Shown here in pieces: positions 1 through 64,000 of a stretch of DNA of 64,000 bases. The DNA is from Alphaproteobacteria bacterium (GTDB taxonomy: Bacteria; Pseudomonadota; Alphaproteobacteria; SP197), in NCBI GenBank assembly GCA_964291265.2, contig OZ219747.1:768001-832000 (forward strand). The letters run 5' to 3'. The notes under the pieces are model-generated. The model did no database searches and was not told the DNA's origin. It saw only the letters and a program-made list of their open reading frames with translations. Position 1 is the first letter of the stretch. Every line of letters begins with the position of its first letter. The position numbers were made by a program, and so were the translations under genes.

Positions 1-685
1 TTTTGAGCGCGGCGCTTTCTACACCGAGCCGGCCCTGCTCGCGCTCCAGCCAATATCCCAGTGCGCCAGCCGCCGTCGCGTTGCCGAGTGCGCGCGCGTG
101 GCGGACCAAGACGGCGGCGTCGACGCGCGCCACCAAATCAAGCGAATTGAAAAGCTCCTCCGCACCGCCTGCGAGATCATAGCGATCAAAGAGATCCGCG
201 ATTGTCCGTTCGATCGTCGTCACACGGACATCGAGTCCCATGCGGTCAACGACCGTAACGCCATCAGCCAGGCTTCCATTCTTGTGGGTCAAGCCCCTCG
301 GCGGCTTCACGAACCGGCACGAGAAATCTGCGGTCTCGACGACGCCCGGCCCGCCGGGTGCGATGACCTGCACCTCATGGCCTTCCGTATAGGCGCAGCC
401 GTGAAGCTCAAGGGCCGAGTGATAGGCGATGACGCCGCCGCGCCGCAGGCGGGACGCCGCCAGGAAGCGGTCGACCGACCATGTGGCGGAATTGGCATGC
501 TTGGGGACGGAGGCGAAGACGCCCCGCGCGATGCGCTTGATATTGCCGGCCTGAAGGTGCTGGGCGAGCATCGCCGTGACCACCTTGTCATCGGAGCGAC
601 GGCCGACCGCGGCAGCATACTCGGCCCGGTTGAAGACCGGCCTGGCGCTGAATAACGGGGCTGAAACGAGCCTGGACATGATCAT
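1..685 (-). CDS. Type IV toxin-antitoxin AbiEi-family antitoxin / transcriptional regulator (runs off left edge)
   Basis: Not in ORF track. Manual minus-strand translation from ATG 685: MIMSRLVSAPLFSARPVFNRAEY...IKRIARGVF...VIAYHSALELHG...RVTTIERTIADL, typical AbiEi motifs (RxxRGxY/F, SALxLHG, TxxERTxxD). Confidence 0.75.
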   Translation of the reverse strand, partial: MIMSRLVSAPLFSARPVFNRAEYAAAVGRRSDDKVVTAMLAQHLQAGNIKRIARGVFASVPKHANSATWSVDRFLAASRLRRGGVIAYHSALELHGCAYTEGHEVQVIAPGGPGVVETADFSCRFVKPPRGLTHKNGSLADGVTVVDRMGLDVRVTTIERTIADLFDRYDLAGGAEELFNSLDLVARVDAAVLVRHARALGNATAAGALGYWLEREQGRLGVESAALK

Positions 686-820
686 GCTTCAATGGAATTG
701 GTGAAGGCAATATATCACATATGGTTCCACCACCAGTGGACCCAAGTTTGACGAGAGATTCTACACAACACTGTTCCATAGGGGATCAGGGGGATGCAAA
801 GCCCTCCAGGCACTGCGTTT

Positions 821-945
821 GCAAGCGTTCGGTCACGCAGTGGACAGGGACACGGTGGAACAGAGCGCATGCGTGCGAGATCCGGGACGGTGCGTGGGTG
901 CCACCGTCACCCTCATCATCGTCACCCTTGTGACCGAGCGCTTAC
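821..945. mobile_element. MITE-like element with IS66-type termini
   Basis: Inverted ends GCAAGCGTTCGGTCAC (821-836) and GTGACCGAGCGCTTAC (930-945), 14/16 match; GTAAGCG is the typical IS66 end; no target duplication visible. Confidence 0.55.
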
Positions 946-1183
946 ATGCCCGGTCCCTGCCACGTCGGCACCCCAGACCCGACAACACGATGGGCCTTGC
1001 ACGGATTTGCGGTGTTGACACTTGCCAGCTGCGCGAGGTACGGTGTGGCTGAGTAGGGTTCCTGCGTGGCAGGGAGATCGAGGTCGGCATGAAGGCGTCA
1101 GGCGCCATTGCGATTGAGGATCGGTCTCGTTCATCCGGACGGGACAGGACTACTTCGCACATGCGAGCCGACGTCGTACCCCT

Positions 1184-1196
1184 CCCCCCCCCCCCC
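1184..1196. repeat. Poly-C homopolymer tract (13 C)
   Basis: Direct count; about 320 bp upstream of the RTX gene. Confidence 0.85.
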
Positions 1197-1518
1197 GAAA
1201 TCCAGGCGCGAGGTTGGGCCGCCGGCCCTCTTGAGAGACCCGCTCCTAAGCAGCGCCTTCCTCGCCCGTGCGCCCTCTCGGGGGAACATCGGCGCAGGCA
1301 GATGAACACGACGCCGGGTCGTGCGCGAGAGCGCGGGCGCCGTGGCGGCGGCGCGACCACATCGAGACCGGGCCGAATGACTCCTGCCACGACCTCCCCG
1401 AGGCCGTGGCTCCATTCCTTGTCCTCTGTGCCCCATCGCCCCGCCGTGCGCCCGTTCCGGCGACCGTCGGTCGATAGGCGCCGCGGATGGGCATGTTCCA
1501 CCTGAAGGAGACGAAACG

Positions 1519-2823
1519 ATGGCACTGTTATGGGGTACCTCCTTGGCCGAAACGCTTACAGGCGGGTCGGGAGCAGACGAGATCTGGGGCTGGGGCGGCG
1601 ACGACATCCTGAGAGGCGGCGGCGGCAACGACGAGCTCTACGGTGGCGACGGCGACGACACGCTGGAAGGCGGCGACGGCAACGACGATCTCTACGGCGA
1701 GGCCGGCGGCGACACGCTGAAGGGCGGCGCCGGCAATGACCTCATGTACGGCGACGAAGGCGACGACACGCTGGAAGGCGAAGCCGGCAATGACACGATG
1801 TTCGGCGGCGCCGGCGACGACACGATGTCAGGCGGCGCCGGCAACGACATCTTGGCTGGCCGTGAAGGCGACGACACGCTGAAAGGCGGCGCCGGCGTTG
1901 ACTACGTGCACGGCGAAGCCGGCAACGACACGGTGGAGGGCGGCGCCGGCAACGACTTCCTGACGGGCGGTGCCGGTAACGACACGTTCGTCTTCAACTC
2001 CGGCGACGGCGACGACACCATTTGTTGTGGTTTCGAGAAGGGTAAGGACAAGATCAAGTTCGTCGGCGTGAGCGGCGCGACCCAATTCAGTGATCTGGCG
2101 ACCCCCACTGCATCCAATGTTCTCAACGATGATAACGAAAAGATCGGCACCAAGTTCGTTGTGGCCTACGGCAGCGGCGCCAACGCGGGCACGATCACGT
2201 TAACGGTAGCCGGCTCGGGGACGGTAACCCTCGAAGCGACCGACTTCGAATTTGACACCACGGGTTTGCAGAGATTCGGCAATCCACACAAGGCGCAGAC
2301 GCTGACGGGCAGCGACGGCAACGACAAGCTCCGCGGCGGCGCGGGCGAAGACAAGCTGACGGGCGGCGCGGGCGACGACACGCTCCGCGGCGGCGCCGGC
2401 GACGACACGCTGTCGGGGGGCGACGGCGACGACAAGCTCCGCGGCGGTGCGGGCCACGACACGCTGACGGGCGGCGCGGGCGACGACACGCTCCGCGGCG
2501 GCGCGGGCCACGACACGCTGTCGGGGGGCGACGGCGACGACACACTCCGTGGCGGCGCGGGTGACGACACGCTGTCGGGGGGCGACGGCGACGACACCTT
2601 CGTCTATCGCGGCCAGGTGGGTAACGACACCATTGCAGACTTCGAGGCGGGGGACATCATCCGGCTGAAGTCCATTGACGGAGTGGACGCGTTCTCTGAT
2701 CTCGCCATTGATCATCTGACGATCGGGGCGGGAGACGGGTTCACGATCGCCTTCGGCGACGATGTGCTCACCATCATGACCGACCTGGACACGCTGACGG
2801 CCGAGCACTTCGACTTCGCCTGA
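1519..2823 (+). CDS. RTX / hemolysin-type calcium-binding repeat protein
   Basis: Many GGxGxDxL nonapeptides in two blocks, each followed by an FV(F/Y)...G.DTI..FE.G module; RBS AAGGAG upstream. Confidence 0.9.
   Translation: MALLWGTSLAETLTGGSGADEIWGWGGDDILRGGGGNDELYGGDGDDTLEGGDGNDDLYGEAGGDTLKGGAGNDLMYGDEGDDTLEGEAGNDTMFGGAGDDTMSGGAGNDILAGREGDDTLKGGAGVDYVHGEAGNDTVEGGAGNDFLTGGAGNDTFVFNSGDGDDTICCGFEKGKDKIKFVGVSGATQFSDLATPTASNVLNDDNEKIGTKFVVAYGSGANAGTITLTVAGSGTVTLEATDFEFDTTGLQRFGNPHKAQTLTGSDGNDKLRGGAGEDKLTGGAGDDTLRGGAGDDTLSGGDGDDKLRGGAGHDTLTGGAGDDTLRGGAGHDTLSGGDGDDTLRGGAGDDTLSGGDGDDTFVYRGQVGNDTIADFEAGDIIRLKSIDGVDAFSDLAIDHLTIGAGDGFTIAFGDDVLTIMTDLDTLTAEHFDFA
2305..2600 (+). repeat. Near-identical 27-bp (paired 54-bp) coding tandem repeats in RTX block 2
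   Basis: Units such as ggcgacgacacgctccgcggcggcgcg alternating with ...acgctgtcggggggcgac. Confidence 0.85.
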
Positions 2824-2911
2824 TGCGTTGCGCTGCCTCCGCAGGGGTTGCGGTGTTCGGCCCGGCATCCGGAGAGGCCGTCGGCAGTGCCGCCCCGCGG
2901 GTGGCGTCCAA

Positions 2912-3052
2912 GAGTTTGTTCCTTACGTCGTCGCGATGCCTGTATTTCTCTTGGGTGGCCTCAGCCCAAGCCATGGTACCCACCACATGTGGTGTTGTGT
3001 GCCTAACGAAATGCCATGATTCGTGATCATACGCGACTTAAGCAACAAACTC
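2912..3052 (-). mobile_element. Internally deleted IS5-like MITE
   Basis: Inverted ends GAGTTTGTTCCTTACGTCG (2912-2930) and CGACTTAAGCAACAAACTC (3034-3052), 17/19; interior encodes MAWAEATQEKYR, resembling an IS5-family transposase N-terminus. Confidence 0.6.
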
Positions 3053-3483
3053 CAGGGTCGCCGCCCCTGTGCACCGTCGACCGCAGTCTGATCACCGGTT
3101 GAAGCATCCCTGAGGATGGTCGCGCGCCATCCCCCTCAGACATGCACATGTTCGTGGTCGGTCTCGCCCGTGGTGCCGGCTTCCGGCCCCGCGACATGTG
3201 TAGACCGCTTCCGGGAACCGGCGAGCGTTGAGGACCGGAGACGGCGTGAACAGGACTCTTCCATTGTCGTCCCGGCGGTCGGCACATGCTGAACCTGGGG
3301 TGACGGTCGAGCTCGACCCGTGGCGCATGTTGAGCACCGCTCCGGGACCGCCTGGTGGAGGAGCGTCACGACCTGAAATGACACGGCGTCATCGCAAGGG
3401 GTTGAGCGCCATGTCGCCCTGGCGGGCGAGACCCAAGGTTGTGCGCTGGTCGGCCCGGCAACCGGGCCGAGTTCAGGCTTGCC

Positions 3484-5899
3484 CTGCCATGTCATGAAAA
3501 TTAGGTCTGGACGTGCCACTCGGTCTGCGCTAGCTTGCCGCCATGATGGCACGATCCAGCATTCTCCACACTCTGCGCGAGGACGGGGCCCGGGCGCGCG
3601 TTGCTGCCATCCTGTCGCGGGAGCAGCACTCTGGCCGTCGGGCTGCGAGCCGCCGGGTATGCGAGGAGTTTTCGTTCCGGGACGCGGCCGGGCGTTGGCA
3701 GCTGTCGAGTTGTCTGAAGGCCCTGACCACGTTGGCATTGTCGTATCCGGAGATCCGACTTCCGGCGGCGCAGGCTGCTGCCGTGGACAACTCTCCGCGT
3801 CTTCTTGACGGAGAAGTGCCGCTGCCGGTCGGGGTGCCGTCCCGTCTGTCCGGGATTGCGCAGGTGCAACTGTCGGTGGTGACCGAGGTTTCGGAGCGAA
3901 CGGTATGGAACACGTTGATGGCGCGCGAGCATCCTCATGGCATGACGACGTTTGCCGGCTGTCAGGTGCGCTATCTTGTGACGTCGGAGCACGGGATCCT
4001 GGGTGCGGTCGGGATCTCGGCGGCGGCGTTGACGGGCGAGGCCCGCGATCGCTGGATGGCATGGACGCCGTCCCAGCGGCGGGATCATCTCCAGCGGGTG
4101 GTCTGTCTGAGTCGGTTTCTGCTTCGGGTGCGGTGCCGGCACCTGGCGAGCCATGTTCTGGGGCGACTTCTCCGGCGCCTACCGAGGGATTTCGAGGCCC
4201 GGTATGGGTTCCGTCCCCTGGTGGTGGAAACCTATGCGGACGAGGGCTATGCCGGGACCTGCCTGCGGGCTGCGAACTTCGTGTGTGCGGGGCGGACGAA
4301 GGGTCGGGGTCGTCAGGATCGTCACCATCGCGCTGCCAAGACCGTCAAGACGGTCTGGATGCGCGGTCTGGATCGGCGCTGGCGACGCAAGCTGGGAGTG
4401 GGTCCGGTCGACCCTGCCTGGTCGCTGGGACCCGGAGACGGTCTGGATGGTGCGGTGTGGGCGGCGAACGAATTCGGAGGGGCTCCCTTGGGTGACAAGC
4501 GACTGTCGGCACGCCTGGTGAAGAGTGCGGCTCTTCTGGCCTCCTGTCCCGGTTCCAAGATTCACGCGAGCACGGATGCCGACAACACGGCGATCAGTGC
4601 TTTCTACCGCCTGATCGAGAAGCCGGTGGAGAGTGCGGTGACGGTGGCGAACATTCTTGCTCCGCATCGGGAGCGCACGATCCGGCGCATCCAGGGTCAA
4701 ACGACCGTGCTGGCGATTCAGGACGGGAGCGACCTCAATTTCTCCCGGCGGCCGGGATGCGAAGGTCTTCAGGTCATCGGCAAGAACCAGACCTCCTCGT
4801 CGGCCCGGGGTTTGCACCTGCATGCGACGCTGGCGGTGAGCGAGACGGGGTTGCCGCTCGGGGTTCTGCGTCTGGGGTTCGATGCGGTGAAGCAGCGCTC
4901 CCCGGCGGCCGAGGAGCGGTTGAAGAGCCGACGCTGGATGGAAGGCTTCAAGGACATCGACGAAGCGGTTCGCGACATCGCAAGCACGACGCGCGTGATC
5001 TCGGTCTGTGATCGGGAAGCGGACTTCTTCGAGCTGTTCGATCATCAACGTCTCAACCCACGGGTCGGGCTTCTGGTCCGAGCCCGACATGACCGGGTTC
5101 TCGGCAAGGGGCGCGCAAAGCTGTTTGCAACCTTGAGCGCAGGCTCGCCCGACGGCGGCATCACCGTCGAGGTCGACGGCCTGAGCGAGCGTCCGAAGGC
5201 GAGCCGAACGAAGGCGCGTGCGGCCCGACGCAAACGCGTGGCTCAGTGCGCACTGCGGTTCCGCCGCGTGACCTTGCCCTCCACCCTCGAAGGCCGGGCG
5301 CCGCTCGCCCTTTCCGGTGTCCACATCATCGAAACCGATCCTCCCGAAGGCGAGAACCCGGTGCAGTGGTTCCTGCTCACCACGCTCAAGGTGCGCAGCG
5401 CCGAGGACGCCGCCAGGATGGTTGGCTTCTACCTCCAGAGGTGGAAGGTCGAAGACTTCTTCCGCGTCCTCAAGTCAGGCTGCCGCACCGAGTTCCTGCT
5501 GTTCCGGACCGCAGAACGACTGCAGCGGGCCATCGCCATCAACGCCGTCATCGCCTGGCGCATCATGGTCATGACCCTGCTCGGACGGCAGGTTCCCGAC
5601 TGTGAGCCCGAGCTGATGTTCACCGATCAAGAGCTGAGCTTCCTGCGCGACTACGCCGCCGAGAAGCGCATGACGCCGCCCGACCGCCTCGGGGATGCCG
5701 TCCGCCTGGTGGCCCATCTCGGCGGGTACCAGGATCGCAAGCATGATCCCGAGCCCGGACACCAGATCATGTGGCACGGCGCGACCCGCCTGACCAGCGC
5801 CGTTCTTGGCCATCAAGTCGGCTTCCGGGCCGGACAGCGGCAACCCTTGCAACACATTCAGACCCTTGACGTCACGTCGTAATTGTCATTACTCGGCAG
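3484..5899 (+). mobile_element. IS4-family (IS50/Tn5-like) insertion sequence, apparently complete
   Basis: TIRs CTGCCATGTCATGAAAATTA (3484) and TAATTGTCATTACTCGGCAG (ends 5899), 16/20; flanking 8-bp repeat GGCTTGCC/TGCTTGCC (7/8). Confidence 0.85.
3543..5882 (+). CDS. IS4-family transposase with N-terminal DUF4338 (DruA-like) domain
   Basis: C-half: WAANEFGGAPLGDKRLSARL, IQDGSDL, CDREADF, YLQRWKVEDFFRVLKSGC (Tn5-like DDE/YREK). N-half: RDRWMAWT, LASHVL, YGFRPLVVETY, GTCLRAANF, TKGRGRQD (DUF4338-like). Confidence 0.88.
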   Translation: MMARSSILHTLREDGARARVAAILSREQHSGRRAASRRVCEEFSFRDAAGRWQLSSCLKALTTLALSYPEIRLPAAQAAAVDNSPRLLDGEVPLPVGVPSRLSGIAQVQLSVVTEVSERTVWNTLMAREHPHGMTTFAGCQVRYLVTSEHGILGAVGISAAALTGEARDRWMAWTPSQRRDHLQRVVCLSRFLLRVRCRHLASHVLGRLLRRLPRDFEARYGFRPLVVETYADEGYAGTCLRAANFVCAGRTKGRGRQDRHHRAAKTVKTVWMRGLDRRWRRKLGVGPVDPAWSLGPGDGLDGAVWAANEFGGAPLGDKRLSARLVKSAALLASCPGSKIHASTDADNTAISAFYRLIEKPVESAVTVANILAPHRERTIRRIQGQTTVLAIQDGSDLNFSRRPGCEGLQVIGKNQTSSSARGLHLHATLAVSETGLPLGVLRLGFDAVKQRSPAAEERLKSRRWMEGFKDIDEAVRDIASTTRVISVCDREADFFELFDHQRLNPRVGLLVRARHDRVLGKGRAKLFATLSAGSPDGGITVEVDGLSERPKASRTKARAARRKRVAQCALRFRRVTLPSTLEGRAPLALSGVHIIETDPPEGENPVQWFLLTTLKVRSAEDAARMVGFYLQRWKVEDFFRVLKSGCRTEFLLFRTAERLQRAIAINAVIAWRIMVMTLLGRQVPDCEPELMFTDQELSFLRDYAAEKRMTPPDRLGDAVRLVAHLGGYQDRKHDPEPGHQIMWHGATRLTSAVLGHQVGFRAGQRQPLQHIQTLDVTS

Positions 5900-6514
5900 T
5901 GCTTGCCGCCCGTGCGTGACCGCTGAATCGGCTGGTTGAGCTCAAGCAGCAGTTCCGGCGCCCGCGTCCGATGGCGAAGCAATCCCGGTTCGTCCTTCCC
6001 GGCGCAAGGAGGATGCCGACCTCGGCGACTGTCCGCTCAACATCGAGGCCGTGCACGGATATCCGGTCCTTCTCGGCGGACATTCGCCGATGTTGCGTGC
6101 TTCTCCGGGACTTGACGCTTGAGGCTTCGGCCGCGCGCTCACCGCGCTTGCATCGCCAGGGCCAGTCCGGGGAGTTCGTCATGGAGGACCTGACCGACGA
6201 TCCTTGCCGTGGCGCCGAACCGGAACGCGATCCCGGAGAGCCGGGCCGATGGCCACATCCGGGCTGACGCAGTCTGTTCGCCTGACCGAGGCGCCCGAGC
6301 GCCGCACCGCCGACAGACGCTGGCGCCGTGGTGGCCGGTGTCCGTCGGCGCCTCGCAGGATCAGCGGCCCGCCGCCGCACCCTGGTTCAGCTCGATCAGC
6401 CGGATGTTGTCCCCGTCTCCTCGACGCATCGCACGGGCGCCACCCCGACCAAGCTCGACACGCGCTTGGTTCGCCGCCTCAGCGCCAGGCTGCCATGGCG
6501 GGTACCCTTGTCCC

Positions 6515-7699
6515 TCAGGGCGGGTCGAGCGGCACCAGGTCGAGGATGTTGGCCTGGAAGAACGTCAGGGAGGTTTCGCCATGATCGGCCAGCTCGCCTG
6601 TCTTCATCATCGGTGAACGCAGGGCCTTCTGCTGTTGTTCGACGACCCACATGTCCTCGATCTGGAAGTCGAGGGCCTCCATCGCGTGACAGCCCAGTTC
6701 ATCGAGGGAGATATAGCGCCGGCCATCCTTCATGATGTGGCCATGACCGCTGGTGGCGCTTCTGCGCCCCTCCTTCTCCGGCTCCCCGTCCTTCTCCCGG
6801 GACGCCATCCAGGTGCGCAGGTCGAGGTAACAACGTTCCGGGCCGACCGGAACGATCACGTAGGCCGAAAAGAATATGGAGGTGGCCAGGACCCCGGAAT
6901 TGGGAAAGAACTGCCACACCACCGGGCGCCGTCCCGACATCGAGGTTCCCGGTATGGCGGCATGGTGCGAATTCTCCCGGGACGGATTTTCGCCGAAGCC
7001 AATGAAGACCCAGTGACGATGAACCGCGTCCCAGTCCTGATCCTCCACGTCGGGACCCATGAGAGTCCTGTCGTGGAGATAGCTCAGGTGATAGCCATCC
7101 ATCGCGTTCTCGCAGAACACCTTCCAGTTGCAGTGGATGTCGTAGCGTATCGGGCGTTTCTCGGACAGTCCTTCCAGTGAGTGGGGCCACATGTGGGTCC
7201 TGGGCATGGAGCCGATCCAGGTATCGAAGTCCTCGTCGGGCCGGGCCAGCGGATTGACAAACACGAGGTCACCGATGATCCCGACGCTGCCGGAGTGCAG
7301 GGGCCAGTCCGCCAGGTTCATGCCGGAAAAGCAGAGGTCCTTCTTCGGCAGTCCACGCAGACTTCCGTCATCGATGTTGTAGGTCCAGGCGTGATAGGGG
7401 CAGACGATGCCGTGGCGGCAGTTGCCCGCCCCCTCCTCGAAGATCTGTGTTCCCCGGTGTCGGCACGTGTTGTGGTAGGTGCGCAGGGAACCACCCCTCG
7501 TGCGCACTACGATCATGGGATAGCGGTTGATCTGAACCGCCTTGTAGTCCCCGGCATGCGGCACGTCCTGAACCGTGCAGGCGAAGGTCCAGGACCGGCT
7601 GAACAGCTCCTCGTGTTCCCGTTCGAACCAGGTGCTGGAATGGTAGCACTGCTTCGGCAGCAACTGCCGGGCTTCGCTCGGTTTCAGGGGAACGGTCAT
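6515..7699 (-). CDS. Rieske aromatic ring-hydroxylating oxygenase alpha subunit (choline monooxygenase/CntA-like)
   Basis: CRHRG...CPYHAW Rieske motif; NWKVFCENAMDGYHLSYLH mononuclear Fe site; start inferred from AGGGAG. Confidence 0.9.
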   Translation of the reverse strand: MTVPLKPSEARQLLPKQCYHSSTWFEREHEELFSRSWTFACTVQDVPHAGDYKAVQINRYPMIVVRTRGGSLRTYHNTCRHRGTQIFEEGAGNCRHGIVCPYHAWTYNIDDGSLRGLPKKDLCFSGMNLADWPLHSGSVGIIGDLVFVNPLARPDEDFDTWIGSMPRTHMWPHSLEGLSEKRPIRYDIHCNWKVFCENAMDGYHLSYLHDRTLMGPDVEDQDWDAVHRHWVFIGFGENPSRENSHHAAIPGTSMSGRRPVVWQFFPNSGVLATSIFFSAYVIVPVGPERCYLDLRTWMASREKDGEPEKEGRRSATSGHGHIMKDGRRYISLDELGCHAMEALDFQIEDMWVVEQQQKALRSPMMKTGELADHGETSLTFFQANILDLVPLDPP

Positions 7700-7754
7700 G
7701 TCCTGCATCTCCCTTGCTGGTGGCCTGCGGTGCGCGATCCGCCAAGGCCTGCCT

Positions 7755-9515
7755 TCACTCGATCGATGGCCGCGACCCCGAAGTCCCCTCCTCGGGGCGC
7801 TCGACACGCACGGTCAGGACGTCGGCGTTGGTGAAGCTCTGGTGGTGGACCGACGAGGTGTAGTGCCGCAGCAGCCTGAGCGACAGCTCCCTTTCGATCA
7901 TGGTCCGGTCAGGCTGCTCGCCGAGCACCATGATCTGGTCCTCGATGTTGCCCTCGCTTCCCGACGTGACGAATTCAAGCTCGATGGAGGAGCCCTCGCC
8001 GCGCGCCTTGACCACAAGACGCCTGGCCTCGCTGCCATCGTCGGCTGCGATCAGTGTCGCAGCCATCTCGTCGCCGACAAGGATGAGGCGATCTGTCTGG
8101 ACCTCCGTCCAGCCGTGTGCCGCGGCGGTCTTCTTGAGGAAGCCGGAAATCTCCTGGAGCGTACCGGTTTCCAGTGTCGTCTTCAGGACCGCGCTCCTCG
8201 GCGACATCAGGTTGAGACAGACCGTCAGCACGACGGCCGTGACACCGCCTGCCGTCATGCCGTTGCCGACGAGACTGCCCACCCAGGGGCCCAGCAGGTC
8301 CGGAAAGATGGCGCCGTGCTGAAAACCGGCACCGATCCAGAAGGCCGTGCCGACCATCAGGCTCTTGCGATAGTCCATGCCGTCGCCGATCACGAGGCGC
8401 ATGCCGGCGACAAAGAGGAGGCCGAGAAGGACAACCAGGTAGGCGGCCGCCACCGCCGCCGGAATCGCCAGCACGAGAGCCGCGAACTTCGGCACGAAGG
8501 CGGCGGCGAGGAGAACCAGGCCGACACAGACCCCGACCCTTCGTGAAGCGATACCGGTCAGTTCGACGACCGCAATGCTCGTCGAATAGGTCGTGTTGGG
8601 AATCGTCCCGGCGAGTCCCGAAAGAAAGTTCCCCACACCGTCGGCCGAAACCGCGCCCTGAACCACCCTGTAGTCGATGGCTCGACGGTTCTTCCACGAA
8701 ACCGACTGGATGGCCACGGCATCGCCCACGGTCTCGATGGCCCCGACGTAGGTCACGAATATGAAGGCCGGCAGCAAGATCCAGAATGTCGGTCCAAAAT
8801 CGAGATCGAACCCCGGCCAGCCACCGTCCGGAATGCCGATCCAGCCGGCCGCGGCAACCCGGGACGTGTCGTAGAGACCGAACCACGCAGCGGCGAGACA
8901 ACCGATGACAATGCCGATGATGGGCGCCCACAGGCGCAGGGTGGACCGCGAGCCAAAGGCTATCGCAAGGATGACGACGAGCGTCGTGCCGGCAACGAGC
9001 GGGGACGCGTGTGGCTCCGCGCCGTCGGGAACATTCGCCAGCATGTCGAACACGATGGGCATGACGGTCACCGGAATCATCATGATGACGGTCCCGGTCA
9101 CAGCCGGTGTCAGGATTCGCCGCAGGATCGACAGACGCCTAGCCAGCGTGAACTGGACCAGGGATGACAGAAAGACGAGTGTCGCCAGCATGCCCGGTCC
9201 GCCTTCGGCCAGAGCGGTGACACACACGGCGATGAAGGCGCCGGACGTCCCCATGATGAGAATGTAGCCAGCGCCGAACGGCCCGATCCTGCGGGCCTGG
9301 AGAATGGTCGTCAGACCGCTCACGACGAGGGCGGCAAAGGCAGCCCAGACAAGAAAGACCTCGCTGCCCCCTCCAGCCCTGACCACGATTGCCGGCGTCA
9401 GGACGATGCCGGTGACCACGAGGATCGCGAACTGGGTTCCAAGGCCGATGGTCAGAAGGAGCGGAGGCCTGTCATCGGGCTCGTAACGAACCTGGGTGTC
9501 ACGGGTTTTGCCCAT
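7755..9515 (-). CDS. NCS2 (xanthine/uracil) family permease with C-terminal soluble extension
   Basis: RYEPDDRPP, MGTSGAF, ETVGD, GAVSADG, PNTTYS motifs; about 140-aa hydrophilic tail. Confidence 0.85.
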   Translation of the reverse strand: MGKTRDTQVRYEPDDRPPLLLTIGLGTQFAILVVTGIVLTPAIVVRAGGGSEVFLVWAAFAALVVSGLTTILQARRIGPFGAGYILIMGTSGAFIAVCVTALAEGGPGMLATLVFLSSLVQFTLARRLSILRRILTPAVTGTVIMMIPVTVMPIVFDMLANVPDGAEPHASPLVAGTTLVVILAIAFGSRSTLRLWAPIIGIVIGCLAAAWFGLYDTSRVAAAGWIGIPDGGWPGFDLDFGPTFWILLPAFIFVTYVGAIETVGDAVAIQSVSWKNRRAIDYRVVQGAVSADGVGNFLSGLAGTIPNTTYSTSIAVVELTGIASRRVGVCVGLVLLAAAFVPKFAALVLAIPAAVAAAYLVVLLGLLFVAGMRLVIGDGMDYRKSLMVGTAFWIGAGFQHGAIFPDLLGPWVGSLVGNGMTAGGVTAVVLTVCLNLMSPRSAVLKTTLETGTLQEISGFLKKTAAAHGWTEVQTDRLILVGDEMAATLIAADDGSEARRLVVKARGEGSSIELEFVTSGSEGNIEDQIMVLGEQPDRTMIERELSLRLLRHYTSSVHHQSFTNADVLTVRVERPEEGTSGSRPSIE

Positions 9516-9516
9516 G

Positions 9517-10590
9517 TCACACGCCGCGTCCCAGCTTGCGCAGGGCAAGACCCGCGGCCAGGTAGACAATGACGTAGACGATGACCCTGTAGACGGCGGC
9601 CGAGCCTGGCGGGATGCAGATGAAGCTGAAACCCGTCACACCGCGCCGGCCGATCTCGTGGGCAATGCGAATGACCTCGTAGTCGGTCATGGCGATGGGT
9701 TCCACCAGTTCGCCGAGGATGTCCCCGGGCGCCGGGCCGGCGCCACCCATGACGTCCATGTCGAAATGGGCATAGACGCCCCGGGTGCCGTCCCAGGCGC
9801 GGCCGAGGTCGCGGACGCATCCCTCGATCCCGAGGCTCGTGCGCAGTTCCCACGACGAGATGAAGCGGGCGCCGTCATCGAGATAGCGGCGAACGACCTT
9901 GCTTGTCTCCAGCATCCCGCGCTCGCCGATCTCGACAAGATTGCGGGGATGCATGTTGTCGAGAAACTCGTACATCTTGTGCTTCCACGACGCAGCGCCT
10001 GCAATCCGCGGATCACCGGTCAGATAATCGACCGGCTGGGCATCCCAGTGCGTATCGAGACTGACACAACCCACCGCACCTTGTGTATGCTCGGCGCAGG
10101 CCTTGGCGATGGCAAAGCTGCCGCAGGGGCTGTTCTGCCCGATCACCACCGGAACCGCCCCGGCTCGCAAGGCGTCCCGGCACTTCGCCTCCACGACCTC
10201 CTGGGCGGCGAGGATGCGCTCCGGCGTCTGGTTCTCCATGACGTCTGGGGGAATGTCCGCATCACCGTAGTCGACCATGGTGATGTGATCGAAGAGTTCC
10301 AGGTCGAAATCCTGGACATAGCCACCCGGGTAGCGGGCGGACTGCTGCCGGACCCGCTTGGGCGCCTCGATCCATTCCTCCATGGCGACACCGGCATACT
10401 TGCCATCCTCGGCAGCGACATAGGGCGCACCGATGATGACCACATCGGCACCCTTGAGATCGTCCGGCGTCCTCGCGACGGGACGCGACATGAACGAGGG
10501 TGTCTCCGGTGCAACAAGCGGGAACTCTCGCCTGCCGGCGAAACTTGTCGCCATGAAGGTCTCCCAGTCCGGATAGTCAGTGTTGCTCAT
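9517..10590 (-). CDS. Arginase/agmatinase (ureohydrolase) family protein
   Basis: ADVVIIGAPY, DYGDADI, SLDTHWD, EIGERG, HFDMDV. Confidence 0.85.
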   Translation of the reverse strand: MSNTDYPDWETFMATSFAGRREFPLVAPETPSFMSRPVARTPDDLKGADVVIIGAPYVAAEDGKYAGVAMEEWIEAPKRVRQQSARYPGGYVQDFDLELFDHITMVDYGDADIPPDVMENQTPERILAAQEVVEAKCRDALRAGAVPVVIGQNSPCGSFAIAKACAEHTQGAVGCVSLDTHWDAQPVDYLTGDPRIAGAASWKHKMYEFLDNMHPRNLVEIGERGMLETSKVVRRYLDDGARFISSWELRTSLGIEGCVRDLGRAWDGTRGVYAHFDMDVMGGAGPAPGDILGELVEPIAMTDYEVIRIAHEIGRRGVTGFSFICIPPGSAAVYRVIVYVIVYLAAGLALRKLGRGV

Positions 10591-10732
10591 CGAGTGTCAT
10601 CCCCGTTGCACCGTCCGCCGCCAGCGTCGTGGTCCGCACAGACAAATGCAAGATGGCAGACACGAAATACCGGGCTTGTCCTGTTGACGCACTTCATGGC
10701 ATGTCCCTGGCGAGATAGGGGCTCTGGAAACG

Positions 10733-11923
10733 ATGCCGGGTGCATTGCACGGGGTGCGCATCATTGATCTGACCGGCATGGTGTCGGGACCTTCCGCCAC
10801 CATGCTGCTCGCCGATCAGGGCGCCGATGTCGTCAAGGTCGAGAACCCCGCTCGCGGTGGAGATACCACGCGCGGCGTGTCGGTCAATGAACACGGACTC
10901 GCATCGTCCTACCTCAACAACAACCGCAACAAGCGATCCATCGCCATCGATCTCAAGCACTCCCGCGGCATCGAGGTGCTGATGCGCCTTGTCGCGGGCA
11001 GCGATGTCCTGGTCCAGAACTTCCGGCCCGGCGTTGCCGAACGCATCGGGATCGGCGATGACGACGTGAGGAAACACGCTCCGACCATCATTCACGTGTC
11101 GATTTCGGGATTCGGCCCGACCGGTCCCTATGCGGCAAAGCCGGTCTATGACCCCCTCGTGCAGGCCCTTTCCGGACTGACAACCGTGCAGGCGGGATCG
11201 GACGAGGCGCGGCCGCGCCTCGTGAGAACCATCATCCCTGACAAGCTCACCGGCATCGTCGCCGCCCAGGCGATCACGGCGGCACTCTTCAACCGGGAGA
11301 GAACCGGAGAGGGCCAGGCGATCCACGTCTCCATGCTCGATTCGGTCATCGCCTTCCTGTGGGGATCGGACATGGAATCCCAGACCATGGTCGATCACGG
11401 GATCCGCCAGCAACATGCCCAGAGCTTCATCGATCTCATCTACGAGACGCGCGACGGCTACATTTCGGTGGCCGTCCAGCAGGACAAGGAATGGGAAGCT
11501 CTCACGCGCGCCCTGAAGAAGCCCGAGTGGCTCAGCGACGAGCGCTTTCGCACTCCGGCCGGTCGCCAGCGTCACATCGACGCAAGGCTTGCGCTGACCC
11601 AGGAGGTCCTGCGAACGGCCACCAGCGCCGAATGGCTGGAACGGCTCGAGGCCGAGGACGTCCCCTGCGCCCCCGTGCTCAACCGCAACGACATGATCCG
11701 TCACCCGCAGGTCTCCGCCAACGGTATCGTCACCGAACATGATCATCCTCTCGTCGGCAGGATACGCCAAGCGCGTCCTGCCGCGCGGTTCTCGAAGACC
11801 GATTTCGAGTTGCGCGAATCCGGTGCACAGCTCGGCGAGAACACGGACGAGATCCTGAAGGAGGCCGGCTACGACTCCGGCACCATCGCCACACTGCGCC
11901 GCAGCGGGATTTTCGAGACCTGA
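10733..11923 (+). CDS. CaiB/BaiF family III CoA-transferase
   Basis: GVRIIDL, LADQGADVVKVE, NRNKRSI, NFRPGV, ISGFG, YDPLVQA. Confidence 0.92.
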   Translation: MPGALHGVRIIDLTGMVSGPSATMLLADQGADVVKVENPARGGDTTRGVSVNEHGLASSYLNNNRNKRSIAIDLKHSRGIEVLMRLVAGSDVLVQNFRPGVAERIGIGDDDVRKHAPTIIHVSISGFGPTGPYAAKPVYDPLVQALSGLTTVQAGSDEARPRLVRTIIPDKLTGIVAAQAITAALFNRERTGEGQAIHVSMLDSVIAFLWGSDMESQTMVDHGIRQQHAQSFIDLIYETRDGYISVAVQQDKEWEALTRALKKPEWLSDERFRTPAGRQRHIDARLALTQEVLRTATSAEWLERLEAEDVPCAPVLNRNDMIRHPQVSANGIVTEHDHPLVGRIRQARPAARFSKTDFELRESGAQLGENTDEILKEAGYDSGTIATLRRSGIFET

Positions 11924-11926
11924 TCG

Positions 11927-12631
11927 ATGATCGAATTCTACTATTGGCCGACGCCCAACGGCTGGAAGGTCGCCATCCTTCTCGAGGAACTCGGCGTGGA
12001 CTACACGCTGATCCCTGTTGATATTTCAAGGGGCGAACAGTTCGCCCCCGACTTCCTCGAGACGAGCCCGAACAACCGCATTCCCGCCATCGTCGACCAC
12101 GATCATCCAGGAGGGCCGCTCCCTGTCTTTGAATCGGGCGCCATCATGCTCCATCTCGCCCGCAGGCACAGGCGCTTTGTGCCCAGCGACCCTGTCGGCC
12201 AGAAGGAGACTCTTGAGTGGCTGTTCTGGCAGGTTGGCAACCAGGGACCAATGGCAGGTCAGCTTTCGCACTTCGTCAACTACGCGCCTGATGATCAGCC
12301 CTATGCCCGCGAACGCTACGCGCGGGAGTACGACCGATGCCTGGGCGTTCTGGAACGCCGTCTTGCCGGGCGCACTTGGCTGGTCGGGGACTCCTATTCC
12401 ATCGCCGACATGATCTGCTGGCCATGGGTTCTGATTGCAAGACCGCTCACGGCAAGCCTTGACGAGGTCCCGAACGTTCGGGAATGGCGCCAGCGGATCA
12501 AGGAACGCCCGGCGGTGCAGCGGGCGGTCGATCTCGGCAAGGAGTTCCGGCGTTCCGTCGCCCCGTCGAAGGAGGAGCACGACATTCTCTTCAACCAGAC
12601 CGCCGCCACGGCCGATCACTGGCGGGCGTGA
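11927..12631 (+). CDS. Glutathione S-transferase (YfcG/YghU-like)
   Basis: [28 protein letters not shown]. Confidence 0.92.
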
Positions 12632-14182
12632 TCAGTGGCGGAAGTGGCGGACGCCCGTCATCACCATGGCCATGTCGTGTGCATCAGCAGCGGCAATCAC
12701 CTCCTCGTCCCGCACGCTGCCGCCCGGCTGAATGACGGCAGTCGCCCCGCCTTCGGCGGCTTCGAGCAGGCCGTCGGCAAAGGGAAAGAAGGCATCCGAA
12801 GCGACCACCGATCCGGAGATCGAAAGGCCGGCGCGGCCGGCCTTCTGTCGGGCGATCATGGCGCTGTCGACACGACTCATCTGTCCCGCTCCGATTCCGA
12901 GGGTCTGTCCGTTCCGGGCATAGACGATGGCATTGGAACGCACGTGCTTGACGACACGAAAGGCAAACAGCATGTCGTCGAGTTCACCGGGGTCCGGCTG
13001 ACGCCTCGTCACGACCCTCATGTCGCCGGCTGTCAGGCAGCGCCGATCGGGGATCTGTGCCAGAAACCCCGATCCTGCAGACCGGATCATCAGGGATCCC
13101 TCTCCTGATCGCGGATCACTGGCAAGAAGCAGTCTCGGGCTCCTTCTCTTCTCCAGGACGTCACGCGCCGCACGGCTGGCGCCGGGAGCAATGACCACTT
13201 CCGTGAAGATCCCGGTGATGGCCTCCGCCGTCTCGCGGTCAAGGGACCGGTTGGTCGCAACCACGCCGCCGAATGCGCTCAACCGATCACAGGCAAGCGT
13301 TCTCCGGTAGGCATCGACCAGAGAATCCCCGATCGCCACACCGCAGGGATTGGTGTGCTTGACGATCACGACGGCAGGTCTTTCACGGTCGAATTCCGCA
13401 ATGGCCTCGAGGGCGGCATCGGCGTCGTTGAGGTTGTTGTAGGACAGGTCCCTGGCGCCATCCTGACGCAGAGGCGTCACCCCCGGATCACTGCTCCCGA
13501 CATGGTAGAAAGCGGCGGATTGATGAGGGTTTTCTCCGTAGCGCAAGCGGCGCTCGAGCCTGCCCGAGACGGTGAGCCGGCGGGGAAAGGTCTCCTTCGT
13601 CTCTCCCAGGAACCGAGTCGCCACGGCCGCATCGTAGGCAGCCGTCATCTGGTAGGCGATGCCGGCCATCCGCAGGCGAAAGGCGTCGGAGGTCGTACCT
13701 TCGCGTTGTTCCATCTCGCCAACCAGGACGGGGTAGTCTTCGGGATCGGTCACCACGGTGACGAAGGCATGGTTCTTGGCAGCCGCCCGGACAAGCGCCA
13801 CTCCGCCGATGTCGATGGCCTCGATCGTCCCCGTCCAGTCGGCGCCCCTTGCGACCACATCCTCGAAGGCATAGAGATTGACCACCACGAGATCGATGCT
13901 CCCGATGTCGTGTTCGGACATCTCCTGGACGTGATTCGCGGCGTCGCGGCATCCCAGGATTCCCCCGTGAATGGCCGGATGGAGTGTTTTCACGCGACCG
14001 TCCAGGATCTCGGGAAACCCTGTGACCTGGCTGACGGGGGTAACCGGCAGGCCCGCAGCGGCGAGGGCCGCGGAGGTGCCACCCGTTGATATCAGTTCAA
14101 CGCCTCGGGAATCGAGAAATCGGGCTAGATCAACGAGACCGGTCTTGTCCGTGACGGAGAGAAGCGCTCGCCTGATGATCAT
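12632..14182 (-). CDS. purH: Bifunctional AICAR transformylase / IMP cyclohydrolase
   Basis: [41 protein letters not shown] end. Confidence 0.97.
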
Positions 14183-14189
14183 CCCGGGA

Positions 14190-15461
<1,272 letters not shown>

Positions 15462-16009
15462 GGCTGCAAACCCGGTCTGCACATCTTCATTGCCCGTCAA
15501 GGTCATGATGAACCTGCTGAATAGCGATGGGAGAGAACGAAACGACGCTTTTTCTGTCACGTCTGGAAAGGTGTCAAACGGCGTCCCGCAAGAGCGGGTG
15601 ATTCGACAGGACCGGTGAATCACGAAGAACGAAGGCGACCCTAGTGCAGGTTGTCCGGGCATGTCAAACCCGTTTGGCCGATCGACTCATGCATTCCGAC
15701 CTCGACCCGATGTCAGGGGAGACGATTGCTGCGTGCTGCGCCGTCGATGTCGCAGACATGGTGGAGGCCTGTTCCCGGATGGACGGTCCCGCCGGTCCGG
15801 TTGAGTTCGTTGTCGATCGGCGCCAGCAGTGCTCTTGATCGTTGCGTTGCCGGCCGGACCGAGGATGCTGATCCTGATGATGTCGCTCCTGTGGTTCGGA
15901 TCGGTGCTGGCGTCGGCGGTCATCGGTGGCGGCGATGAGCCTGTCACCGGATCACGGAGCCATCATGCGGACGAGATCGACGAGGAGGCGCCTCAGCCCA
16001 TGGCAGGGT

Positions 16010-16325
16010 GTCGGGCTTGTCGCGGTCGGCAAGCTCGCCGACACGGACATGGCTGGCGTAGCGACGCTCCATACCTGGAACCAGAAGATGGAGTGGCATC
16101 CCCACCTCCACTGCCTCGTTCCCAACGGCGGCTTCGATATCAACTCCGGAGCGTGGAAGGCGGGGTCCTCCCACTTCTTCGCACCAGTCCGCGTCCTCGC
16201 ATGCTTCTTCCGCAACCGCTTCCTCGAAGAACTGGCCAAGGCCAAGCTCACCTTCCACGGCTCCATCGCCCACCTCGCCGACCGCAAGGCCTTCGAGAAG
16301 GTGCTGCAGGAAGCACGCACGATCG
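16010..16325 (+). pseudogene. IS91-family (Y2 rolling-circle) transposase fragment
   Basis: LHTWNQKMEWHPHLHCLVPNGG HUH motif; both ends missing. Confidence 0.75.
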
Positions 16326-16339
16326 CTGGCACACCGCAC

Positions 16340-16507
16340 CATGCTCCACGCAAGAGCATGGTGCTGGGGCTCAAACTACCTCACCACCATGGACGCACTC
16401 GGCTACAACCCTCTCGTCGCCATCCACATCGCCCTCGACGGAAAGGCCGTAGACATCCTCAACGAGCACTACGGACAACCAGACCCCAACAAGTGGTGAG
16501 TAGTTAC
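16340..16507 (+). mobile_element. IS66-family (ISBst12-like) transposase C-terminus and right end
   Basis: AWCWGSNYLTTMDALGYNPLVAIHIALDG...KW* followed by GTGAGTAGTTAC terminus. Confidence 0.65.
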
Positions 16508-16586
16508 ATCGTCTCACTGACGTTGGACGAGGTCAGGATGTCTGGAACTTGGCTCATCTGTTCACTATCGGCTTCATTCAAGGAAT

Positions 16587-17036
16587 CTAGAACGGCCTGA
16601 CGATAACCATGATGACGATGATGATCAGCAGAACTGTCGGCGCCTCGTTGATCAGCCGATAGAAGCGGCTGGAATGGCGGTTGCGATCCTCGCCAAAGGC
16701 CCGCCACAACGCCACGAACCACCCGTGTACGGCAGACATGGCGATGAAGGCAGCAGCCTTCACGAGCCACCAGCCCTCGCTCCACAGCGCCCAGCCTGCA
16801 TCGAGCATCAGCAGGATGCCGAAGGCGAAGGCGGCCAACATCGCCGGATTGATGATTCCCTTGAGCAGGCGGCGTTCCATGACCTTGAAGGTCTCGGACT
16901 GGCGTGAACCGGGCTCGCAGTCGACATGATAGACGAAGAGCCTGGGGAGATAGAGCATGCCGGCCATCCAGGCGATCACCGCAAGGAAGTGGAAGGCCTT
17001 GACGACGTCATGCCAGGCGCCGAGGAACCCGTCCAT
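16587..17036 (-). CDS. hemJ: Protoporphyrinogen IX oxidase HemJ
   Basis: WMAGMLYLPRLFVYH, FKVMERRL, INEAPT, IVRPF. Confidence 0.95.
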   Translation of the reverse strand: MDGFLGAWHDVVKAFHFLAVIAWMAGMLYLPRLFVYHVDCEPGSRQSETFKVMERRLLKGIINPAMLAAFAFGILLMLDAGWALWSEGWWLVKAAAFIAMSAVHGWFVALWRAFGEDRNRHSSRFYRLINEAPTVLLIIIVIMVIVRPF

Positions 17037-17037
17037 A

Positions 17038-18069
17038 TCACGCTGTCCTCAAGGGGCACCTGGTGAACGACGCCGGACAGATCCTGCCGCCATGTTCGGA
17101 CGCCGGTTCCGGCCTGTCATCCTCGAGAACGGACCTGACGAGCACCGCCAGACCGTCGATGAAGGCGTCGTCGCACGACACGGCCGGTACGCGCCTGTAG
17201 AACGGACATCCCGCCTCCCGAGCCCGTCGGCGATACTCGATGTCGAGCTCGACAAGGGTCTCGCTGTGCTCACTCACAAAGGCGACTGGCACGACAATGA
17301 CACCGGTTCCGGACCTGCCGGCCCGCTCGATTTCCTCCTCCGTCGACGGGCCGATCCACTCGAACGGTCCGACGCGCGACTGATAGCACACCGTCCAGTC
17401 GAGACCGCTGCGTGCGATGTCATCGACAATGGCCTCCGCCGTCTGCTCGACCTGCCACTGGTAGGGGTCGCCGCGTCGGATGATCTTCTTCGGCAGACCG
17501 TGAGCCGAAAACAGGACCCTTGACGACTGTCCCGCGGTATCGTCGAGGGCGCTCTTCACAGCCGCTGCATAACTGCCGACAAGGCCGGAAGAACGCGGCC
17601 AGCAACATACGGTCCTGGTTGTCACCTCACCGCCGTGACGCTTCCAGAACCGTGTCCACTCCTTCATCGACGATGCCGTCGTCGTCGTCGAGAACTGGGG
17701 ATAGAGCGGAAGCAGCACAATCCTCCGCGGCGCGAACTCGGCCACCTCGAGTGCCGCATCCTCGCTCATCGGATGCCAGTAGCGCATGGCAATGAAAACC
17801 CTGATCGCGTCATCGTCCAGGGTCGCCTCGAGCGCCCGAGCCTGCCGGCGCGTGTTCTCGAGGAGTGGTGAACAGCCGCCGATCTCTTCATAGATCCTCT
17901 TCGCTTCACGCTCGCGGCGGCGCGAAATCACCGACGCAAGAACGGGACGCAGCGGCCAGGGAATGGAGATGATGGCCGGATCATTGAAGAGGTTGTTGAG
18001 GAAGGGCTGCACGGCCGCCGGAGAATCGGGACCACCCAGGTTGAAGAGCACGACCGCCGTTCTGTCCAT
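17038..18069 (-). CDS. hemH: Ferrochelatase
   Basis: NLGGPDS, MRYWHP, PLYPQFS, FSAHGLP, YQSRVGP, EHSETLVELD. Confidence 0.96.
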   Translation of the reverse strand: MDRTAVVLFNLGGPDSPAAVQPFLNNLFNDPAIISIPWPLRPVLASVISRRREREAKRIYEEIGGCSPLLENTRRQARALEATLDDDAIRVFIAMRYWHPMSEDAALEVAEFAPRRIVLLPLYPQFSTTTTASSMKEWTRFWKRHGGEVTTRTVCCWPRSSGLVGSYAAAVKSALDDTAGQSSRVLFSAHGLPKKIIRRGDPYQWQVEQTAEAIVDDIARSGLDWTVCYQSRVGPFEWIGPSTEEEIERAGRSGTGVIVVPVAFVSEHSETLVELDIEYRRRAREAGCPFYRRVPAVSCDDAFIDGLAVLVRSVLEDDRPEPASEHGGRICPASFTRCPLRTA

Positions 18070-18073
18070 GGAC

Positions 18074-19117
18074 CTACGCTCCGCAGGCACGCACGGTATC
18101 CACCAGGTCCGCGACATGCGACGGTGGCGTTTCCTTGAGGATTCCGTGCCCGAGATTGAAGATGTGACTCTTGCCGGAAAGTCCCGTCACGATGGATCGT
18201 GCCCGGCGCTTCATCACGTGACCGCCGACGAGCAGAACTTCCGGATCGAGATTGCCCTGAACCGGACAGATCGATTGAAGGGCCTTCATGGCTCCAAGAG
18301 GCACGTCCTGATCAACCTGCAGGGCCTGGATACCTGTCTCGCGGGCAAACTCCTCGTAGCGTGCGCCCGCTCCGCGTGGAAAGCCGATCACGGGGATCCG
18401 GGGATGCGCCTCGCTCACACGGGCGACGATGCGTCGCGTCGGGCCGATGCACCACCGGTCAAAGCCTGCGCTGTCGTCAACGAGACCGGCCCAGCTGTCG
18501 AAGATCTGAACGGCATCGGCGCCAGCATCGATCTGGGTCAGCAACAGTTCGCTGACGGCATCGACGAGTCGCGCCACGAGACGGTCAACCAGGTTCGGAT
18601 CGTCCTTCATCAGCCGCTTCGTTGCGGGGAACTCTCCGCCTGATCCGTCGATCATGTAGGCAGCGATCGTGATCGCACCGCCGGCAAATCCTATGAGAGC
18701 GGTCCGCTCGTCGAGTTCCCGCCTCACCAGGCGCAGGGTATCCATGAGAGGACGGTTGTTTTCGACGGCGCCTTCCGGATCGAGGGCCTCGATATCGGCC
18801 TGGCATCGAAGAGGCTTGAGGCATGGACCTTCGCCCTCGAGGAAACGCACCGCACGACCCATGCCATGGGGAACGATGAGGATGTCGGAAAAGACAATGG
18901 CCGCATCGACGGCGAAACGGTCGACCGGCTGCAGCGTGATCCTCGCGGCAAGTTCCGGAGTGTTGCACAGGGAAAGGAAGTCGGCACTGTCCCGGCGCAG
19001 TTCCCTGTACTCCGGAAGATACCGTCCGGCCTGGCGCAGGAACCAGACGGGGGGCGGGCTGTGCGCGGATCCCTGGAGGACGGCAACCAGGGGTTTCTTG
19101 ACGGAGGGAAGGGACAT
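18074..19117 (-). CDS. hemE: Uroporphyrinogen decarboxylase
   Basis: PVWFLRQAGRYLPEY, FSDIL, QGNLDP, FNLGHG. Confidence 0.96.
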   Translation of the reverse strand: MSLPSVKKPLVAVLQGSAHSPPPVWFLRQAGRYLPEYRELRRDSADFLSLCNTPELAARITLQPVDRFAVDAAIVFSDILIVPHGMGRAVRFLEGEGPCLKPLRCQADIEALDPEGAVENNRPLMDTLRLVRRELDERTALIGFAGGAITIAAYMIDGSGGEFPATKRLMKDDPNLVDRLVARLVDAVSELLLTQIDAGADAVQIFDSWAGLVDDSAGFDRWCIGPTRRIVARVSEAHPRIPVIGFPRGAGARYEEFARETGIQALQVDQDVPLGAMKALQSICPVQGNLDPEVLLVGGHVMKRRARSIVTGLSGKSHIFNLGHGILKETPPSHVADLVDTVRACGA

Positions 19118-19144
19118 GACCGGCATGATCCGCCGAATGGGCAC

Positions 19145-19430
19145 CGCAATGCCACATCAAAAGATTCAATTAATGTTACATGTAGTAGTGATGAACCCTG
19201 TGCATCATGTGGACGCAAGACTGTCATGCTGTCTGTGAACAGCCCCTGCTGTCAGGGACGTTGCGATTCAGGCGCCTGTGCATGGTTGGACGGGAATCGC
19301 CGGAGTGCCGCCGGTGGGTCTGAAACGGACGATGTGGACTGGTTGGCGGATGAGTGTGGATTTCTGCCTTGCGTGCACGATATCCACGATGCACACGGTT
19401 GCGTTTGTCCCCGGGCAAGAATGGTCTGAC
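19145..19430. promoter_or_regulatory. Candidate chromosomal replication origin (oriC)
   Basis: hemE/DUF299 divergent intergenic position as in Caulobacter and rhizobia; AT-rich patch 19158-19195 with TAGTAG; degenerate DnaA-box-like 9-mers at 19199, 19208, 19234, 19333, 19355, 19380; three GANTC sites. Confidence 0.6.
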
Positions 19431-19516
19431 GCTTGTTGATCAGGAGTGTGATAGTCTGCGCCGGCCATTCCGGGAGCCGGTCGTACACAGGCGATCAGCC
19501 ATTCTTCCCCATATCC

Positions 19517-20335
19517 ATGACCAGGTTTCATGTGCATCTCATCTCCGACGCAACGGGCGAGACGGTCCTTGCGGTGGGTCGTGCCGCGATTGCCCAGTTC
19601 GAGAACGTCGATGTGATCGAGCATGTGTGGACGCTGGTCCGAACATCACGGCAGATCGACAGGATCCTGAAGACTCTCGAATCCAGTCCTGGAATCGTCA
19701 TCTTCACGCTGGTCAGTCCGGAACGCCGCGACCAGTTGATCAGGGGATGCCAGAGTCTCGGGATCGTCTCGGTGCCGCTTCTCGATCCGGTCCTTGCAGC
19801 GCTGTCGGGTGTTCTCGATCAGCCGGTCAAGGGGCAGCCCGGAGAGCAGCACGCACTCAATGCCGATTACTTCGACAGGGTCGAAGCCATACAGTTCGTT
19901 GTCCGCCATGACGATGGACAGTCACCACACGATCTCGACGATGCCGACGTCATCGTCGTCGGCGTGTCACGCACCTCCAAGACGCCGACCTGCTTCTACC
20001 TCGCCAACCGAGGCGTCAAGGCGGCCAACGTGCCCATCGTTCCGGGCGTGGCGCCGCCGGTGGAGCTTCTCGAGGCCACCAGACCGCTCATCGTGGCTCT
20101 CAGTCAGAACATGGAACGACTGGTCCAGGTCCGGCGCAACCGCATGAAGCTCCTTCACCAGGACGAGGACAGCGACTATGTCGAACCGGACGCCGTCAGG
20201 CGCGAGATGGCAGAGGCCCGCAGGCTCTACGACGAGAGGGGCTGGACCGTGATCGACGTGACACGACGTTCCATCGAGGAAACAGCCGCGACCATTCTGC
20301 AGTTCTACAGGGAGCGGTTCGGCTCGCTTCCCTGA
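19517..20335 (+). CDS. Pyruvate phosphate dikinase / PEP synthase regulatory protein (DUF299)
   Basis: HLISDATGET, HDDGQ, GVSRTSKTPT, DVTRRSIEETAA. Confidence 0.93.
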   Translation: MTRFHVHLISDATGETVLAVGRAAIAQFENVDVIEHVWTLVRTSRQIDRILKTLESSPGIVIFTLVSPERRDQLIRGCQSLGIVSVPLLDPVLAALSGVLDQPVKGQPGEQHALNADYFDRVEAIQFVVRHDDGQSPHDLDDADVIVVGVSRTSKTPTCFYLANRGVKAANVPIVPGVAPPVELLEATRPLIVALSQNMERLVQVRRNRMKLLHQDEDSDYVEPDAVRREMAEARRLYDERGWTVIDVTRRSIEETAATILQFYRERFGSLP

Positions 20336-21459
20336 TCGTCGAGGGCGTCGCGCACCATCTTGTGGAAGTGATGAACGACATGTTCGCCCACGCCGCTTTC
20401 CTCGCTGTCGACGATGAACCGGCCCTGATCGTAACCGCGCGAGAACAGTCCTCGTTGAACCGATTCACACAGCAGCATGTCTTCCGTACCGAGCACGTTC
20501 TCCAGGTAGTTGCGCCGGTCTTGTCTGTCAGGCGCGCCGTCGGGAGAGAACCGATAACTGATGAACCGCGTGGCGAGGTGGTTGATCGGCACCGCGGTGG
20601 TGATCAGGAGATCCCCGTCCCCGGGCATGACGTTGATGGTCGTTGTCGGCCAAACATACCAGAAGAGCGAATGAGGCATGGGGGCGTTTCTGGCGAGGTG
20701 ATAGGCGCTGTTGTCATGATGGACGTCCCAGCCCTTCTGACGCGCCGTGATGCCATCGATGGTGTTCTCGTAGGTGGGCATGGAGATGATGTCGCAGAAC
20801 TGCGGGTGCGCCACTTCGCAGTGATAGCATTCGACGTAGTTGTCGATGACCACCTTCCAGCCGGCTTCCATGGCTCGGCCACCAAAGTCATAGGTCTCCG
20901 CGAGGGTGAGATCGTTCCAGTAGGGAAGTTCCCGACGGATGTCGGCTTCGAGATTGGGCGCCTGTCTGGCAAGGGACATGGCCTCGTCATCGAGATTGAC
21001 GAAGACAAGGTTGCACATGACCTCGACACGGACGGGCTTGAGGGAAAACCGGGACTTGTCGAAGCCCTCCACGCCATCGCTGTTGCGGGCCGTGCGGAGC
21101 TGACCGTCGAGAGCATAGGCCCATGCGTGGTAGGGACAGGTGATGGCCGCCTTGATCGTGCCCGTGCCCTCCACGAGACGGTGCGCCCGATGCTGACAGA
21201 CATTGTAGTAGGCGCGCAACTGATCCGAGCGATCACGCACCACGAAGATGTCCTGATCGAGAATGCTGCCGGCGAGGTAGTCTCCAGGACGGGCCACTTC
21301 GCTGACATGGCAGAGATACATCCAGGAACGGAAGAAGATCCTTTCGCGTTCCAGTTCGAAAATCGCCGGATCCGTGTAGTAGCGCGACGGCAATGTGTAG
21401 GAACGGCGAGGATCAGGCCCGAGTGGACGGGCAAATTCGACCTGAAGAACCTCAGCCAT
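20305..21459 (-). CDS. Rieske oxygenase alpha subunit (carnitine/choline monooxygenase-like)
   Basis: CQHRAH...CPYHAW; WKVVIDNYVECYHCEVAH; EDMLLCESVQRGL. Confidence 0.92.
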   Translation of the reverse strand: MAEVLQVEFARPLGPDPRRSYTLPSRYYTDPAIFELERERIFFRSWMYLCHVSEVARPGDYLAGSILDQDIFVVRDRSDQLRAYYNVCQHRAHRLVEGTGTIKAAITCPYHAWAYALDGQLRTARNSDGVEGFDKSRFSLKPVRVEVMCNLVFVNLDDEAMSLARQAPNLEADIRRELPYWNDLTLAETYDFGGRAMEAGWKVVIDNYVECYHCEVAHPQFCDIISMPTYENTIDGITARQKGWDVHHDNSAYHLARNAPMPHSLFWYVWPTTTINVMPGDGDLLITTAVPINHLATRFISYRFSPDGAPDRQDRRNYLENVLGTEDMLLCESVQRGLFSRGYDQGRFIVDSEESGVGEHVVHHFHKMVRDALDDQGSEPNRSL

Positions 21460-21527
21460 GACGCTCGGCCTCCGTTTCGGCATCCCATGATCATAGCACG
21501 TGAGCCCATCGGGAACGATATCCGTCG

Positions 21528-22126
21528 TCAGGCCTGCCAGGAGGCGATGATTTTGGCGGTCGTGCCGATCTCGATCTGGTCCTCGAATCTCCGGTAGACG
21601 AGATCGAGCATCGCCCTGTGGGCGTCTTCATCGGAACTCGTGACTGCGTCTTCGGCTATGATCACGCGGTATCCCTGGTCCACACCGGTCATCACGGTGG
21701 CAAGGACGCAGACGTCCGTCTCGACGCCGGTCACAACGAGGGTCCGACAGGCCATGGCGTCGAGAAGCCTGACGAATGTGTCGCTTTCGAAGGCCGAGTA
21801 GGTGGTCTTGTCGATGACACGGGCCGGTGGAATGAAGGACCGGAACTCGCTCATGACGTGAAGCATGGCGGGATCCATCCGTGACGTGGTGACGCGCGTC
21901 CAGCGCCGGTAGTAGGTCCGCCAGGCGCCGTCGGACTCGTCCGCCGCGCGGGGCGTCATGAAACGGGTGAAGACGGTGCGGCCGCTGCGATGGGCCACGA
22001 GACGACGGATGGCGGGGGTGATGGCAGGTATGGATGGCGTGTGCCATACGGTCCTGCCTGCGAAGAGATCCTGCATGTCGACGACGACATGGACCGCATC
22101 CCGGCCAATCGGACGGATGTCCTGCA

Positions 22127-22127
<1 letters not shown>
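21528..22127 (-). CDS. Isochorismatase-family cysteine hydrolase
   Basis: VVDMQ, DKTTYSAF, GVETDVCVLAT. Confidence 0.9.
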
Positions 22128-23169
<1,042 letters not shown>

Positions 23170-23173
<4 letters not shown>

Positions 23174-23970
23174 CGCTCGCCACCGAACTTCGAGAGGCGG
23201 GCAAACAACAACAGCACCGTCATCGAGATCACGATCATGATCGTGGAGATGGCGTTGACCTCGGGCGTGAATCCCTTGCGGATGGAAGAGAAGATCTCGA
23301 CGGGGAGGACCGAAACCCCAGGCGGCGCCAGGAAGTAGGAGATGACGAACTGGTCGAACGACACGGCAAACGCGAAGAGGGCGGCAGCGACGATCCCGGG
23401 CGCCATGACGGGAAGCTGCACGCGCACCAGGGACTGGATCGGTGTGGCGCCGAGGCTGGCCGCAGCCTCTTCGAGATCCGGTCCGATGCTCGCCAGGCGG
23501 GCTCCCACAACGATGATGACATAGGGCAGCGAGAGAGCCACGTGTCCCAGGAGCATGGCGTGAAGTCCCCGGCCGATGCCCGTCCAGAAGAAGAGCACCA
23601 GCATCGAGGTGCCGATGATGAGCCAGGGTATGGTGATGGGAGGAAACAGAAGAAGCTGCAACGCCGTGCGTCCACGGAACCTGTATCGGCCGAAGGCAAG
23701 GGCCGCCATGGTTCCCAGTGTGGTGGCGATGAGCGTGTTGGCGAGCGCCACCGCGACGCTGTTGACGCTGGCTTGAAGAAGCCGTTCGTTGTCCGCCAGG
23801 TCCTCGTACCAGCGCGTCGTGAACGTGAACGGCAGGGTGTAGTGCACCGAATCGTTCAGCCCCATCGCCGTCAGCACGAGAACGGGAAGGTAGAGGAAGA
23901 GCAGGACCAGAAAGAGCCAGAATCGCCCCGCTCCCTCGCTCAACAGCACCAGCCAGCGCGCCTGGCTCAT
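23170..23970 (-). CDS. ABC transporter permease (PotC-like)
   Basis: FTTRWY, LEEAAASLGA, SFDQF. Confidence 0.9.
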
Positions 23971-24830
23971 GTCGTTCTCATGTAGTTCTTCAGAACCGGC
24001 GCCGACACGGCGAGGATGAGGAGCACGATGGCCAGCAGGATGAACGAGAGGGCGCCCCCCAGCGGCCAGTTGGAGACCACGGTGAACTGTTCCTCGATCA
24101 CCGTACCGATCACCGTTCCCTTGGGTCCGCCCAGCAGGCGCGGTTCGAAGAAGGCGCCGATGACCGGAACGAAGATCAGGATGGATCCTGCGGCAAGACC
24201 GGGAACGGCAAGCGGCAGGATGATTCTCCCCAGGATTGTCCATGATCGTGCGCCAAGGCTGCGTGCCGCCTCGAGGAGCGATTCGTCGATGGCCTGCAGG
24301 GACAGGAAGCATGTGAGAATCATGTAGGGAAGGTAGGAATGAACGAGCCCGATGATGACGGCGGCATAGGAATCCGCAAGATCGATGGTTGGCAGTCCGG
24401 GGACCGCAAGGTGCACGACGCGGTCCAGGACACCGTCGGGCCGGAGCACGATCGTCCAGGAAAAGACGCGAACGAGCGCGTTTGACCAGAACGGCAGGAC
24501 GATGAGCAGGAACAGGGCCTCACGCCAGCGCCCGCGGATACGCCGGGCCAGCCAGTAGGCGGCCGGAAAGCCGATGAGGATGCACAGGCCGGTGACGTGG
24601 AGACCCATTTCCAGTGACCGCCACATGAGATCCTGGAGATAGCCCTTGGTGAAGAAGGCCTCGTAGTGCTTCAGCGAGAACTCACTGGCCTGCCTGCCGA
24701 AGGGACCCCTTGTCCGAAAGCTGAAGTAGAGCATCGCCGACAGCGGCAGGAAGATCGTCACCGCCAGCCAGAGATAGGCAGGGCCCGTCAACCATGTGAT
24801 CGCCCAGCGCCGCCGGGTCTCGATACGCAT
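23967..24830 (-). CDS. ABC transporter permease (PotB-like)
   Basis: LPFWSNALVR, YLPYMIL, EAARSLGA, NWPLG. Confidence 0.9.
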   Translation of the reverse strand: MRIETRRRWAITWLTGPAYLWLAVTIFLPLSAMLYFSFRTRGPFGRQASEFSLKHYEAFFTKGYLQDLMWRSLEMGLHVTGLCILIGFPAAYWLARRIRGRWREALFLLIVLPFWSNALVRVFSWTIVLRPDGVLDRVVHLAVPGLPTIDLADSYAAVIIGLVHSYLPYMILTCFLSLQAIDESLLEAARSLGARSWTILGRIILPLAVPGLAAGSILIFVPVIGAFFEPRLLGGPKGTVIGTVIEEQFTVVSNWPLGGALSFILLAIVLLILAVSAPVLKNYMRTT

Positions 24831-24903
24831 GGTCAGCGGATGTGCCGGGGTGCCGGACCGCCCTCGCGGAGAACGGGACTGTCCGGAGAAACCCGGAGAT
24901 GGG

Positions 24904-25956
24904 TTAGTCGGCGTACCAGGCCTTCGTTTCCTCCCAGATCTCCAGGAAGGTCTCCCGCGTCTCGTCAGACAGCGGAGCCATGAACTGGAGATTGGCCGTG
25001 GCGGCCGGATCGCCGAGCACCTGCCGGTTGAAGGCGTCTTCGGGCAGCTGGTTCATGGCCACGCTGTTGGCCGAAGCGGGTGCCCCGACCTCGGTATCCC
25101 AGCGCACGAAGTGATCCGGACTGATCATGTAGTCGATGAACTGGAGCGCTCCTTCCGGATTGGCAGAGCCGGCGGCAAGGGAGAGACCATCGAGCCAGGC
25201 GATGGCGCCCTCCTCGGGAATGAGATAGCCGACCGGCAGCCCGAAGGCCTTGGCGCTGCGCGACGCCGAGCCCGACCAGTAGACGGCCACATCGAAGGTA
25301 TCGGCGGCGAACTCCTTGTTCCATTCGTCCTCGGATGACCAGAACGTGCGGATCTGCGGCTTGAGATCGCGCAGTTTCTGGCGGATGACCTCGAGGTCCT
25401 CCGGCGCGTTCATGTTCTGACCGGTGGCCAGTGCGGCAAGGTAGACATTCTCGACGGAATCGTCCCTGACGGCCACGTTGCCGGCATGGGCGGGATCCCA
25501 CAGGATGTCGATGGTGTTGCCGGGATCGACCTCCTCGGTGTCATAGGCGATCGAGGTCAGGCCCCACGTCCAGGCGACCCCGTAGAGGTTTCCGTCGAGC
25601 CTGAACTCCGCGGCATCCCTCAAGCCCGGCGAAAGGTCGCCGAAATGGGAGATGGCCGTGCTGTCGATGGGCTGGATGAGGTCCTCCTCGGCAGCCTGGA
25701 TGGTGAAGGCGGAGTTGATCAGCACGACATCGTAGGCGCCGGGACTGGTGCGCAGCTTGGTCAGCATTTCCTGTTCGGAATTGAAGTAGTCGTGGACCAC
25801 CGTGTGGCCCGTCGCCGCCTCGAAGGCCTCGACGCCCCAGGCTTCGTCGGTTCCGTATCCCTGCCAGTTCAGCACCCTGACTTCTCCGGCGGCCAGAGGC
25901 TGGGCTGCCAGGGCGGCGGCCAGCAAGGCAGCAACCATCACTCCTGATGTACGCAT
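24904..25956 (-). CDS. ABC transporter substrate-binding protein (PotD/PotF-like)
   Basis: Signal peptide; LNWQGY, FEAATG, IPEEGAIAWLDG. Confidence 0.9.
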   Translation of the reverse strand: MRTSGVMVAALLAAALAAQPLAAGEVRVLNWQGYGTDEAWGVEAFEAATGHTVVHDYFNSEQEMLTKLRTSPGAYDVVLINSAFTIQAAEEDLIQPIDSTAISHFGDLSPGLRDAAEFRLDGNLYGVAWTWGLTSIAYDTEEVDPGNTIDILWDPAHAGNVAVRDDSVENVYLAALATGQNMNAPEDLEVIRQKLRDLKPQIRTFWSSEDEWNKEFAADTFDVAVYWSGSASRSAKAFGLPVGYLIPEEGAIAWLDGLSLAAGSANPEGALQFIDYMISPDHFVRWDTEVGAPASANSVAMNQLPEDAFNRQVLGDPAATANLQFMAPLSDETRETFLEIWEETKAWYAD

Positions 25957-26014
25957 CGTTCTCCGTTCTCCCTGCAGACATGTTGTCGAAGGAGACGCTG
26001 TCACAGCATTCCCC

Positions 26015-26171
26015 GGCCGTCAACGCGCCGTTCCTCATTCCATGCGGGCCTGGCAGGCCCTCCAGGGCACGTGCTAGACCGGGTGAAGACAGTGAAGACG
26101 CGCCTGATGAAGCAACGCCTGCGTCCCGGGCTCTACGAGGATCTCGTGACCACATCCCTGAAGCGGGAGAT
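26015..26171 (+). repeat. Repeat A (helicase upstream region and first codons), copy 1
   Basis: Matches 30279-30436 with about 9 differences by eye. Confidence 0.9.
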
Positions 26172-29100
26172 CGAGATCCTGCGCGAGGACAGCTGGTCGG
26201 TCGAGACAGGCAGGGCCGACGACAGCCGGCTTGCAGGATTTCTGACCAGCCATGTCGCGGACCTGTTGTGCCGTGCCCTCGACGGGATGCCGGCAGAACG
26301 CCAGATCGCACTGGTGAACCGCGTGCTCGACATGCTCGGCGATCACGGGGTGCCCGACGATGCACATGTCACAGGGGCGGCAGACCTGCTGCTTGCCGTG
26401 GTCAGACGTCAGGGCCTTGAGGATTCGCCGACGGCGGCGGAACGGCCGATACGGTCCCTGCGCGACACCGGTCTTCTCGTCAACGGCCGGCGCGACGTGC
26501 AGGTCTCCGGCGAGATCGTCCGCGAGATTCCGAGCGCCGACGGCATCGATCTCCTCTGCGCCTTTGTCCGCTACTCGGGATTGCGGCTGTTTCGCCGGGA
26601 ACTCGAGGAGAGGGGTGCGGCCGGCATACCGGTGCGCGTCATCACCACGGTCTACACGGGATCGACGGAACGCCGGGCTCTCGATGCGCTTCACGATCTC
26701 GGGGCTCGCGTGAAGGTTTCGTATGATGTCGACCGCACCCGCCTCCATGCCAAGGCATGGCTCTTCCGCAGGGAGAGCGGTCTTGATACCGCCTACATCG
26801 GATCCTCGAACCTCACGCACACGGCCCAGGTGGACGGCCTCGAATGGAACGTACGGCTCAGTGCTGCCCGGAATCCGGAGGTGATCGGACAGTTCCGGGC
26901 GACCTTCGAGCAGTACTGGGAAGAGTCCGAGTTCGAGCCCTATGATCCGGAACGCGACGGCAGTCGTCTCGATGGCGCACTCAGGAATCAGCGCGGCCAT
27001 GCACCGGGGATCACGCTCCCCATCGATGCCGTCGCCAAACCGCACCAGGAAGAGGTTCTCGAAGCTCTTGAAAGCGAAAGAAGACGGGGTCATCAGCGCA
27101 ACCTCGTGGTCGCCGCCACGGGAACGGGAAAGACATGGGTCGCTGCCTTCGATTTCCGCCGGCTGCGCCGGAACCACCAGGTTCGCTCCCTCTTGTTCGT
27201 CGCCCATCGCAAGGAAATTCTTGAGCAGAGTCAGAGGGTTTTCCAGATCGTTCTGCGTGATCCCTCGTTTGGCGAGCGGCTGGTTGCCGGTGAGCGTCCG
27301 CGGCAGGGACGGCACGTCTTTGCCTCGGTGCAGTCCCTGCATAATCGGGTTGACGGCATCGATCCGTCAGGATTCGATGTCGTCATCATCGACGAGTTCC
27401 ATCACGCTGCGGCCAGCAGCTACGAGCGCCTGCTCAACCGTTTGCGGCCTCGGTTTCTCCTGGGTCTCACGGCTACCCCGGAACGGACCGACGGCCAGTC
27501 CATCCTCGGCTGGTTTGATGGCCGCATTGCCTCCGAATCCCGGCTCTGGGACGCCCTCGACCAGGGACTCCTGTGCCCCTTCCACTATTTCGGGATCAAC
27601 GACGGTACGGACCTCACGAATGTGCGCTTCCGGCAGGGACGCTATATGGCAGGCGATCTCGACAGGCTCTTCACGGGTGATCATGCGAGGGTGCGCCGGA
27701 TCATTCAGGCCGTCGGCGACCATGTTCCCGACCCGCAGGGGATGCGCGCCCTGGGCTTTTGCGCTGGTGTGAGCCATGCGCACTTCATGGCGGATGAGTT
27801 CTCCCGTTCGGGACTGAACGCCGCGGCTCTCGACAATGCGACACCGCATGCGGAGCGCACCAGGGCGCTCTCCAGCCTGCGCACCGGTGACCTCCATATC
27901 ATCTTCACCGTCGATCTCTTCAACGAGGGTGTCGATATCCGCGAAGTCGACACCATTCTCATGCTGCGTCCGACCGAGAGCGCCACGGTCTTTCTTCAGC
28001 AGCTGGGCCGAGGGTTGCGTTGGGCCGAGGGCAAGCAGGTGCTGACCGTTCTCGATTTCGTCGGTCAGGCCCGCCGCGAGTACCGCTTCGACATGCGCTA
28101 CCAGGCCCTCGTCGGCGGCACCAGGCAGCAGGTCAGGAAGGCTGTCGAAGAGAATTTTCCCTATCTTCCGCCCGGATGCGCGCTCAGGCTGGACCGTATC
28201 GCCAGGCAGACCGTGCTCGACAACCTGAGCCGCGCCCTGGGTGCAGCGCGCCACCATCTCGTGGAGCGCCTGCGTACCCTTGGTCCCTCGACCCGGCTTG
28301 GCACCTTCGTCAACGATGGGGACGCCGAACTCCTCGACATTTACCGACGACCCTCCGCCGACCATTGCTTCAACGAGCTTCGCGAGCGGGCGGGTTTCGC
28401 ATCGCCATCCTCGAAGGGACCGTTCCCGAAGGCGTTGGGCCGCATGCTTCACGTGAACGATCGCGAACGGTTCGAGACCTGGCGCGCCGTCCTGACGACG
28501 GACGAGTCCGTGGAACATCTTCCTCTTCGAAGGCGGCGCCTTGCGTGGATGTTCTTCGGCCTGCTTGCCGGTTCGAGGCCGCTCGGCGATGCCGATGAGG
28601 TCCTTTCGGCCGTCCGTGCCCGGCCCGAGGCGCGTGACGAGCTGATCGATCTCCTCGACATTCTCGAGGACCGCACCCGCACCCTTGCTCGACCGCTCGA
28701 AGACGGCGAAGCCAACCCACTGGCCAGCCATGCCACCTATTCGCTTGTGGAGATCACCGCCGCCTATGGCCTGACCGACGCCAGGAGGATCCTCAAGCGA
28801 CCACGCGAAGGCGTTCTCCGGGACAAGACGACAGGGACGGACCTGCTGTTCATCACCCTCGAGAAGTCGGAGAAGGACTATGCCCCTTCGGTCCGCTATG
28901 CCGACTACCCGATCTCGCCGCACCTTTTTCACTGGGAGACACAGAACACGACATCGCCGGATTCCCGCACCGGGCAGCGGTACATCGCGGGGACGGGGAA
29001 GGTTCTCCTCTTCGTGCGCGAACGCAAGCGCGATGACAGGAACGAGACCCGGCCCTATCACTGTCTCGGATACGCCAGCTGCCGGCGCCACGAGTCTTCG

Positions 29101-29181
29101 CGGCCGATGAAGATCGTCTGGGAACTCGAGCGCATGATGCCGGGATGGCTCTATCAGGCCGGCAAGGTGGTTGCCGGTTGA
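26107..29181 (+). CDS. PLD nuclease - SF2 helicase - DUF3427 protein (SauUSI-like type IV restriction endonuclease)
   Basis: RLHAKAW and IGSSNLT (PLD); ATGTGKT, DEFHH, GLTATPER, FNEGVD, QQLGRGLR (SF2); LFITLEK, LFHWETQ, LLFVR (DUF3427). Confidence 0.88.
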   Translation: MKQRLRPGLYEDLVTTSLKREIEILREDSWSVETGRADDSRLAGFLTSHVADLLCRALDGMPAERQIALVNRVLDMLGDHGVPDDAHVTGAADLLLAVVRRQGLEDSPTAAERPIRSLRDTGLLVNGRRDVQVSGEIVREIPSADGIDLLCAFVRYSGLRLFRRELEERGAAGIPVRVITTVYTGSTERRALDALHDLGARVKVSYDVDRTRLHAKAWLFRRESGLDTAYIGSSNLTHTAQVDGLEWNVRLSAARNPEVIGQFRATFEQYWEESEFEPYDPERDGSRLDGALRNQRGHAPGITLPIDAVAKPHQEEVLEALESERRRGHQRNLVVAATGTGKTWVAAFDFRRLRRNHQVRSLLFVAHRKEILEQSQRVFQIVLRDPSFGERLVAGERPRQGRHVFASVQSLHNRVDGIDPSGFDVVIIDEFHHAAASSYERLLNRLRPRFLLGLTATPERTDGQSILGWFDGRIASESRLWDALDQGLLCPFHYFGINDGTDLTNVRFRQGRYMAGDLDRLFTGDHARVRRIIQAVGDHVPDPQGMRALGFCAGVSHAHFMADEFSRSGLNAAALDNATPHAERTRALSSLRTGDLHIIFTVDLFNEGVDIREVDTILMLRPTESATVFLQQLGRGLRWAEGKQVLTVLDFVGQARREYRFDMRYQALVGGTRQQVRKAVEENFPYLPPGCALRLDRIARQTVLDNLSRALGAARHHLVERLRTLGPSTRLGTFVNDGDAELLDIYRRPSADHCFNELRERAGFASPSSKGPFPKALGRMLHVNDRERFETWRAVLTTDESVEHLPLRRRRLAWMFFGLLAGSRPLGDADEVLSAVRARPEARDELIDLLDILEDRTRTLARPLEDGEANPLASHATYSLVEITAAYGLTDARRILKRPREGVLRDKTTGTDLLFITLEKSEKDYAPSVRYADYPISPHLFHWETQNTTSPDSRTGQRYIAGTGKVLLFVRERKRDDRNETRPYHCLGYASCRRHESSRPMKIVWELERMMPGWLYQAGKVVAG

Positions 29182-29185
29182 CGAA

Positions 29186-29806
29186 TCACGCGAGACCGGG
29201 CACCAGATTCATGTAGACGACGCGCCACGTGGCCTCGTGGTCGGGTGTCGGCGTGTAGTGATCGATGCGGGTGACGGAGAGGTTCTCGGAGGCGAACATC
29301 AGCGATCCCTCGGGATCGAGTCCGAGAGCCAGGCCCAGGGCTGCGCGAATGGTGCCGCCGTGGGCGACTGCAATGATGTCCCTGCCGGCCCATTCCACGG
29401 TCAGCCGGCGGATCACCGGGGTCACGCGATCACAGAGGTCGGCGAAGCTCTCGCCATTGGGTGGCGTCGTGGTGGCCGGAGCAAGCCAGAAGCGATGGGC
29501 CGGCGCCGAGGCGCCGAGTTCGTCGTACCTCTTGCCGTGCCAGTCGCCGAAGTCCTGTTCACCAAGATCGGTTTCAACCTCGGGGCTGATCGTCCTCCTG
29601 CCGGCCGCGGCGATGCTCCGGGCCGTCTGTCGGGTGCGCCGGAGATGGCTCGTCACCCAGCGCGCCTCCTGCGGCAGCAGGGCCGCGAGAGCAAGGAAGC
29701 TCTCGAGGTCGCCGGTATCCGCGTTGGGATCGGTGGCGCCGTAGATTCGCCCGTCCGTTTCGGTGACCGGCGCATGGCGCACCCACCACCAGCGTGTCGG
29801 GGTCAT
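29186..29806 (-). CDS. cobC: Histidine phosphatase (CobC-like), duplicate copy
   Basis: WVRHAP, LGEQDFGDW, PPNGES, VAHGGTIR; adjacent to cobS. Confidence 0.8.
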   Translation of the reverse strand: MTPTRWWWVRHAPVTETDGRIYGATDPNADTGDLESFLALAALLPQEARWVTSHLRRTRQTARSIAAAGRRTISPEVETDLGEQDFGDWHGKRYDELGASAPAHRFWLAPATTTPPNGESFADLCDRVTPVIRRLTVEWAGRDIIAVAHGGTIRAALGLALGLDPEGSLMFASENLSVTRIDHYTPTPDHEATWRVVYMNLVPGLA

Positions 29807-30285
29807 GTCATGGCCACGGCGCCGGCCAGGACGCCGATTTCCGAGGCCTGCTGGATGGCGCCCAGAACGTCGCCGGTCTTGCCCCCCAGGACCGTCATGG
29901 CCAGCCAGCCCACCACGCATGCAGCGATGCCGCCGCCGGCCAGGGCCGCGATCCACGCCCAGGGAAAGGGGAGCACGAGGGCAAGGGCGGCGCCGACGAG
30001 GAGAGCGATGAGGACCTGGTCGAACTCCGGCTGGCCCGCCCCGGCCGCCATTCCCTCCTTCCTGGCATCCGGCATCATGCGCATCGCCACCACCATGGAG
30101 ACCCGCGAGAGGGCGGCGGCGGCGATCAGCGCCGCCAGGACGTCCATGGTGTTCTCGATGTCCGCCACGGCGGCGATGCGGGCGCCGATGGCGATGATGA
30201 GGGCCATGGCGCCGAAAGCGCCGATACGGCTGTCGCGCATGACGGCAAGCCGCCCCTCCCGGTCCCTGTGCGCGCCGAGGCCGTC
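29803..30285 (-). pseudogene. cobS: 5'-truncated cobS duplicate
   Basis: Same as C-terminal part of 35643-36404 from DGLGAHRDRE onward; N-terminus replaced by repeat A'. Confidence 0.88.
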
Positions 30286-30443
30286 AACGCGCCGTTCCTC
30301 ATTCCATGCGGGCCTCAGCAGGCCCTCCAGTGCACGTGATAGACCGGATGAAGACAGCGAAGGCACGCCTGATGAAGCAACGCCTGCGTCCCGGGCTCTA
30401 CGAGGATCTCGTGACCACATCCCTCAAGCGGGAGATTTCATGA
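30279..30443 (+). pseudogene. Repeat A', containing a 23-codon stub of the helicase gene
   Basis: MKQRLRPGLYEDLVTTSLKREIS* at 30372-30443 matches the helicase N-terminus. Confidence 0.88.
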
Positions 30444-30492
30444 GGCTATGCCTCGGACCGACGAGAGGCATCGCGTGAGAATGAGGACTTGA

Positions 30493-30604
30493 GCCTGACC
30501 AGCGCCGCTCCTGGCCATCAAGTCGGCTCCCGGGCCGGACAGCGGCAGGCCTTGCAACACATTCGGGCCCGCGACGTCACGTTGCAGTTGCCATTGCTCG
30601 GCAG
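30493..30604 (+). mobile_element. Degenerate right end of the IS4/DUF4338 element
   Basis: 112 bp colinear with 5788-5899, ending exactly at the TIR ...CTCGGCAG. Confidence 0.85.
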
Positions 30605-30810
30605 GTCCAATCAAAACCCCACCGACCGCACAGACAAACACGCAGCGTGGGACGGTCCTGCCCTCACCGAAGATCGCCGATCAGGGATATACTTGACGGA
30701 TGCCGAACCGAGAGCGAGGATTTGCGGTACCGCAACCTGATGCGGCGGGGATTCAGCGGGTGCGTACATGCGTGCCGTGGGTTTCATTGAAACATGGAGC
30801 AAAAACACAC

Positions 30811-31278
30811 ATGCAAGGCAATTCGAGCCCGAGGCTGACACTCTCCGTCTGGAAGGATTTCGTTCCCCCGCGCATCCTCGCCTTGCCTGATGAAGAGGGC
30901 GGGCGATTCCTGGATTCGAAGTCTGATTTGCAGGAAGAGATTTACTCTTGGCGACCACACGAGGATGTGTTCGCCGGAATCTCCGACAACAACATTCGAC
31001 TGGCGTTGCATCGTCAACTGATCGAAAGACTGGATGTTTCGAAATCACCGGGCGAAAGGCGCATGACGGCGCTCGAAGATTTCGTCACCGCAGCTGAAGA
31101 TGCCATAGTCTCTGGTGCTGTGGCCAGTGTACCGAGCGAGAGCGAGTCCGATGATGATTTCACTGGCGACAAGCAAATCCGGATTGACATCAATCCCTTG
31201 CTCGCGCTGACGTTACATTTGAGATGGCTTCTGTCATGCTTCGGAAATCGGCCTGGGATATCGGTATCGGTGCGATGA
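30811..31278 (+). CDS. Hypothetical protein, gene 1 of three-gene cassette
   Basis: GGAG upstream of ATG 30811; stop overlaps next ATG (ATGA). Confidence 0.7.
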   Translation: MQGNSSPRLTLSVWKDFVPPRILALPDEEGGRFLDSKSDLQEEIYSWRPHEDVFAGISDNNIRLALHRQLIERLDVSKSPGERRMTALEDFVTAAEDAIVSGAVASVPSESESDDDFTGDKQIRIDINPLLALTLHLRWLLSCFGNRPGISVSVR

Positions 31279-33269
31279 GCGCGCCCGTCCTGCTGTCGCC
31301 ATCCCAAGCTGAACCAGAGGTGGCGGAGGTTTTCGCAACCGGAAGCACGTGTGTTCTCTCCGTCAGTGAGGAACGCGCCTTTGACGGTGGGGATCTTCCT
31401 CTCGGCACCGTCTCGCTTCTGGCTGCAGTGTCCGAGGTCTCGACCTTGCCCAGGCTGATACGACGGGGAGCGTTTGAATGGCGGTTACCAAGTCTTGACG
31501 AGGCTGCTGATCAGGTTTCCAGGCTTTTGCATAGCGAGACAGACGATATGCGTCGGATGCATAGAGTGCTCGACGAGGTCGCGTCGATTGCCACCCGCGT
31601 GGGCCTCATCCATCCACGATTCGACCCCGTTGCTATCGAGCAAATGCCCTTTCGCCGGTCGACCACTATTGTGACAGACACATCGGGCGTACTTCAGGGT
31701 GCCCTCGATTTCGCCGCCCGCTTCTTGCATCCTGCCGCCCGCGTGAAGGTTCCTGCGATTGCGCAAATGGAGATCGCCAATCTCGCTGATCGCTTCCTGC
31801 GAATTCGCAGGGCAGCCAAAAGGAAGCGGCTCAGGGAACTGACGGAACATCTGACCAGCCAGGGTGGACAACGCGCCCTGTTGAGGATTGAGCTTCACAC
31901 CGACACCGAAGTCGAGCGAACTTACCTGCTCGGGGATCCGCTCCGCTCAGCATTCGAGAAGGATTCGGACCGCGACCTGAGGGATCTGGACATCAACTCA
32001 CCTATCAGATCCTACGCCGACCGCTTGATACTGGAAGCTGCACGACACCATCAAGCCCAATCGGGACCGGCGCATGCGGTTCACCTGCTGACTGGCGATC
32101 AAGGGCTGGCGCGCATGGCGTTGACCGAGGGCATTCGCCCGCTGTACTTCACTGCGACGAGTGCACGCGACGTGTTCGACCAGCGGCTGACCGGCAGGAT
32201 GTTCCATCCTTTCTCGGGAACAATCCGGCATGTGCCGTTGAACGCGCTGCTTTGGGAACTGGCCACCGCCTTCGGTTCGGCGCGCCTCACAGGGAACAGT
32301 GGGGAGTTCTTTGAGGTTTGCGCATTGGGTGAGCACTTGTCATGGGCTCCCTACCATGCCGAGCAGGATCTTCTCTGGTGCATCCGGGGGCCTCGGGCAT
32401 CTGGACGTCCGAACAACAGCAATGCCTCTGAAGCGACATCCGGGCGAATGTCTTCTCGAAGCCGGATGCAAGATTCGTCTTCCCCCTCTCCTGCCCGGCA
32501 AAATGCGGGTTTCCTCACATTCAACGTTGAGCGCATGTTCCAACTGATTTGCGCATTGGACGACCGTCAGGAGATGCACCATGATCAAGTGGAAGAAATT
32601 CTGCGATCCAAAGGCAAGGAGTACCGCCGATTTCTGAGTTCGGGTGGGCTGATCGACATCACCGACGGTGCCTGGAAGGCGAGCGAGCGTTTGTGCCGCC
32701 TTTCCTCCGCCCTGAGGAACGAACGCATCGAGGATGTGTGTGAGCTTCTTCTTGCCGTTCCGTCATTCGCTGCCTTTGCGAAAATCCTGGAGAGTCTGAG
32801 CACGGGAACGGCCATGGATACGGCTAGCCTGGGACGTAGGTTGAGAACCTACCGCAGCCTGGGTGAAATCACCTTGCTGTGTGCAGCGGTGGCCGGCGAG
32901 ATCTATGCCACACCGAATGTTCCAGACGCCGTGGCTTTCTCGAAGATTGCTTTGCGTTGTTTTTCCTCGCTTGATCGGGAAGGTCAGGGCCTGGTGGCCA
33001 CTGGCGAGTGGCTGGAATCGCTGATCCGCGACGAAGGAATCCATCCCGAAGTTGCGAGGCGGCTGCTTGAGGAGGCCAGCGAAACAGGCCTGCTCGGACG
33101 TTCAACCGAGGGGTCGACGACGCAGCTTCGTTTTGAGAAGCGTACAGTCGATGTGCTGCGGACCGAGTCCGGGCGGCCGGTCGTCAAGCGTGTCTACTTG
33201 TATCGGGGAGACTACCTGATTCCTGGAAAGGCAAGCGTGAGCTTGCGCATCAAGGGTCAACGGACATGA
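31275..33269 (+). CDS. PIN-domain-containing protein (~664 aa), gene 2 of cassette
   Basis: IVTDTS, VPAIAQMEI, YADRLILE, LLTGDQGLARMALTEGI give PIN acidic tetrad spacing; long unassigned N- and C-terminal regions. Confidence 0.72.
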   Translation: MSAPVLLSPSQAEPEVAEVFATGSTCVLSVSEERAFDGGDLPLGTVSLLAAVSEVSTLPRLIRRGAFEWRLPSLDEAADQVSRLLHSETDDMRRMHRVLDEVASIATRVGLIHPRFDPVAIEQMPFRRSTTIVTDTSGVLQGALDFAARFLHPAARVKVPAIAQMEIANLADRFLRIRRAAKRKRLRELTEHLTSQGGQRALLRIELHTDTEVERTYLLGDPLRSAFEKDSDRDLRDLDINSPIRSYADRLILEAARHHQAQSGPAHAVHLLTGDQGLARMALTEGIRPLYFTATSARDVFDQRLTGRMFHPFSGTIRHVPLNALLWELATAFGSARLTGNSGEFFEVCALGEHLSWAPYHAEQDLLWCIRGPRASGRPNNSNASEATSGRMSSRSRMQDSSSPSPARQNAGFLTFNVERMFQLICALDDRQEMHHDQVEEILRSKGKEYRRFLSSGGLIDITDGAWKASERLCRLSSALRNERIEDVCELLLAVPSFAAFAKILESLSTGTAMDTASLGRRLRTYRSLGEITLLCAAVAGEIYATPNVPDAVAFSKIALRCFSSLDREGQGLVATGEWLESLIRDEGIHPEVARRLLEEASETGLLGRSTEGSTTQLRFEKRTVDVLRTESGRPVVKRVYLYRGDYLIPGKASVSLRIKGQRT

Positions 33270-34399
33270 CTTTGCGCGAACGCATTAGGCAGCATGCATC
33301 CGGAGAAGGCGCTGCGGACTTCCTGTACGGCAATTTCGGTATCCTCGCCAATCCCTTTCCCGCCTCTAACCAGACGTCCGCCAATCCACACTATCCCATT
33401 GATGCCGATGCCGAAGTGGAAGCCAGAATCATCACGTTTCTGCGTGACTGCAGATCGCAGGTTGTGGTCGTCGAAGGCACCCAAGGAGTCGGAAAGACGA
33501 ACTTTCTGAACCATATTGAGAGCGAAGTCCGTGGCGCCTTGAAGGACCTCGAAGGCCATTACATGATCCGTTACCTGGCGGACCCGGAGCCGGCGTTCGA
33601 CGGTACGACCCGTCGTCTGTTCGAAGAGCTGGGAACAGAGCATCTTGATCGATTGAGAGAGAGACTCAGGGCTGATGGCCAGCCTATCGGCCAGGCGCGC
33701 GGTCACGACATGCAAAGGGCTCTGCGTCGGCTTGTCAGGTCCGACAACAGGCAGGATCAACTTGACTTGATGATGGAGTGGCTGCTGGGTCTGCGGTTGC
33801 TCAAGGTGCATCGACAATGCCTCGGAGTACAATTCCGCCTCGACACCGTCGAGTCCAAGACCGCTGCCCTGAGGGATATGGTTCAGGTGAGTGCCGCCGC
33901 AGGGGTGTTGAACGGCGTGTTTCTGTTGCTGGATGAGCTGGAGAAACAAGAGGGAGTTCTCGGGCCGACCGCAGTCGTGCGTTACCTTTCGGCATTGCGG
34001 TCTGTTGTCGACGCATTGCCTGATCGCCTGTTCTTGATGATCGGTATCACCCCTGATGCACTGCTGCGTTACTCGGCCGCCTTGCCAGCGCTTCGCGGTC
34101 GCCTTCAGAACCAGATCAAACTGGATCCCCTCACTGACGTGGTCCATGCATTGAACCTCGCTCGCTTCTACCTCCATGCCGCTCGTCGCGTTGCACGGAG
34201 TCAACGTGACGATGATGGGGGTGATGAAGATGTCCTGGAGGAGACAAAGGTAAGGTGTTGTTTCGAGAAACTCCTGAAGCATGCTCAACGCGCCGGTCAT
34301 CGTGGAGTCACGCAACGTGTCTTTCTTCACGAACTTCATGACCAAGCGGAGAGGAGAATTCAGTCGATCAGGTTTGATCGATCCATGCGTCTCGATTGA
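33266..34399 (+). CDS. P-loop ATPase (AAA+/STAND-like), gene 3 of cassette
   Basis: NPFP pre-motif; Walker A GTQGVGKT; Walker B VFLLLDELE; ALRGRL (possible Arg finger); ATGA overlap with gene 2. Confidence 0.8.
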   Translation: MTLRERIRQHASGEGAADFLYGNFGILANPFPASNQTSANPHYPIDADAEVEARIITFLRDCRSQVVVVEGTQGVGKTNFLNHIESEVRGALKDLEGHYMIRYLADPEPAFDGTTRRLFEELGTEHLDRLRERLRADGQPIGQARGHDMQRALRRLVRSDNRQDQLDLMMEWLLGLRLLKVHRQCLGVQFRLDTVESKTAALRDMVQVSAAAGVLNGVFLLLDELEKQEGVLGPTAVVRYLSALRSVVDALPDRLFLMIGITPDALLRYSAALPALRGRLQNQIKLDPLTDVVHALNLARFYLHAARRVARSQRDDDGGDEDVLEETKVRCCFEKLLKHAQRAGHRGVTQRVFLHELHDQAERRIQSIRFDRSMRLD

Positions 34400-34549
34400 A
34401 ATGACTGGCAATCAGGAACATTTCTTGTCAGGTCTGTGGATTGCCGATGTGACAGGGACCGGGCATGCTTGAGGCGCACCGGGCTCACGAGGTGCCGGTT
34501 TCAGTGGCCACTGCTGATGCATCAGAGCTCGCGATACACGCTTTGGACG

Positions 34550-34570
34550 ATGGGCCGCTTCGCGGCCCAT
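34550..34570. terminator. Perfect 9-bp stem hairpin (possible terminator; no U-tract)
   Basis: ATGGGCCGC-TTC-GCGGCCCAT. Confidence 0.35.
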
Positions 34571-34995
34571 GGGCGTCTGTGGTCGGTCTCTGTGCTGAGA
34601 GATCAGCGTCCCTGATGATTCGATGATCTGAGCGAAGCTTCACACTTCATGGTTTCCCGACGGTTCGGCAGGACAATCAACCAGGGAGTGAGAGATGAAG
34701 ACAAGGGACGTTTCCCTCTGCGCCAGACCGCGTGAGAGACGGAGTGCCTCGCCGGAACCCGGTGCCGGTTGCAAACGGTGAACCGCGAGACCATCGACGC
34801 CCTGACCGGTCCTGAGACGCCACGAGCGTTTGGGACTTGCCGGAACGTTGCCAGGAATCGAGAACGAAGCCTCCGGGCCGGAAACGGTGCGGTGTCGGCT
34901 CGCGAACGGCCCCGAAGCCAGGGGAAGCCGGTCAGGATATACCGATTCAACCTTCAGCCTTGTCGAAGGATCAGACGCAGAATGGGAAAGTCCTG

Positions 34996-36125
34996 CGGCA
35001 AGGTGGCTGCCGGTTGACGAACGATTCACGCGAGACCGGGCACCAGATTCATGTAGACGACGCGCCACGTGGCCTCGTGGTCGGGTGTCGGCGTGTAGTG
35101 ATCGATGCGGGTGACGGAGAGGTTCTCGGAGGCGAACCTCAGCGATCCCTCGGGATCGAGTCCGAGAGCCAGGCCCAGGGCTGCGCGAATGGTGCCGCCG
35201 TGGGCGACTGCAATGATGTCCCTGCCGGCCCATTCCACGGTCAGCCGGTGGATCACCGGGGTCACGCGATCACAGAGGTCGGCGAAGCTCTCGCCATTGG
35301 GCGGCGTCGTGGTGGCCGGAGCAAGCCAGAAGCGATGGGCCGGCGCCGAGGCGCCGAGTTCGTCGTACCTCTTGCCGTGCCAGTCGCCGAAGTCCTGTTC
35401 ACCAAGATCGGTTTCAACCTCGGGGCTGATCGTCCTCCTGCCGGCCGCGGCGATGCTCCGGGCCGTCTGTCGGGTGCGCCGGAGATGGCTCGTCACCCAG
35501 CGCGCCTCCTGCGGCAGCAGGGCCGCGAGAGCAAGGAAGCTCTCGAGGTCGCCGGTATCCGCGTTGGGATCGGTGGCGCCGTAGATTCGCCCGTCCGTTT
35601 CGGTGACCGGCGCATGGCGCACCCACCACCAGCGTGTCGGGGTCATGTCATGGCCACGGCGCCGGCCAGGACGCCGATTTCCGAGGCCTGCTGGATGGCG
35701 CCCAGAACGTCGCCGGTCTTGCCCCCCAGGACCGTCATGGCCAGCCAGCCCACCACGCATGCAGCGATGCCGCCGCCGGCCAGGGCCGCGATCCACGCCC
35801 AGGGAAAGGGGAGCACGAGGGCAAGGGCGGCGCCGACGAGGAGAGCGATGAGGACCTGGTCGAACTCCGGCTGGCCCGCCCCGGCCGCCATTCCCTCCTT
35901 CCTGGCATCCGGCATCATGCGCATCGCCACCACCATGGAGACCCGCGAGAGGGCGGCGGCGGCGATCAGCGCCGCCAGGACGTCCATGGTGTTCTCGATG
36001 TCCGCCACGGCGGCGATGCGGGCGCCGATGGCGATGATGAGGGCCATGGCGCCGAAAGCGCCGATACGGCTGTCGCGCATGACGGCAAGCCGCCCCTCCC
36101 GGTCCCTGTGCGCGCCGAGGCCGTC
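34996..36125 (+). repeat. Repeat B', copy 2
   Basis: Begins with the last helicase codons (GKVAAG* vs GKVVAG*); ends at GGCCGTC inside intact cobS. Confidence 0.95.
35026..35646 (-). CDS. cobC: Histidine phosphatase (alpha-ribazole phosphatase CobC-like)
   Basis: RHAP / HGG motifs; coupled to cobS. Confidence 0.8.
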   Translation of the reverse strand: MTPTRWWWVRHAPVTETDGRIYGATDPNADTGDLESFLALAALLPQEARWVTSHLRRTRQTARSIAAAGRRTISPEVETDLGEQDFGDWHGKRYDELGASAPAHRFWLAPATTTPPNGESFADLCDRVTPVIHRLTVEWAGRDIIAVAHGGTIRAALGLALGLDPEGSLRFASENLSVTRIDHYTPTPDHEATWRVVYMNLVPGLA

Positions 36126-36404
36126 CGCCAGGTCCGCCAGGCCGTCTTCGTGGAGACCCCGGGTGAGAACCAGCATGGCGAGGACGCAGACGATCGCCGC
36201 CAGGACCGGTCCAAGGCCAAGCCAGATGGCGACGATGTAGAAGAGTGCCCCGACAAGGCCGATGGCCGCACCGACCACTGGAAACATCGCCACGCACCGG
36301 GCAAGCGATCGATCATCTCCGTTGCCTGCCGGAATCAGGGTCAGGAACTGCGTGGCAACGGCCAGGCTGGCGGCAAGCCCGGGTCTTTCCTGATGGTCCG
36401 GCAT
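35643..36404 (-). CDS. cobS: Adenosylcobinamide-GDP ribazoletransferase (cobalamin synthase)
   Basis: FLTLIP, LHEDGLADLADG, MRDSRIGAFG, GGKTGDVLGA. Confidence 0.95.
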   Translation of the reverse strand: MPDHQERPGLAASLAVATQFLTLIPAGNGDDRSLARCVAMFPVVGAAIGLVGALFYIVAIWLGLGPVLAAIVCVLAMLVLTRGLHEDGLADLADGLGAHRDREGRLAVMRDSRIGAFGAMALIIAIGARIAAVADIENTMDVLAALIAAAALSRVSMVVAMRMMPDARKEGMAAGAGQPEFDQVLIALLVGAALALVLPFPWAWIAALAGGGIAACVVGWLAMTVLGGKTGDVLGAIQQASEIGVLAGAVAMT

Positions 36405-36464
36405 GGCGCTGCTTATCCGATTGTTGGCCGACAAGGTCAAGGGTAAGTAGGATGCGAGCAGCCG

Positions 36465-37499
36465 ATGGCCTCCGGATCCACCATGATCTCCGCCCTTGCC
36501 GACATCCGGAACCTGTTGCAGGACCTCCCGCCCCCCGACGCAGGCGCCGCCGCCGGAGCAGCCGCGCGCAATGACAGGCTGACAAAGCCACCCGGATCAC
36601 TCGGCAGACTGGAGGAACTGGTCGTGTGGATGGCGTCCTGGCAGGGGCGTCATACGCCTCGGGCCAGCGATGTCGCCTGCATGGTGTTTGCCGGCAACCA
36701 TGGCGTGGCCGGAGAAGGCGTGTCCGCCTTTCCCGCCGCTGTCACGGAACAGATGGTCGCCAACTTCGCCGCCGGGGGGGCAGGCATCAACCAGCTGGCC
36801 CGACTGCTCGACGCCCGTCTCGAGGTGGTGTCGTTGTCGCTCGAGCGGCCCACCGGAGACATCTCGCGGGAACCGGCGATGACCGAGACCGAGACCTGCG
36901 ATGCCTTCAGGACGGGCTTCGAAACCGTGCAAGGGGCGGATATCGCGGTGATCGGCGACATGGGGATCGGCAACACGACCGTGGCGGCGGCTCTCGGCGC
37001 CGCCCTCTTCGGCGGCGGAGGCGCCGAATGGGCGGGTCCTGGAACCGGTCTCGACCAGGAGGGCGTCCACCACAAGGCCGCCGTGATCGACCGGGCGCTG
37101 GAACGTCATCGCCGGCACGCGGCAGACCCCCTCGAGACACTTGCGTCACTGGGCGGACGGGAGATTGCCGCCATGGCGGGCGCCGTCCTTGCCTGCCGGC
37201 TGAAGAGGACGCCGGTGATTCTCGACGGGTTCGTCAACTGTGCGGCGGCCAGCGTACTCCATTGCCTCGAGGCCCGGGCCCTCGATCACTGCATGGCCGG
37301 GCATGTCAGCGCCGAACCCGCGGCCAGGCGCCTTCTCGATCACCTCGAGAAGAGACCGCTGCTCGATCTCGGCATGCGTCTCGGCGAGGGATCCGGTGCT
37401 GCCTGCGCGGCTCTCGTGGTCAGGGCGGCCGTCACGCTCCACGGCGGCATGGCCACCTTCGACGAGGCCGGTGTCAGCGGCAGACGGGATCCTCCGTGA
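36465..37499 (+). CDS. cobT: Nicotinate-nucleotide-dimethylbenzimidazole phosphoribosyltransferase
   Basis: LTKPPGSLGRLEE, FAGNHG, GDMGIGNTT, GGREIAA, MRLGEGSGA. Confidence 0.96.
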   Translation: MASGSTMISALADIRNLLQDLPPPDAGAAAGAAARNDRLTKPPGSLGRLEELVVWMASWQGRHTPRASDVACMVFAGNHGVAGEGVSAFPAAVTEQMVANFAAGGAGINQLARLLDARLEVVSLSLERPTGDISREPAMTETETCDAFRTGFETVQGADIAVIGDMGIGNTTVAAALGAALFGGGGAEWAGPGTGLDQEGVHHKAAVIDRALERHRRHAADPLETLASLGGREIAAMAGAVLACRLKRTPVILDGFVNCAAASVLHCLEARALDHCMAGHVSAEPAARRLLDHLEKRPLLDLGMRLGEGSGAACAALVVRAAVTLHGGMATFDEAGVSGRRDPP

Positions 37500-37927
37500 C
37501 CGGCAACCGGCAGCCCGCCCTGGATCTGGCCCGCGGCATAGGCCGCATGTTCGCCGCCATGAACCAGGCGAGCGTGACGGAGTTCACGGTCAGGAACGGC
37601 AGGAGAGCCGATGTCCTGGCGCTTGACGGCAAGGGGCGCTTCACCGTCGTCGAGATCAAGACCTCCGTCGCGGACTTCCAGTCCGACGCCAAGTGGCCCG
37701 ACTACCTCGATTACTGCGACTTCTACTACTTCGGCGTGCCGGAGGATTTCCCGGCCCATGTCCTGCCGGAAGAGCACGGCCTCATCGTTGCCGACCGCTA
37801 CGGCGCCGCGATCCTGCGTCAGGCATCCGAATCGCCGCTCAACGCGGCGCGCCGCAAGGCCCAGACCCTGGCCTTCGCCATCCAGGCGGGACGACGGCTG
37901 CGCCAGCTGACCGATCCCGGGGTATAG
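37496..37927 (+). CDS. MmcB family DNA repair protein
   Basis: GRRADV, VEIKTSVADF, DAKWPDYLDYCDFYYF, LNAARRKA; GTG overlaps cobT stop. Confidence 0.88.
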   Translation: MTGNRQPALDLARGIGRMFAAMNQASVTEFTVRNGRRADVLALDGKGRFTVVEIKTSVADFQSDAKWPDYLDYCDFYYFGVPEDFPAHVLPEEHGLIVADRYGAAILRQASESPLNAARRKAQTLAFAIQAGRRLRQLTDPGV

Positions 37928-38344
37928 ATCCCGCCAGGGATGCCTGACCCGGAACTCACCGGGTCGCCCGCCCGAAACGACCCTTGCAGACGGCTCGTTG
38001 GCAGCTACTCGACTCCATGCAACGGGGTGCCGATGCCGGCATGGGGCGTGGACGTGATCGATGCAGCCGCGCGAATCATGCGACTCCATCGACCCAGCTC
38101 CCCCATGGCCGAAACATCGCGCGGTCCGCGAGGTCCTTCGCATACTCGGTCAGTGCATCGCACCGCTCATCAGCGTCAAGCCCTACCGGCATCATGATAT
38201 CCGCATGACAGGGATGATCGCGGGTCGGTGACGGCTCGACAGAACAGCCCACAGCCCTGATGTCGTCAGCGGACAGGCCACACAGGGGCCGTCCACAAGG
38301 GAAGGACGAGGCCGCTACGATACGCACAAAAAACACGAACAGCC

Positions 38345-38445
38345 GAAAAGGGACATCTGGCTCAAAGCCTCTGCGCAAGCATCCCTGGAAACGCATCTTC
38401 AACCGGTGACAGTCGCCAACGATCACCTCGTGACCGAACGCTTGC
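38345..38445 (-). repeat. ~100-bp repeat with IS66-like terminus, inverted partner of 41427-41525
   Basis: Reverse complement GCAAGCGTTCGGTCACGAGGTGAT...TCACCGGTTGAAGATGCGTTTCCAG...CCAGATGTCC aligns to 41427-41525. Confidence 0.8.
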
Positions 38446-38491
38446 ATGCATCCCCTGTGGCATTATCGAAAGACACGATGCGGCATCGTCG

Positions 38492-38920
38492 TCATCGTGT
38501 TGTGGCATAGTCGGTCAGCGTCATCACGGACTCGCCATGCTCGGTCGGGGCCAGGGTGTTCGCGAATCGAAGGTCCGCCGTCAGCATGACCGCGCCGATG
38601 CGATGCGCGAGCGCGAGATAGACACAGTCGTAGATCGGACGGTCGAGCGCCAGCGCCAGACGCAGCGCATCGGCGGAGACGGTCTCGTCGGCGCCCCAGT
38701 GCACGGGCATGTCCGGCACGTTGGCCAGCAGGACGCCCGCGGCGCGGCGTTCTATCTCGCCCGCCCGCGCCTTGCGCCACAGCGCACATGCGACTTCGGA
38801 GACCATCAGGCGCGGCGCGTGCAGCTCCTCGCCGCTCGTCGCCAGCTCCTGCGCAAGGTCAGCATCCTCTTCGACGACCAGCCACTTCATCGCCACGCTC
38901 GCATCGACGACGAAGCGCAT
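38492..38920 (-). CDS. VapC/FitB PIN-domain toxin
   Basis: VVDASVAMKW, E in LMVSEV, YDCVYLALA, LTAD. Confidence 0.92.
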   Translation of the reverse strand: MRFVVDASVAMKWLVVEEDADLAQELATSGEELHAPRLMVSEVACALWRKARAGEIERRAAGVLLANVPDMPVHWGADETVSADALRLALALDRPIYDCVYLALAHRIGAVMLTADLRFANTLAPTEHGESVMTLTDYATTR

Positions 38921-39180
38921 CAGCAGTCATCGCGGTGACCGTGGTTGCGGTCCTCGCGGATCAGCACTTCTGCCGGCGTGTGCTTGCGCCCTTCGGTCAG
39001 GGGACGCAGCCGTTTCATGGCCTCCCCGAACGCGGCGCGCTTCGCCGCCATGTCGTCGTCGGCGGCGCACTCCAGTACATGGCGCACCTCGCCCTCCAGG
39101 GAGCGGTTGTTCAGGGCGGCGCGCTGCTTGAGGCGATCCACCACATCGTCGTCGAGTTGTCTCACGTTGATCGTCGCCAT
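38920..39180 (-). CDS. FitA-like ribbon-helix-helix antitoxin
   Basis: MATINVRQLDD...LKQRAALNNRSLEGEVRHVL. Confidence 0.9.
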   Translation of the reverse strand: MATINVRQLDDDVVDRLKQRAALNNRSLEGEVRHVLECAADDDMAAKRAAFGEAMKRLRPLTEGRKHTPAEVLIREDRNHGHRDDC

Positions 39181-39197
39181 CGGTTTGTCTCCGAGCA

Positions 39198-39216
39198 TGC
39201 TATCATATTGATATCA
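39198..39216. promoter_or_regulatory. Putative FitA autorepression operator
   Basis: TGCTATCA-tat-TGATATCA inverted repeat; TGCTATCA is the known FitAB half-site. Confidence 0.6.
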
Positions 39217-39654
39217 CTTCGTCACGGCATGTGCAAGCCCCCTGGACGACCATCGGGGGACACTCGCGGCCACGCGGTGACAGGGCTAGGAGACCGTCCT
39301 GTTCTTCGTGTTGCGAGCGCATATCTGGCCGGTATGGACCACCCTGAATCCGCCCGTACCGTCGCCGCCCTGCCCCGGTCCCCGAGCCGGGGAGGATGCC
39401 CGCGATGGTCGTGGCATCAATCGGCAGGGTCGCCTCGTCGGCGCAGGGCGTGGGGTACTTCGAGCGCGATGACGACTACGCCAGGGATGACAGGACCCAC
39501 AAGGACGCGAGCGCCTGAACGGGCATGGGCGCTGAGTCGCTGGGGTCGTCGGGGCCGGTCGAACCCGCTGCGTTCCGCCGTGGCCTCGAAGGCGAGGACC
39601 TCGGCGGGCGCAAGGAACTCGACCAGACCGGCGTTTCGAAAGTGGGTGAGTCTC

Positions 39655-39819
39655 CAACTTGGTCCTGCTGTCGCCCCGTGTCCTTTCCGACAGGTCATCG
39701 GGCGTCAGCCCCTCGGCGGCGGCGACGCGTGTGCAGACTTCCGCGACCTGAAATTCGTTCCCGTCCGACAATGCCTTGAGGACGGAGAGCATCAGCGACT
39801 GGAAATCAGGGACGGGCAT
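39655..39819 (-). pseudogene. Mrr restriction endonuclease N-terminal fragment
   Basis: MPVPDFQSLMLSVLKALSDG...LTPDDLSER resembles Mrr_N; similarity lost after about 55 aa. Confidence 0.7.
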
Positions 39820-40138
39820 CGGCCGCCGCACCTGTTGTCGCCACCTGCCGCGGTGTCACGCACTTCGCGATCTCGCGGCCGGCCGTGATCTCCGCTTGGC
39901 GAAGCTCCCAAGTCTTCTGCAAGTTCATCCAGAGTTGCGGCGTCGTCCCGAAATAGCGCGCGAGCCGCAGCGCCGTGTCTGCGCTCACGCCCCGCTGACC
40001 GTTCAGGATCATCGTGACTCGGTTCACCGGCACGCCCAGCGCCTTCGACAGCGCATTGGCCGACAGCCGGAGCTCGTCAAGCTCGCTGCGCAGGATTTCG
40101 CCCGGATGCACCGGCCTCATACCGTTCCTTGCGTTCAT
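39806..40138 (-). CDS. higA: HigA family antitoxin
   Basis: MRPVHPGEIL, VPVNRV, TALRLARYFGTTPQLWMNLQ. Confidence 0.93.
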   Translation of the reverse strand: MNARNGMRPVHPGEILRSELDELRLSANALSKALGVPVNRVTMILNGQRGVSADTALRLARYFGTTPQLWMNLQKTWELRQAEITAGREIAKCVTPRQVATTGAAADARP

Positions 40139-40149
40139 GTCACATTCCT

Positions 40150-40428
40150 TCAGTGATAATCCACGATCTCCACATCTTCCGGCCCGTCGTCCGTCCAGCG
40201 AAAGCAGACGCGCCATTGCGCGTTGATCCGAATGCTGTACTGCCCGGCGCGGTCGCCCCGCAGCGTTTCCAGCCGGTTGCTCGGCAACGCGGCAAGGTCT
40301 CCGAGCGTATCCGCGCTGTCCAGCAGGATCAGTCGACGCACTGCCTGACTGGCGAAGCCTTGAAACACCGCGACGCGTCGCCCCTCGAAGAAGCGCCGCG
40401 TCTCCCGATCCTTGAAGCTCCATATCAT
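40150..40428 (-). CDS. higB: HigB (RelE-like) toxin
   Basis: MIWSFKD, PSNRLETLRGDRAGQYSIRINAQWRVCF, EIVDYH. Confidence 0.93.
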   Translation of the reverse strand: MIWSFKDRETRRFFEGRRVAVFQGFASQAVRRLILLDSADTLGDLAALPSNRLETLRGDRAGQYSIRINAQWRVCFRWTDDGPEDVEIVDYH

Positions 40429-40449
40429 GCGCGCCGATCTTAACTCATC

Positions 40450-40464
40450 TTACGCTTTCCGTAA
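40450..40464. promoter_or_regulatory. Putative higBA operator palindrome
   Basis: TTACG-CTTTC-CGTAA just upstream of higB. Confidence 0.5.
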
Positions 40465-40879
40465 ATAACGCTGCGGACCAACTCATGCTCGCGCTCTTGC
40501 CGGCGTGGCGTGGCGTCCGGCGTCTGTGCCCTCCGACGGCGCGGACCGAGCGAATGACGCTGCCGATGAACGGGACTTCGCGCATTGATTTCCTACCCCT
40601 TGCTTCACTATAGCGCGCCTCGGAAGCCGCGCGGCGGTTCGCAGGACTGTCTCCGCAAGTGCGCGGCAAGGCGCTGTCGCTCAAGCGCCGCTCGCCGCTC
40701 GGGCTGAATGCCGATGACGCAACGGCTTGCAGCGCCCCGACGGATTGAGCAGTCAGGAGGCGCAATTGGAACGCCTTTCGGCGCGGTGGTTCTCACATCC
40801 GTACCTTGATGCAAGCGTTGCCATGGCTGCCAATGCCGCGGGCGAGCGCAGGGCTGTCGGCTCTTGCCGCACCGGGAAC

Positions 40880-41400
40880 CTGCCTGCCCGACTCTGGCGG
40901 AGGTGCTGGACGGGGCGTCCTTCACCCTGGTGGCGGACGCCGGGGAGGACGGGATGTTCGTGCCTCCGCTTGCGGTGTGGGGCCGGGGCGAGTGGTTGTC
41001 GCCGCCGGGCTCGGAGGACGGCGTCTCGTGGGACGGCGGTCTGTGGTCGGCGCCGCTGGGGGCGGATGTGCGCCTGCTGGCGGGTGCGGGACTCTCTCAT
41101 GTGCGGGGCAAGCTGAACACACGGACGACCGGCGCCGACGGTCAGGTGAAGGATGTCCACGAGACGACGCTCACCTCGCTCAATCCCTATGCGGCATGGC
41201 TGCTGCCGGATGTTGATGGCTCGACCCTGTGAACGAGCGTCGGCCAAGGCTGGGGCGCGGTCCGGATCGCCGAGGAGGGTGCGCGCCGGTGCACAGCACG
41301 GACCTGACGCAGTTGAGCGCGTCTGCGGGCCGCTCGCAGCGTTGTCATCGAGGATGCGGACCTCATCGAGGGCTCGGCGGCGCGTCTGCGCACGGAGGCC
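40880..41400 (+). pseudogene. Autotransporter beta-domain remnant
   Basis: TLAEVLDGASF, VWGRGEW, VSWDGGLWSAPLGADV, LLAGAGLS, LTSLNPYAAW; internal stop and frameshifts. Confidence 0.55.
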
Positions 41401-41426
41401 GATGACGGCCTGATGGGACTGACGGT

Positions 41427-41525
41427 GCAAGCGTTCGCTCACGCGGTGATTGCTGGTGATGTTCACCGGTTGAGGATGCGTTTCCAGTCCTTGCGAAGAG
41501 GCCTCGCCCAGATGTCCGTTTTACC
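41427..41525 (+). repeat. ~100-bp repeat with IS66-like terminus
   Basis: Inverted partner of 38345-38445; terminus also matches 821-836. Confidence 0.8.
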
Positions 41526-41614
41526 GGGTCCCGAACTGATCCAGGGTGACCGGCGTCTCCCGTGGAAGTCGGGTTTGACAGGGTTCGGCAACATGCGGTA
41601 ACGCATCGAAGGGC

Positions 41615-42874
41615 ATGACATCATTCTCGTTCATTCACTGCGCCGACATCCATCTCGACAGCCCCTTGAGAGGGTTGGCGGCCCAGGAGGGTCATGCGCC
41701 CCGCCTCATTCGTTCTGCCTGCCGCAGGGCATTCGAGATTCTCGTGGACCACGCGATCGACGGGGGCGTCGCCTTCGTCGTCATCGCCGGAGACCTCTAT
41801 GACGGTACCTGGCGGGACTGCAACACCGGGCTCTTCTTCGTGCGCCAGATGGGGCGACTCAACGAGGCGGGGATCGACATCTTCCTGGTCTACGGCAACC
41901 ATGACGCCGAAAGCAGGATCACCCGGCAGCTGACCCTTCCCGACAATGTCCACGTGTTCGGCGCATCCGCTGCCGGCACCTTCATCCACGAGGCGACGGG
42001 AGCGGCGGTCCATGGCCGCAGCTACGCGACGCCCGATGTCAGGGAGAACCTCGTCCCCTCCTATCCCGATCCGGTGGCGGACGCGTTCAACATCGGCGTG
42101 CTGCATACGGGCCTCGGTGGCATGGGCGGGCATGCCGACTACGCTCCCTGCACACTCGCCGATCTCGTGTCGCGGGCCTACGACTACTGGGCCCTGGGTC
42201 ATGTCCATCGCCGGGAGGTCCTGCACCGGGATCCGTGGGTCGTCTTCCCGGGCAACATCCAGGGGCGCCACATCCGCGAAACCGGTCCCCGGGGCTACGT
42301 GCGCGTGACGGTCACCGACAACGGCGTCGAGACCCATCCGGTTCCCGTCGATGTCGTCCGCTGGGCCCATGTCGCCGTGGACGCCGCGGGCCTCGACGAT
42401 CTCGACGAGGTCCTGCCCCGGATGGCTAGGGCCATCGAGGAGACGGTGGAGCGGGATGCCGCCGGCCGTCTCATGGCCTGCAGGATCGAATTCACCGGCG
42501 CCACGGGACTTCACGGCGCCCTCGTCCTCAGGGAACACCAGCTTCTCGAAGAGGCGCGGGCCATGGCCCTGGGCCTGGGGGAGGAGCGGGCCTGGATCGA
42601 ACGGGTCGTCGTCTCCACCAGCATGGCGGCGCAGACTGCCGTCGATGGCAATGTCGGGGACATCGCCGAACTGATGGCGGGCGCGGCCGATGATGCGGAT
42701 CTCGTGGAACGGCTCAGAAGCGACCTCGCGAAACTGCTGGCGAAGCTGCCCCGGGAGATCACTTCCGATCCCGGCACGGATCTCCTCAGGCTGGCGAGGG
42801 ACCAGGACGCCGGCGCGCTTCTCCGGCAGCAACGGTCCGGCGTGGTGTCCCGTCTGCTCGGAGAGCGATCGTGA
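41615..42874 (+). CDS. Mre11/SbcD-like metallophosphoesterase (YhaO-like)
   Basis: ADIHLDSP, AGDLYD, GNHD, GVLHT, YWALGHVH, PGNIQGRH. Confidence 0.92.
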   Translation: MTSFSFIHCADIHLDSPLRGLAAQEGHAPRLIRSACRRAFEILVDHAIDGGVAFVVIAGDLYDGTWRDCNTGLFFVRQMGRLNEAGIDIFLVYGNHDAESRITRQLTLPDNVHVFGASAAGTFIHEATGAAVHGRSYATPDVRENLVPSYPDPVADAFNIGVLHTGLGGMGGHADYAPCTLADLVSRAYDYWALGHVHRREVLHRDPWVVFPGNIQGRHIRETGPRGYVRVTVTDNGVETHPVPVDVVRWAHVAVDAAGLDDLDEVLPRMARAIEETVERDAAGRLMACRIEFTGATGLHGALVLREHQLLEEARAMALGLGEERAWIERVVVSTSMAAQTAVDGNVGDIAELMAGAADDADLVERLRSDLAKLLAKLPREITSDPGTDLLRLARDQDAGALLRQQRSGVVSRLLGERS

Positions 42875-45800
42875 GGATCTGCCGCCTCGATCTTCTCAGC
42901 TACGGGCACTTCAGCAACCGGTTCCTCGAGTTTCCCGGAAGCGGCCACGATCTCCACATCATTGTCGGCGCCAACGAGACCGGAAAGTCGACATCGCGCA
43001 ACGCCCTGGAAGACGCTCTCTTCGGCATCCCCCAACGCTCGGCCTTCGGCTTCAGGCACGGCTATCGCGACATGATGGTGGGAGCCCTCATCGAGCATGA
43101 AGGCCACCAGCTCGCATTCCGCCGCCGCAAGGGGAGATCGAACACGCTTCTCGACATCGATGGCCAGGCGCTCCCGGGCGATGCCCTGCGGTTCTTCCTG
43201 GGGGGCGCCGACCGGAACTTTCTCGAGCGCATGTTCAGCCTCTCCCAGGAACGTTTGAGGAAGAGCGGTCAGGAACTCTCCGACCCGCAGAGCGAGACCG
43301 CGGCCATGATCTTCGGAGCCGCCACCGGAACCGAGCAGATCGCCGTCCACATACGCGCCATGAGGGAAGAGGCCGGTACACTCTTCACGCCGAGGAAAAC
43401 GGCGGGGAAGCTCTTCTACCAGCTTGTCGACCGGCTCCATGCCGCCACCGCGGCCATGGGTGAGGCCACGGTCACCGGGGATGACTGGAAGCGGGCCCGG
43501 GAACGGGCGCACGCGGCCCGAACGCACCTCGAGGATCTGCGGCGTCGGCGCAGAGACCTGCGCCAGGAGAGCGAGCGCCTGAACCGCATTCGGCTCGTCT
43601 ACCCGGGTCTGGTGCGCAGGAAGGAAGTGCTCGCCACCCTGGACGGGCTTGGCGACATCCAGCCGTTTGCCGACGATGTCCTCGAGGTTCTGGACAGGGC
43701 CGAGCGCGCGGTGTCGCTGCACGATGCGAGGATCGAGCAGCTCGCGAACCAGGTCACAAGGGAGAAGGAAGAGGCCGCGTCCATCGCGATCGACGGCGCC
43801 TTGCTGGAGAACGCGAGGGAGATCATGGATCTCGATGAGCGGCGCATTCAGTTGCAACCGGAAAGGGAGGATCTTCCCAAGCGACGCCGCGAACTTGCGG
43901 ACGTGGAGCAGCGCCTGCGAACCCGGGCCCTGGCTCTCGGGCTCGAGGACCTGCAGGCATGGCGCATGCCCGCTCCCCATCTCGTGGCGCGACTGCGCGA
44001 GCTCGGCGATGAATGGAACCGCGTGGGGCACGTCTGCGACCTGGCGCGCCAGCAGGTGAGGGATGCGGGCGAACGCGTCCGGATCCTGGACGAACGCCTG
44101 CGGGAGATGGGACCGGAGGTGGATGTCGGACCCCTGCAGGTTGCCCTTCAGGCGACGGACGGGAGCGCTGATCCGGAAACGGCCCGCAAGTCGGCGGAGC
44201 GCGAGCACCGTGACCTGGCTTCCCGCAGCGAGGCCCTGGTCCGCCCCCTGCTGTCGCTGGCCGGCGACGTCGATTGTCTGGCCGGTCTCTGGGTTCCTCC
44301 TCTGGAACGCGTACAGGAGTTGCGGGACAGGCTCAGACAGGCCGTTGACCGTCGGGACGCCTGTCGGGAGGAGCTTGCGGCCGTCGAACGCGATCTCGCA
44401 GGGCACGAAGCGCAGCGCAAGATCCTCGTCGTGACCGGCGAGATCGTCACGGTCGACGAGATCGAGGCGCTGCGGCGGGTGCGCGATCGGTATCTCGATA
44501 CGCTGCGCGCCCTCCTGGCAGGCGGGCAGGCAGGTGCGGGCAGCGATCCGGTCGGTGAACTCGCGGAGGCCATGCAGCAGGCCGACGAAGCGGCGGACAG
44601 GCGGTTTTCTGCCGCCCGGACGGTGGCCCGCCTCGAGGAAATCGCCGGGACCATGGATCGCCTGGAGGCCAGGCGCACCGCGCTCGGTGCGGAACGCGAC
44701 GAGCATGACCATCGGCTGCGGGATCTCTGCGAGACATGGAACGACCTCCTGCGTGACCTTCCCGGTGATCCGCTTGAACCCGACGCCATGGTGAAGTGGC
44801 TGATCGATCGCCAGACCGCGCTGCAGGCGCATGAGGAGGAGAGGAGGGCGGCGCGGACCCTCGCGGCCTGCGTCGCAGAGGAACGCAAGGCACGGGATCT
44901 TCTCGTTGCCGAAGCGGCTGCACTCGGCGTGGAGACGGACGGTCTGGACGAGAGGCCATTCAGTGTTGTCCGGTCTCTCGTGGCCCGCCATGGCGACGCG
45001 CTGAACGACAGGAACCGCCAGCGCGCCGACCTTCTGCGAGACCTTCAGGAGGCACGAAGCGAGGAACGCGGGAAGGCTTCGGCCCTTGCCAGGGAGGAAG
45101 CGAACCTGTCGTCCCTCGGCGGCACCTGGCGCACTGCCGTCGAGGGAGTCGACGTCCTCGAATCGCCTGACCAGGCCGGTGACAGGCTGCGGATCATCGA
45201 GGAAATGCGCGGCGACATGGACCGCGCGGCAGAACTGGAACAAAGACGGATCGGCAAGATCGAACGCGATCTCGAGGCGTTCGCGACCCGTGTCGGCAGG
45301 CTCGTGAAAACCCTGCAGGAGGATCCGGAGGACAGGGATGCGGACACCGTTGTCAGGGACCTTGCCCGGCGGCTGGCCGACGAGACGGCGAAACAGGACC
45401 GGCTCGACCGCATGAAGGACTCGCTTGAGCGAAGGGAACGGGAGCTCGAAGGGATACGCCATGCCAGGCGCGAGGCGGATATCACGATCCGTGATCTCAT
45501 GGTCCGCGCCGGCGCCGACTCCGTCGGCGATCTGCGCCGCGAAATCGCGCGATGCGACGAGGTGAAGCGCCTGCGCCGCGAGGCGGAAGGCCTGACCGAG
45601 TCCCTGGCGAAGGAAGGCGGCGGACGTTCCGAGAAAGAACTGCAGGAGGAGGCCCGGAACGTGGACCCCGATCGGCTGGCGGCCGAGATCGAATCCCTGT
45701 CCGACATGCTGCAACAGCTCGATGATCCTATCGACAGGGCGGCTCTCGCGGAAGGAGAAGCGATCGCTGCCCTCGAATCCATCGGCGGCGGGGACGCCGC

Positions 45801-46344
45801 GATTGCCGCCGCCTCGGACCGCCAGTCGATCCTGGCGGAATTGGAGGACCTCGCGGCGCGCTACGTGCGTGCCCAGACCGGACTGAGACTCCTCCAGTGG
45901 GCCGTCGACCGTTACCGGGCCGAACGACAGGCGCCGTTGTTGCGGGGCGCCTCGACTCTCTTTGCCACCCTGACACGGGGGTCCTTCAGCGGTCTTGACC
46001 TTCTCTACGACGAGAAGGACCAGGCGGTCCTTGCCGGCACGCGGGCCGACGGCAGCAAGGTCGACGTCACGGGCATGAGTGACGGTACGGTGGACCAGTT
46101 GTGGCTGGCGCTGAGACTTGCCGCGATTGACGCCTGGCTGGAAGGCAATGCCGCCCTGCCGTTCATCGCGGACGATCTCTTCGTCAACTTCGATGATGAG
46201 CGCACGGCGGCCGGCCTGGAGGTGCTCCACCGCCTGGCAGGCTCCTGCCAGGTGCTCGTGTTCACGCACCATGTCCACCTGGTCGAACTGGCCCGCCAGG
46301 TGCTGGGTGACCATGTTTCGGTCATCGATCTCGATGCTGCATGA
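42871..46344 (+). CDS. YhaN-like SMC/Rad50-type coiled-coil ATPase (AAA_27)
   Basis: GANETGKST; long coiled coil; MSDGTVDQLWLALRLA, PFIADDLFVNFDDER, FTHH. Confidence 0.9.
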   Translation: MRICRLDLLSYGHFSNRFLEFPGSGHDLHIIVGANETGKSTSRNALEDALFGIPQRSAFGFRHGYRDMMVGALIEHEGHQLAFRRRKGRSNTLLDIDGQALPGDALRFFLGGADRNFLERMFSLSQERLRKSGQELSDPQSETAAMIFGAATGTEQIAVHIRAMREEAGTLFTPRKTAGKLFYQLVDRLHAATAAMGEATVTGDDWKRARERAHAARTHLEDLRRRRRDLRQESERLNRIRLVYPGLVRRKEVLATLDGLGDIQPFADDVLEVLDRAERAVSLHDARIEQLANQVTREKEEAASIAIDGALLENAREIMDLDERRIQLQPEREDLPKRRRELADVEQRLRTRALALGLEDLQAWRMPAPHLVARLRELGDEWNRVGHVCDLARQQVRDAGERVRILDERLREMGPEVDVGPLQVALQATDGSADPETARKSAEREHRDLASRSEALVRPLLSLAGDVDCLAGLWVPPLERVQELRDRLRQAVDRRDACREELAAVERDLAGHEAQRKILVVTGEIVTVDEIEALRRVRDRYLDTLRALLAGGQAGAGSDPVGELAEAMQQADEAADRRFSAARTVARLEEIAGTMDRLEARRTALGAERDEHDHRLRDLCETWNDLLRDLPGDPLEPDAMVKWLIDRQTALQAHEEERRAARTLAACVAEERKARDLLVAEAAALGVETDGLDERPFSVVRSLVARHGDALNDRNRQRADLLRDLQEARSEERGKASALAREEANLSSLGGTWRTAVEGVDVLESPDQAGDRLRIIEEMRGDMDRAAELEQRRIGKIERDLEAFATRVGRLVKTLQEDPEDRDADTVVRDLARRLADETAKQDRLDRMKDSLERRERELEGIRHARREADITIRDLMVRAGADSVGDLRREIARCDEVKRLRREAEGLTESLAKEGGGRSEKELQEEARNVDPDRLAAEIESLSDMLQQLDDPIDRAALAEGEAIAALESIGGGDAAIAAASDRQSILAELEDLAARYVRAQTGLRLLQWAVDRYRAERQAPLLRGASTLFATLTRGSFSGLDLLYDEKDQAVLAGTRADGSKVDVTGMSDGTVDQLWLALRLAAIDAWLEGNAALPFIADDLFVNFDDERTAAGLEVLHRLAGSCQVLVFTHHVHLVELARQVLGDHVSVIDLDAA

Positions 46345-46843
46345 TCCTTGTCCGATGACGGGAACAAGGGGGCCGGACCGATGACCGGTCCCCGCCCGTC
46401 ATGGACGCGACCGGCCCGGCCGCCTTCCGGCAGACCTTTCACCGGTCGTCGTGATCGGGCCTTGTAAGGAGGAGCCGAGAGGTCGGTGTGCGGCCACGGT
46501 CAGGTGCAGGGGCTTGAGGTTTCAGGGCCTGTGCACATCCCTTCCCGGGACCCCGTGCTCCTCGCCCGCGGCGTGGAGATCGACATGGGGTTCCGGGGTT
46601 TTCTCGCTGCCCTGCAGCGGCGCCTCGGGAAGGGCCGGCGAACCCGATGGCCGGTCAGCCGCCGAAGCTGTTCGGGGTAGTGCCGGGCCGTCTCGACCGG
46701 ACTCACCGGATACAGGTTCTCCTCCTGGGGCAGCCAACCGACCGCGCAGGAGAGGAAAGGAGCGTCGTCGTCGTTCTCGTGGGGCTTGAGTCATGTCCCT
46801 TGTCGGGTGCACCCTTGCATCAAGTCCGGAACGGGGGCGAACC

Positions 46844-47944
46844 ATGAGTGAGCAGCGTGTGATCTCGGCTGACAGCCACGTGCAGGAACCGCCTGAACTC
46901 TATTCAGAGAGGCTGGACAGGAAGTACAGGGACCGTGTCCCGAGGTTCGAGGAACGCGGCGGCGCCACCTACTTCGTGGTGGACGGCAAGAAGCCGCGGC
47001 GCATCGACCTTGCTTCGGAGCGCACGGACGAGGACGACCAGGATCGCGAGTTCCGCCAGGATCCCAGCGGCGGCCGCGACATCGAGCGCCGTCTGGCAGA
47101 CCAGGTCCGCGACGGAATCAGCGCCGAGGTGCTCTATCCCAACACCTCGCTCTTTCTCTACAACTCCAGGGATCCCGGTTACCAGTTTGCCGTGGCCCGG
47201 GCCTACAACGACTGGTGCATCGAGCACTTCGGCGGGTACCGCGAGAATTTTGTTCCCGTCGCCATCGTTCCCGTCATCGACCTCGACGACGCCGTTCGCG
47301 AAGTCGAAAGGGTGGCGCACGAGGGATACCGCAGCATCAAGATTCCCCTGACCATGGACGCCATGCCCTACAACCTGCCCGACTATGACCGGCTGTGGTC
47401 GGCCTGCGCCGATCACGATCTCGTCATCTCGCTCCACGCCTTCACCGAGAGCGAGGATCACTACCCCGATGACTGGGGCGAGGAGGAAGGCCATGGCGGC
47501 GCTCTCGCCCACATGGCCATGAGCATGGCACGGGGACAGAACCCGGTGGCGCTGCTGATCGCATCGGGTGCGCTGCAGCGTTATCCGGACCTCAGGTTCG
47601 TCGTCGTCGAGTGCGGCGCCGGATGGCTCGCCTGGCTGCTCCATGTGCTCGACGAACAGGTGGAGAAGAAGCACATGTGGATCCGCCCGCGGCTGGAGAT
47701 GAGACCGAGCGAGTTCTTCCGACGCCAGGGCGCGGTCACCTTCAGCGACGATCCCGTTGCCCTGAGGCTGCTGGACTTCACCGGATCGCAAGTCCTCCTG
47801 TGGGGCAGCGACTATCCGCACGACGAAGGCACCTTCCCCCACAGCCAGGAGGTGATCGAGCGGACCTTTGCCGGCATCTCGATGGAAGACAGGCGCCGCA
47901 TCGTCTTCGACAACGCGCGGCGCATCTACGGATTCGACGCGTGA
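46844..47944 (+). CDS. Amidohydrolase_2 family protein
   Basis: ISADSHVQEP, AYNDW, VVECGAGW, WGSDYPH. Confidence 0.9.
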   Translation: MSEQRVISADSHVQEPPELYSERLDRKYRDRVPRFEERGGATYFVVDGKKPRRIDLASERTDEDDQDREFRQDPSGGRDIERRLADQVRDGISAEVLYPNTSLFLYNSRDPGYQFAVARAYNDWCIEHFGGYRENFVPVAIVPVIDLDDAVREVERVAHEGYRSIKIPLTMDAMPYNLPDYDRLWSACADHDLVISLHAFTESEDHYPDDWGEEEGHGGALAHMAMSMARGQNPVALLIASGALQRYPDLRFVVVECGAGWLAWLLHVLDEQVEKKHMWIRPRLEMRPSEFFRRQGAVTFSDDPVALRLLDFTGSQVLLWGSDYPHDEGTFPHSQEVIERTFAGISMEDRRRIVFDNARRIYGFDA

Positions 47945-49257
47945 TCCACCGCATCCCGCTCGTGATGATCGTCACGAGCGACATCGCAGGGCAGGTCCGC
48001 GGCAAGGGTTTCCCGGCAGCCGGGCTCGAGGAGCGCCTCGAACAGGGAGTAGGGTTCACCCACACCAACCACATGATCAACTGTTGGGGGACGATTCCGA
48101 CCACGCCCTGGGGGCCGCTGGGAGACCTTGTCCTGATGGCGGACCCGGCCACCGAGGTCAGGGTCGATTTCGGCGACGGCACGCCGGAAGAGTGGTTCAT
48201 GCTGGGGCGCTTGTGCACCATGGACGGTCAGCCATGGGAGTGCTGCCTGAGGCACTACCTCGCCAGCGCCCTCGAGAGTCTCCGCGAGGAGACCGGGCTG
48301 ACACTCATCGCCGCCTTCGAGCACGAGTTCCACGATGGCGGTCTCGTCGAACGCGGTGGCGATGCCTACGGCCTCGACAAGGTAAGGCGCGCCGACGACA
48401 TTCCGGGTGCCGTGCTCCACGCCCTGCAGGCCGCAGGCGCCGAGCCCGAGACATTCCTGCCGGAGTTCGGCAGGAGCCAGTTCGAGTTCACCGTCAGGCC
48501 GGCTCCCGCCATGGCGGCGGCGGACCGCGCCATCATCGCCCGGGAAATGGTGCGGGCCGCGGCCCGGCGCCTCGACCGCGACGTCAGCTTCTCGCCGCAG
48601 GTCGATCCCGCCGGCCCCGGCAATGGCGTCCACATCCACATGAGCTTCCGGGACGGCGAGAACCGGCCGGTCAGCCATGATTCGTCGCAACCCTCGGGCC
48701 TCACCGCCCGGATGGGAAGTTTTGTCGCCGGAATCCTGAGACACTTGCCGGCGATGGTGGCCGTCACGGCGCCCTCCGCGGCCTCCTACCAGCGTCTCGA
48801 ACCGCATCGCTGGAGCTCCGCCTACAACAATCTGGGCTGGCGGGACCGCGAGGCGGCGGTCCGCATCTGCCCGGGTTCGGAGGCGCCCGGCGCCGATGTC
48901 GCATCGACCTTCAATGTCGAGTTCCGCGCCGGTGACGCGGCGGCCAGTCCCTGGCTCCAGCTCGGCATCCTCGTGCGGGCCGGCCTCGAAGGGATCCGCG
49001 AGCGCCTGCCCACGCCCGAACCCGTGTCATCGGATCCCGGTGCGATGAGCGGTGATGAACGCCGCAGGCACGGTGTCGAGCGTCTGCCGGTCTCGCTCGG
49101 CGAGGCCCTCGACCGTCTCGAGAGTGCGCCCGGCGCCGGGACGCTCCTGCCGGGCGGACTTCTCGAAGCATACGTCATGCACAAGCGCGGGGAACTCGAC
49201 GAGGTTGCAGGGCTGGCGCCCGAAGAGGTCTGCCGGCGCTACAGGGATGTCTACTGA
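47941..49257 (+). CDS. Glutamine synthetase-like (gamma-glutamyl ligase) protein
   Basis: AAFEHEF, PEFGRSQFE, GNGVHIHMS, DREAAVRIC, VEFRAGD. Confidence 0.88.
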   Translation: MIHRIPLVMIVTSDIAGQVRGKGFPAAGLEERLEQGVGFTHTNHMINCWGTIPTTPWGPLGDLVLMADPATEVRVDFGDGTPEEWFMLGRLCTMDGQPWECCLRHYLASALESLREETGLTLIAAFEHEFHDGGLVERGGDAYGLDKVRRADDIPGAVLHALQAAGAEPETFLPEFGRSQFEFTVRPAPAMAAADRAIIAREMVRAAARRLDRDVSFSPQVDPAGPGNGVHIHMSFRDGENRPVSHDSSQPSGLTARMGSFVAGILRHLPAMVAVTAPSAASYQRLEPHRWSSAYNNLGWRDREAAVRICPGSEAPGADVASTFNVEFRAGDAAASPWLQLGILVRAGLEGIRERLPTPEPVSSDPGAMSGDERRRHGVERLPVSLGEALDRLESAPGAGTLLPGGLLEAYVMHKRGELDEVAGLAPEEVCRRYRDVY

Positions 49258-49703
49258 TGGCCGACGCACCGTTCTGGCGCACCAGGTCCCTGGAAGAGAT
49301 GGACAGGCGGGAGTGGGAATCGCTGTGCGACGGTTGCGGCAAGTGCTGCCTCGTGAAGCTCGAGGATGTCGATGACGGCACCATCTCCAACACCGATGTC
49401 GCGTGCTTCCTTCTCGACACCGTCACCTGCCGCTGCCGGGACTACGCAAGGCGTTTCAAGCGTGTCCCCGAATGCATCCGCATCACGCCGCAGACCATCG
49501 TCTCGCTGCTGGCGTGGCTGCCCGGCACCTGCGCCTATCGCCTGCTCCACGAGGGCCGCGATCTTCCCGACTGGCACCCCCTGGTGTCAGGCGATCCCGA
49601 CAGCGTGCATCGCGCCGGGATATCGCTCTCGAACCGTGTCGTCTCCGAGGCCGATGTCGCCGACGAGGACCTCCCCGATCACGTCATCGACTGGCAAGTC
49701 TGA
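49257..49703 (+). CDS. YcgN family cysteine-cluster protein
   Basis: EWESLCDGCGKCCLVKLED, WLPGTCAYR, WHPLVSGD. Confidence 0.92.
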   Translation: MADAPFWRTRSLEEMDRREWESLCDGCGKCCLVKLEDVDDGTISNTDVACFLLDTVTCRCRDYARRFKRVPECIRITPQTIVSLLAWLPGTCAYRLLHEGRDLPDWHPLVSGDPDSVHRAGISLSNRVVSEADVADEDLPDHVIDWQV

Positions 49704-49833
49704 GCTTGCCTGCCAGGGAAACCGCTACGCGTCTTTCGCCCCCCTTCCGGCTCCGGCGCCGAAAGGTATTGCCCATGCTGCCACTTGTGATAGACTCTAA
49801 TCTTCAGTCTTGACCTGCTAGAGAGGCCACGCC

Positions 49834-50199
49834 ATGCCCAGCATCGCCGAACACTATTGTGGCAAAGTTCCTACTGGGTGTGTTGGAGGTCCGCCGAAGT
49901 ATCCGACGCCAGGCGTAGACGCAGAGTTCCCGAATGTTTGCCATAGACATGTACGAATTCCACAGTGGACAATCATAACCTGTTCAGCAGCATCTATTTT
50001 TATTGGATTTGTTATAAGCGTATTGTTGTTCTGGGTCATCTACGCGGAACAACAGAACATTGACCAAAAATGGGTAGTTTTTAGCAAGGGATTCGAAGGT
50101 TTTTTGTCGGAGACTGGCAATTTCCCACTTTTCCTTCTTGTTGTGTTCGTTGTCATTTGGCATTTGGCGACGGGTGCGGTTCTCATACGGGGTAGATAG
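49834..50199 (+). CDS. Hypothetical membrane protein (low GC, possibly truncated)
   Basis: GAGG before ATG; two hydrophobic segments. Confidence 0.4.
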   Translation: MPSIAEHYCGKVPTGCVGGPPKYPTPGVDAEFPNVCHRHVRIPQWTIITCSAASIFIGFVISVLLFWVIYAEQQNIDQKWVVFSKGFEGFLSETGNFPLFLLVVFVVIWHLATGAVLIRGR

Positions 50200-50686
50200 T
50201 TCGTTGTTCATTCTTGTATTGCACTTACAATGTACGCATTTTTCCGGATATCGGTCCTCATTGTCCTGACCGCGATGCCAAAATTCAGGAATCACACGCA
50301 TATTCGGACTTAATTTGACCCGTGCCGGCGGTTGTCATCACGGCTACGTTTCATCAGTACTATTGGTTCAAAGGTGTTCCGAAGACTGCCAAAGGACGAT
50401 TCATGAGGAACTTACATAGATGTTTCCGAGAAGGACGGCGGCATGGCCCAAGTGAGGAGACACTCGGGAAACATTAAACAAAATTACCCCGTATGAGAAT
50501 CGCTCCCTTTGGCGACAGTAGTTGCATGCCATAGAAAATATACATCCATTTCAGACTATATTGTCGTCGCCTTGACTGTTCCCATAACAGGCATGACGGG
50601 TTTCGCCACGGTAGTACAGAGCATTAATTGAGCAAAACGATGCGATGTACTATTGGATTCGGCGTAAAGATGCAAGGAGATTTGCA

Positions 50687-51250
50687 ATGCGCGCAAGACT
50701 TCCGACATTAGCTTTGATATTCGGAATGGCAAGCGGCAGCAGTGCTGTGGTTGGTCAGGAATGTGTGTCTGTCGAGCCACACAATTGGAGAAGTGAGATG
50801 AAATTGGGCTTCGCCTATATTTTTGACCCTAAGCTGGCATTAGAGGCAGAGGTCTTTCACATTTACAGTAATGAGAGCGTATCTGGTCTATTTGAATCGG
50901 ACGGTTCCCAGTTAAGTGAGCAGGATGGCTATGCCGATGGCAGTGAGGGACCGAGCTTGATGGTTTCGTGGGTGAATCCAGATACCGAACACGCTTTGAT
51001 CTTGAGCGAAGCCGCTTCACGTGTTGTCGCCAATGGCCACGAGATGTTACATGGAACATGGGATGGTACTCTAGGTGGTTCTGAGGCGACGCAATTCAGC
51101 GAGTGGCCGGTGTACTGGGCAGCACAGGAAAAGTTGGAAGGAACCAATGTAGTGCCAGACTACACGCTGATTCACTGGCCTGGCGAGCATTCAATACAGA
51201 CGACGGAGTGGGGCGAACTGTACGAAGAATTTTGCAGTGCGCCGGAGTAA
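50687..51250 (+). CDS. Hypothetical secreted protein (low GC)
   Basis: AAGGAG RBS; signal-peptide-like MRARLPTLALIFGMA; acidic; Cys near each end of the mature region. Confidence 0.6.
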   Translation: MRARLPTLALIFGMASGSSAVVGQECVSVEPHNWRSEMKLGFAYIFDPKLALEAEVFHIYSNESVSGLFESDGSQLSEQDGYADGSEGPSLMVSWVNPDTEHALILSEAASRVVANGHEMLHGTWDGTLGGSEATQFSEWPVYWAAQEKLEGTNVVPDYTLIHWPGEHSIQTTEWGELYEEFCSAPE

Positions 51251-51602
51251 CTTCCCAATTTCGATCTGCAGGCCGGGCGAAAGCCGGGCCGCATCGATGG
51301 CTCGGGCCTCAGCTCGATGGCGTACAGGTTGTGAAGGAAGTGGTCCGCGACCTTTCGTCAGGGCGTGCTGGCCGGCAGGCGAGGAGCCTCCTTGAGCCGC
51401 TCCCTTAAGGAGGGCGACGAACGTGTCGGTGTCGATGAGTTTCGCCCAGGGGCGTTGCTCCTGCCCGAACGCCCGCGTGAGCGGTGGTTTCCCCGGGAGA
51501 TGAGCGGTGTTCGCGAAGATGCCGATGACAAGGTCGCGGGCAGCGGCCCCTGGCTTCTCTGTGGATGCGGGCCCGCTGATTCCCGCCTGTCCGCCAGGCC
51601 GG

Positions 51603-54296
51603 TCAGATGATGCCGGCGGTGCGGCGCAGCACGTAGTGCAGGATGCCGCCGTTGAGGTAGTAGGCGGCCTCGTTGGAGGTGTCGATGCGGCAGAGGAGTG
51701 CCGTGTCGATGGCCGGACCATCGGACCTGCGGATGGTGGCCGGCACCTCCATGCCGGGCGAGATGCCGCCTTCGAGCCCGGTGATGTCCCATGTCTCGCT
51801 GCCGTCGAGGGCGAGGCCCTCGCGGCTCTCGCCGTCGCGGAACTGCAGGGGCAGGACACCCATGCCGATGAGGTTGGAGCGGTGAATGCGCTCGAAGCTC
51901 TCGGCGATGACCGCCCTCACGCCCAGGAGGGCGGTTCCCTTGGCGGCCCAGTCGCGTGATGAACCGGTACCGTACTCGCGTCCCGCGACGATGACGAGAG
52001 GCACCCCTTCGTCGCGGTAGCGCATCGCCGCGGCGAAGATCGACATCTCGTCGCCGCTCCCCTCGTGACGCGTGACGCCGCCCTCGGATCCGGGAAGAAG
52101 CAGGTTCCTCAGGCGGATGTTGGCAAAGGTCCCGCGCATCATCACTTCGTGATTGCCGCGCCGCGAGCCATAGCTGTTGAAGTCCCGCCGGCCGACCTGG
52201 CGCTCGCTGAGCCAGGCGGCGGCAGGACTGTCGGACGCGATGCCGCCGGCGGGAGAGATGTGATCCGTCGTGATGCTGTCGCCGAGCAGGGCTAGAACCC
52301 TGGCGTTGACGATGTTGTCGGGAGTCGCGGCCGGTTGGCGCGGCATGTCGTCGAAGAAGGGCGGGCGGTGGATGTAGGTGCTTGCCGCATCCCATGCGTA
52401 AGCGCGGCCTTCGGGAACGGCGATGGCGCTCCAGGCATCATCGCCGCTGAAGACATCGGCGTACCGCGCCTTGAACATGTCGGGGGTGAGATGACGGCCG
52501 ATGGCCTCCCCGATCTCGTCGTTCGAAGGCCAGATGTCCTTCAGGTAGACCGGTCCGCCATCGTCCCCCTCGCCCAGGGGCTCGGACGTGATGTCGATCG
52601 CCATCGTGCCGGCCAGGGCGTAGGCCACCACCAGCGGCGGTGAGGCAAGATAGTTCGCCCTTGTGAGCGCGTGGACCCGGCCCTCGAAGTTCCGGTTTCC
52701 CGAGAGCACCGAAGCGACGAGGAGATCGCTCCCCTCGATCGCCTCCTCGACGGCCCGCGGCAGAGGCCCTGAATTTCCGATGCAGGTCGTACAGCCGTAG
52801 CCGACAACGTGGAAGCCCTGCTCCTCGAGGGGCTCGAGAAGTCCGGCTTCGCGGAGATAGTCGGTCACCACCAGGCTGCCCGGCGCCAGGGACGTCTTGA
52901 CCCAGGGTCGTGTCCTGAGGCCGCGTTCGAGGGCCTTCCTGGCGACCAGTCCGGCGGCGATCATCACCGAAGGGTTCGACGTGTTGGTGCAACTCGTGAT
53001 GGCGGCGATGACGACATCGCCGTCGCTCAACCGGTTGCCGTCGGCCATGGCCGCCCTCGCCGGGTTGTCGGCGTCGCGGCCGGCGTCGGCCATGACCTTG
53101 CGGAAGGCGCTGCCGGCAGCGGAAAGGACGATGCGGTCCTGCGGCCGCTTCGGACCGGCAAGGCCGGGCTCCACGTCACCGAGATCGAGTTCGATGACAT
53201 CGCTGTAGAGCGGCTCCAGGCTGTCGTCGCCGCGCCACAGCCCCTGTTCCTTCGCGTAGGCCTCGACGAGACGGACCTGCGTCTCGGGACGCCCCGAGAA
53301 GGCAAGGTAGTCGATGGTCTGTCCGTCGATCGGAAAGAGCCCCGCCGTGGCGCCGTACTCGGGCGCCATGTTGGAGACCGTGGCGCGGTCCGCCAGGGAG
53401 AGATGTCGCAGCCCGTCGCCGGTGAACTCGACAAACCTCCCCACGACACCCCGTGCCCGCAGCATCTCCGTCACCCTGAGGACGAGATCGGTCGCGGTCG
53501 TTCCTTCCCGGGGTTGTCCGCCAAGACGAAAACCGACGACCTCGGGTATCAGCATCGAGATCGGCTGGCCCAGCATCGCCGCTTCCGCCTCGATACCGCC
53601 GACGCCCCAGCCGAGGACCGCGAGGGCGTTCACCATCGTGGTGTGGCTGTCGGTTCCGACCAGGGTGTCCGGGCAGGCGACGCCGTCGCCGGTCCACACG
53701 ACCCGTGCCAGGTATTCGACATTGACCTGATGGCAGATGCCGGTCCCCGGAGGCACCACCCTCAGATTGTCGAACGCCGTCTGGGCCCAGCGCAGGAACC
53801 GATAGCGTTCCCGGTTGCGCTCCATCTCCCGTGCGACGTTGTGCCTGAAGGCGTCCGCGCTGGCGAAGCGGTCTACCTGGACGGAGTGATCGATGACGAG
53901 GTCGACGGGGGTCAGGGGATTGACGAGGTCCGCATCGCCGCCGAGAGAGCTCATGGCGTCGCGCATGGCGGCAAGGTCGACCACCGCCGGCACGCCGGTG
54001 AAGTCCTGCATGAGGACCCGCACCGGCCTGAAGGCGATCTCCCGCGAGACGGACCGTGTCTCCGCCCAGCCGGCAAGTGCGGCGATGTCGTCGGCGGTGA
54101 CGGTATCGCCGTCCTCGTGGCGCAGCAGGTTCTCCAGCAGGATCTTGAGCGAAACGGGCAACCGGCCGACGCCGCCCAGTTTCCGCTCGGCCTCTGCCAG
54201 GCTGAAGTAGTCGTATGGCGTGCCGTCGACCGTCAGGGTGCGACGGCAATCGAGATGGTTGGCGCTGGGCACGGGCAGTCGACCCCCGGACATCAT
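51603..54296 (-). CDS. acnA: Aconitate hydratase A
   Basis: RVLMQDFTGVPAVVDLAAMR, DSHTTM, ITSCTNTSNP, GCTTCIGNSG, GSSRDWAAKG; start uncertain. Confidence 0.97.
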   Translation of the reverse strand: MMSGGRLPVPSANHLDCRRTLTVDGTPYDYFSLAEAERKLGGVGRLPVSLKILLENLLRHEDGDTVTADDIAALAGWAETRSVSREIAFRPVRVLMQDFTGVPAVVDLAAMRDAMSSLGGDADLVNPLTPVDLVIDHSVQVDRFASADAFRHNVAREMERNRERYRFLRWAQTAFDNLRVVPPGTGICHQVNVEYLARVVWTGDGVACPDTLVGTDSHTTMVNALAVLGWGVGGIEAEAAMLGQPISMLIPEVVGFRLGGQPREGTTATDLVLRVTEMLRARGVVGRFVEFTGDGLRHLSLADRATVSNMAPEYGATAGLFPIDGQTIDYLAFSGRPETQVRLVEAYAKEQGLWRGDDSLEPLYSDVIELDLGDVEPGLAGPKRPQDRIVLSAAGSAFRKVMADAGRDADNPARAAMADGNRLSDGDVVIAAITSCTNTSNPSVMIAAGLVARKALERGLRTRPWVKTSLAPGSLVVTDYLREAGLLEPLEEQGFHVVGYGCTTCIGNSGPLPRAVEEAIEGSDLLVASVLSGNRNFEGRVHALTRANYLASPPLVVAYALAGTMAIDITSEPLGEGDDGGPVYLKDIWPSNDEIGEAIGRHLTPDMFKARYADVFSGDDAWSAIAVPEGRAYAWDAASTYIHRPPFFDDMPRQPAATPDNIVNARVLALLGDSITTDHISPAGGIASDSPAAAWLSERQVGRRDFNSYGSRRGNHEVMMRGTFANIRLRNLLLPGSEGGVTRHEGSGDEMSIFAAAMRYRDEGVPLVIVAGREYGTGSSRDWAAKGTALLGVRAVIAESFERIHRSNLIGMGVLPLQFRDGESREGLALDGSETWDITGLEGGISPGMEVPATIRRSDGPAIDTALLCRIDTSNEAAYYLNGGILHYVLRRTAGII

Positions 54297-54341
54297 GCTC
54301 TCAACATGCCGCGCCTTGCCCGTCAAGGCAATGTCGCGGAA

Positions 54342-55217
54342 TCAGGAGAAGGGTCGGCCGGTCAGGCGCTCACAGGCCTCGATGTAGCCATGGCGGATGC
54401 GCCCGACGATCTCATCGGGGATATCGGGCGCCGGTGGCGTTCTCCCCCACGACGCCTGTGTCTCGAGCCACGTGCGCAGGATCTGCTTGTCGAGCGAGAC
54501 CGGCGCGGCGCCGGGTTGCCAGCTGTCGGCCGGCCAGAATCGGGAACTGTCACTGGTCAGACACTCGTCGACGAGGGCGATGTCGTCGTCGATGATGCCG
54601 AACTCGAACTTGGTGTCGGCGAGTACGATGCCGCGCCTCGAGGCTTCGCCATGCGCTTCGCCGTAGAGTTCAAGGGCGAGAGAGCGCAGGCGTCCGGCGC
54701 ACTTGGCTCCCAGCCTGTCGACGACGCCGGCAAAGGTGATGGTCTCGTCGTGCGTCCCCGCCGGCGCCTTGGTCGAGGGTGTGAAGACGGGTTCGGGAAG
54801 CCTGTCGCCATGGCGCAGGCCCCGGGGCAGCTGCAGCCCGGCAATGGCGCCGTTCGCCTGGTAGTCCTTCCAGGCACTGCCGGCGAGATAACCGCGGACG
54901 ACACACTCCACGGGCAGAACCTGCGCCTCCCGCACGATCATGCTGCGCCCGTCGAGCCAGGCACGGTCCTCGCCGGAAAGTTCGAGGCAGGCGAGGTCGG
55001 TGGAGACCACGTGGTTGGCGACGATCGGCCGCAGCAGGTCGAACCAGAAGAGAGAGAGACGGGTGAGTATCCTGCCCTTGTCGGGAATGGGCGTCGGCAT
55101 CACCACGTCGAAGGCGGAAACGCGATCGCTCGCCACCATCAGCAGGCCCGTGTCGAGGCGGTAGAGGTCGCGCACCTTGCCCCGGGCGACCAGCTCGAGG
55201 TTCTTCAGTGTCACCAT
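54342..55217 (-). CDS. purC: SAICAR synthetase
   Basis: GKVRDLY, SDRVSAFDV, ECVVRGYL, ADTKFEFG, TSDSSRFW. Confidence 0.96.
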   Translation of the reverse strand: MVTLKNLELVARGKVRDLYRLDTGLLMVASDRVSAFDVVMPTPIPDKGRILTRLSLFWFDLLRPIVANHVVSTDLACLELSGEDRAWLDGRSMIVREAQVLPVECVVRGYLAGSAWKDYQANGAIAGLQLPRGLRHGDRLPEPVFTPSTKAPAGTHDETITFAGVVDRLGAKCAGRLRSLALELYGEAHGEASRRGIVLADTKFEFGIIDDDIALVDECLTSDSSRFWPADSWQPGAAPVSLDKQILRTWLETQASWGRTPPAPDIPDEIVGRIRHGYIEACERLTGRPFS

Positions 55218-55495
55218 GAACGACTGTTTCCCCTTGCCGGCGGGGTTCTGTCAACCATGGAGGTGAGGGGCCGGAGGCATTGCGGCGATGACAAGCGCGC
55301 GCAGGGCACGCCGAGGAGGATCCAACGCCGAATTCTGAGGGAGGAACAGTGCCTCCGGCCCAATACCAGATGGAGTGTGAAGCGCAGAAATTCAATTGCG
55401 TATCGCGAAACCGTGATACGCAGGAAACGCATGGCTGGAAGCCCCTTGAACCGGCCGGCATTCCCTGCAAGCCTCCGTGACGGAGGTACGACACC

Positions 55496-56215
55496 ATGGC
55501 GACCATTCTTGCGATCGAGTTCTGGCCGACCTGCCACCTCGGAACCATGGCTGCCGCCTTCGAGAGATGTGGCGCCAGGGCGGTCTGGGTGCGTCCGGAA
55601 GAAGGAGAGAGGCTGCCGCCGGAACCGGACGGCTGGGATGCTCTGGTCATGCTCGGTGGTCCACAGCATGCCGAGGACGATGCCCGCTATCCCTATCTCG
55701 GCGATGCGGCGCGTCTGGCAGCGGCGTTTCACGAAGCTTCGCGTCCGGTCCTCGGTGTCTGTCTCGGCAGCCAGATCCTCGCCCGGGCACTCGGCGCCCG
55801 GGTCAGGAGGCAGGGGTGGACGGAAGTCGGGTTCAACGAATTCGAGCCGACCGAAGCCGCCGGCAGCGATCCCCTGCTGAAAGGAATTGGACCGGTGAGG
55901 ATTCTCGAGTACCACGAGGACACCTTCGACATTCCCGAACAGGCCGCGCTGCTCATGACGGGCGGGCGTTGCCGCAACCAGGCCTTCCGCCTTGGTGCAA
56001 GCTATGGTTTCCAGTGCCACTTCGAGTGTTCGAGGGAGCTGTGGGAGGAATGGTGGCCGCAGGTGAGCGATTCTCTCCTCGAGACCCACCCCGACTTTCA
56101 CGCCAGATGGCCGGAGTACTTCGCCAGGCACGAGGCGGGAGCCCTGGCCTTCTGCGACGTCGTCTCCGGGCGCTGGCTCGATCTCGTCGAGACGTCACGC
56201 AGCCTGGCTGCCTGA
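55496..56215 (+). CDS. Type 1 glutamine amidotransferase
   Basis: LGGP, GVCLGSQ (Cys), FQCHFE (His-Glu). Confidence 0.9.
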   Translation: MATILAIEFWPTCHLGTMAAAFERCGARAVWVRPEEGERLPPEPDGWDALVMLGGPQHAEDDARYPYLGDAARLAAAFHEASRPVLGVCLGSQILARALGARVRRQGWTEVGFNEFEPTEAAGSDPLLKGIGPVRILEYHEDTFDIPEQAALLMTGGRCRNQAFRLGASYGFQCHFECSRELWEEWWPQVSDSLLETHPDFHARWPEYFARHEAGALAFCDVVSGRWLDLVETSRSLAA

Positions 56216-56218
56216 ACG

Positions 56219-56782
56219 TCAGGATCCGCTGTCGATCTCGAAGAGGCTGTTGTCGAGTTCGACACCGAATCGGGGACTGACGAGCGTGATTCGCGTGACC
56301 ACGCCCTGGGCATCGCGAACCAGCCACTGTTCGAGGGCAAGGGGATCCTCGGCGAGAATGAGCGAGAGCGAACCCGTGCCCGGTTCGTCCACCGATTCCA
56401 GTGTCACGGTCACGAAACCGCCGTCCCGCCCCACGTCGGCGACCCGCACGTTGTCGCCGAACCGGACTTGCGGCCGCAGCAGGAACCGCGCCAGCGTGCC
56501 CTCGACCGAACCTTCCGTGATCTCCCCGGTCTCGCCATCGCGAAACATGAGACGCTCTCCCCTGGCGACGATCAGGGTCGGCGGATCGTCATAGGCGAAG
56601 CGCAGGAAGTGCGGCCGCTTGAGCTGGAATGACCCGGAGAGGTGCGTCAGGTCCTGGTTCGTCTGGACGAACCGTGAATCGAGCGACGTGATCGAATCGA
56701 GATAGACCTCTATGCGGTCCAGCAGGACCCTGTTGTCGTCCGCCGCCGCCGTGAGGGTGACGAGGACCAGGACGGCGGCCAT
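56219..56782 (-). CDS. lolA: Outer-membrane lipoprotein carrier LolA
   Basis: FVQT, G.F.LKRP..LRFAY, W.VRDAQG..TRI. Confidence 0.8.
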   Translation of the reverse strand: MAAVLVLVTLTAAADDNRVLLDRIEVYLDSITSLDSRFVQTNQDLTHLSGSFQLKRPHFLRFAYDDPPTLIVARGERLMFRDGETGEITEGSVEGTLARFLLRPQVRFGDNVRVADVGRDGGFVTVTLESVDEPGTGSLSLILAEDPLALEQWLVRDAQGVVTRITLVSPRFGVELDNSLFEIDSGS

Positions 56783-56790
56783 GCGGCCGG

Positions 56791-57336
56791 TCAATCGAGT
56801 TCTCCCGAGGCGGAGATCCGCGCCGCATTGTTGGCGGCCGCCTCGATCCTGCCGACGACGTCCATGCCCTCGACGACATGGCCGAAGACGACATGCTTGC
56901 CGTCAAGCCACGGTGTCGGCACGGTGGTGATGAAGAACTGCGACGAGTTGGTGTCGGGGCCGCGATTGGCCATCGAGAGGAGGCCCGGGCCGATATGTTT
57001 CAGGGTGAAGTTCTCGTCCTCGAACATGGCGCCATAGATCGACCTGCCCCCGGTGCCGTTGCCCCTTGTGACGTCGCCTCCCTGGATCATGAAGTCGGCG
57101 ATCACCCGGTGAAACCGTGAACCCTCGTAGCCGAAACCCGCCTCGCCGGTGGCAAGCTGGCGGAAATTCTCCGCTGTCCTCGGGGTGACGTCCATTCTCA
57201 GTTCGACGACGATGCGCCCGGCCGGCTCGTCGTTGATTTCGATATCGAGGAACACCTGCGGATTGTCATCCGCCACCGCGCCGGCCGCGCCAAGGCCGGC
57301 GACCACCGTGAGGGCGGAAACGAGTCGGTGTATCAT
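56791..57336 (-). CDS. Cyclophilin-type peptidyl-prolyl isomerase (signal peptide)
   Basis: [51 protein letters not shown]. Confidence 0.95.
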
Positions 57337-57339
57337 GGG

Positions 57340-58248
57340 TCAGGGTCTCCCCGGAGCATTGAGGCGGTAGCGGGTCCGTTCGCACGGCGTGCCGTCTGCG
57401 GCCACCTGGCCCTGGTCGACCAGGCGGATGAGGTGGGCCAGCACGGAACGACGGGCCGCCGGAAAGAGGCGGCGGTCGGTGGAGGCGTAGAGCGCCTCGA
57501 CCACGGCCGGGATGGTGTCGATCCCGTCTTTCAGGCAGGCGATGATCTGCCTGTCGCGCATCCTGCGATGGTCGATGAGGGCGCGGACAAAGGTCGCCGG
57601 ATCGGCAATGGCGGCGCCATGGGTGGGCCTGAGGATGGCGTCACCGCGCACGAGGACGTGGTCGAGGCTGTCGAGATAGGCCGACATGTCGCCATCGGGC
57701 GGGGAGACGACGCTGGTCGACCAGCCCATGACGTGATCGCCCGAGAAGAGCGTCATCTCCTCGCCGAGGGCATAGCACATGTGGTTGGAGGCGTGACCGG
57801 GCGTGTGCACGGCCTCGATGGTCCATCCGGGCCCGGCGATCCGGTCGCCGTGGCGCAGCCGGTGATCGGGAGCAAAGTCACGATCCTCGCTTTCGTCCAC
57901 GGGAGTCGTGCCGTCATCGCCTCCGCAGGCCGGGCCATGGGCCCAGATCTCGGCGCCGGTCGCTTCCTTGAGAAGCCGTGCGGCAGGCGAATGATCGCTG
58001 TGGGTGTGCGTGATGAACTGGTGCGTGATGGTCTCGCCGCGGGTGGCGTCGAGGATGGCCTCGACGTGGCGCACCGATGCGGGTCCGGCGTCGACCACCG
58101 CGACCTCCCCCTGGCCGACGATGAAGGTGCCGGTACCGTGGTAGGTGAAGACCGAGGGATTGTCGGCGACGATGCGGCGCACCAGGGGAGAAACCCGGGT
58201 GGCGGCGCTCCGCACCACGTCGTGTTCCTGGATGAAGGGAATCGACAT
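57340..58248 (-). CDS. MBL-fold metallo-hydrolase
   Basis: THTHSDH, TPGHASNH, FSGDHV, HG. Confidence 0.92.
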   Translation of the reverse strand: MSIPFIQEHDVVRSAATRVSPLVRRIVADNPSVFTYHGTGTFIVGQGEVAVVDAGPASVRHVEAILDATRGETITHQFITHTHSDHSPAARLLKEATGAEIWAHGPACGGDDGTTPVDESEDRDFAPDHRLRHGDRIAGPGWTIEAVHTPGHASNHMCYALGEEMTLFSGDHVMGWSTSVVSPPDGDMSAYLDSLDHVLVRGDAILRPTHGAAIADPATFVRALIDHRRMRDRQIIACLKDGIDTIPAVVEALYASTDRRLFPAARRSVLAHLIRLVDQGQVAADGTPCERTRYRLNAPGRP

Positions 58249-58251
58249 CGC

Positions 58252-59115
58252 TCAGAGACCGTAGCGCTGCCAGAGGGATCGTTCTTCCGCGGCGCCCACG
58301 AGGTCATCGATGAGACCCTCGGTCGACACGATGCCGCGCGCCAGGAGGCCACCCAGGGGCTGGCGCCTGGCGATGGACCTGAACCGGACCTTGTCGCCGA
58401 ACCGCTCGCGCATGATGGAACGGCAGTCACCGATACCGTCGACGAGGCCCAGGGCCAGAGCCCGGTCCCCGGTCCAGAACTCGCCCGAGAACAGCGTTCT
58501 GGCGCTGGATTTCAGGCGGTCGCCGCGGCGCTCGCGCACGTGATTCCGGAAGGTGACGTGGAGCTCCTTCAGAAGCGCCGACAACCGCTTGACGTCCCCT
58601 TCGGATTCGGGAACGAAGGGATCGAGCATCGCCTTGCGGTCGCCGGCGGTGTGGAGACGGCGCTCGATACCATGGTTCTCGAGGAGGCCATGGAGGCCGA
58701 ACCCGGCATGGATGACGCCGATCGAGCCGATGATCGAACTGCGGTTGGCATAGATCTCGTCTGCGGCACAGGCAAGCCAGTAACCCCCGGACGCGGCGAC
58801 ATCTTCGGTGAAGGCGACGACGGGGAGCTTCTTCTCGTCGGCCAGGGCCCGGATCCTCCCCGCAATGAGCGCCGACTGCACCGGCGAGCCGCCCGGAGAG
58901 TTGATGACAAGGGCGATGGCTGTTGGCCGGCCTGACGAGAAGGCACGGTCGAGCAGGGATTCCATGCCGGCCAGGCTGAGACCGCGCCTGACGCGCGAGG
59001 GCGCCATGATCGGCCCCTCGAGCCTGAGGACATTGACCACCGGGCGCTTGCCGGACAAGCCGACAAGGGGAAGCCACGTCAGGGGTGGTTTGCTGCGCCA
59101 TGTCTGGAGGGCCAT
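58252..59115 (-). CDS. S49 family peptidase (SppA/SohB-like)
   Basis: INSPGGSP, AASGGYW, GSIGV, LFSGEFW. Confidence 0.92.
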   Translation of the reverse strand: MALQTWRSKPPLTWLPLVGLSGKRPVVNVLRLEGPIMAPSRVRRGLSLAGMESLLDRAFSSGRPTAIALVINSPGGSPVQSALIAGRIRALADEKKLPVVAFTEDVAASGGYWLACAADEIYANRSSIIGSIGVIHAGFGLHGLLENHGIERRLHTAGDRKAMLDPFVPESEGDVKRLSALLKELHVTFRNHVRERRGDRLKSSARTLFSGEFWTGDRALALGLVDGIGDCRSIMRERFGDKVRFRSIARRQPLGGLLARGIVSTEGLIDDLVGAAEERSLWQRYGL

Positions 59116-59229
59116 GGCGATCACATAGTGGCATTGCGCGCCGGCAACAAGTCCCGAGACGGCCTTGACCGGTCTGTCACCACGCCACATAACCACTCGG
59201 ACGGCGATGTCTGCGGGTGAGATACGACA

Positions 59230-62200
59230 GTGCATGTTCATCATTCCAACAGTCTCGAGGCACTCGCCGGCGATGTCGCGGCGCGCGTGCGGCAGCATCC
59301 GGCCGACCCCTTTGCTGCCGAGAGACTGGTGGTGCCTCACCCGACCATGCGCCGCTGGCTTACCCTGGAGCTGGCCCGCATCAACGGGATCGCGGCGAAC
59401 TACCGCTTCGAACTGCCGGCACAGTTTGCCTGGTCCATGATGCGTGACGTGGTTCCCGACCTCCCCTTCATGCAGCCCTTTGCGCCGGACAACCTGCGGT
59501 GGCGCCTGTTCGACATGCTGCCCGCGTTTGCCGGAAAGCCTGTCGCCGCGCCGGTCCGGCGCTACCTGGAGGACGGGGATCAGTGCAAGCGATTCGATCT
59601 CTCTGGCGAGATAGCCCGGATGTTCGACCGTTGCCTGCTGTACCGGCCGCAGTGGATCAGGGAATGGGAAGCGGGCGATTCACCGCACTGGCAGGCGCGA
59701 CTGTGGCAGGAACTGGTGGCCGTGGTCGGCAAGGGGCACTGGGTGAATGCCGTCGATCGTTTCCACGCCGCCATGGAGGACGGCGCCGTTCCCGGCCAAT
59801 GGCCCGAACGCGTGACGTTCTTCGCCGTTCCGGCCCTGTCGCCGTCCTATCTCGACCTGCTCGGCCGCATCGCTTCCAGGGTGGAGGTCCACTATTGCCT
59901 CATCAATCCCTGCAGGCAGTACTGGGGTGACATCTTCACCCGATTCGAGACGGTCGTGCTTTCCGGGGACGACGATCCCGATGACCTTCACATCACCGAG
60001 GGAAACGAGCTTCTGGCGGCCTGGGGGCGCATTGGACGCGACACCTTCGATACCCTCGTCGACATGGAGGATGCACGGGGCTTCGACCATTTCGTCGAAC
60101 CCGGAGGATGCCACCGCCTGGCGGATCTCCAGCGCGGCATTCTCGACCTCAGGCTTGCCGGGGAAGAAAGGGCAGAAGGCGTGCCGGCCGACCGGTCGCT
60201 GCAGATCCACGCCTGCCACTCGGCAACGCGCGAGGCCGAGGTTCTCCACGACTGTCTTCTCGATCTCTTCCAGGGGAACCCCGACATTCAGCCGGCGGAT
60301 GTGCACATCCTCACACCCGATCCCCTGCGCTATGAACCCGCAATCGCGTCGGTTTTCGAATCGCGCGGCGAGATTCCGCTGACGCTCTCGCGCGGAAGGT
60401 CCGTCGAGGCGGCCTCGTTGCGGGCCTTCTTCGATCTGCTGGGCCTCGTCCGCTCGCGATGCGGCGCCGAGGAGATGATGGCGCCTCTCGATGCTTCGCT
60501 GGTCCGCCGGTGTTTCGCCATCGACGTGGATGACCTGGTCGACATTCGCCGCTGGGTGCATGAGGCCGCAATCCGCTGGGGTGTCGATGGCGAGCACCGC
60601 AGGGACGAGGGCCAGGACCCGGAATCCCGCAACACGTGGCGCGAGGGCCTGCGCCGCCTTCTTCTCGGCTATGCGGCGGCGGATGTCCGCCGGACCATGC
60701 ATGGCATCGCTCCCTGTTCCCTGGAGAGCGAGGGTTCCCGTTTCGCATCGCAGAGCACCTACGAGGTCCTGGGACGGTTCGTGTCCTACTGCGAGGCCGT
60801 CTTCAGCCTGCGCTGCACCCTGGGAGCGCAACGCAGGGCCGCCGACTGGGTGGCCGCCCTCCACGACATGGTCGACCGCTTCTTCCTGCCGCCGGCCGGC
60901 CGGCTCTTCCCGGAGGAGGCGGACGAGGTCGAAGCCCTGCGCAGAACCATCAGGCAGTTCGAGGACCAGGCGACCCGGGGCAGCGCGGACCTCTCCTTCG
61001 AGGTCGTCCGCGACGTCCTTCACGGCCTTGCGAACGCGCCAGCGCCGGGCTCCACCTGGCTGGGCGACGGTGTCACCGTGAGCCGGCTGGCGGAAGGACA
61101 ACCCCTGCCATCGCGTATCGTGTGCCTTGTGGGCATGAACAGCGATGTCTTTCCCGCGACGCCACGCCCTTCCACCTTCGATCTCGTGGCCAACAGCCCC
61201 CGCCAGAGAGGTGACCGGGATATCCGCTACGAGGACCGTTTCGCTGTCATCGAGGCGCTGCTGGCGGCCAGGACCGGGTTCATCGTGACCTACAGCGGGC
61301 GCGGCATCAGGGACGATGCGCCGATTCCGCCCAGCGTCGTGGTCGATGAACTGGTCGACTACCTGGCCGAACGCTTTCCGGACGGCGCCTTCAGGACCGA
61401 GCATCCCCTGCAGCCCTTCGACTCGCGCTACTTTCGCACGGACACCGGCCTTTTCAGCTATGCGGCCTCCATGTGCGACACGGCCCGCGCCCTCACGGGC
61501 CCGTGCGGCCAGGACAGGGATCCCGGCCGTTTCGGCAAGCCGCTGGTTCTGCCGGCCGGTGAGCCCCTGACCGTGGGTCTCGCCCAGCTGGAACGCTTCT
61601 TCGCCAACCCGGCCCGTGCCTTCCTGGGCGACCGGCTGGCGATCCGCCTGGCCCGCACGGACATCGCGCTGGAGGAAGAGGACCGATTCTCCCTCGATGC
61701 CCTGGAGTCACACCAGTTGCGTGCCGACATCGCCGACATGCGCCTTGCCGGCATGCCTGCCCGGGACATCGAGGACCTGATGATCACGTCCGGCAGGCTT
61801 CCACCGGGCGAACCGGGGGTTGTCATGATCGCAGACGAGGTCGAGGAGTCGCGGCAACTGGTGGAACTCCTCGCCCCCTTCCGGGACGCACTCGGGTCCG
61901 ATCCCGTTCCCATCGACATCGCGGCCGCAGGCTGCCGCGTGATCGGCTCCGTTCCACACACGGGCCCGCAAGGCCTTGTGTGGTGGCGTCCGGGGAGACT
62001 CCGGGCCATCGACCGGATCGGCATCCACCTGCGCCAGCTTGCCCTGGGGGCTGCAGGATACCGCTCGACTGACGCGACCGCCGTCTACCGGGAGGATGGC
62101 GCGTGGACCTGCACGAAACTGGCCGCGCCGCATGAGCAGAGCCTCCAGCCATGGCTCGAGGCCTTCGGGGAAGGGCTGAAGTCCCCGCTTCCCTTCGCCC

Positions 62201-62466
62201 CGGAGACCTCCTTCAGGTGGGCCGAGTGGCGGGCCCGGAAGGGGGCGCAGAGCACGGCGCAGGAAGATGAAGAGCTGGAGGATGAGGAGCAGGAGGAGGC
62301 TGAAGAAGATGTCCGCAGGGCCGTCGACCAGGCCTGGCTGGGTGGTCATGGCGGCCCGGGCGAGGCAAGCCGGCCCGAAATCTCCCTTGCCTGGGACAGG
62401 GCTCATCCCGTGGAGCTGGGTTTTGCCGACTGGGTGCCGCTCCTCGCACCCCTGGCCGGGAAGTGA
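59230..62466 (+). CDS. recC: Exodeoxyribonuclease V gamma subunit
   Basis: HSNSLEAL, NPCRQYWGD, NELLAAWG, QIHACHS..REAEVLHD, IRWG, HPLQPFD. Confidence 0.93.
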   Translation: MHVHHSNSLEALAGDVAARVRQHPADPFAAERLVVPHPTMRRWLTLELARINGIAANYRFELPAQFAWSMMRDVVPDLPFMQPFAPDNLRWRLFDMLPAFAGKPVAAPVRRYLEDGDQCKRFDLSGEIARMFDRCLLYRPQWIREWEAGDSPHWQARLWQELVAVVGKGHWVNAVDRFHAAMEDGAVPGQWPERVTFFAVPALSPSYLDLLGRIASRVEVHYCLINPCRQYWGDIFTRFETVVLSGDDDPDDLHITEGNELLAAWGRIGRDTFDTLVDMEDARGFDHFVEPGGCHRLADLQRGILDLRLAGEERAEGVPADRSLQIHACHSATREAEVLHDCLLDLFQGNPDIQPADVHILTPDPLRYEPAIASVFESRGEIPLTLSRGRSVEAASLRAFFDLLGLVRSRCGAEEMMAPLDASLVRRCFAIDVDDLVDIRRWVHEAAIRWGVDGEHRRDEGQDPESRNTWREGLRRLLLGYAAADVRRTMHGIAPCSLESEGSRFASQSTYEVLGRFVSYCEAVFSLRCTLGAQRRAADWVAALHDMVDRFFLPPAGRLFPEEADEVEALRRTIRQFEDQATRGSADLSFEVVRDVLHGLANAPAPGSTWLGDGVTVSRLAEGQPLPSRIVCLVGMNSDVFPATPRPSTFDLVANSPRQRGDRDIRYEDRFAVIEALLAARTGFIVTYSGRGIRDDAPIPPSVVVDELVDYLAERFPDGAFRTEHPLQPFDSRYFRTDTGLFSYAASMCDTARALTGPCGQDRDPGRFGKPLVLPAGEPLTVGLAQLERFFANPARAFLGDRLAIRLARTDIALEEEDRFSLDALESHQLRADIADMRLAGMPARDIEDLMITSGRLPPGEPGVVMIADEVEESRQLVELLAPFRDALGSDPVPIDIAAAGCRVIGSVPHTGPQGLVWWRPGRLRAIDRIGIHLRQLALGAAGYRSTDATAVYREDGAWTCTKLAAPHEQSLQPWLEAFGEGLKSPLPFAPETSFRWAEWRARKGAQSTAQEDEELEDEEQEEAEEDVRRAVDQAWLGGHGGPGEASRPEISLAWDRAHPVELGFADWVPLLAPLAGK

Positions 62467-62468
62467 GC

Positions 62469-64000
62469 ATGTCCACGCCGCTCGACGTCCCCCTCGATCG
62501 CGCAGGCCTGACACTCATCGAGGCCAGTGCCGGATCCGGCAAGACCAGGGCCATCACGACGCTGGTGGCGCGACTGATTGTCGAGCGCGACCTTGAGCTC
62601 GACGGTCTTCTCATCGTGACCTACACGCGTGCCGCCACCGCCGAACTGAAGGAACGAATCCGCCGGACCCTGAAGTCGACATGGCGCGCCATGGAGTCGC
62701 CGGGCGAAGGAGATGACCAGGCACGCGAGCTCGTCGAACACTGGACGGCGGCGGGCATCGATGCCGCCATGGCCGCCCGCCGCCTCGACCTCGCGATCCA
62801 TGACATCGACCGGGCCAACATACACACCATTCACGGCATCTGCGCGCGCCTGCTCGCCGAGTTTTCATTCGAGTGCGGCCTGCCCTTCCATTGCGAGATC
62901 ACGGGAAGCCTCGATACGTGCGTGACGCGGGCCACGCACGACATCTGGCAGAAAGGCGCGGCCGCCTTCACGGCCGGACTTGCCCGGCACGTGAACGACA
63001 ACGATGTCTCGCCCGATTCGCTGGCCCGGTGGGCGGCAAGCGTCCCCCTGCAGCCCGGCCTTGAAATCCGCGGCGTTCCGCAGGCAGCGCCGGCGGCCGA
63101 AGATGGCGAAGCGGAATGGAAGGCGTCCCTTGGCGAGGTACGCCGGCTGTGGAAGGACCATGGCGATCACTTCGTGTCGATGCTGACGCAGGAGCACATC
63201 CTCAACAGGAGATCCTATCCCGAACCCAGGACCCTGGCATGGCTGGCGAGCATCAGGGAGACCCTTCTCGGCGGTGACGATGACAGGCTTTGGGAATCCG
63301 GTCGCGCCGGCCGGTTCGCCAGGAGCAGTCTCGAAGATGCCCTGCTGAAGAACCGGACCCTTCCCGAGAATCCGCTCGCCGATGCCTTCGAGCGTCTCGA
63401 AGTGGCCCGTGAGGGGGTTGGCTCCTGTTATGCCGGGGTTGTCCGGGGCATCAGGAAGGACATCCTCGAGAGGATAGGCAGCCTTCGGCCGAAGCTGGTC
63501 AGGGAGACCCGGCGCCTCGGCTACCAGGACCTTCTGAATGAACTCCATGACGCCCTGGAGGGGCGAAACGGCATGGCTCTCGTCCGCGGCATGCGTGAAC
63601 GCTATCCGGTTGCCCTGATCGACGAGTACCAGGACACCGACCCGTTGCAGACCAGGATCTTCACGCGTGTCTACGAACCGGCGGTCAAGGTGCCGGGCAC
63701 CCCTCCCATTCTCTTCATCGTCGGTGACCCCAAGCAGTCCATCTACTGGTTCCGCGGCGCCGATGTCTTTTCCTACCTGGAAGCAAAGAAGCGCGCCCGG
63801 AACACCCTCACCCTCAGGAAGAACTGGCGGTCGGCCCCGGCTCTCGTGAAGAGTGTCAATCATCTCTTTGACACCCGGGCTCCGTTCCTGATCGACAGCA
63901 TCGCGTTCGATCCGGCGGTGCCGGGGCGCGGCGCCTCGCCGGTCCTCGAGGTGAAGGGCGACAGGGGTCCGCCGCTCAGGATGTGGAATCTCGGTTACAA
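62469..64000 (+). CDS. recB: Exodeoxyribonuclease V beta subunit (runs off right edge)
   Basis: Not in ORF track; MSTPLDV...LIEASAGSGKT, VTYTRAATAELKERI, IHTIHG, IDEYQDTD, VGDPKQSIY, NWRS. Confidence 0.93.
   Translation, partial: MSTPLDVPLDRAGLTLIEASAGSGKTRAITTLVARLIVERDLELDGLLIVTYTRAATAELKERIRRTLKSTWRAMESPGEGDDQARELVEHWTAAGIDAAMAARRLDLAIHDIDRANIHTIHGICARLLAEFSFECGLPFHCEITGSLDTCVTRATHDIWQKGAAAFTAGLARHVNDNDVSPDSLARWAASVPLQPGLEIRGVPQAAPAAEDGEAEWKASLGEVRRLWKDHGDHFVSMLTQEHILNRRSYPEPRTLAWLASIRETLLGGDDDRLWESGRAGRFARSSLEDALLKNRTLPENPLADAFERLEVAREGVGSCYAGVVRGIRKDILERIGSLRPKLVRETRRLGYQDLLNELHDALEGRNGMALVRGMRERYPVALIDEYQDTDPLQTRIFTRVYEPAVKVPGTPPILFIVGDPKQSIYWFRGADVFSYLEAKKRARNTLTLRKNWRSAPALVKSVNHLFDTRAPFLIDSIAFDPAVPGRGASPVLEVKGDRGPPLRMWNLGY

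Follow-up and report, generated by a model that had tools for sequence, protein, structure and literature searches.

The window, the 64-kb stretch of DNA that was analysed, contains two units arranged head to tail (Table 1). Unit 1 carries an intact helicase-nuclease gene, and unit 2 carries a three-gene cassette (c1, c2 and c3) in its place. The layout A-helicase-B followed by A'-IS end-cassette-B', given in a preliminary description of this DNA, was confirmed from the sequence, with the cassette flanked on its right as well as its left by IS or repeat debris. The motif GGCCGTC occurs 21 times on the plus strand of the window, and the copies reported at 26015, 30279 and 36119 were all found. 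The units join by an exact 7-bp overlap, and identity stops there on both sides. An overlap of at least 7 bp was seen in 0.12% of 200,000 random local joins. In five of five relatives the potD-side motif has a T at 26017, which makes the 7-bp match a feature of the present lineage alone. Unit 2 retains just the two tips of the helicase gene, as described earlier: 22 codons of the 5' end and 22 bp of the 3' end. Both ends of the lost part adjoin repeat or IS ends. NCBIfam gave no match for the ORF at 34548..34727, which we take to be integrase-like.

Table 1. Features of the tandem locus (positions in the window; + and -, strand; aa, amino acids)
Feature	Position	Strand	Description
Unit 1	26015..30278		4,264 bp: A, intact helicase-nuclease gene, B
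A	26015..26171	+	Upstream region of the helicase gene and its first 22 codons
SauUSI-type type IV restriction gene	26107..29181	+	1,024 aa, start placed from relatives; PLD nuclease, SF2 helicase, DUF3427 (Pfam, PADLOC, PDB)
B	29160..30285		Helicase 3' tip, cobC-like copy 1, partial cobS
cobC-like copy 1 (in B)	29186..29806	-	Sequence comparison, domain searches
Partial cobS (in B)	29803..30285	-	3' 483 bp kept, 5' end missing
Unit 2	30279..36118		5,840 bp: A', IS debris, three-gene cassette, IS debris, B'
Junction microhomology GGCCGTC	30279..30285		Partners at 26015..26021 and 36119..36125; contig forks at the same bases
A'	30279..30436	+	Copy of A; 22-codon helicase remnant at 30372..30436
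First 56 bp of 344-bp repeat	30440..30495		4 other, nearly complete copies in the genome
IS4-family element, downstream end	30493..30605	+	88% alike to other copies
c1	30811..31278	+	155-aa acidic protein, no known family; stop overlaps likely c2 start (ATGA)
c2	31275..33269	+	664 aa from likely start 31275 (677 aa from 31236); N-terminal, PIN and winged-helix-like domains
c3	33266..34399	+	377-aa P-loop ATPase, BrxD/DUF2791-like; overlaps c2 stop (ATGA)
ISAs1-family element end	34412..34544		82% alike to other copies
Repeated element, 5' end	34548..34727	+	ORF presumably resembling a tyrosine-integrase N-terminus
Second ISAs1-family element, decayed end	34717..34995	+	74% alike; terminal GGAAAGTCCTG adjoins B'
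B'	34996..36125		Helicase 3' tip and cobC-like copy 2, running on into full cobS
cobC-like copy 2 (in B')	35026..35646	-	Sequence comparison, domain searches
Full cobS	35643..36440	-	Continuation of B'
cobT	36465..37499		Next after full cobS

The intact gene of unit 1 is, by its sequence matches, a SauUSI-type type IV restriction gene. Its product matched PADLOC mREase_IV over residues 121-1029 (E 1e-255) and PDB 7CLG over residues 123-703 (E 1.5e-82). The available text of PMC7913695 gives 7CLG as SauUSI. Like SauUSI, the protein contains a PLD nuclease (PLDc_2 match in Pfam, HxK...GSxN motif at residue 214), an SF2 helicase (motifs GTGKT, DEFH and QQLGRGLR, ResIII and Helicase_C matches in Pfam) and a C-terminal DUF3427 region (E 6e-18). 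Unlike SauUSI, it contains about 120 extra N-terminal residues, and its C-terminal region matched the 7CLG recognition domain, which in this enzyme type has an SRA fold, weakly (5.3 bits, phmmer). Enzymes of the SauUSI type cut DNA carrying 5mC or 5hmC in an ATP-dependent way.

The cassette contained about 3.6 kb in three tightly linked genes with stop/start overlaps. The GC content was 0.577, versus 0.64 to 0.70 in the surroundings. A promoter scan found no sigma-70-like site. Across 76 loci, gene order was kept in all 66 that could be assessed upstream and all 59 that could be assessed downstream (L043, a 32-residue match, was left out of the locus count).

The c1 protein contains 25 D+E versus 17 K+R. 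Its fold, modelled without an alignment, had a pLDDT of 38.8 and was unusable. The best ESM Atlas value for c1 was 0.80 and gave no lead. That c1 is a copy of the c2 N-terminus was ruled out by hhalign, which found no match between the two (probability 1.8%).

The c2 protein is a predicted RNA-cutting PIN nuclease with an intact D-E-D-D site. Residues D148, E179, D262 and D288 (677-aa numbering) were invariant in 132 of 132 sequences, and D-E-D-D is the acidic tetrad of PIN domains in the available text of PMC12065111. The structure model had a pLDDT of 90.5. In the model, residues 140-309 showed a PIN fold by their match to 3i8o (Z 14.1, rmsd 2.1, 125 aligned), and winged-helix matches had Z values of 7-8.6. 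The top Foldseek rows for the model were mainly PIN proteins. The match to 9JXW (SiRe_0806) covered 236 residues (Z 13.4, rmsd 4.3) and exceeds the PIN domain alone. SiRe_0806 binds cA4 according to the entry title (PDB 9JXW/9JXX); a literature search found no paper on it. The ESM Atlas returned unnamed clusters alone for c2, with PIN_4 on 13-14% of members.

The c3 protein contains a Walker A motif (GTQGVGKT), a Walker B motif (LLLDELEK) and an invariant R279. It matched PF10923 weakly in Pfam (E 4e-6), where it scored with BrxC_BrxD and AAA_16. Two of 50 family members matched PADLOC BrxD, again weakly (best 2e-6). An hhalign comparison with a neighbouring BrxD gave a probability of 55% (E 1e-4, 207 columns).

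Searches of PADLOC (2.0.0), PHROGs and NCBIfam gave the trio no match with a name. Neither c2 nor c3 had a match in 72,556 plasmids or, by sequence, in the PDB, and c2 had none in viral contigs. The literature search returned no paper joining DUF2791 with a PIN domain. The trio is undescribed in the available text of PMC10853773, PMC12839542, PMC12065111 and bioRxiv 10.64898/2026.10.19.760177, whose supplements may list such neighbourhoods. It is likely that c1-c2-c3 is new, with no described counterpart in the literature or databases searched.

Assembled contigs from three sequencing runs of one study (X1, X2 and X3) were compared with the locus. X1 carried no other letters outside B and is possibly the source sample. 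Because near-identical copies are merged in Logan contigs, the bases specific to one copy are partly masked in X2 and X3. The depths in X1 were 61 for the flank, 63 for the helicase, 54-60 for the cassette, 123 for B and 65 for cobS-cobT. In X3 they were 339, 356, 278-416, 619 and 334. Flank, helicase and cassette thus stand at about 1:1:1 in both runs, with B at about 2. Depths in X2 were noisy (B 60 versus flanks 34-52). Contig ends or starts fell exactly at 30285/36125, with the following contig beginning at 36096, in all three runs. They also fell at 26015/26044 in X1 and X2. The joint between cassette and B' was present in all three runs. The X3 strain, which differs by 0.8-1.7% in potD and the helicase, shows this depth pattern as well, with a matching fork at the B end. 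Given the depth pattern and the contig forks on the exact junction bases, the tandem is very likely real.

An assembly chimera of two co-occurring strains, the case that the preliminary description had named as refuting a tandem, is very improbable. With two alternative strains, B would be as deep as the flanks, and helicase and cassette would each reach half that depth; X1 and X3 differ from this. The forks also coincide to the base with the microhomology in short contigs that are independent, some of them from samples with other strains. The genome does have 2.6% contamination, and among the contig matches listed none bridges the junction with 31 letters on either side, as a chimera would have it. 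The joint from 36125 to 30286 was absent among the listed matches as well; by k-mer reckoning the expected contig has just about 53 letters, and its absence is hence uninformative.

The copies of A and B differ unequally. Over 158 aligned columns, A and A' had 8 mismatches and 1 gap (94.3% identity), in line with the roughly 9 of 157 differences first reported. Eight of the nine fall within 49 non-coding bases (26052-26100), versus one in the other 109 (Fisher p 0.0004); plain neutral decay predicts otherwise. The sole change within the 22 coding codons is synonymous. A' has the same lineage spacer as A, and relatives match A at just 122-134 of 157 bases. When polarised with relatives, five of the eight substitutions appear derived in A': 26066, 26093, 26098 and 26160 clearly, and 26100 by majority. 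The change at 26052 also appears derived in A', as judged by eye. A carries the derived base at 26074, and 26083 is ambiguous.

B and B' were 99.3% alike. The three cobC changes (two of them non-synonymous), the further SNP and the 4-bp indel seen in the preliminary description were all found again by alignment, with substitutions at 29171, 29298, 29409 and 29462 and the indel at 29186. Every difference falls within the leftmost 303 bp; the remaining 823 bp on the right show none (Fisher p 0.0014). The divergence of the X3 flanks predicts at least 6.6 differences in these 823 bp, versus the 0 found (Poisson P 0.0014); on the X2 divergence alone the same test is weak (P 0.007-0.22). Base 29811/35651 is a T in both B copies and a C in X2, X3 and nine of nine relatives. 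This shared derived T points to recombination between B copies, the process by which the cassette unit had been proposed to be excised. B and B' have probably been homogenised in this way. Both X3 contigs lack the 4-bp deletion in B, which is hence younger than the tandem. At least this deletion and two A' changes arose after the tandem formed.

The unequal divergence had been read as a sign that one allele came from a relative, rather than arising by simple recent duplication. The latter part holds, since X3 shares the depth pattern and the B-end fork. Import does not follow from divergence alone, because B and B' appear homogenised and the deletion and two A' changes post-date the tandem. 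On balance we slightly favour a duplication that came before the replacement. Alternatively, another strain of the species gave rise to the cassette allele, which recombination then placed in tandem with the helicase allele; the junction would have formed in the donor lineage and the B copies would have been homogenised later. This order is rather unlikely. It keeps some weight because the A/A' differences spare the coding tip, as if both copies had once been selected as working genes, and the confinement of B differences to one end and the derived base of A at 26074 also fit it. Against it, no cassette-only allele was found at potD-cobC in 22 other genus genomes or indicated by depth in X1 or X3; the late 4-bp deletion counts against it too. 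Identical patches of 37 bp and 59 bp could also be explained by short conversion tracts.

In bacteria, tandem duplications with microhomology junctions are kept alike or collapsed through recombination between their long repeats. The present locus is like these in its short junction overlap, its head-to-tail partial copies and the truncated gene at the join, and the duplication in itself is an ordinary kind of event. It is unlike them in that the tandem persists across strains about 1-2% apart and the interior of one copy has been replaced.

The potD-cobC interval is variable across the genus, as expected of the exchangeable defence slot proposed earlier. The helicase is intact in just two of the nine relatives that keep any trace of it there. 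The remaining cargo of the interval reads, from its ORFs, as metabolic-looking or as an MFS-like transporter, which does not support a defence slot. The cassette was found in 1 of the 22 genus genomes, at another locus and with 36-42% protein identity, and in 0 of 400 class genomes, a patchy distribution. What stands of the proposal is the variability, and the interval is probably better described as a decay-prone slot.

Neighbours were compared for 27 of 66 metagenome loci, chosen for their long flanks and with near-duplicates dropped. The control was 20 windows of the present genome, which is defence-rich and unmatched to the cassette hosts. The cut-off (E 1e-35 or better) was set after the tables had been seen, and ABC-transporter matches to mad3 were excluded. 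Strong PADLOC neighbours lay within 5 kb of 8 of the 27 cassette loci versus 4 of the 20 control windows, which is no clear enrichment. In one of the eight (L066) the match is a cysteine desulfurase with a possible housekeeping role. Across the 27 loci, no family of neighbouring genes was found repeatedly next to the trio, save in 7 scattered pairs. Several cassette relatives adjoin resolvase, integrase, RadC, ArdC or IS genes.

The c3 ATPase is like BrxD of type 2 BREX and SngB of Shango (PF10923), by weak matches. In the available text of PMC12839542, BrxD is classed as a stand-alone ORC/Cdc6 AAA+ ATPase, and the role of a BrxD-like ATPase without a helicase partner is called uncharacterised. 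In BREX, BrxD belongs to a large locus, where its partner is the BrxHI helicase. Unlike those systems, the trio has a PIN-winged-helix protein as the partner of c3. No helicase (BrxHI/SngC), methylase, PglZ or other type 2 BREX/Shango core gene is conserved beside it across the 27 loci. BrxHI and BrxD adjoin the trio in 1 of 27 loci, as a separate convergent unit. The cassette is like Menshen (NsnABC) in being a trio of genes with an ATPase and a PIN-fold protein, and a sensor-transducer-effector logic may apply. The available text of PMC12065111 gives Menshen a ParB-DUF262 sensor (NsnA), an ABC ATPase (NsnB) and catalytically dead PIN domains (NsnC). Unlike Menshen, the cassette encodes a BrxD-like ATPase, and its PIN domain keeps D-E-D-D. 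ParB-DUF262 had no Pfam match in 28 of 28 c1 members and no PADLOC match. The c2 protein shares a PIN fold with VapBC-type toxins (VapC matches, Z 7-8). Unlike them, it is about five times the size of VapC, contains winged-helix domains and always adjoins an ATPase.

We give a probability of about 0.5 to the following reading: the tandem is old, and its second SauUSI-type gene was replaced by IS debris and a mobile operon, likely an anti-phage operon with an ATPase-gated PIN nuclease. By a microhomology join, 26015-30285 would have been duplicated head to tail. An IS insertion and a deletion would then have removed the second helicase, with the cassette arriving in that traffic. The 1.1-kb B copies would recombine and stay alike while the 157-bp A' drifts. 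In the cassette, c3 is predicted to be a switch that senses infection or foreign DNA. The c2 winged helices would bind nucleic acid and its PIN domain would cut RNA to abort infection, and c1 may restrain or adapt c2. Flanked by recombining repeats, such a unit would be expected to disappear if nothing kept it, so its persistence suggests benefit or addiction.

A defence role for this candidate system is fairly likely. It is doubtful that the cassette is instead an addiction module, in which c2 is a PIN toxin and c1 its antitoxin, excision through B/B' kills, and the cassette persists without protecting. The c1-c2 layout, in which the upstream gene is small, encodes an acidic protein and overlaps the PIN gene, resembles that of type II toxin-antitoxin pairs. 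The persistence between repeats, the mobile contexts of relatives and the lack of clear defence-island enrichment also suit an addiction module. Such a plain pair would have no need of the ATPase found in all 59 assessable loci, and the size and conserved winged helices of c2 do not fit VapC. Addiction and defence roles can coexist.

More tentatively, a defence role may take the form of a new minimal anti-phage trio that lacks helicase and methylase and has a BrxD-like ATPase of the ORC/Cdc6 type as the gate of a PIN-winged-helix nuclease. The cassette would then reveal what such an ATPase does without its usual helicase partner. The unit, long kept between recombining 1.1-kb repeats, would be a natural selection experiment for the cassette, and the cell would have, at one locus, an abortive system as back-up to a restriction enzyme directed at methylated DNA. 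The cassette is a candidate defence operon that is compact and directly testable, since its catalytic residues are clear targets for mutation. The locus would be a readable case of a defence gene that was duplicated, knocked out and replaced, with its cargo kept between recombining repeats.

Among the strain differences listed, 11 were synonymous and 4 non-synonymous in the helicase. For the cassette the corresponding counts were 9 and 10, with two of the changes in one codon. These ratios (9:10 versus 11:4) suggest that purifying selection may be weaker on the cassette than on the helicase.

The potD-cobC interval contains two units, with potD on the left and cobS-cobT on the right. Unit 1 contains A, a SauUSI-type helicase-nuclease gene and B. 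Unit 2 contains A', IS debris, a cassette, more IS debris and B'. The cassette, or trio, encodes a small acidic protein (c1), a PIN-winged-helix protein (c2) and a P-loop ATPase (c3). This layout agrees with the preliminary description and was borne out by self-comparison of the window and base-level alignments. GGCCGTC at 26015, 30279 and 36119 is an exact 7-bp overlap between the units. Overlaps of at least that length occurred in 0.12% of 200,000 random local joins. Position 26017 is C here and T in 5/5 helicase-bearing relatives, where the junction match is 4 bp, not 7. The C was either present before the duplication or acquired from the junction later by copying.

Features of the tandem (window positions) and state of the helicase gene in the interval of related genomes (G, genomes of the genus; L, fetched loci)
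Feature	Genome or locus	Position	Detail
A	window	26015-26171	9 differences from A' in 158 columns (base-level alignment)
A'	window	30279-30436	
B	window	29160-30285	4 substitutions and one 4-bp indel relative to B' (base-level alignment)
B'	window	34996-36125	
Unit 1	window		4,264 bp
Unit 2	window		5,840 bp
Helicase intact	G012, G005		
Helicase frameshifted	G032, G015		
Helicase internally replaced	G013		
Helicase interrupted	G009		
Helicase cut down to 3' stub	G004, G011, G001		
Helicase absent	G002, G008, G010		
MFS-like insert	L017 (G015)	5699-6874	
MFS-like insert	L018 (G005)	5712-6889	

The tandem is real with a probability of about 0.93. The read data were three runs (X1, X2 and X3) from one study, found by one search and all used as contigs. 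Contig depth is not copy number and was used only for long pieces with few variant letters; X1 depths were 61 for potD, 63 for the helicase, 54-60 for the cassette, 123 for B and 65 for cobS-cobT. Outside B, X1 showed no variant letters; it is possibly the source sample. X3 diverged from the window by 0.8% (potD) and 1.7% (helicase), and its depths were 339, 356, 278-416, 619 and 334 in the same order. X2 depths were noisy (B, 60; flanks, 34-52). Contigs stopped at 30285/36125 in X1 and X3, the potD contig stopped at 26044 in X1 and X2, and the cobS contig started at 36096 in all three runs. We infer that these ends are the forks required by a 30-letter-overlap graph if the junction exists. 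The X3 piece at 30331 extends 65 letters both ways and so reaches at least 12 bases into B. The cassette-to-B' joint was present in all three runs. Against the tandem, the B-to-A' joint was absent among the joints listed, and no piece bridging the junction with 31 letters per side was present among the contigs listed for X1 to X3.

The duplication is an ordinary kind of event. The relatives share 122-134 of 157 bases with A. A' matches A at 149 of 158, better than they do, and shares its lineage-specific spacer, so A' is, judged by sequence, from this species. Duplication may have come first, followed by IS-driven replacement of the second helicase copy, which would be consistent with the debris and with how often the helicase gene is lost. 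Import of a same-species allele would instead be consistent with the placement of the A/A' differences, of which 8/9 are confined to 49 non-coding bases and spare the coding tip (8/49 versus 1/109). The unequal divergence had been taken to suggest an imported allele. That reading survives as same-species import and is weakened by the X3 contigs. Both lack the 4-bp deletion of B. Of the A' changes, two are missing from X3 and one of these from X2 as well. Part of the divergence is therefore younger than the tandem.

Recombination between B and B' had also been proposed as a possible route to cassette excision, and their sequences are best read as having recombined, with the caution that contigs merge near-identical copies. 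Every difference between them lies within the left 303 bp. Both copies carry T at 29811/35651, where X2, X3 and 9/9 relatives have C, which makes T a shared derived state. The right 823 bp contained 0 differences, compared with at least 6.6 expected at the X3 flank divergence (P 0.0014); this identity is less improbable at the X2 divergence (P 0.007-0.22). A unit between long recombining repeats is expected to be lost readily, so the persistence of unit 2 suggests benefit or addiction.

No second copy of B was found in the 22 other genus genomes. Loci with potD-cob linkage were fetched and tested from 12; G016 was too fragmented to place, and the flanks were not found linked in the other 9. 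By ORF reading, an MFS-like gene follows the helicase in G015 and G005, and the G010 interval contains metabolic gene fragments. The cassette was present in 1/22 genomes, at another place and distant in sequence, and no cassette-only allele was found in the 22. The interval was described earlier as an exchangeable defence slot. Its variability holds, since the 12 tested relatives differ in helicase state. Its status as a defence slot is not established, given the metabolic and MFS-like cargo, the single cassette elsewhere and the lack of a cassette-only allele. In G015 and G005, ~75 bp from the 3' end of the helicase gene is repeated before cobC, a distinct small duplication at this site. The genus's only other cassette copy (L027 7412-11123, G013) is accompanied by an IS66-like insertion and by genes that by gene reading are RadC-like, ParB-like and integrase, and its surroundings look like an integrative element.

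The unit 1 ORF encodes a PLD-SF2 helicase-DUF3427 protein by domain search. It matched PADLOC mREase_IV (E 1e-255) and PDB 7CLG (E 1.5e-82), deposited as SauUSI, which cuts 5mC/5hmC DNA according to portions of PMC7913695. B contains the 3' part of cobS and a cobC-like gene that does not reach the NCBIfam cut-off for cobC; B' runs on into full cobS and then cobT. Of the helicase gene, unit 2 retains 22 codons at the 5' end and 22 bp at the 3' end. The left break adjoins the first 56 bp of a 344-bp repeat, followed by an IS4-family end. The right break adjoins an ISAs1-family terminus, with two further remnants just inside. These remnants are 74-96% alike to other copies in the genome. The IS4-family end at 30493-30605 has another copy at 5788-5899. 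A second SauUSI-like gene of this genome, outside the window (C2:1593178-1596636), is 62-71% identical to the unit 1 protein and is interrupted near residue 907 by ~330 bp.

The cassette has a GC content of 57.7%. It encodes c1 (155 aa), c2 (664 aa from the likely start) and c3 (377 aa), with ATGA overlaps at both junctions. In the predicted fold of c2 (pLDDT 90.5), an N-terminal domain precedes a PIN domain at residues 140-309 and winged-helix-like domains at residues 431-500 and 564-674; the winged-helix matches are middling (Z 7-8.6). D148, E179, D262 and D288 are invariant in 132/132 sequences. The match of the model to PDB 9JXW (SiRe_0806), a cA4-binding protein by its entry title, extends over 236 residues, ~110 in excess of the PIN domain. 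c3 contains Walker A and Walker B motifs and an invariant arginine, and is weakly similar to BrxD in profile and sequence comparisons. Domain and structure-atlas searches found no family for c1.

One search gave 501 relatives of c2, and a second gave 274 clusters at 50% identity. We compared 76 loci found with c2 (33-80% identity), from 1 genus relative, 9 GTDB genomes and 66 metagenome contigs; they include some near-duplicates, and a few are also in the alignments used. Where flanks sufficed, c1 was directly upstream of c2 in 66/66 loci and c3 directly downstream in 59/59. No further gene co-traveled with the trio in the neighbor comparison across loci, and searches of 400 other genomes of the class, plasmids and viral contigs did not find the trio. 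Neighborhoods were unrelated; a XamI restriction pair was present in one, and several included resolvase, integrase, RadC, ArdC or IS genes. Strong PADLOC neighbors occurred at 8/27 cassette loci versus 4/20 control windows spaced evenly along this genome, a comparison that showed no clear excess. Strain differences among the rows listed were 9 synonymous and 10 non-synonymous in the cassette (~25% synonymous expected) and 11 and 4 in the helicase. They lend only modest support to selection on the cassette. One relative (L035 4474-10910) has insertions breaking both c1 and c2, and adjoins a repeat also present at 34412-34544.

The trio failed the membership tests for Menshen and BREX/Shango. 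No name for it was found in PADLOC (2023 release), PHROGs or NCBIfam, and no description in the literature, covered mostly as freely accessible papers without supplements. Our verdict is that the cassette would be an unnamed variant of the ATPase-plus-nuclease kind of defence. ATPase-gated nuclease systems (Septu, PARIS and Gabija; passages of PMC12065111) and STAND/ORC-Cdc6 switches (excerpts of bioRxiv 10.64898/2026.10.19.760177) offer analogies. On these, c3 would most likely sense infection or foreign DNA and then activate c2. The PIN domain of c2 would cut RNA and so abort infection, and c1 would be an inhibitor or adaptor.

Elsewhere in the window, 1548-2600 contains 54/108-bp tandem-repeat arrays (70-90% alike), which probably encode a repeat protein. 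A short repeat that recurs dozens of times across the genome is present at 38300-38450 and 41426-41522, mutually inverted. This pair flanks small genes at 38492-40428 that are toxin-antitoxin-like by gene reading.
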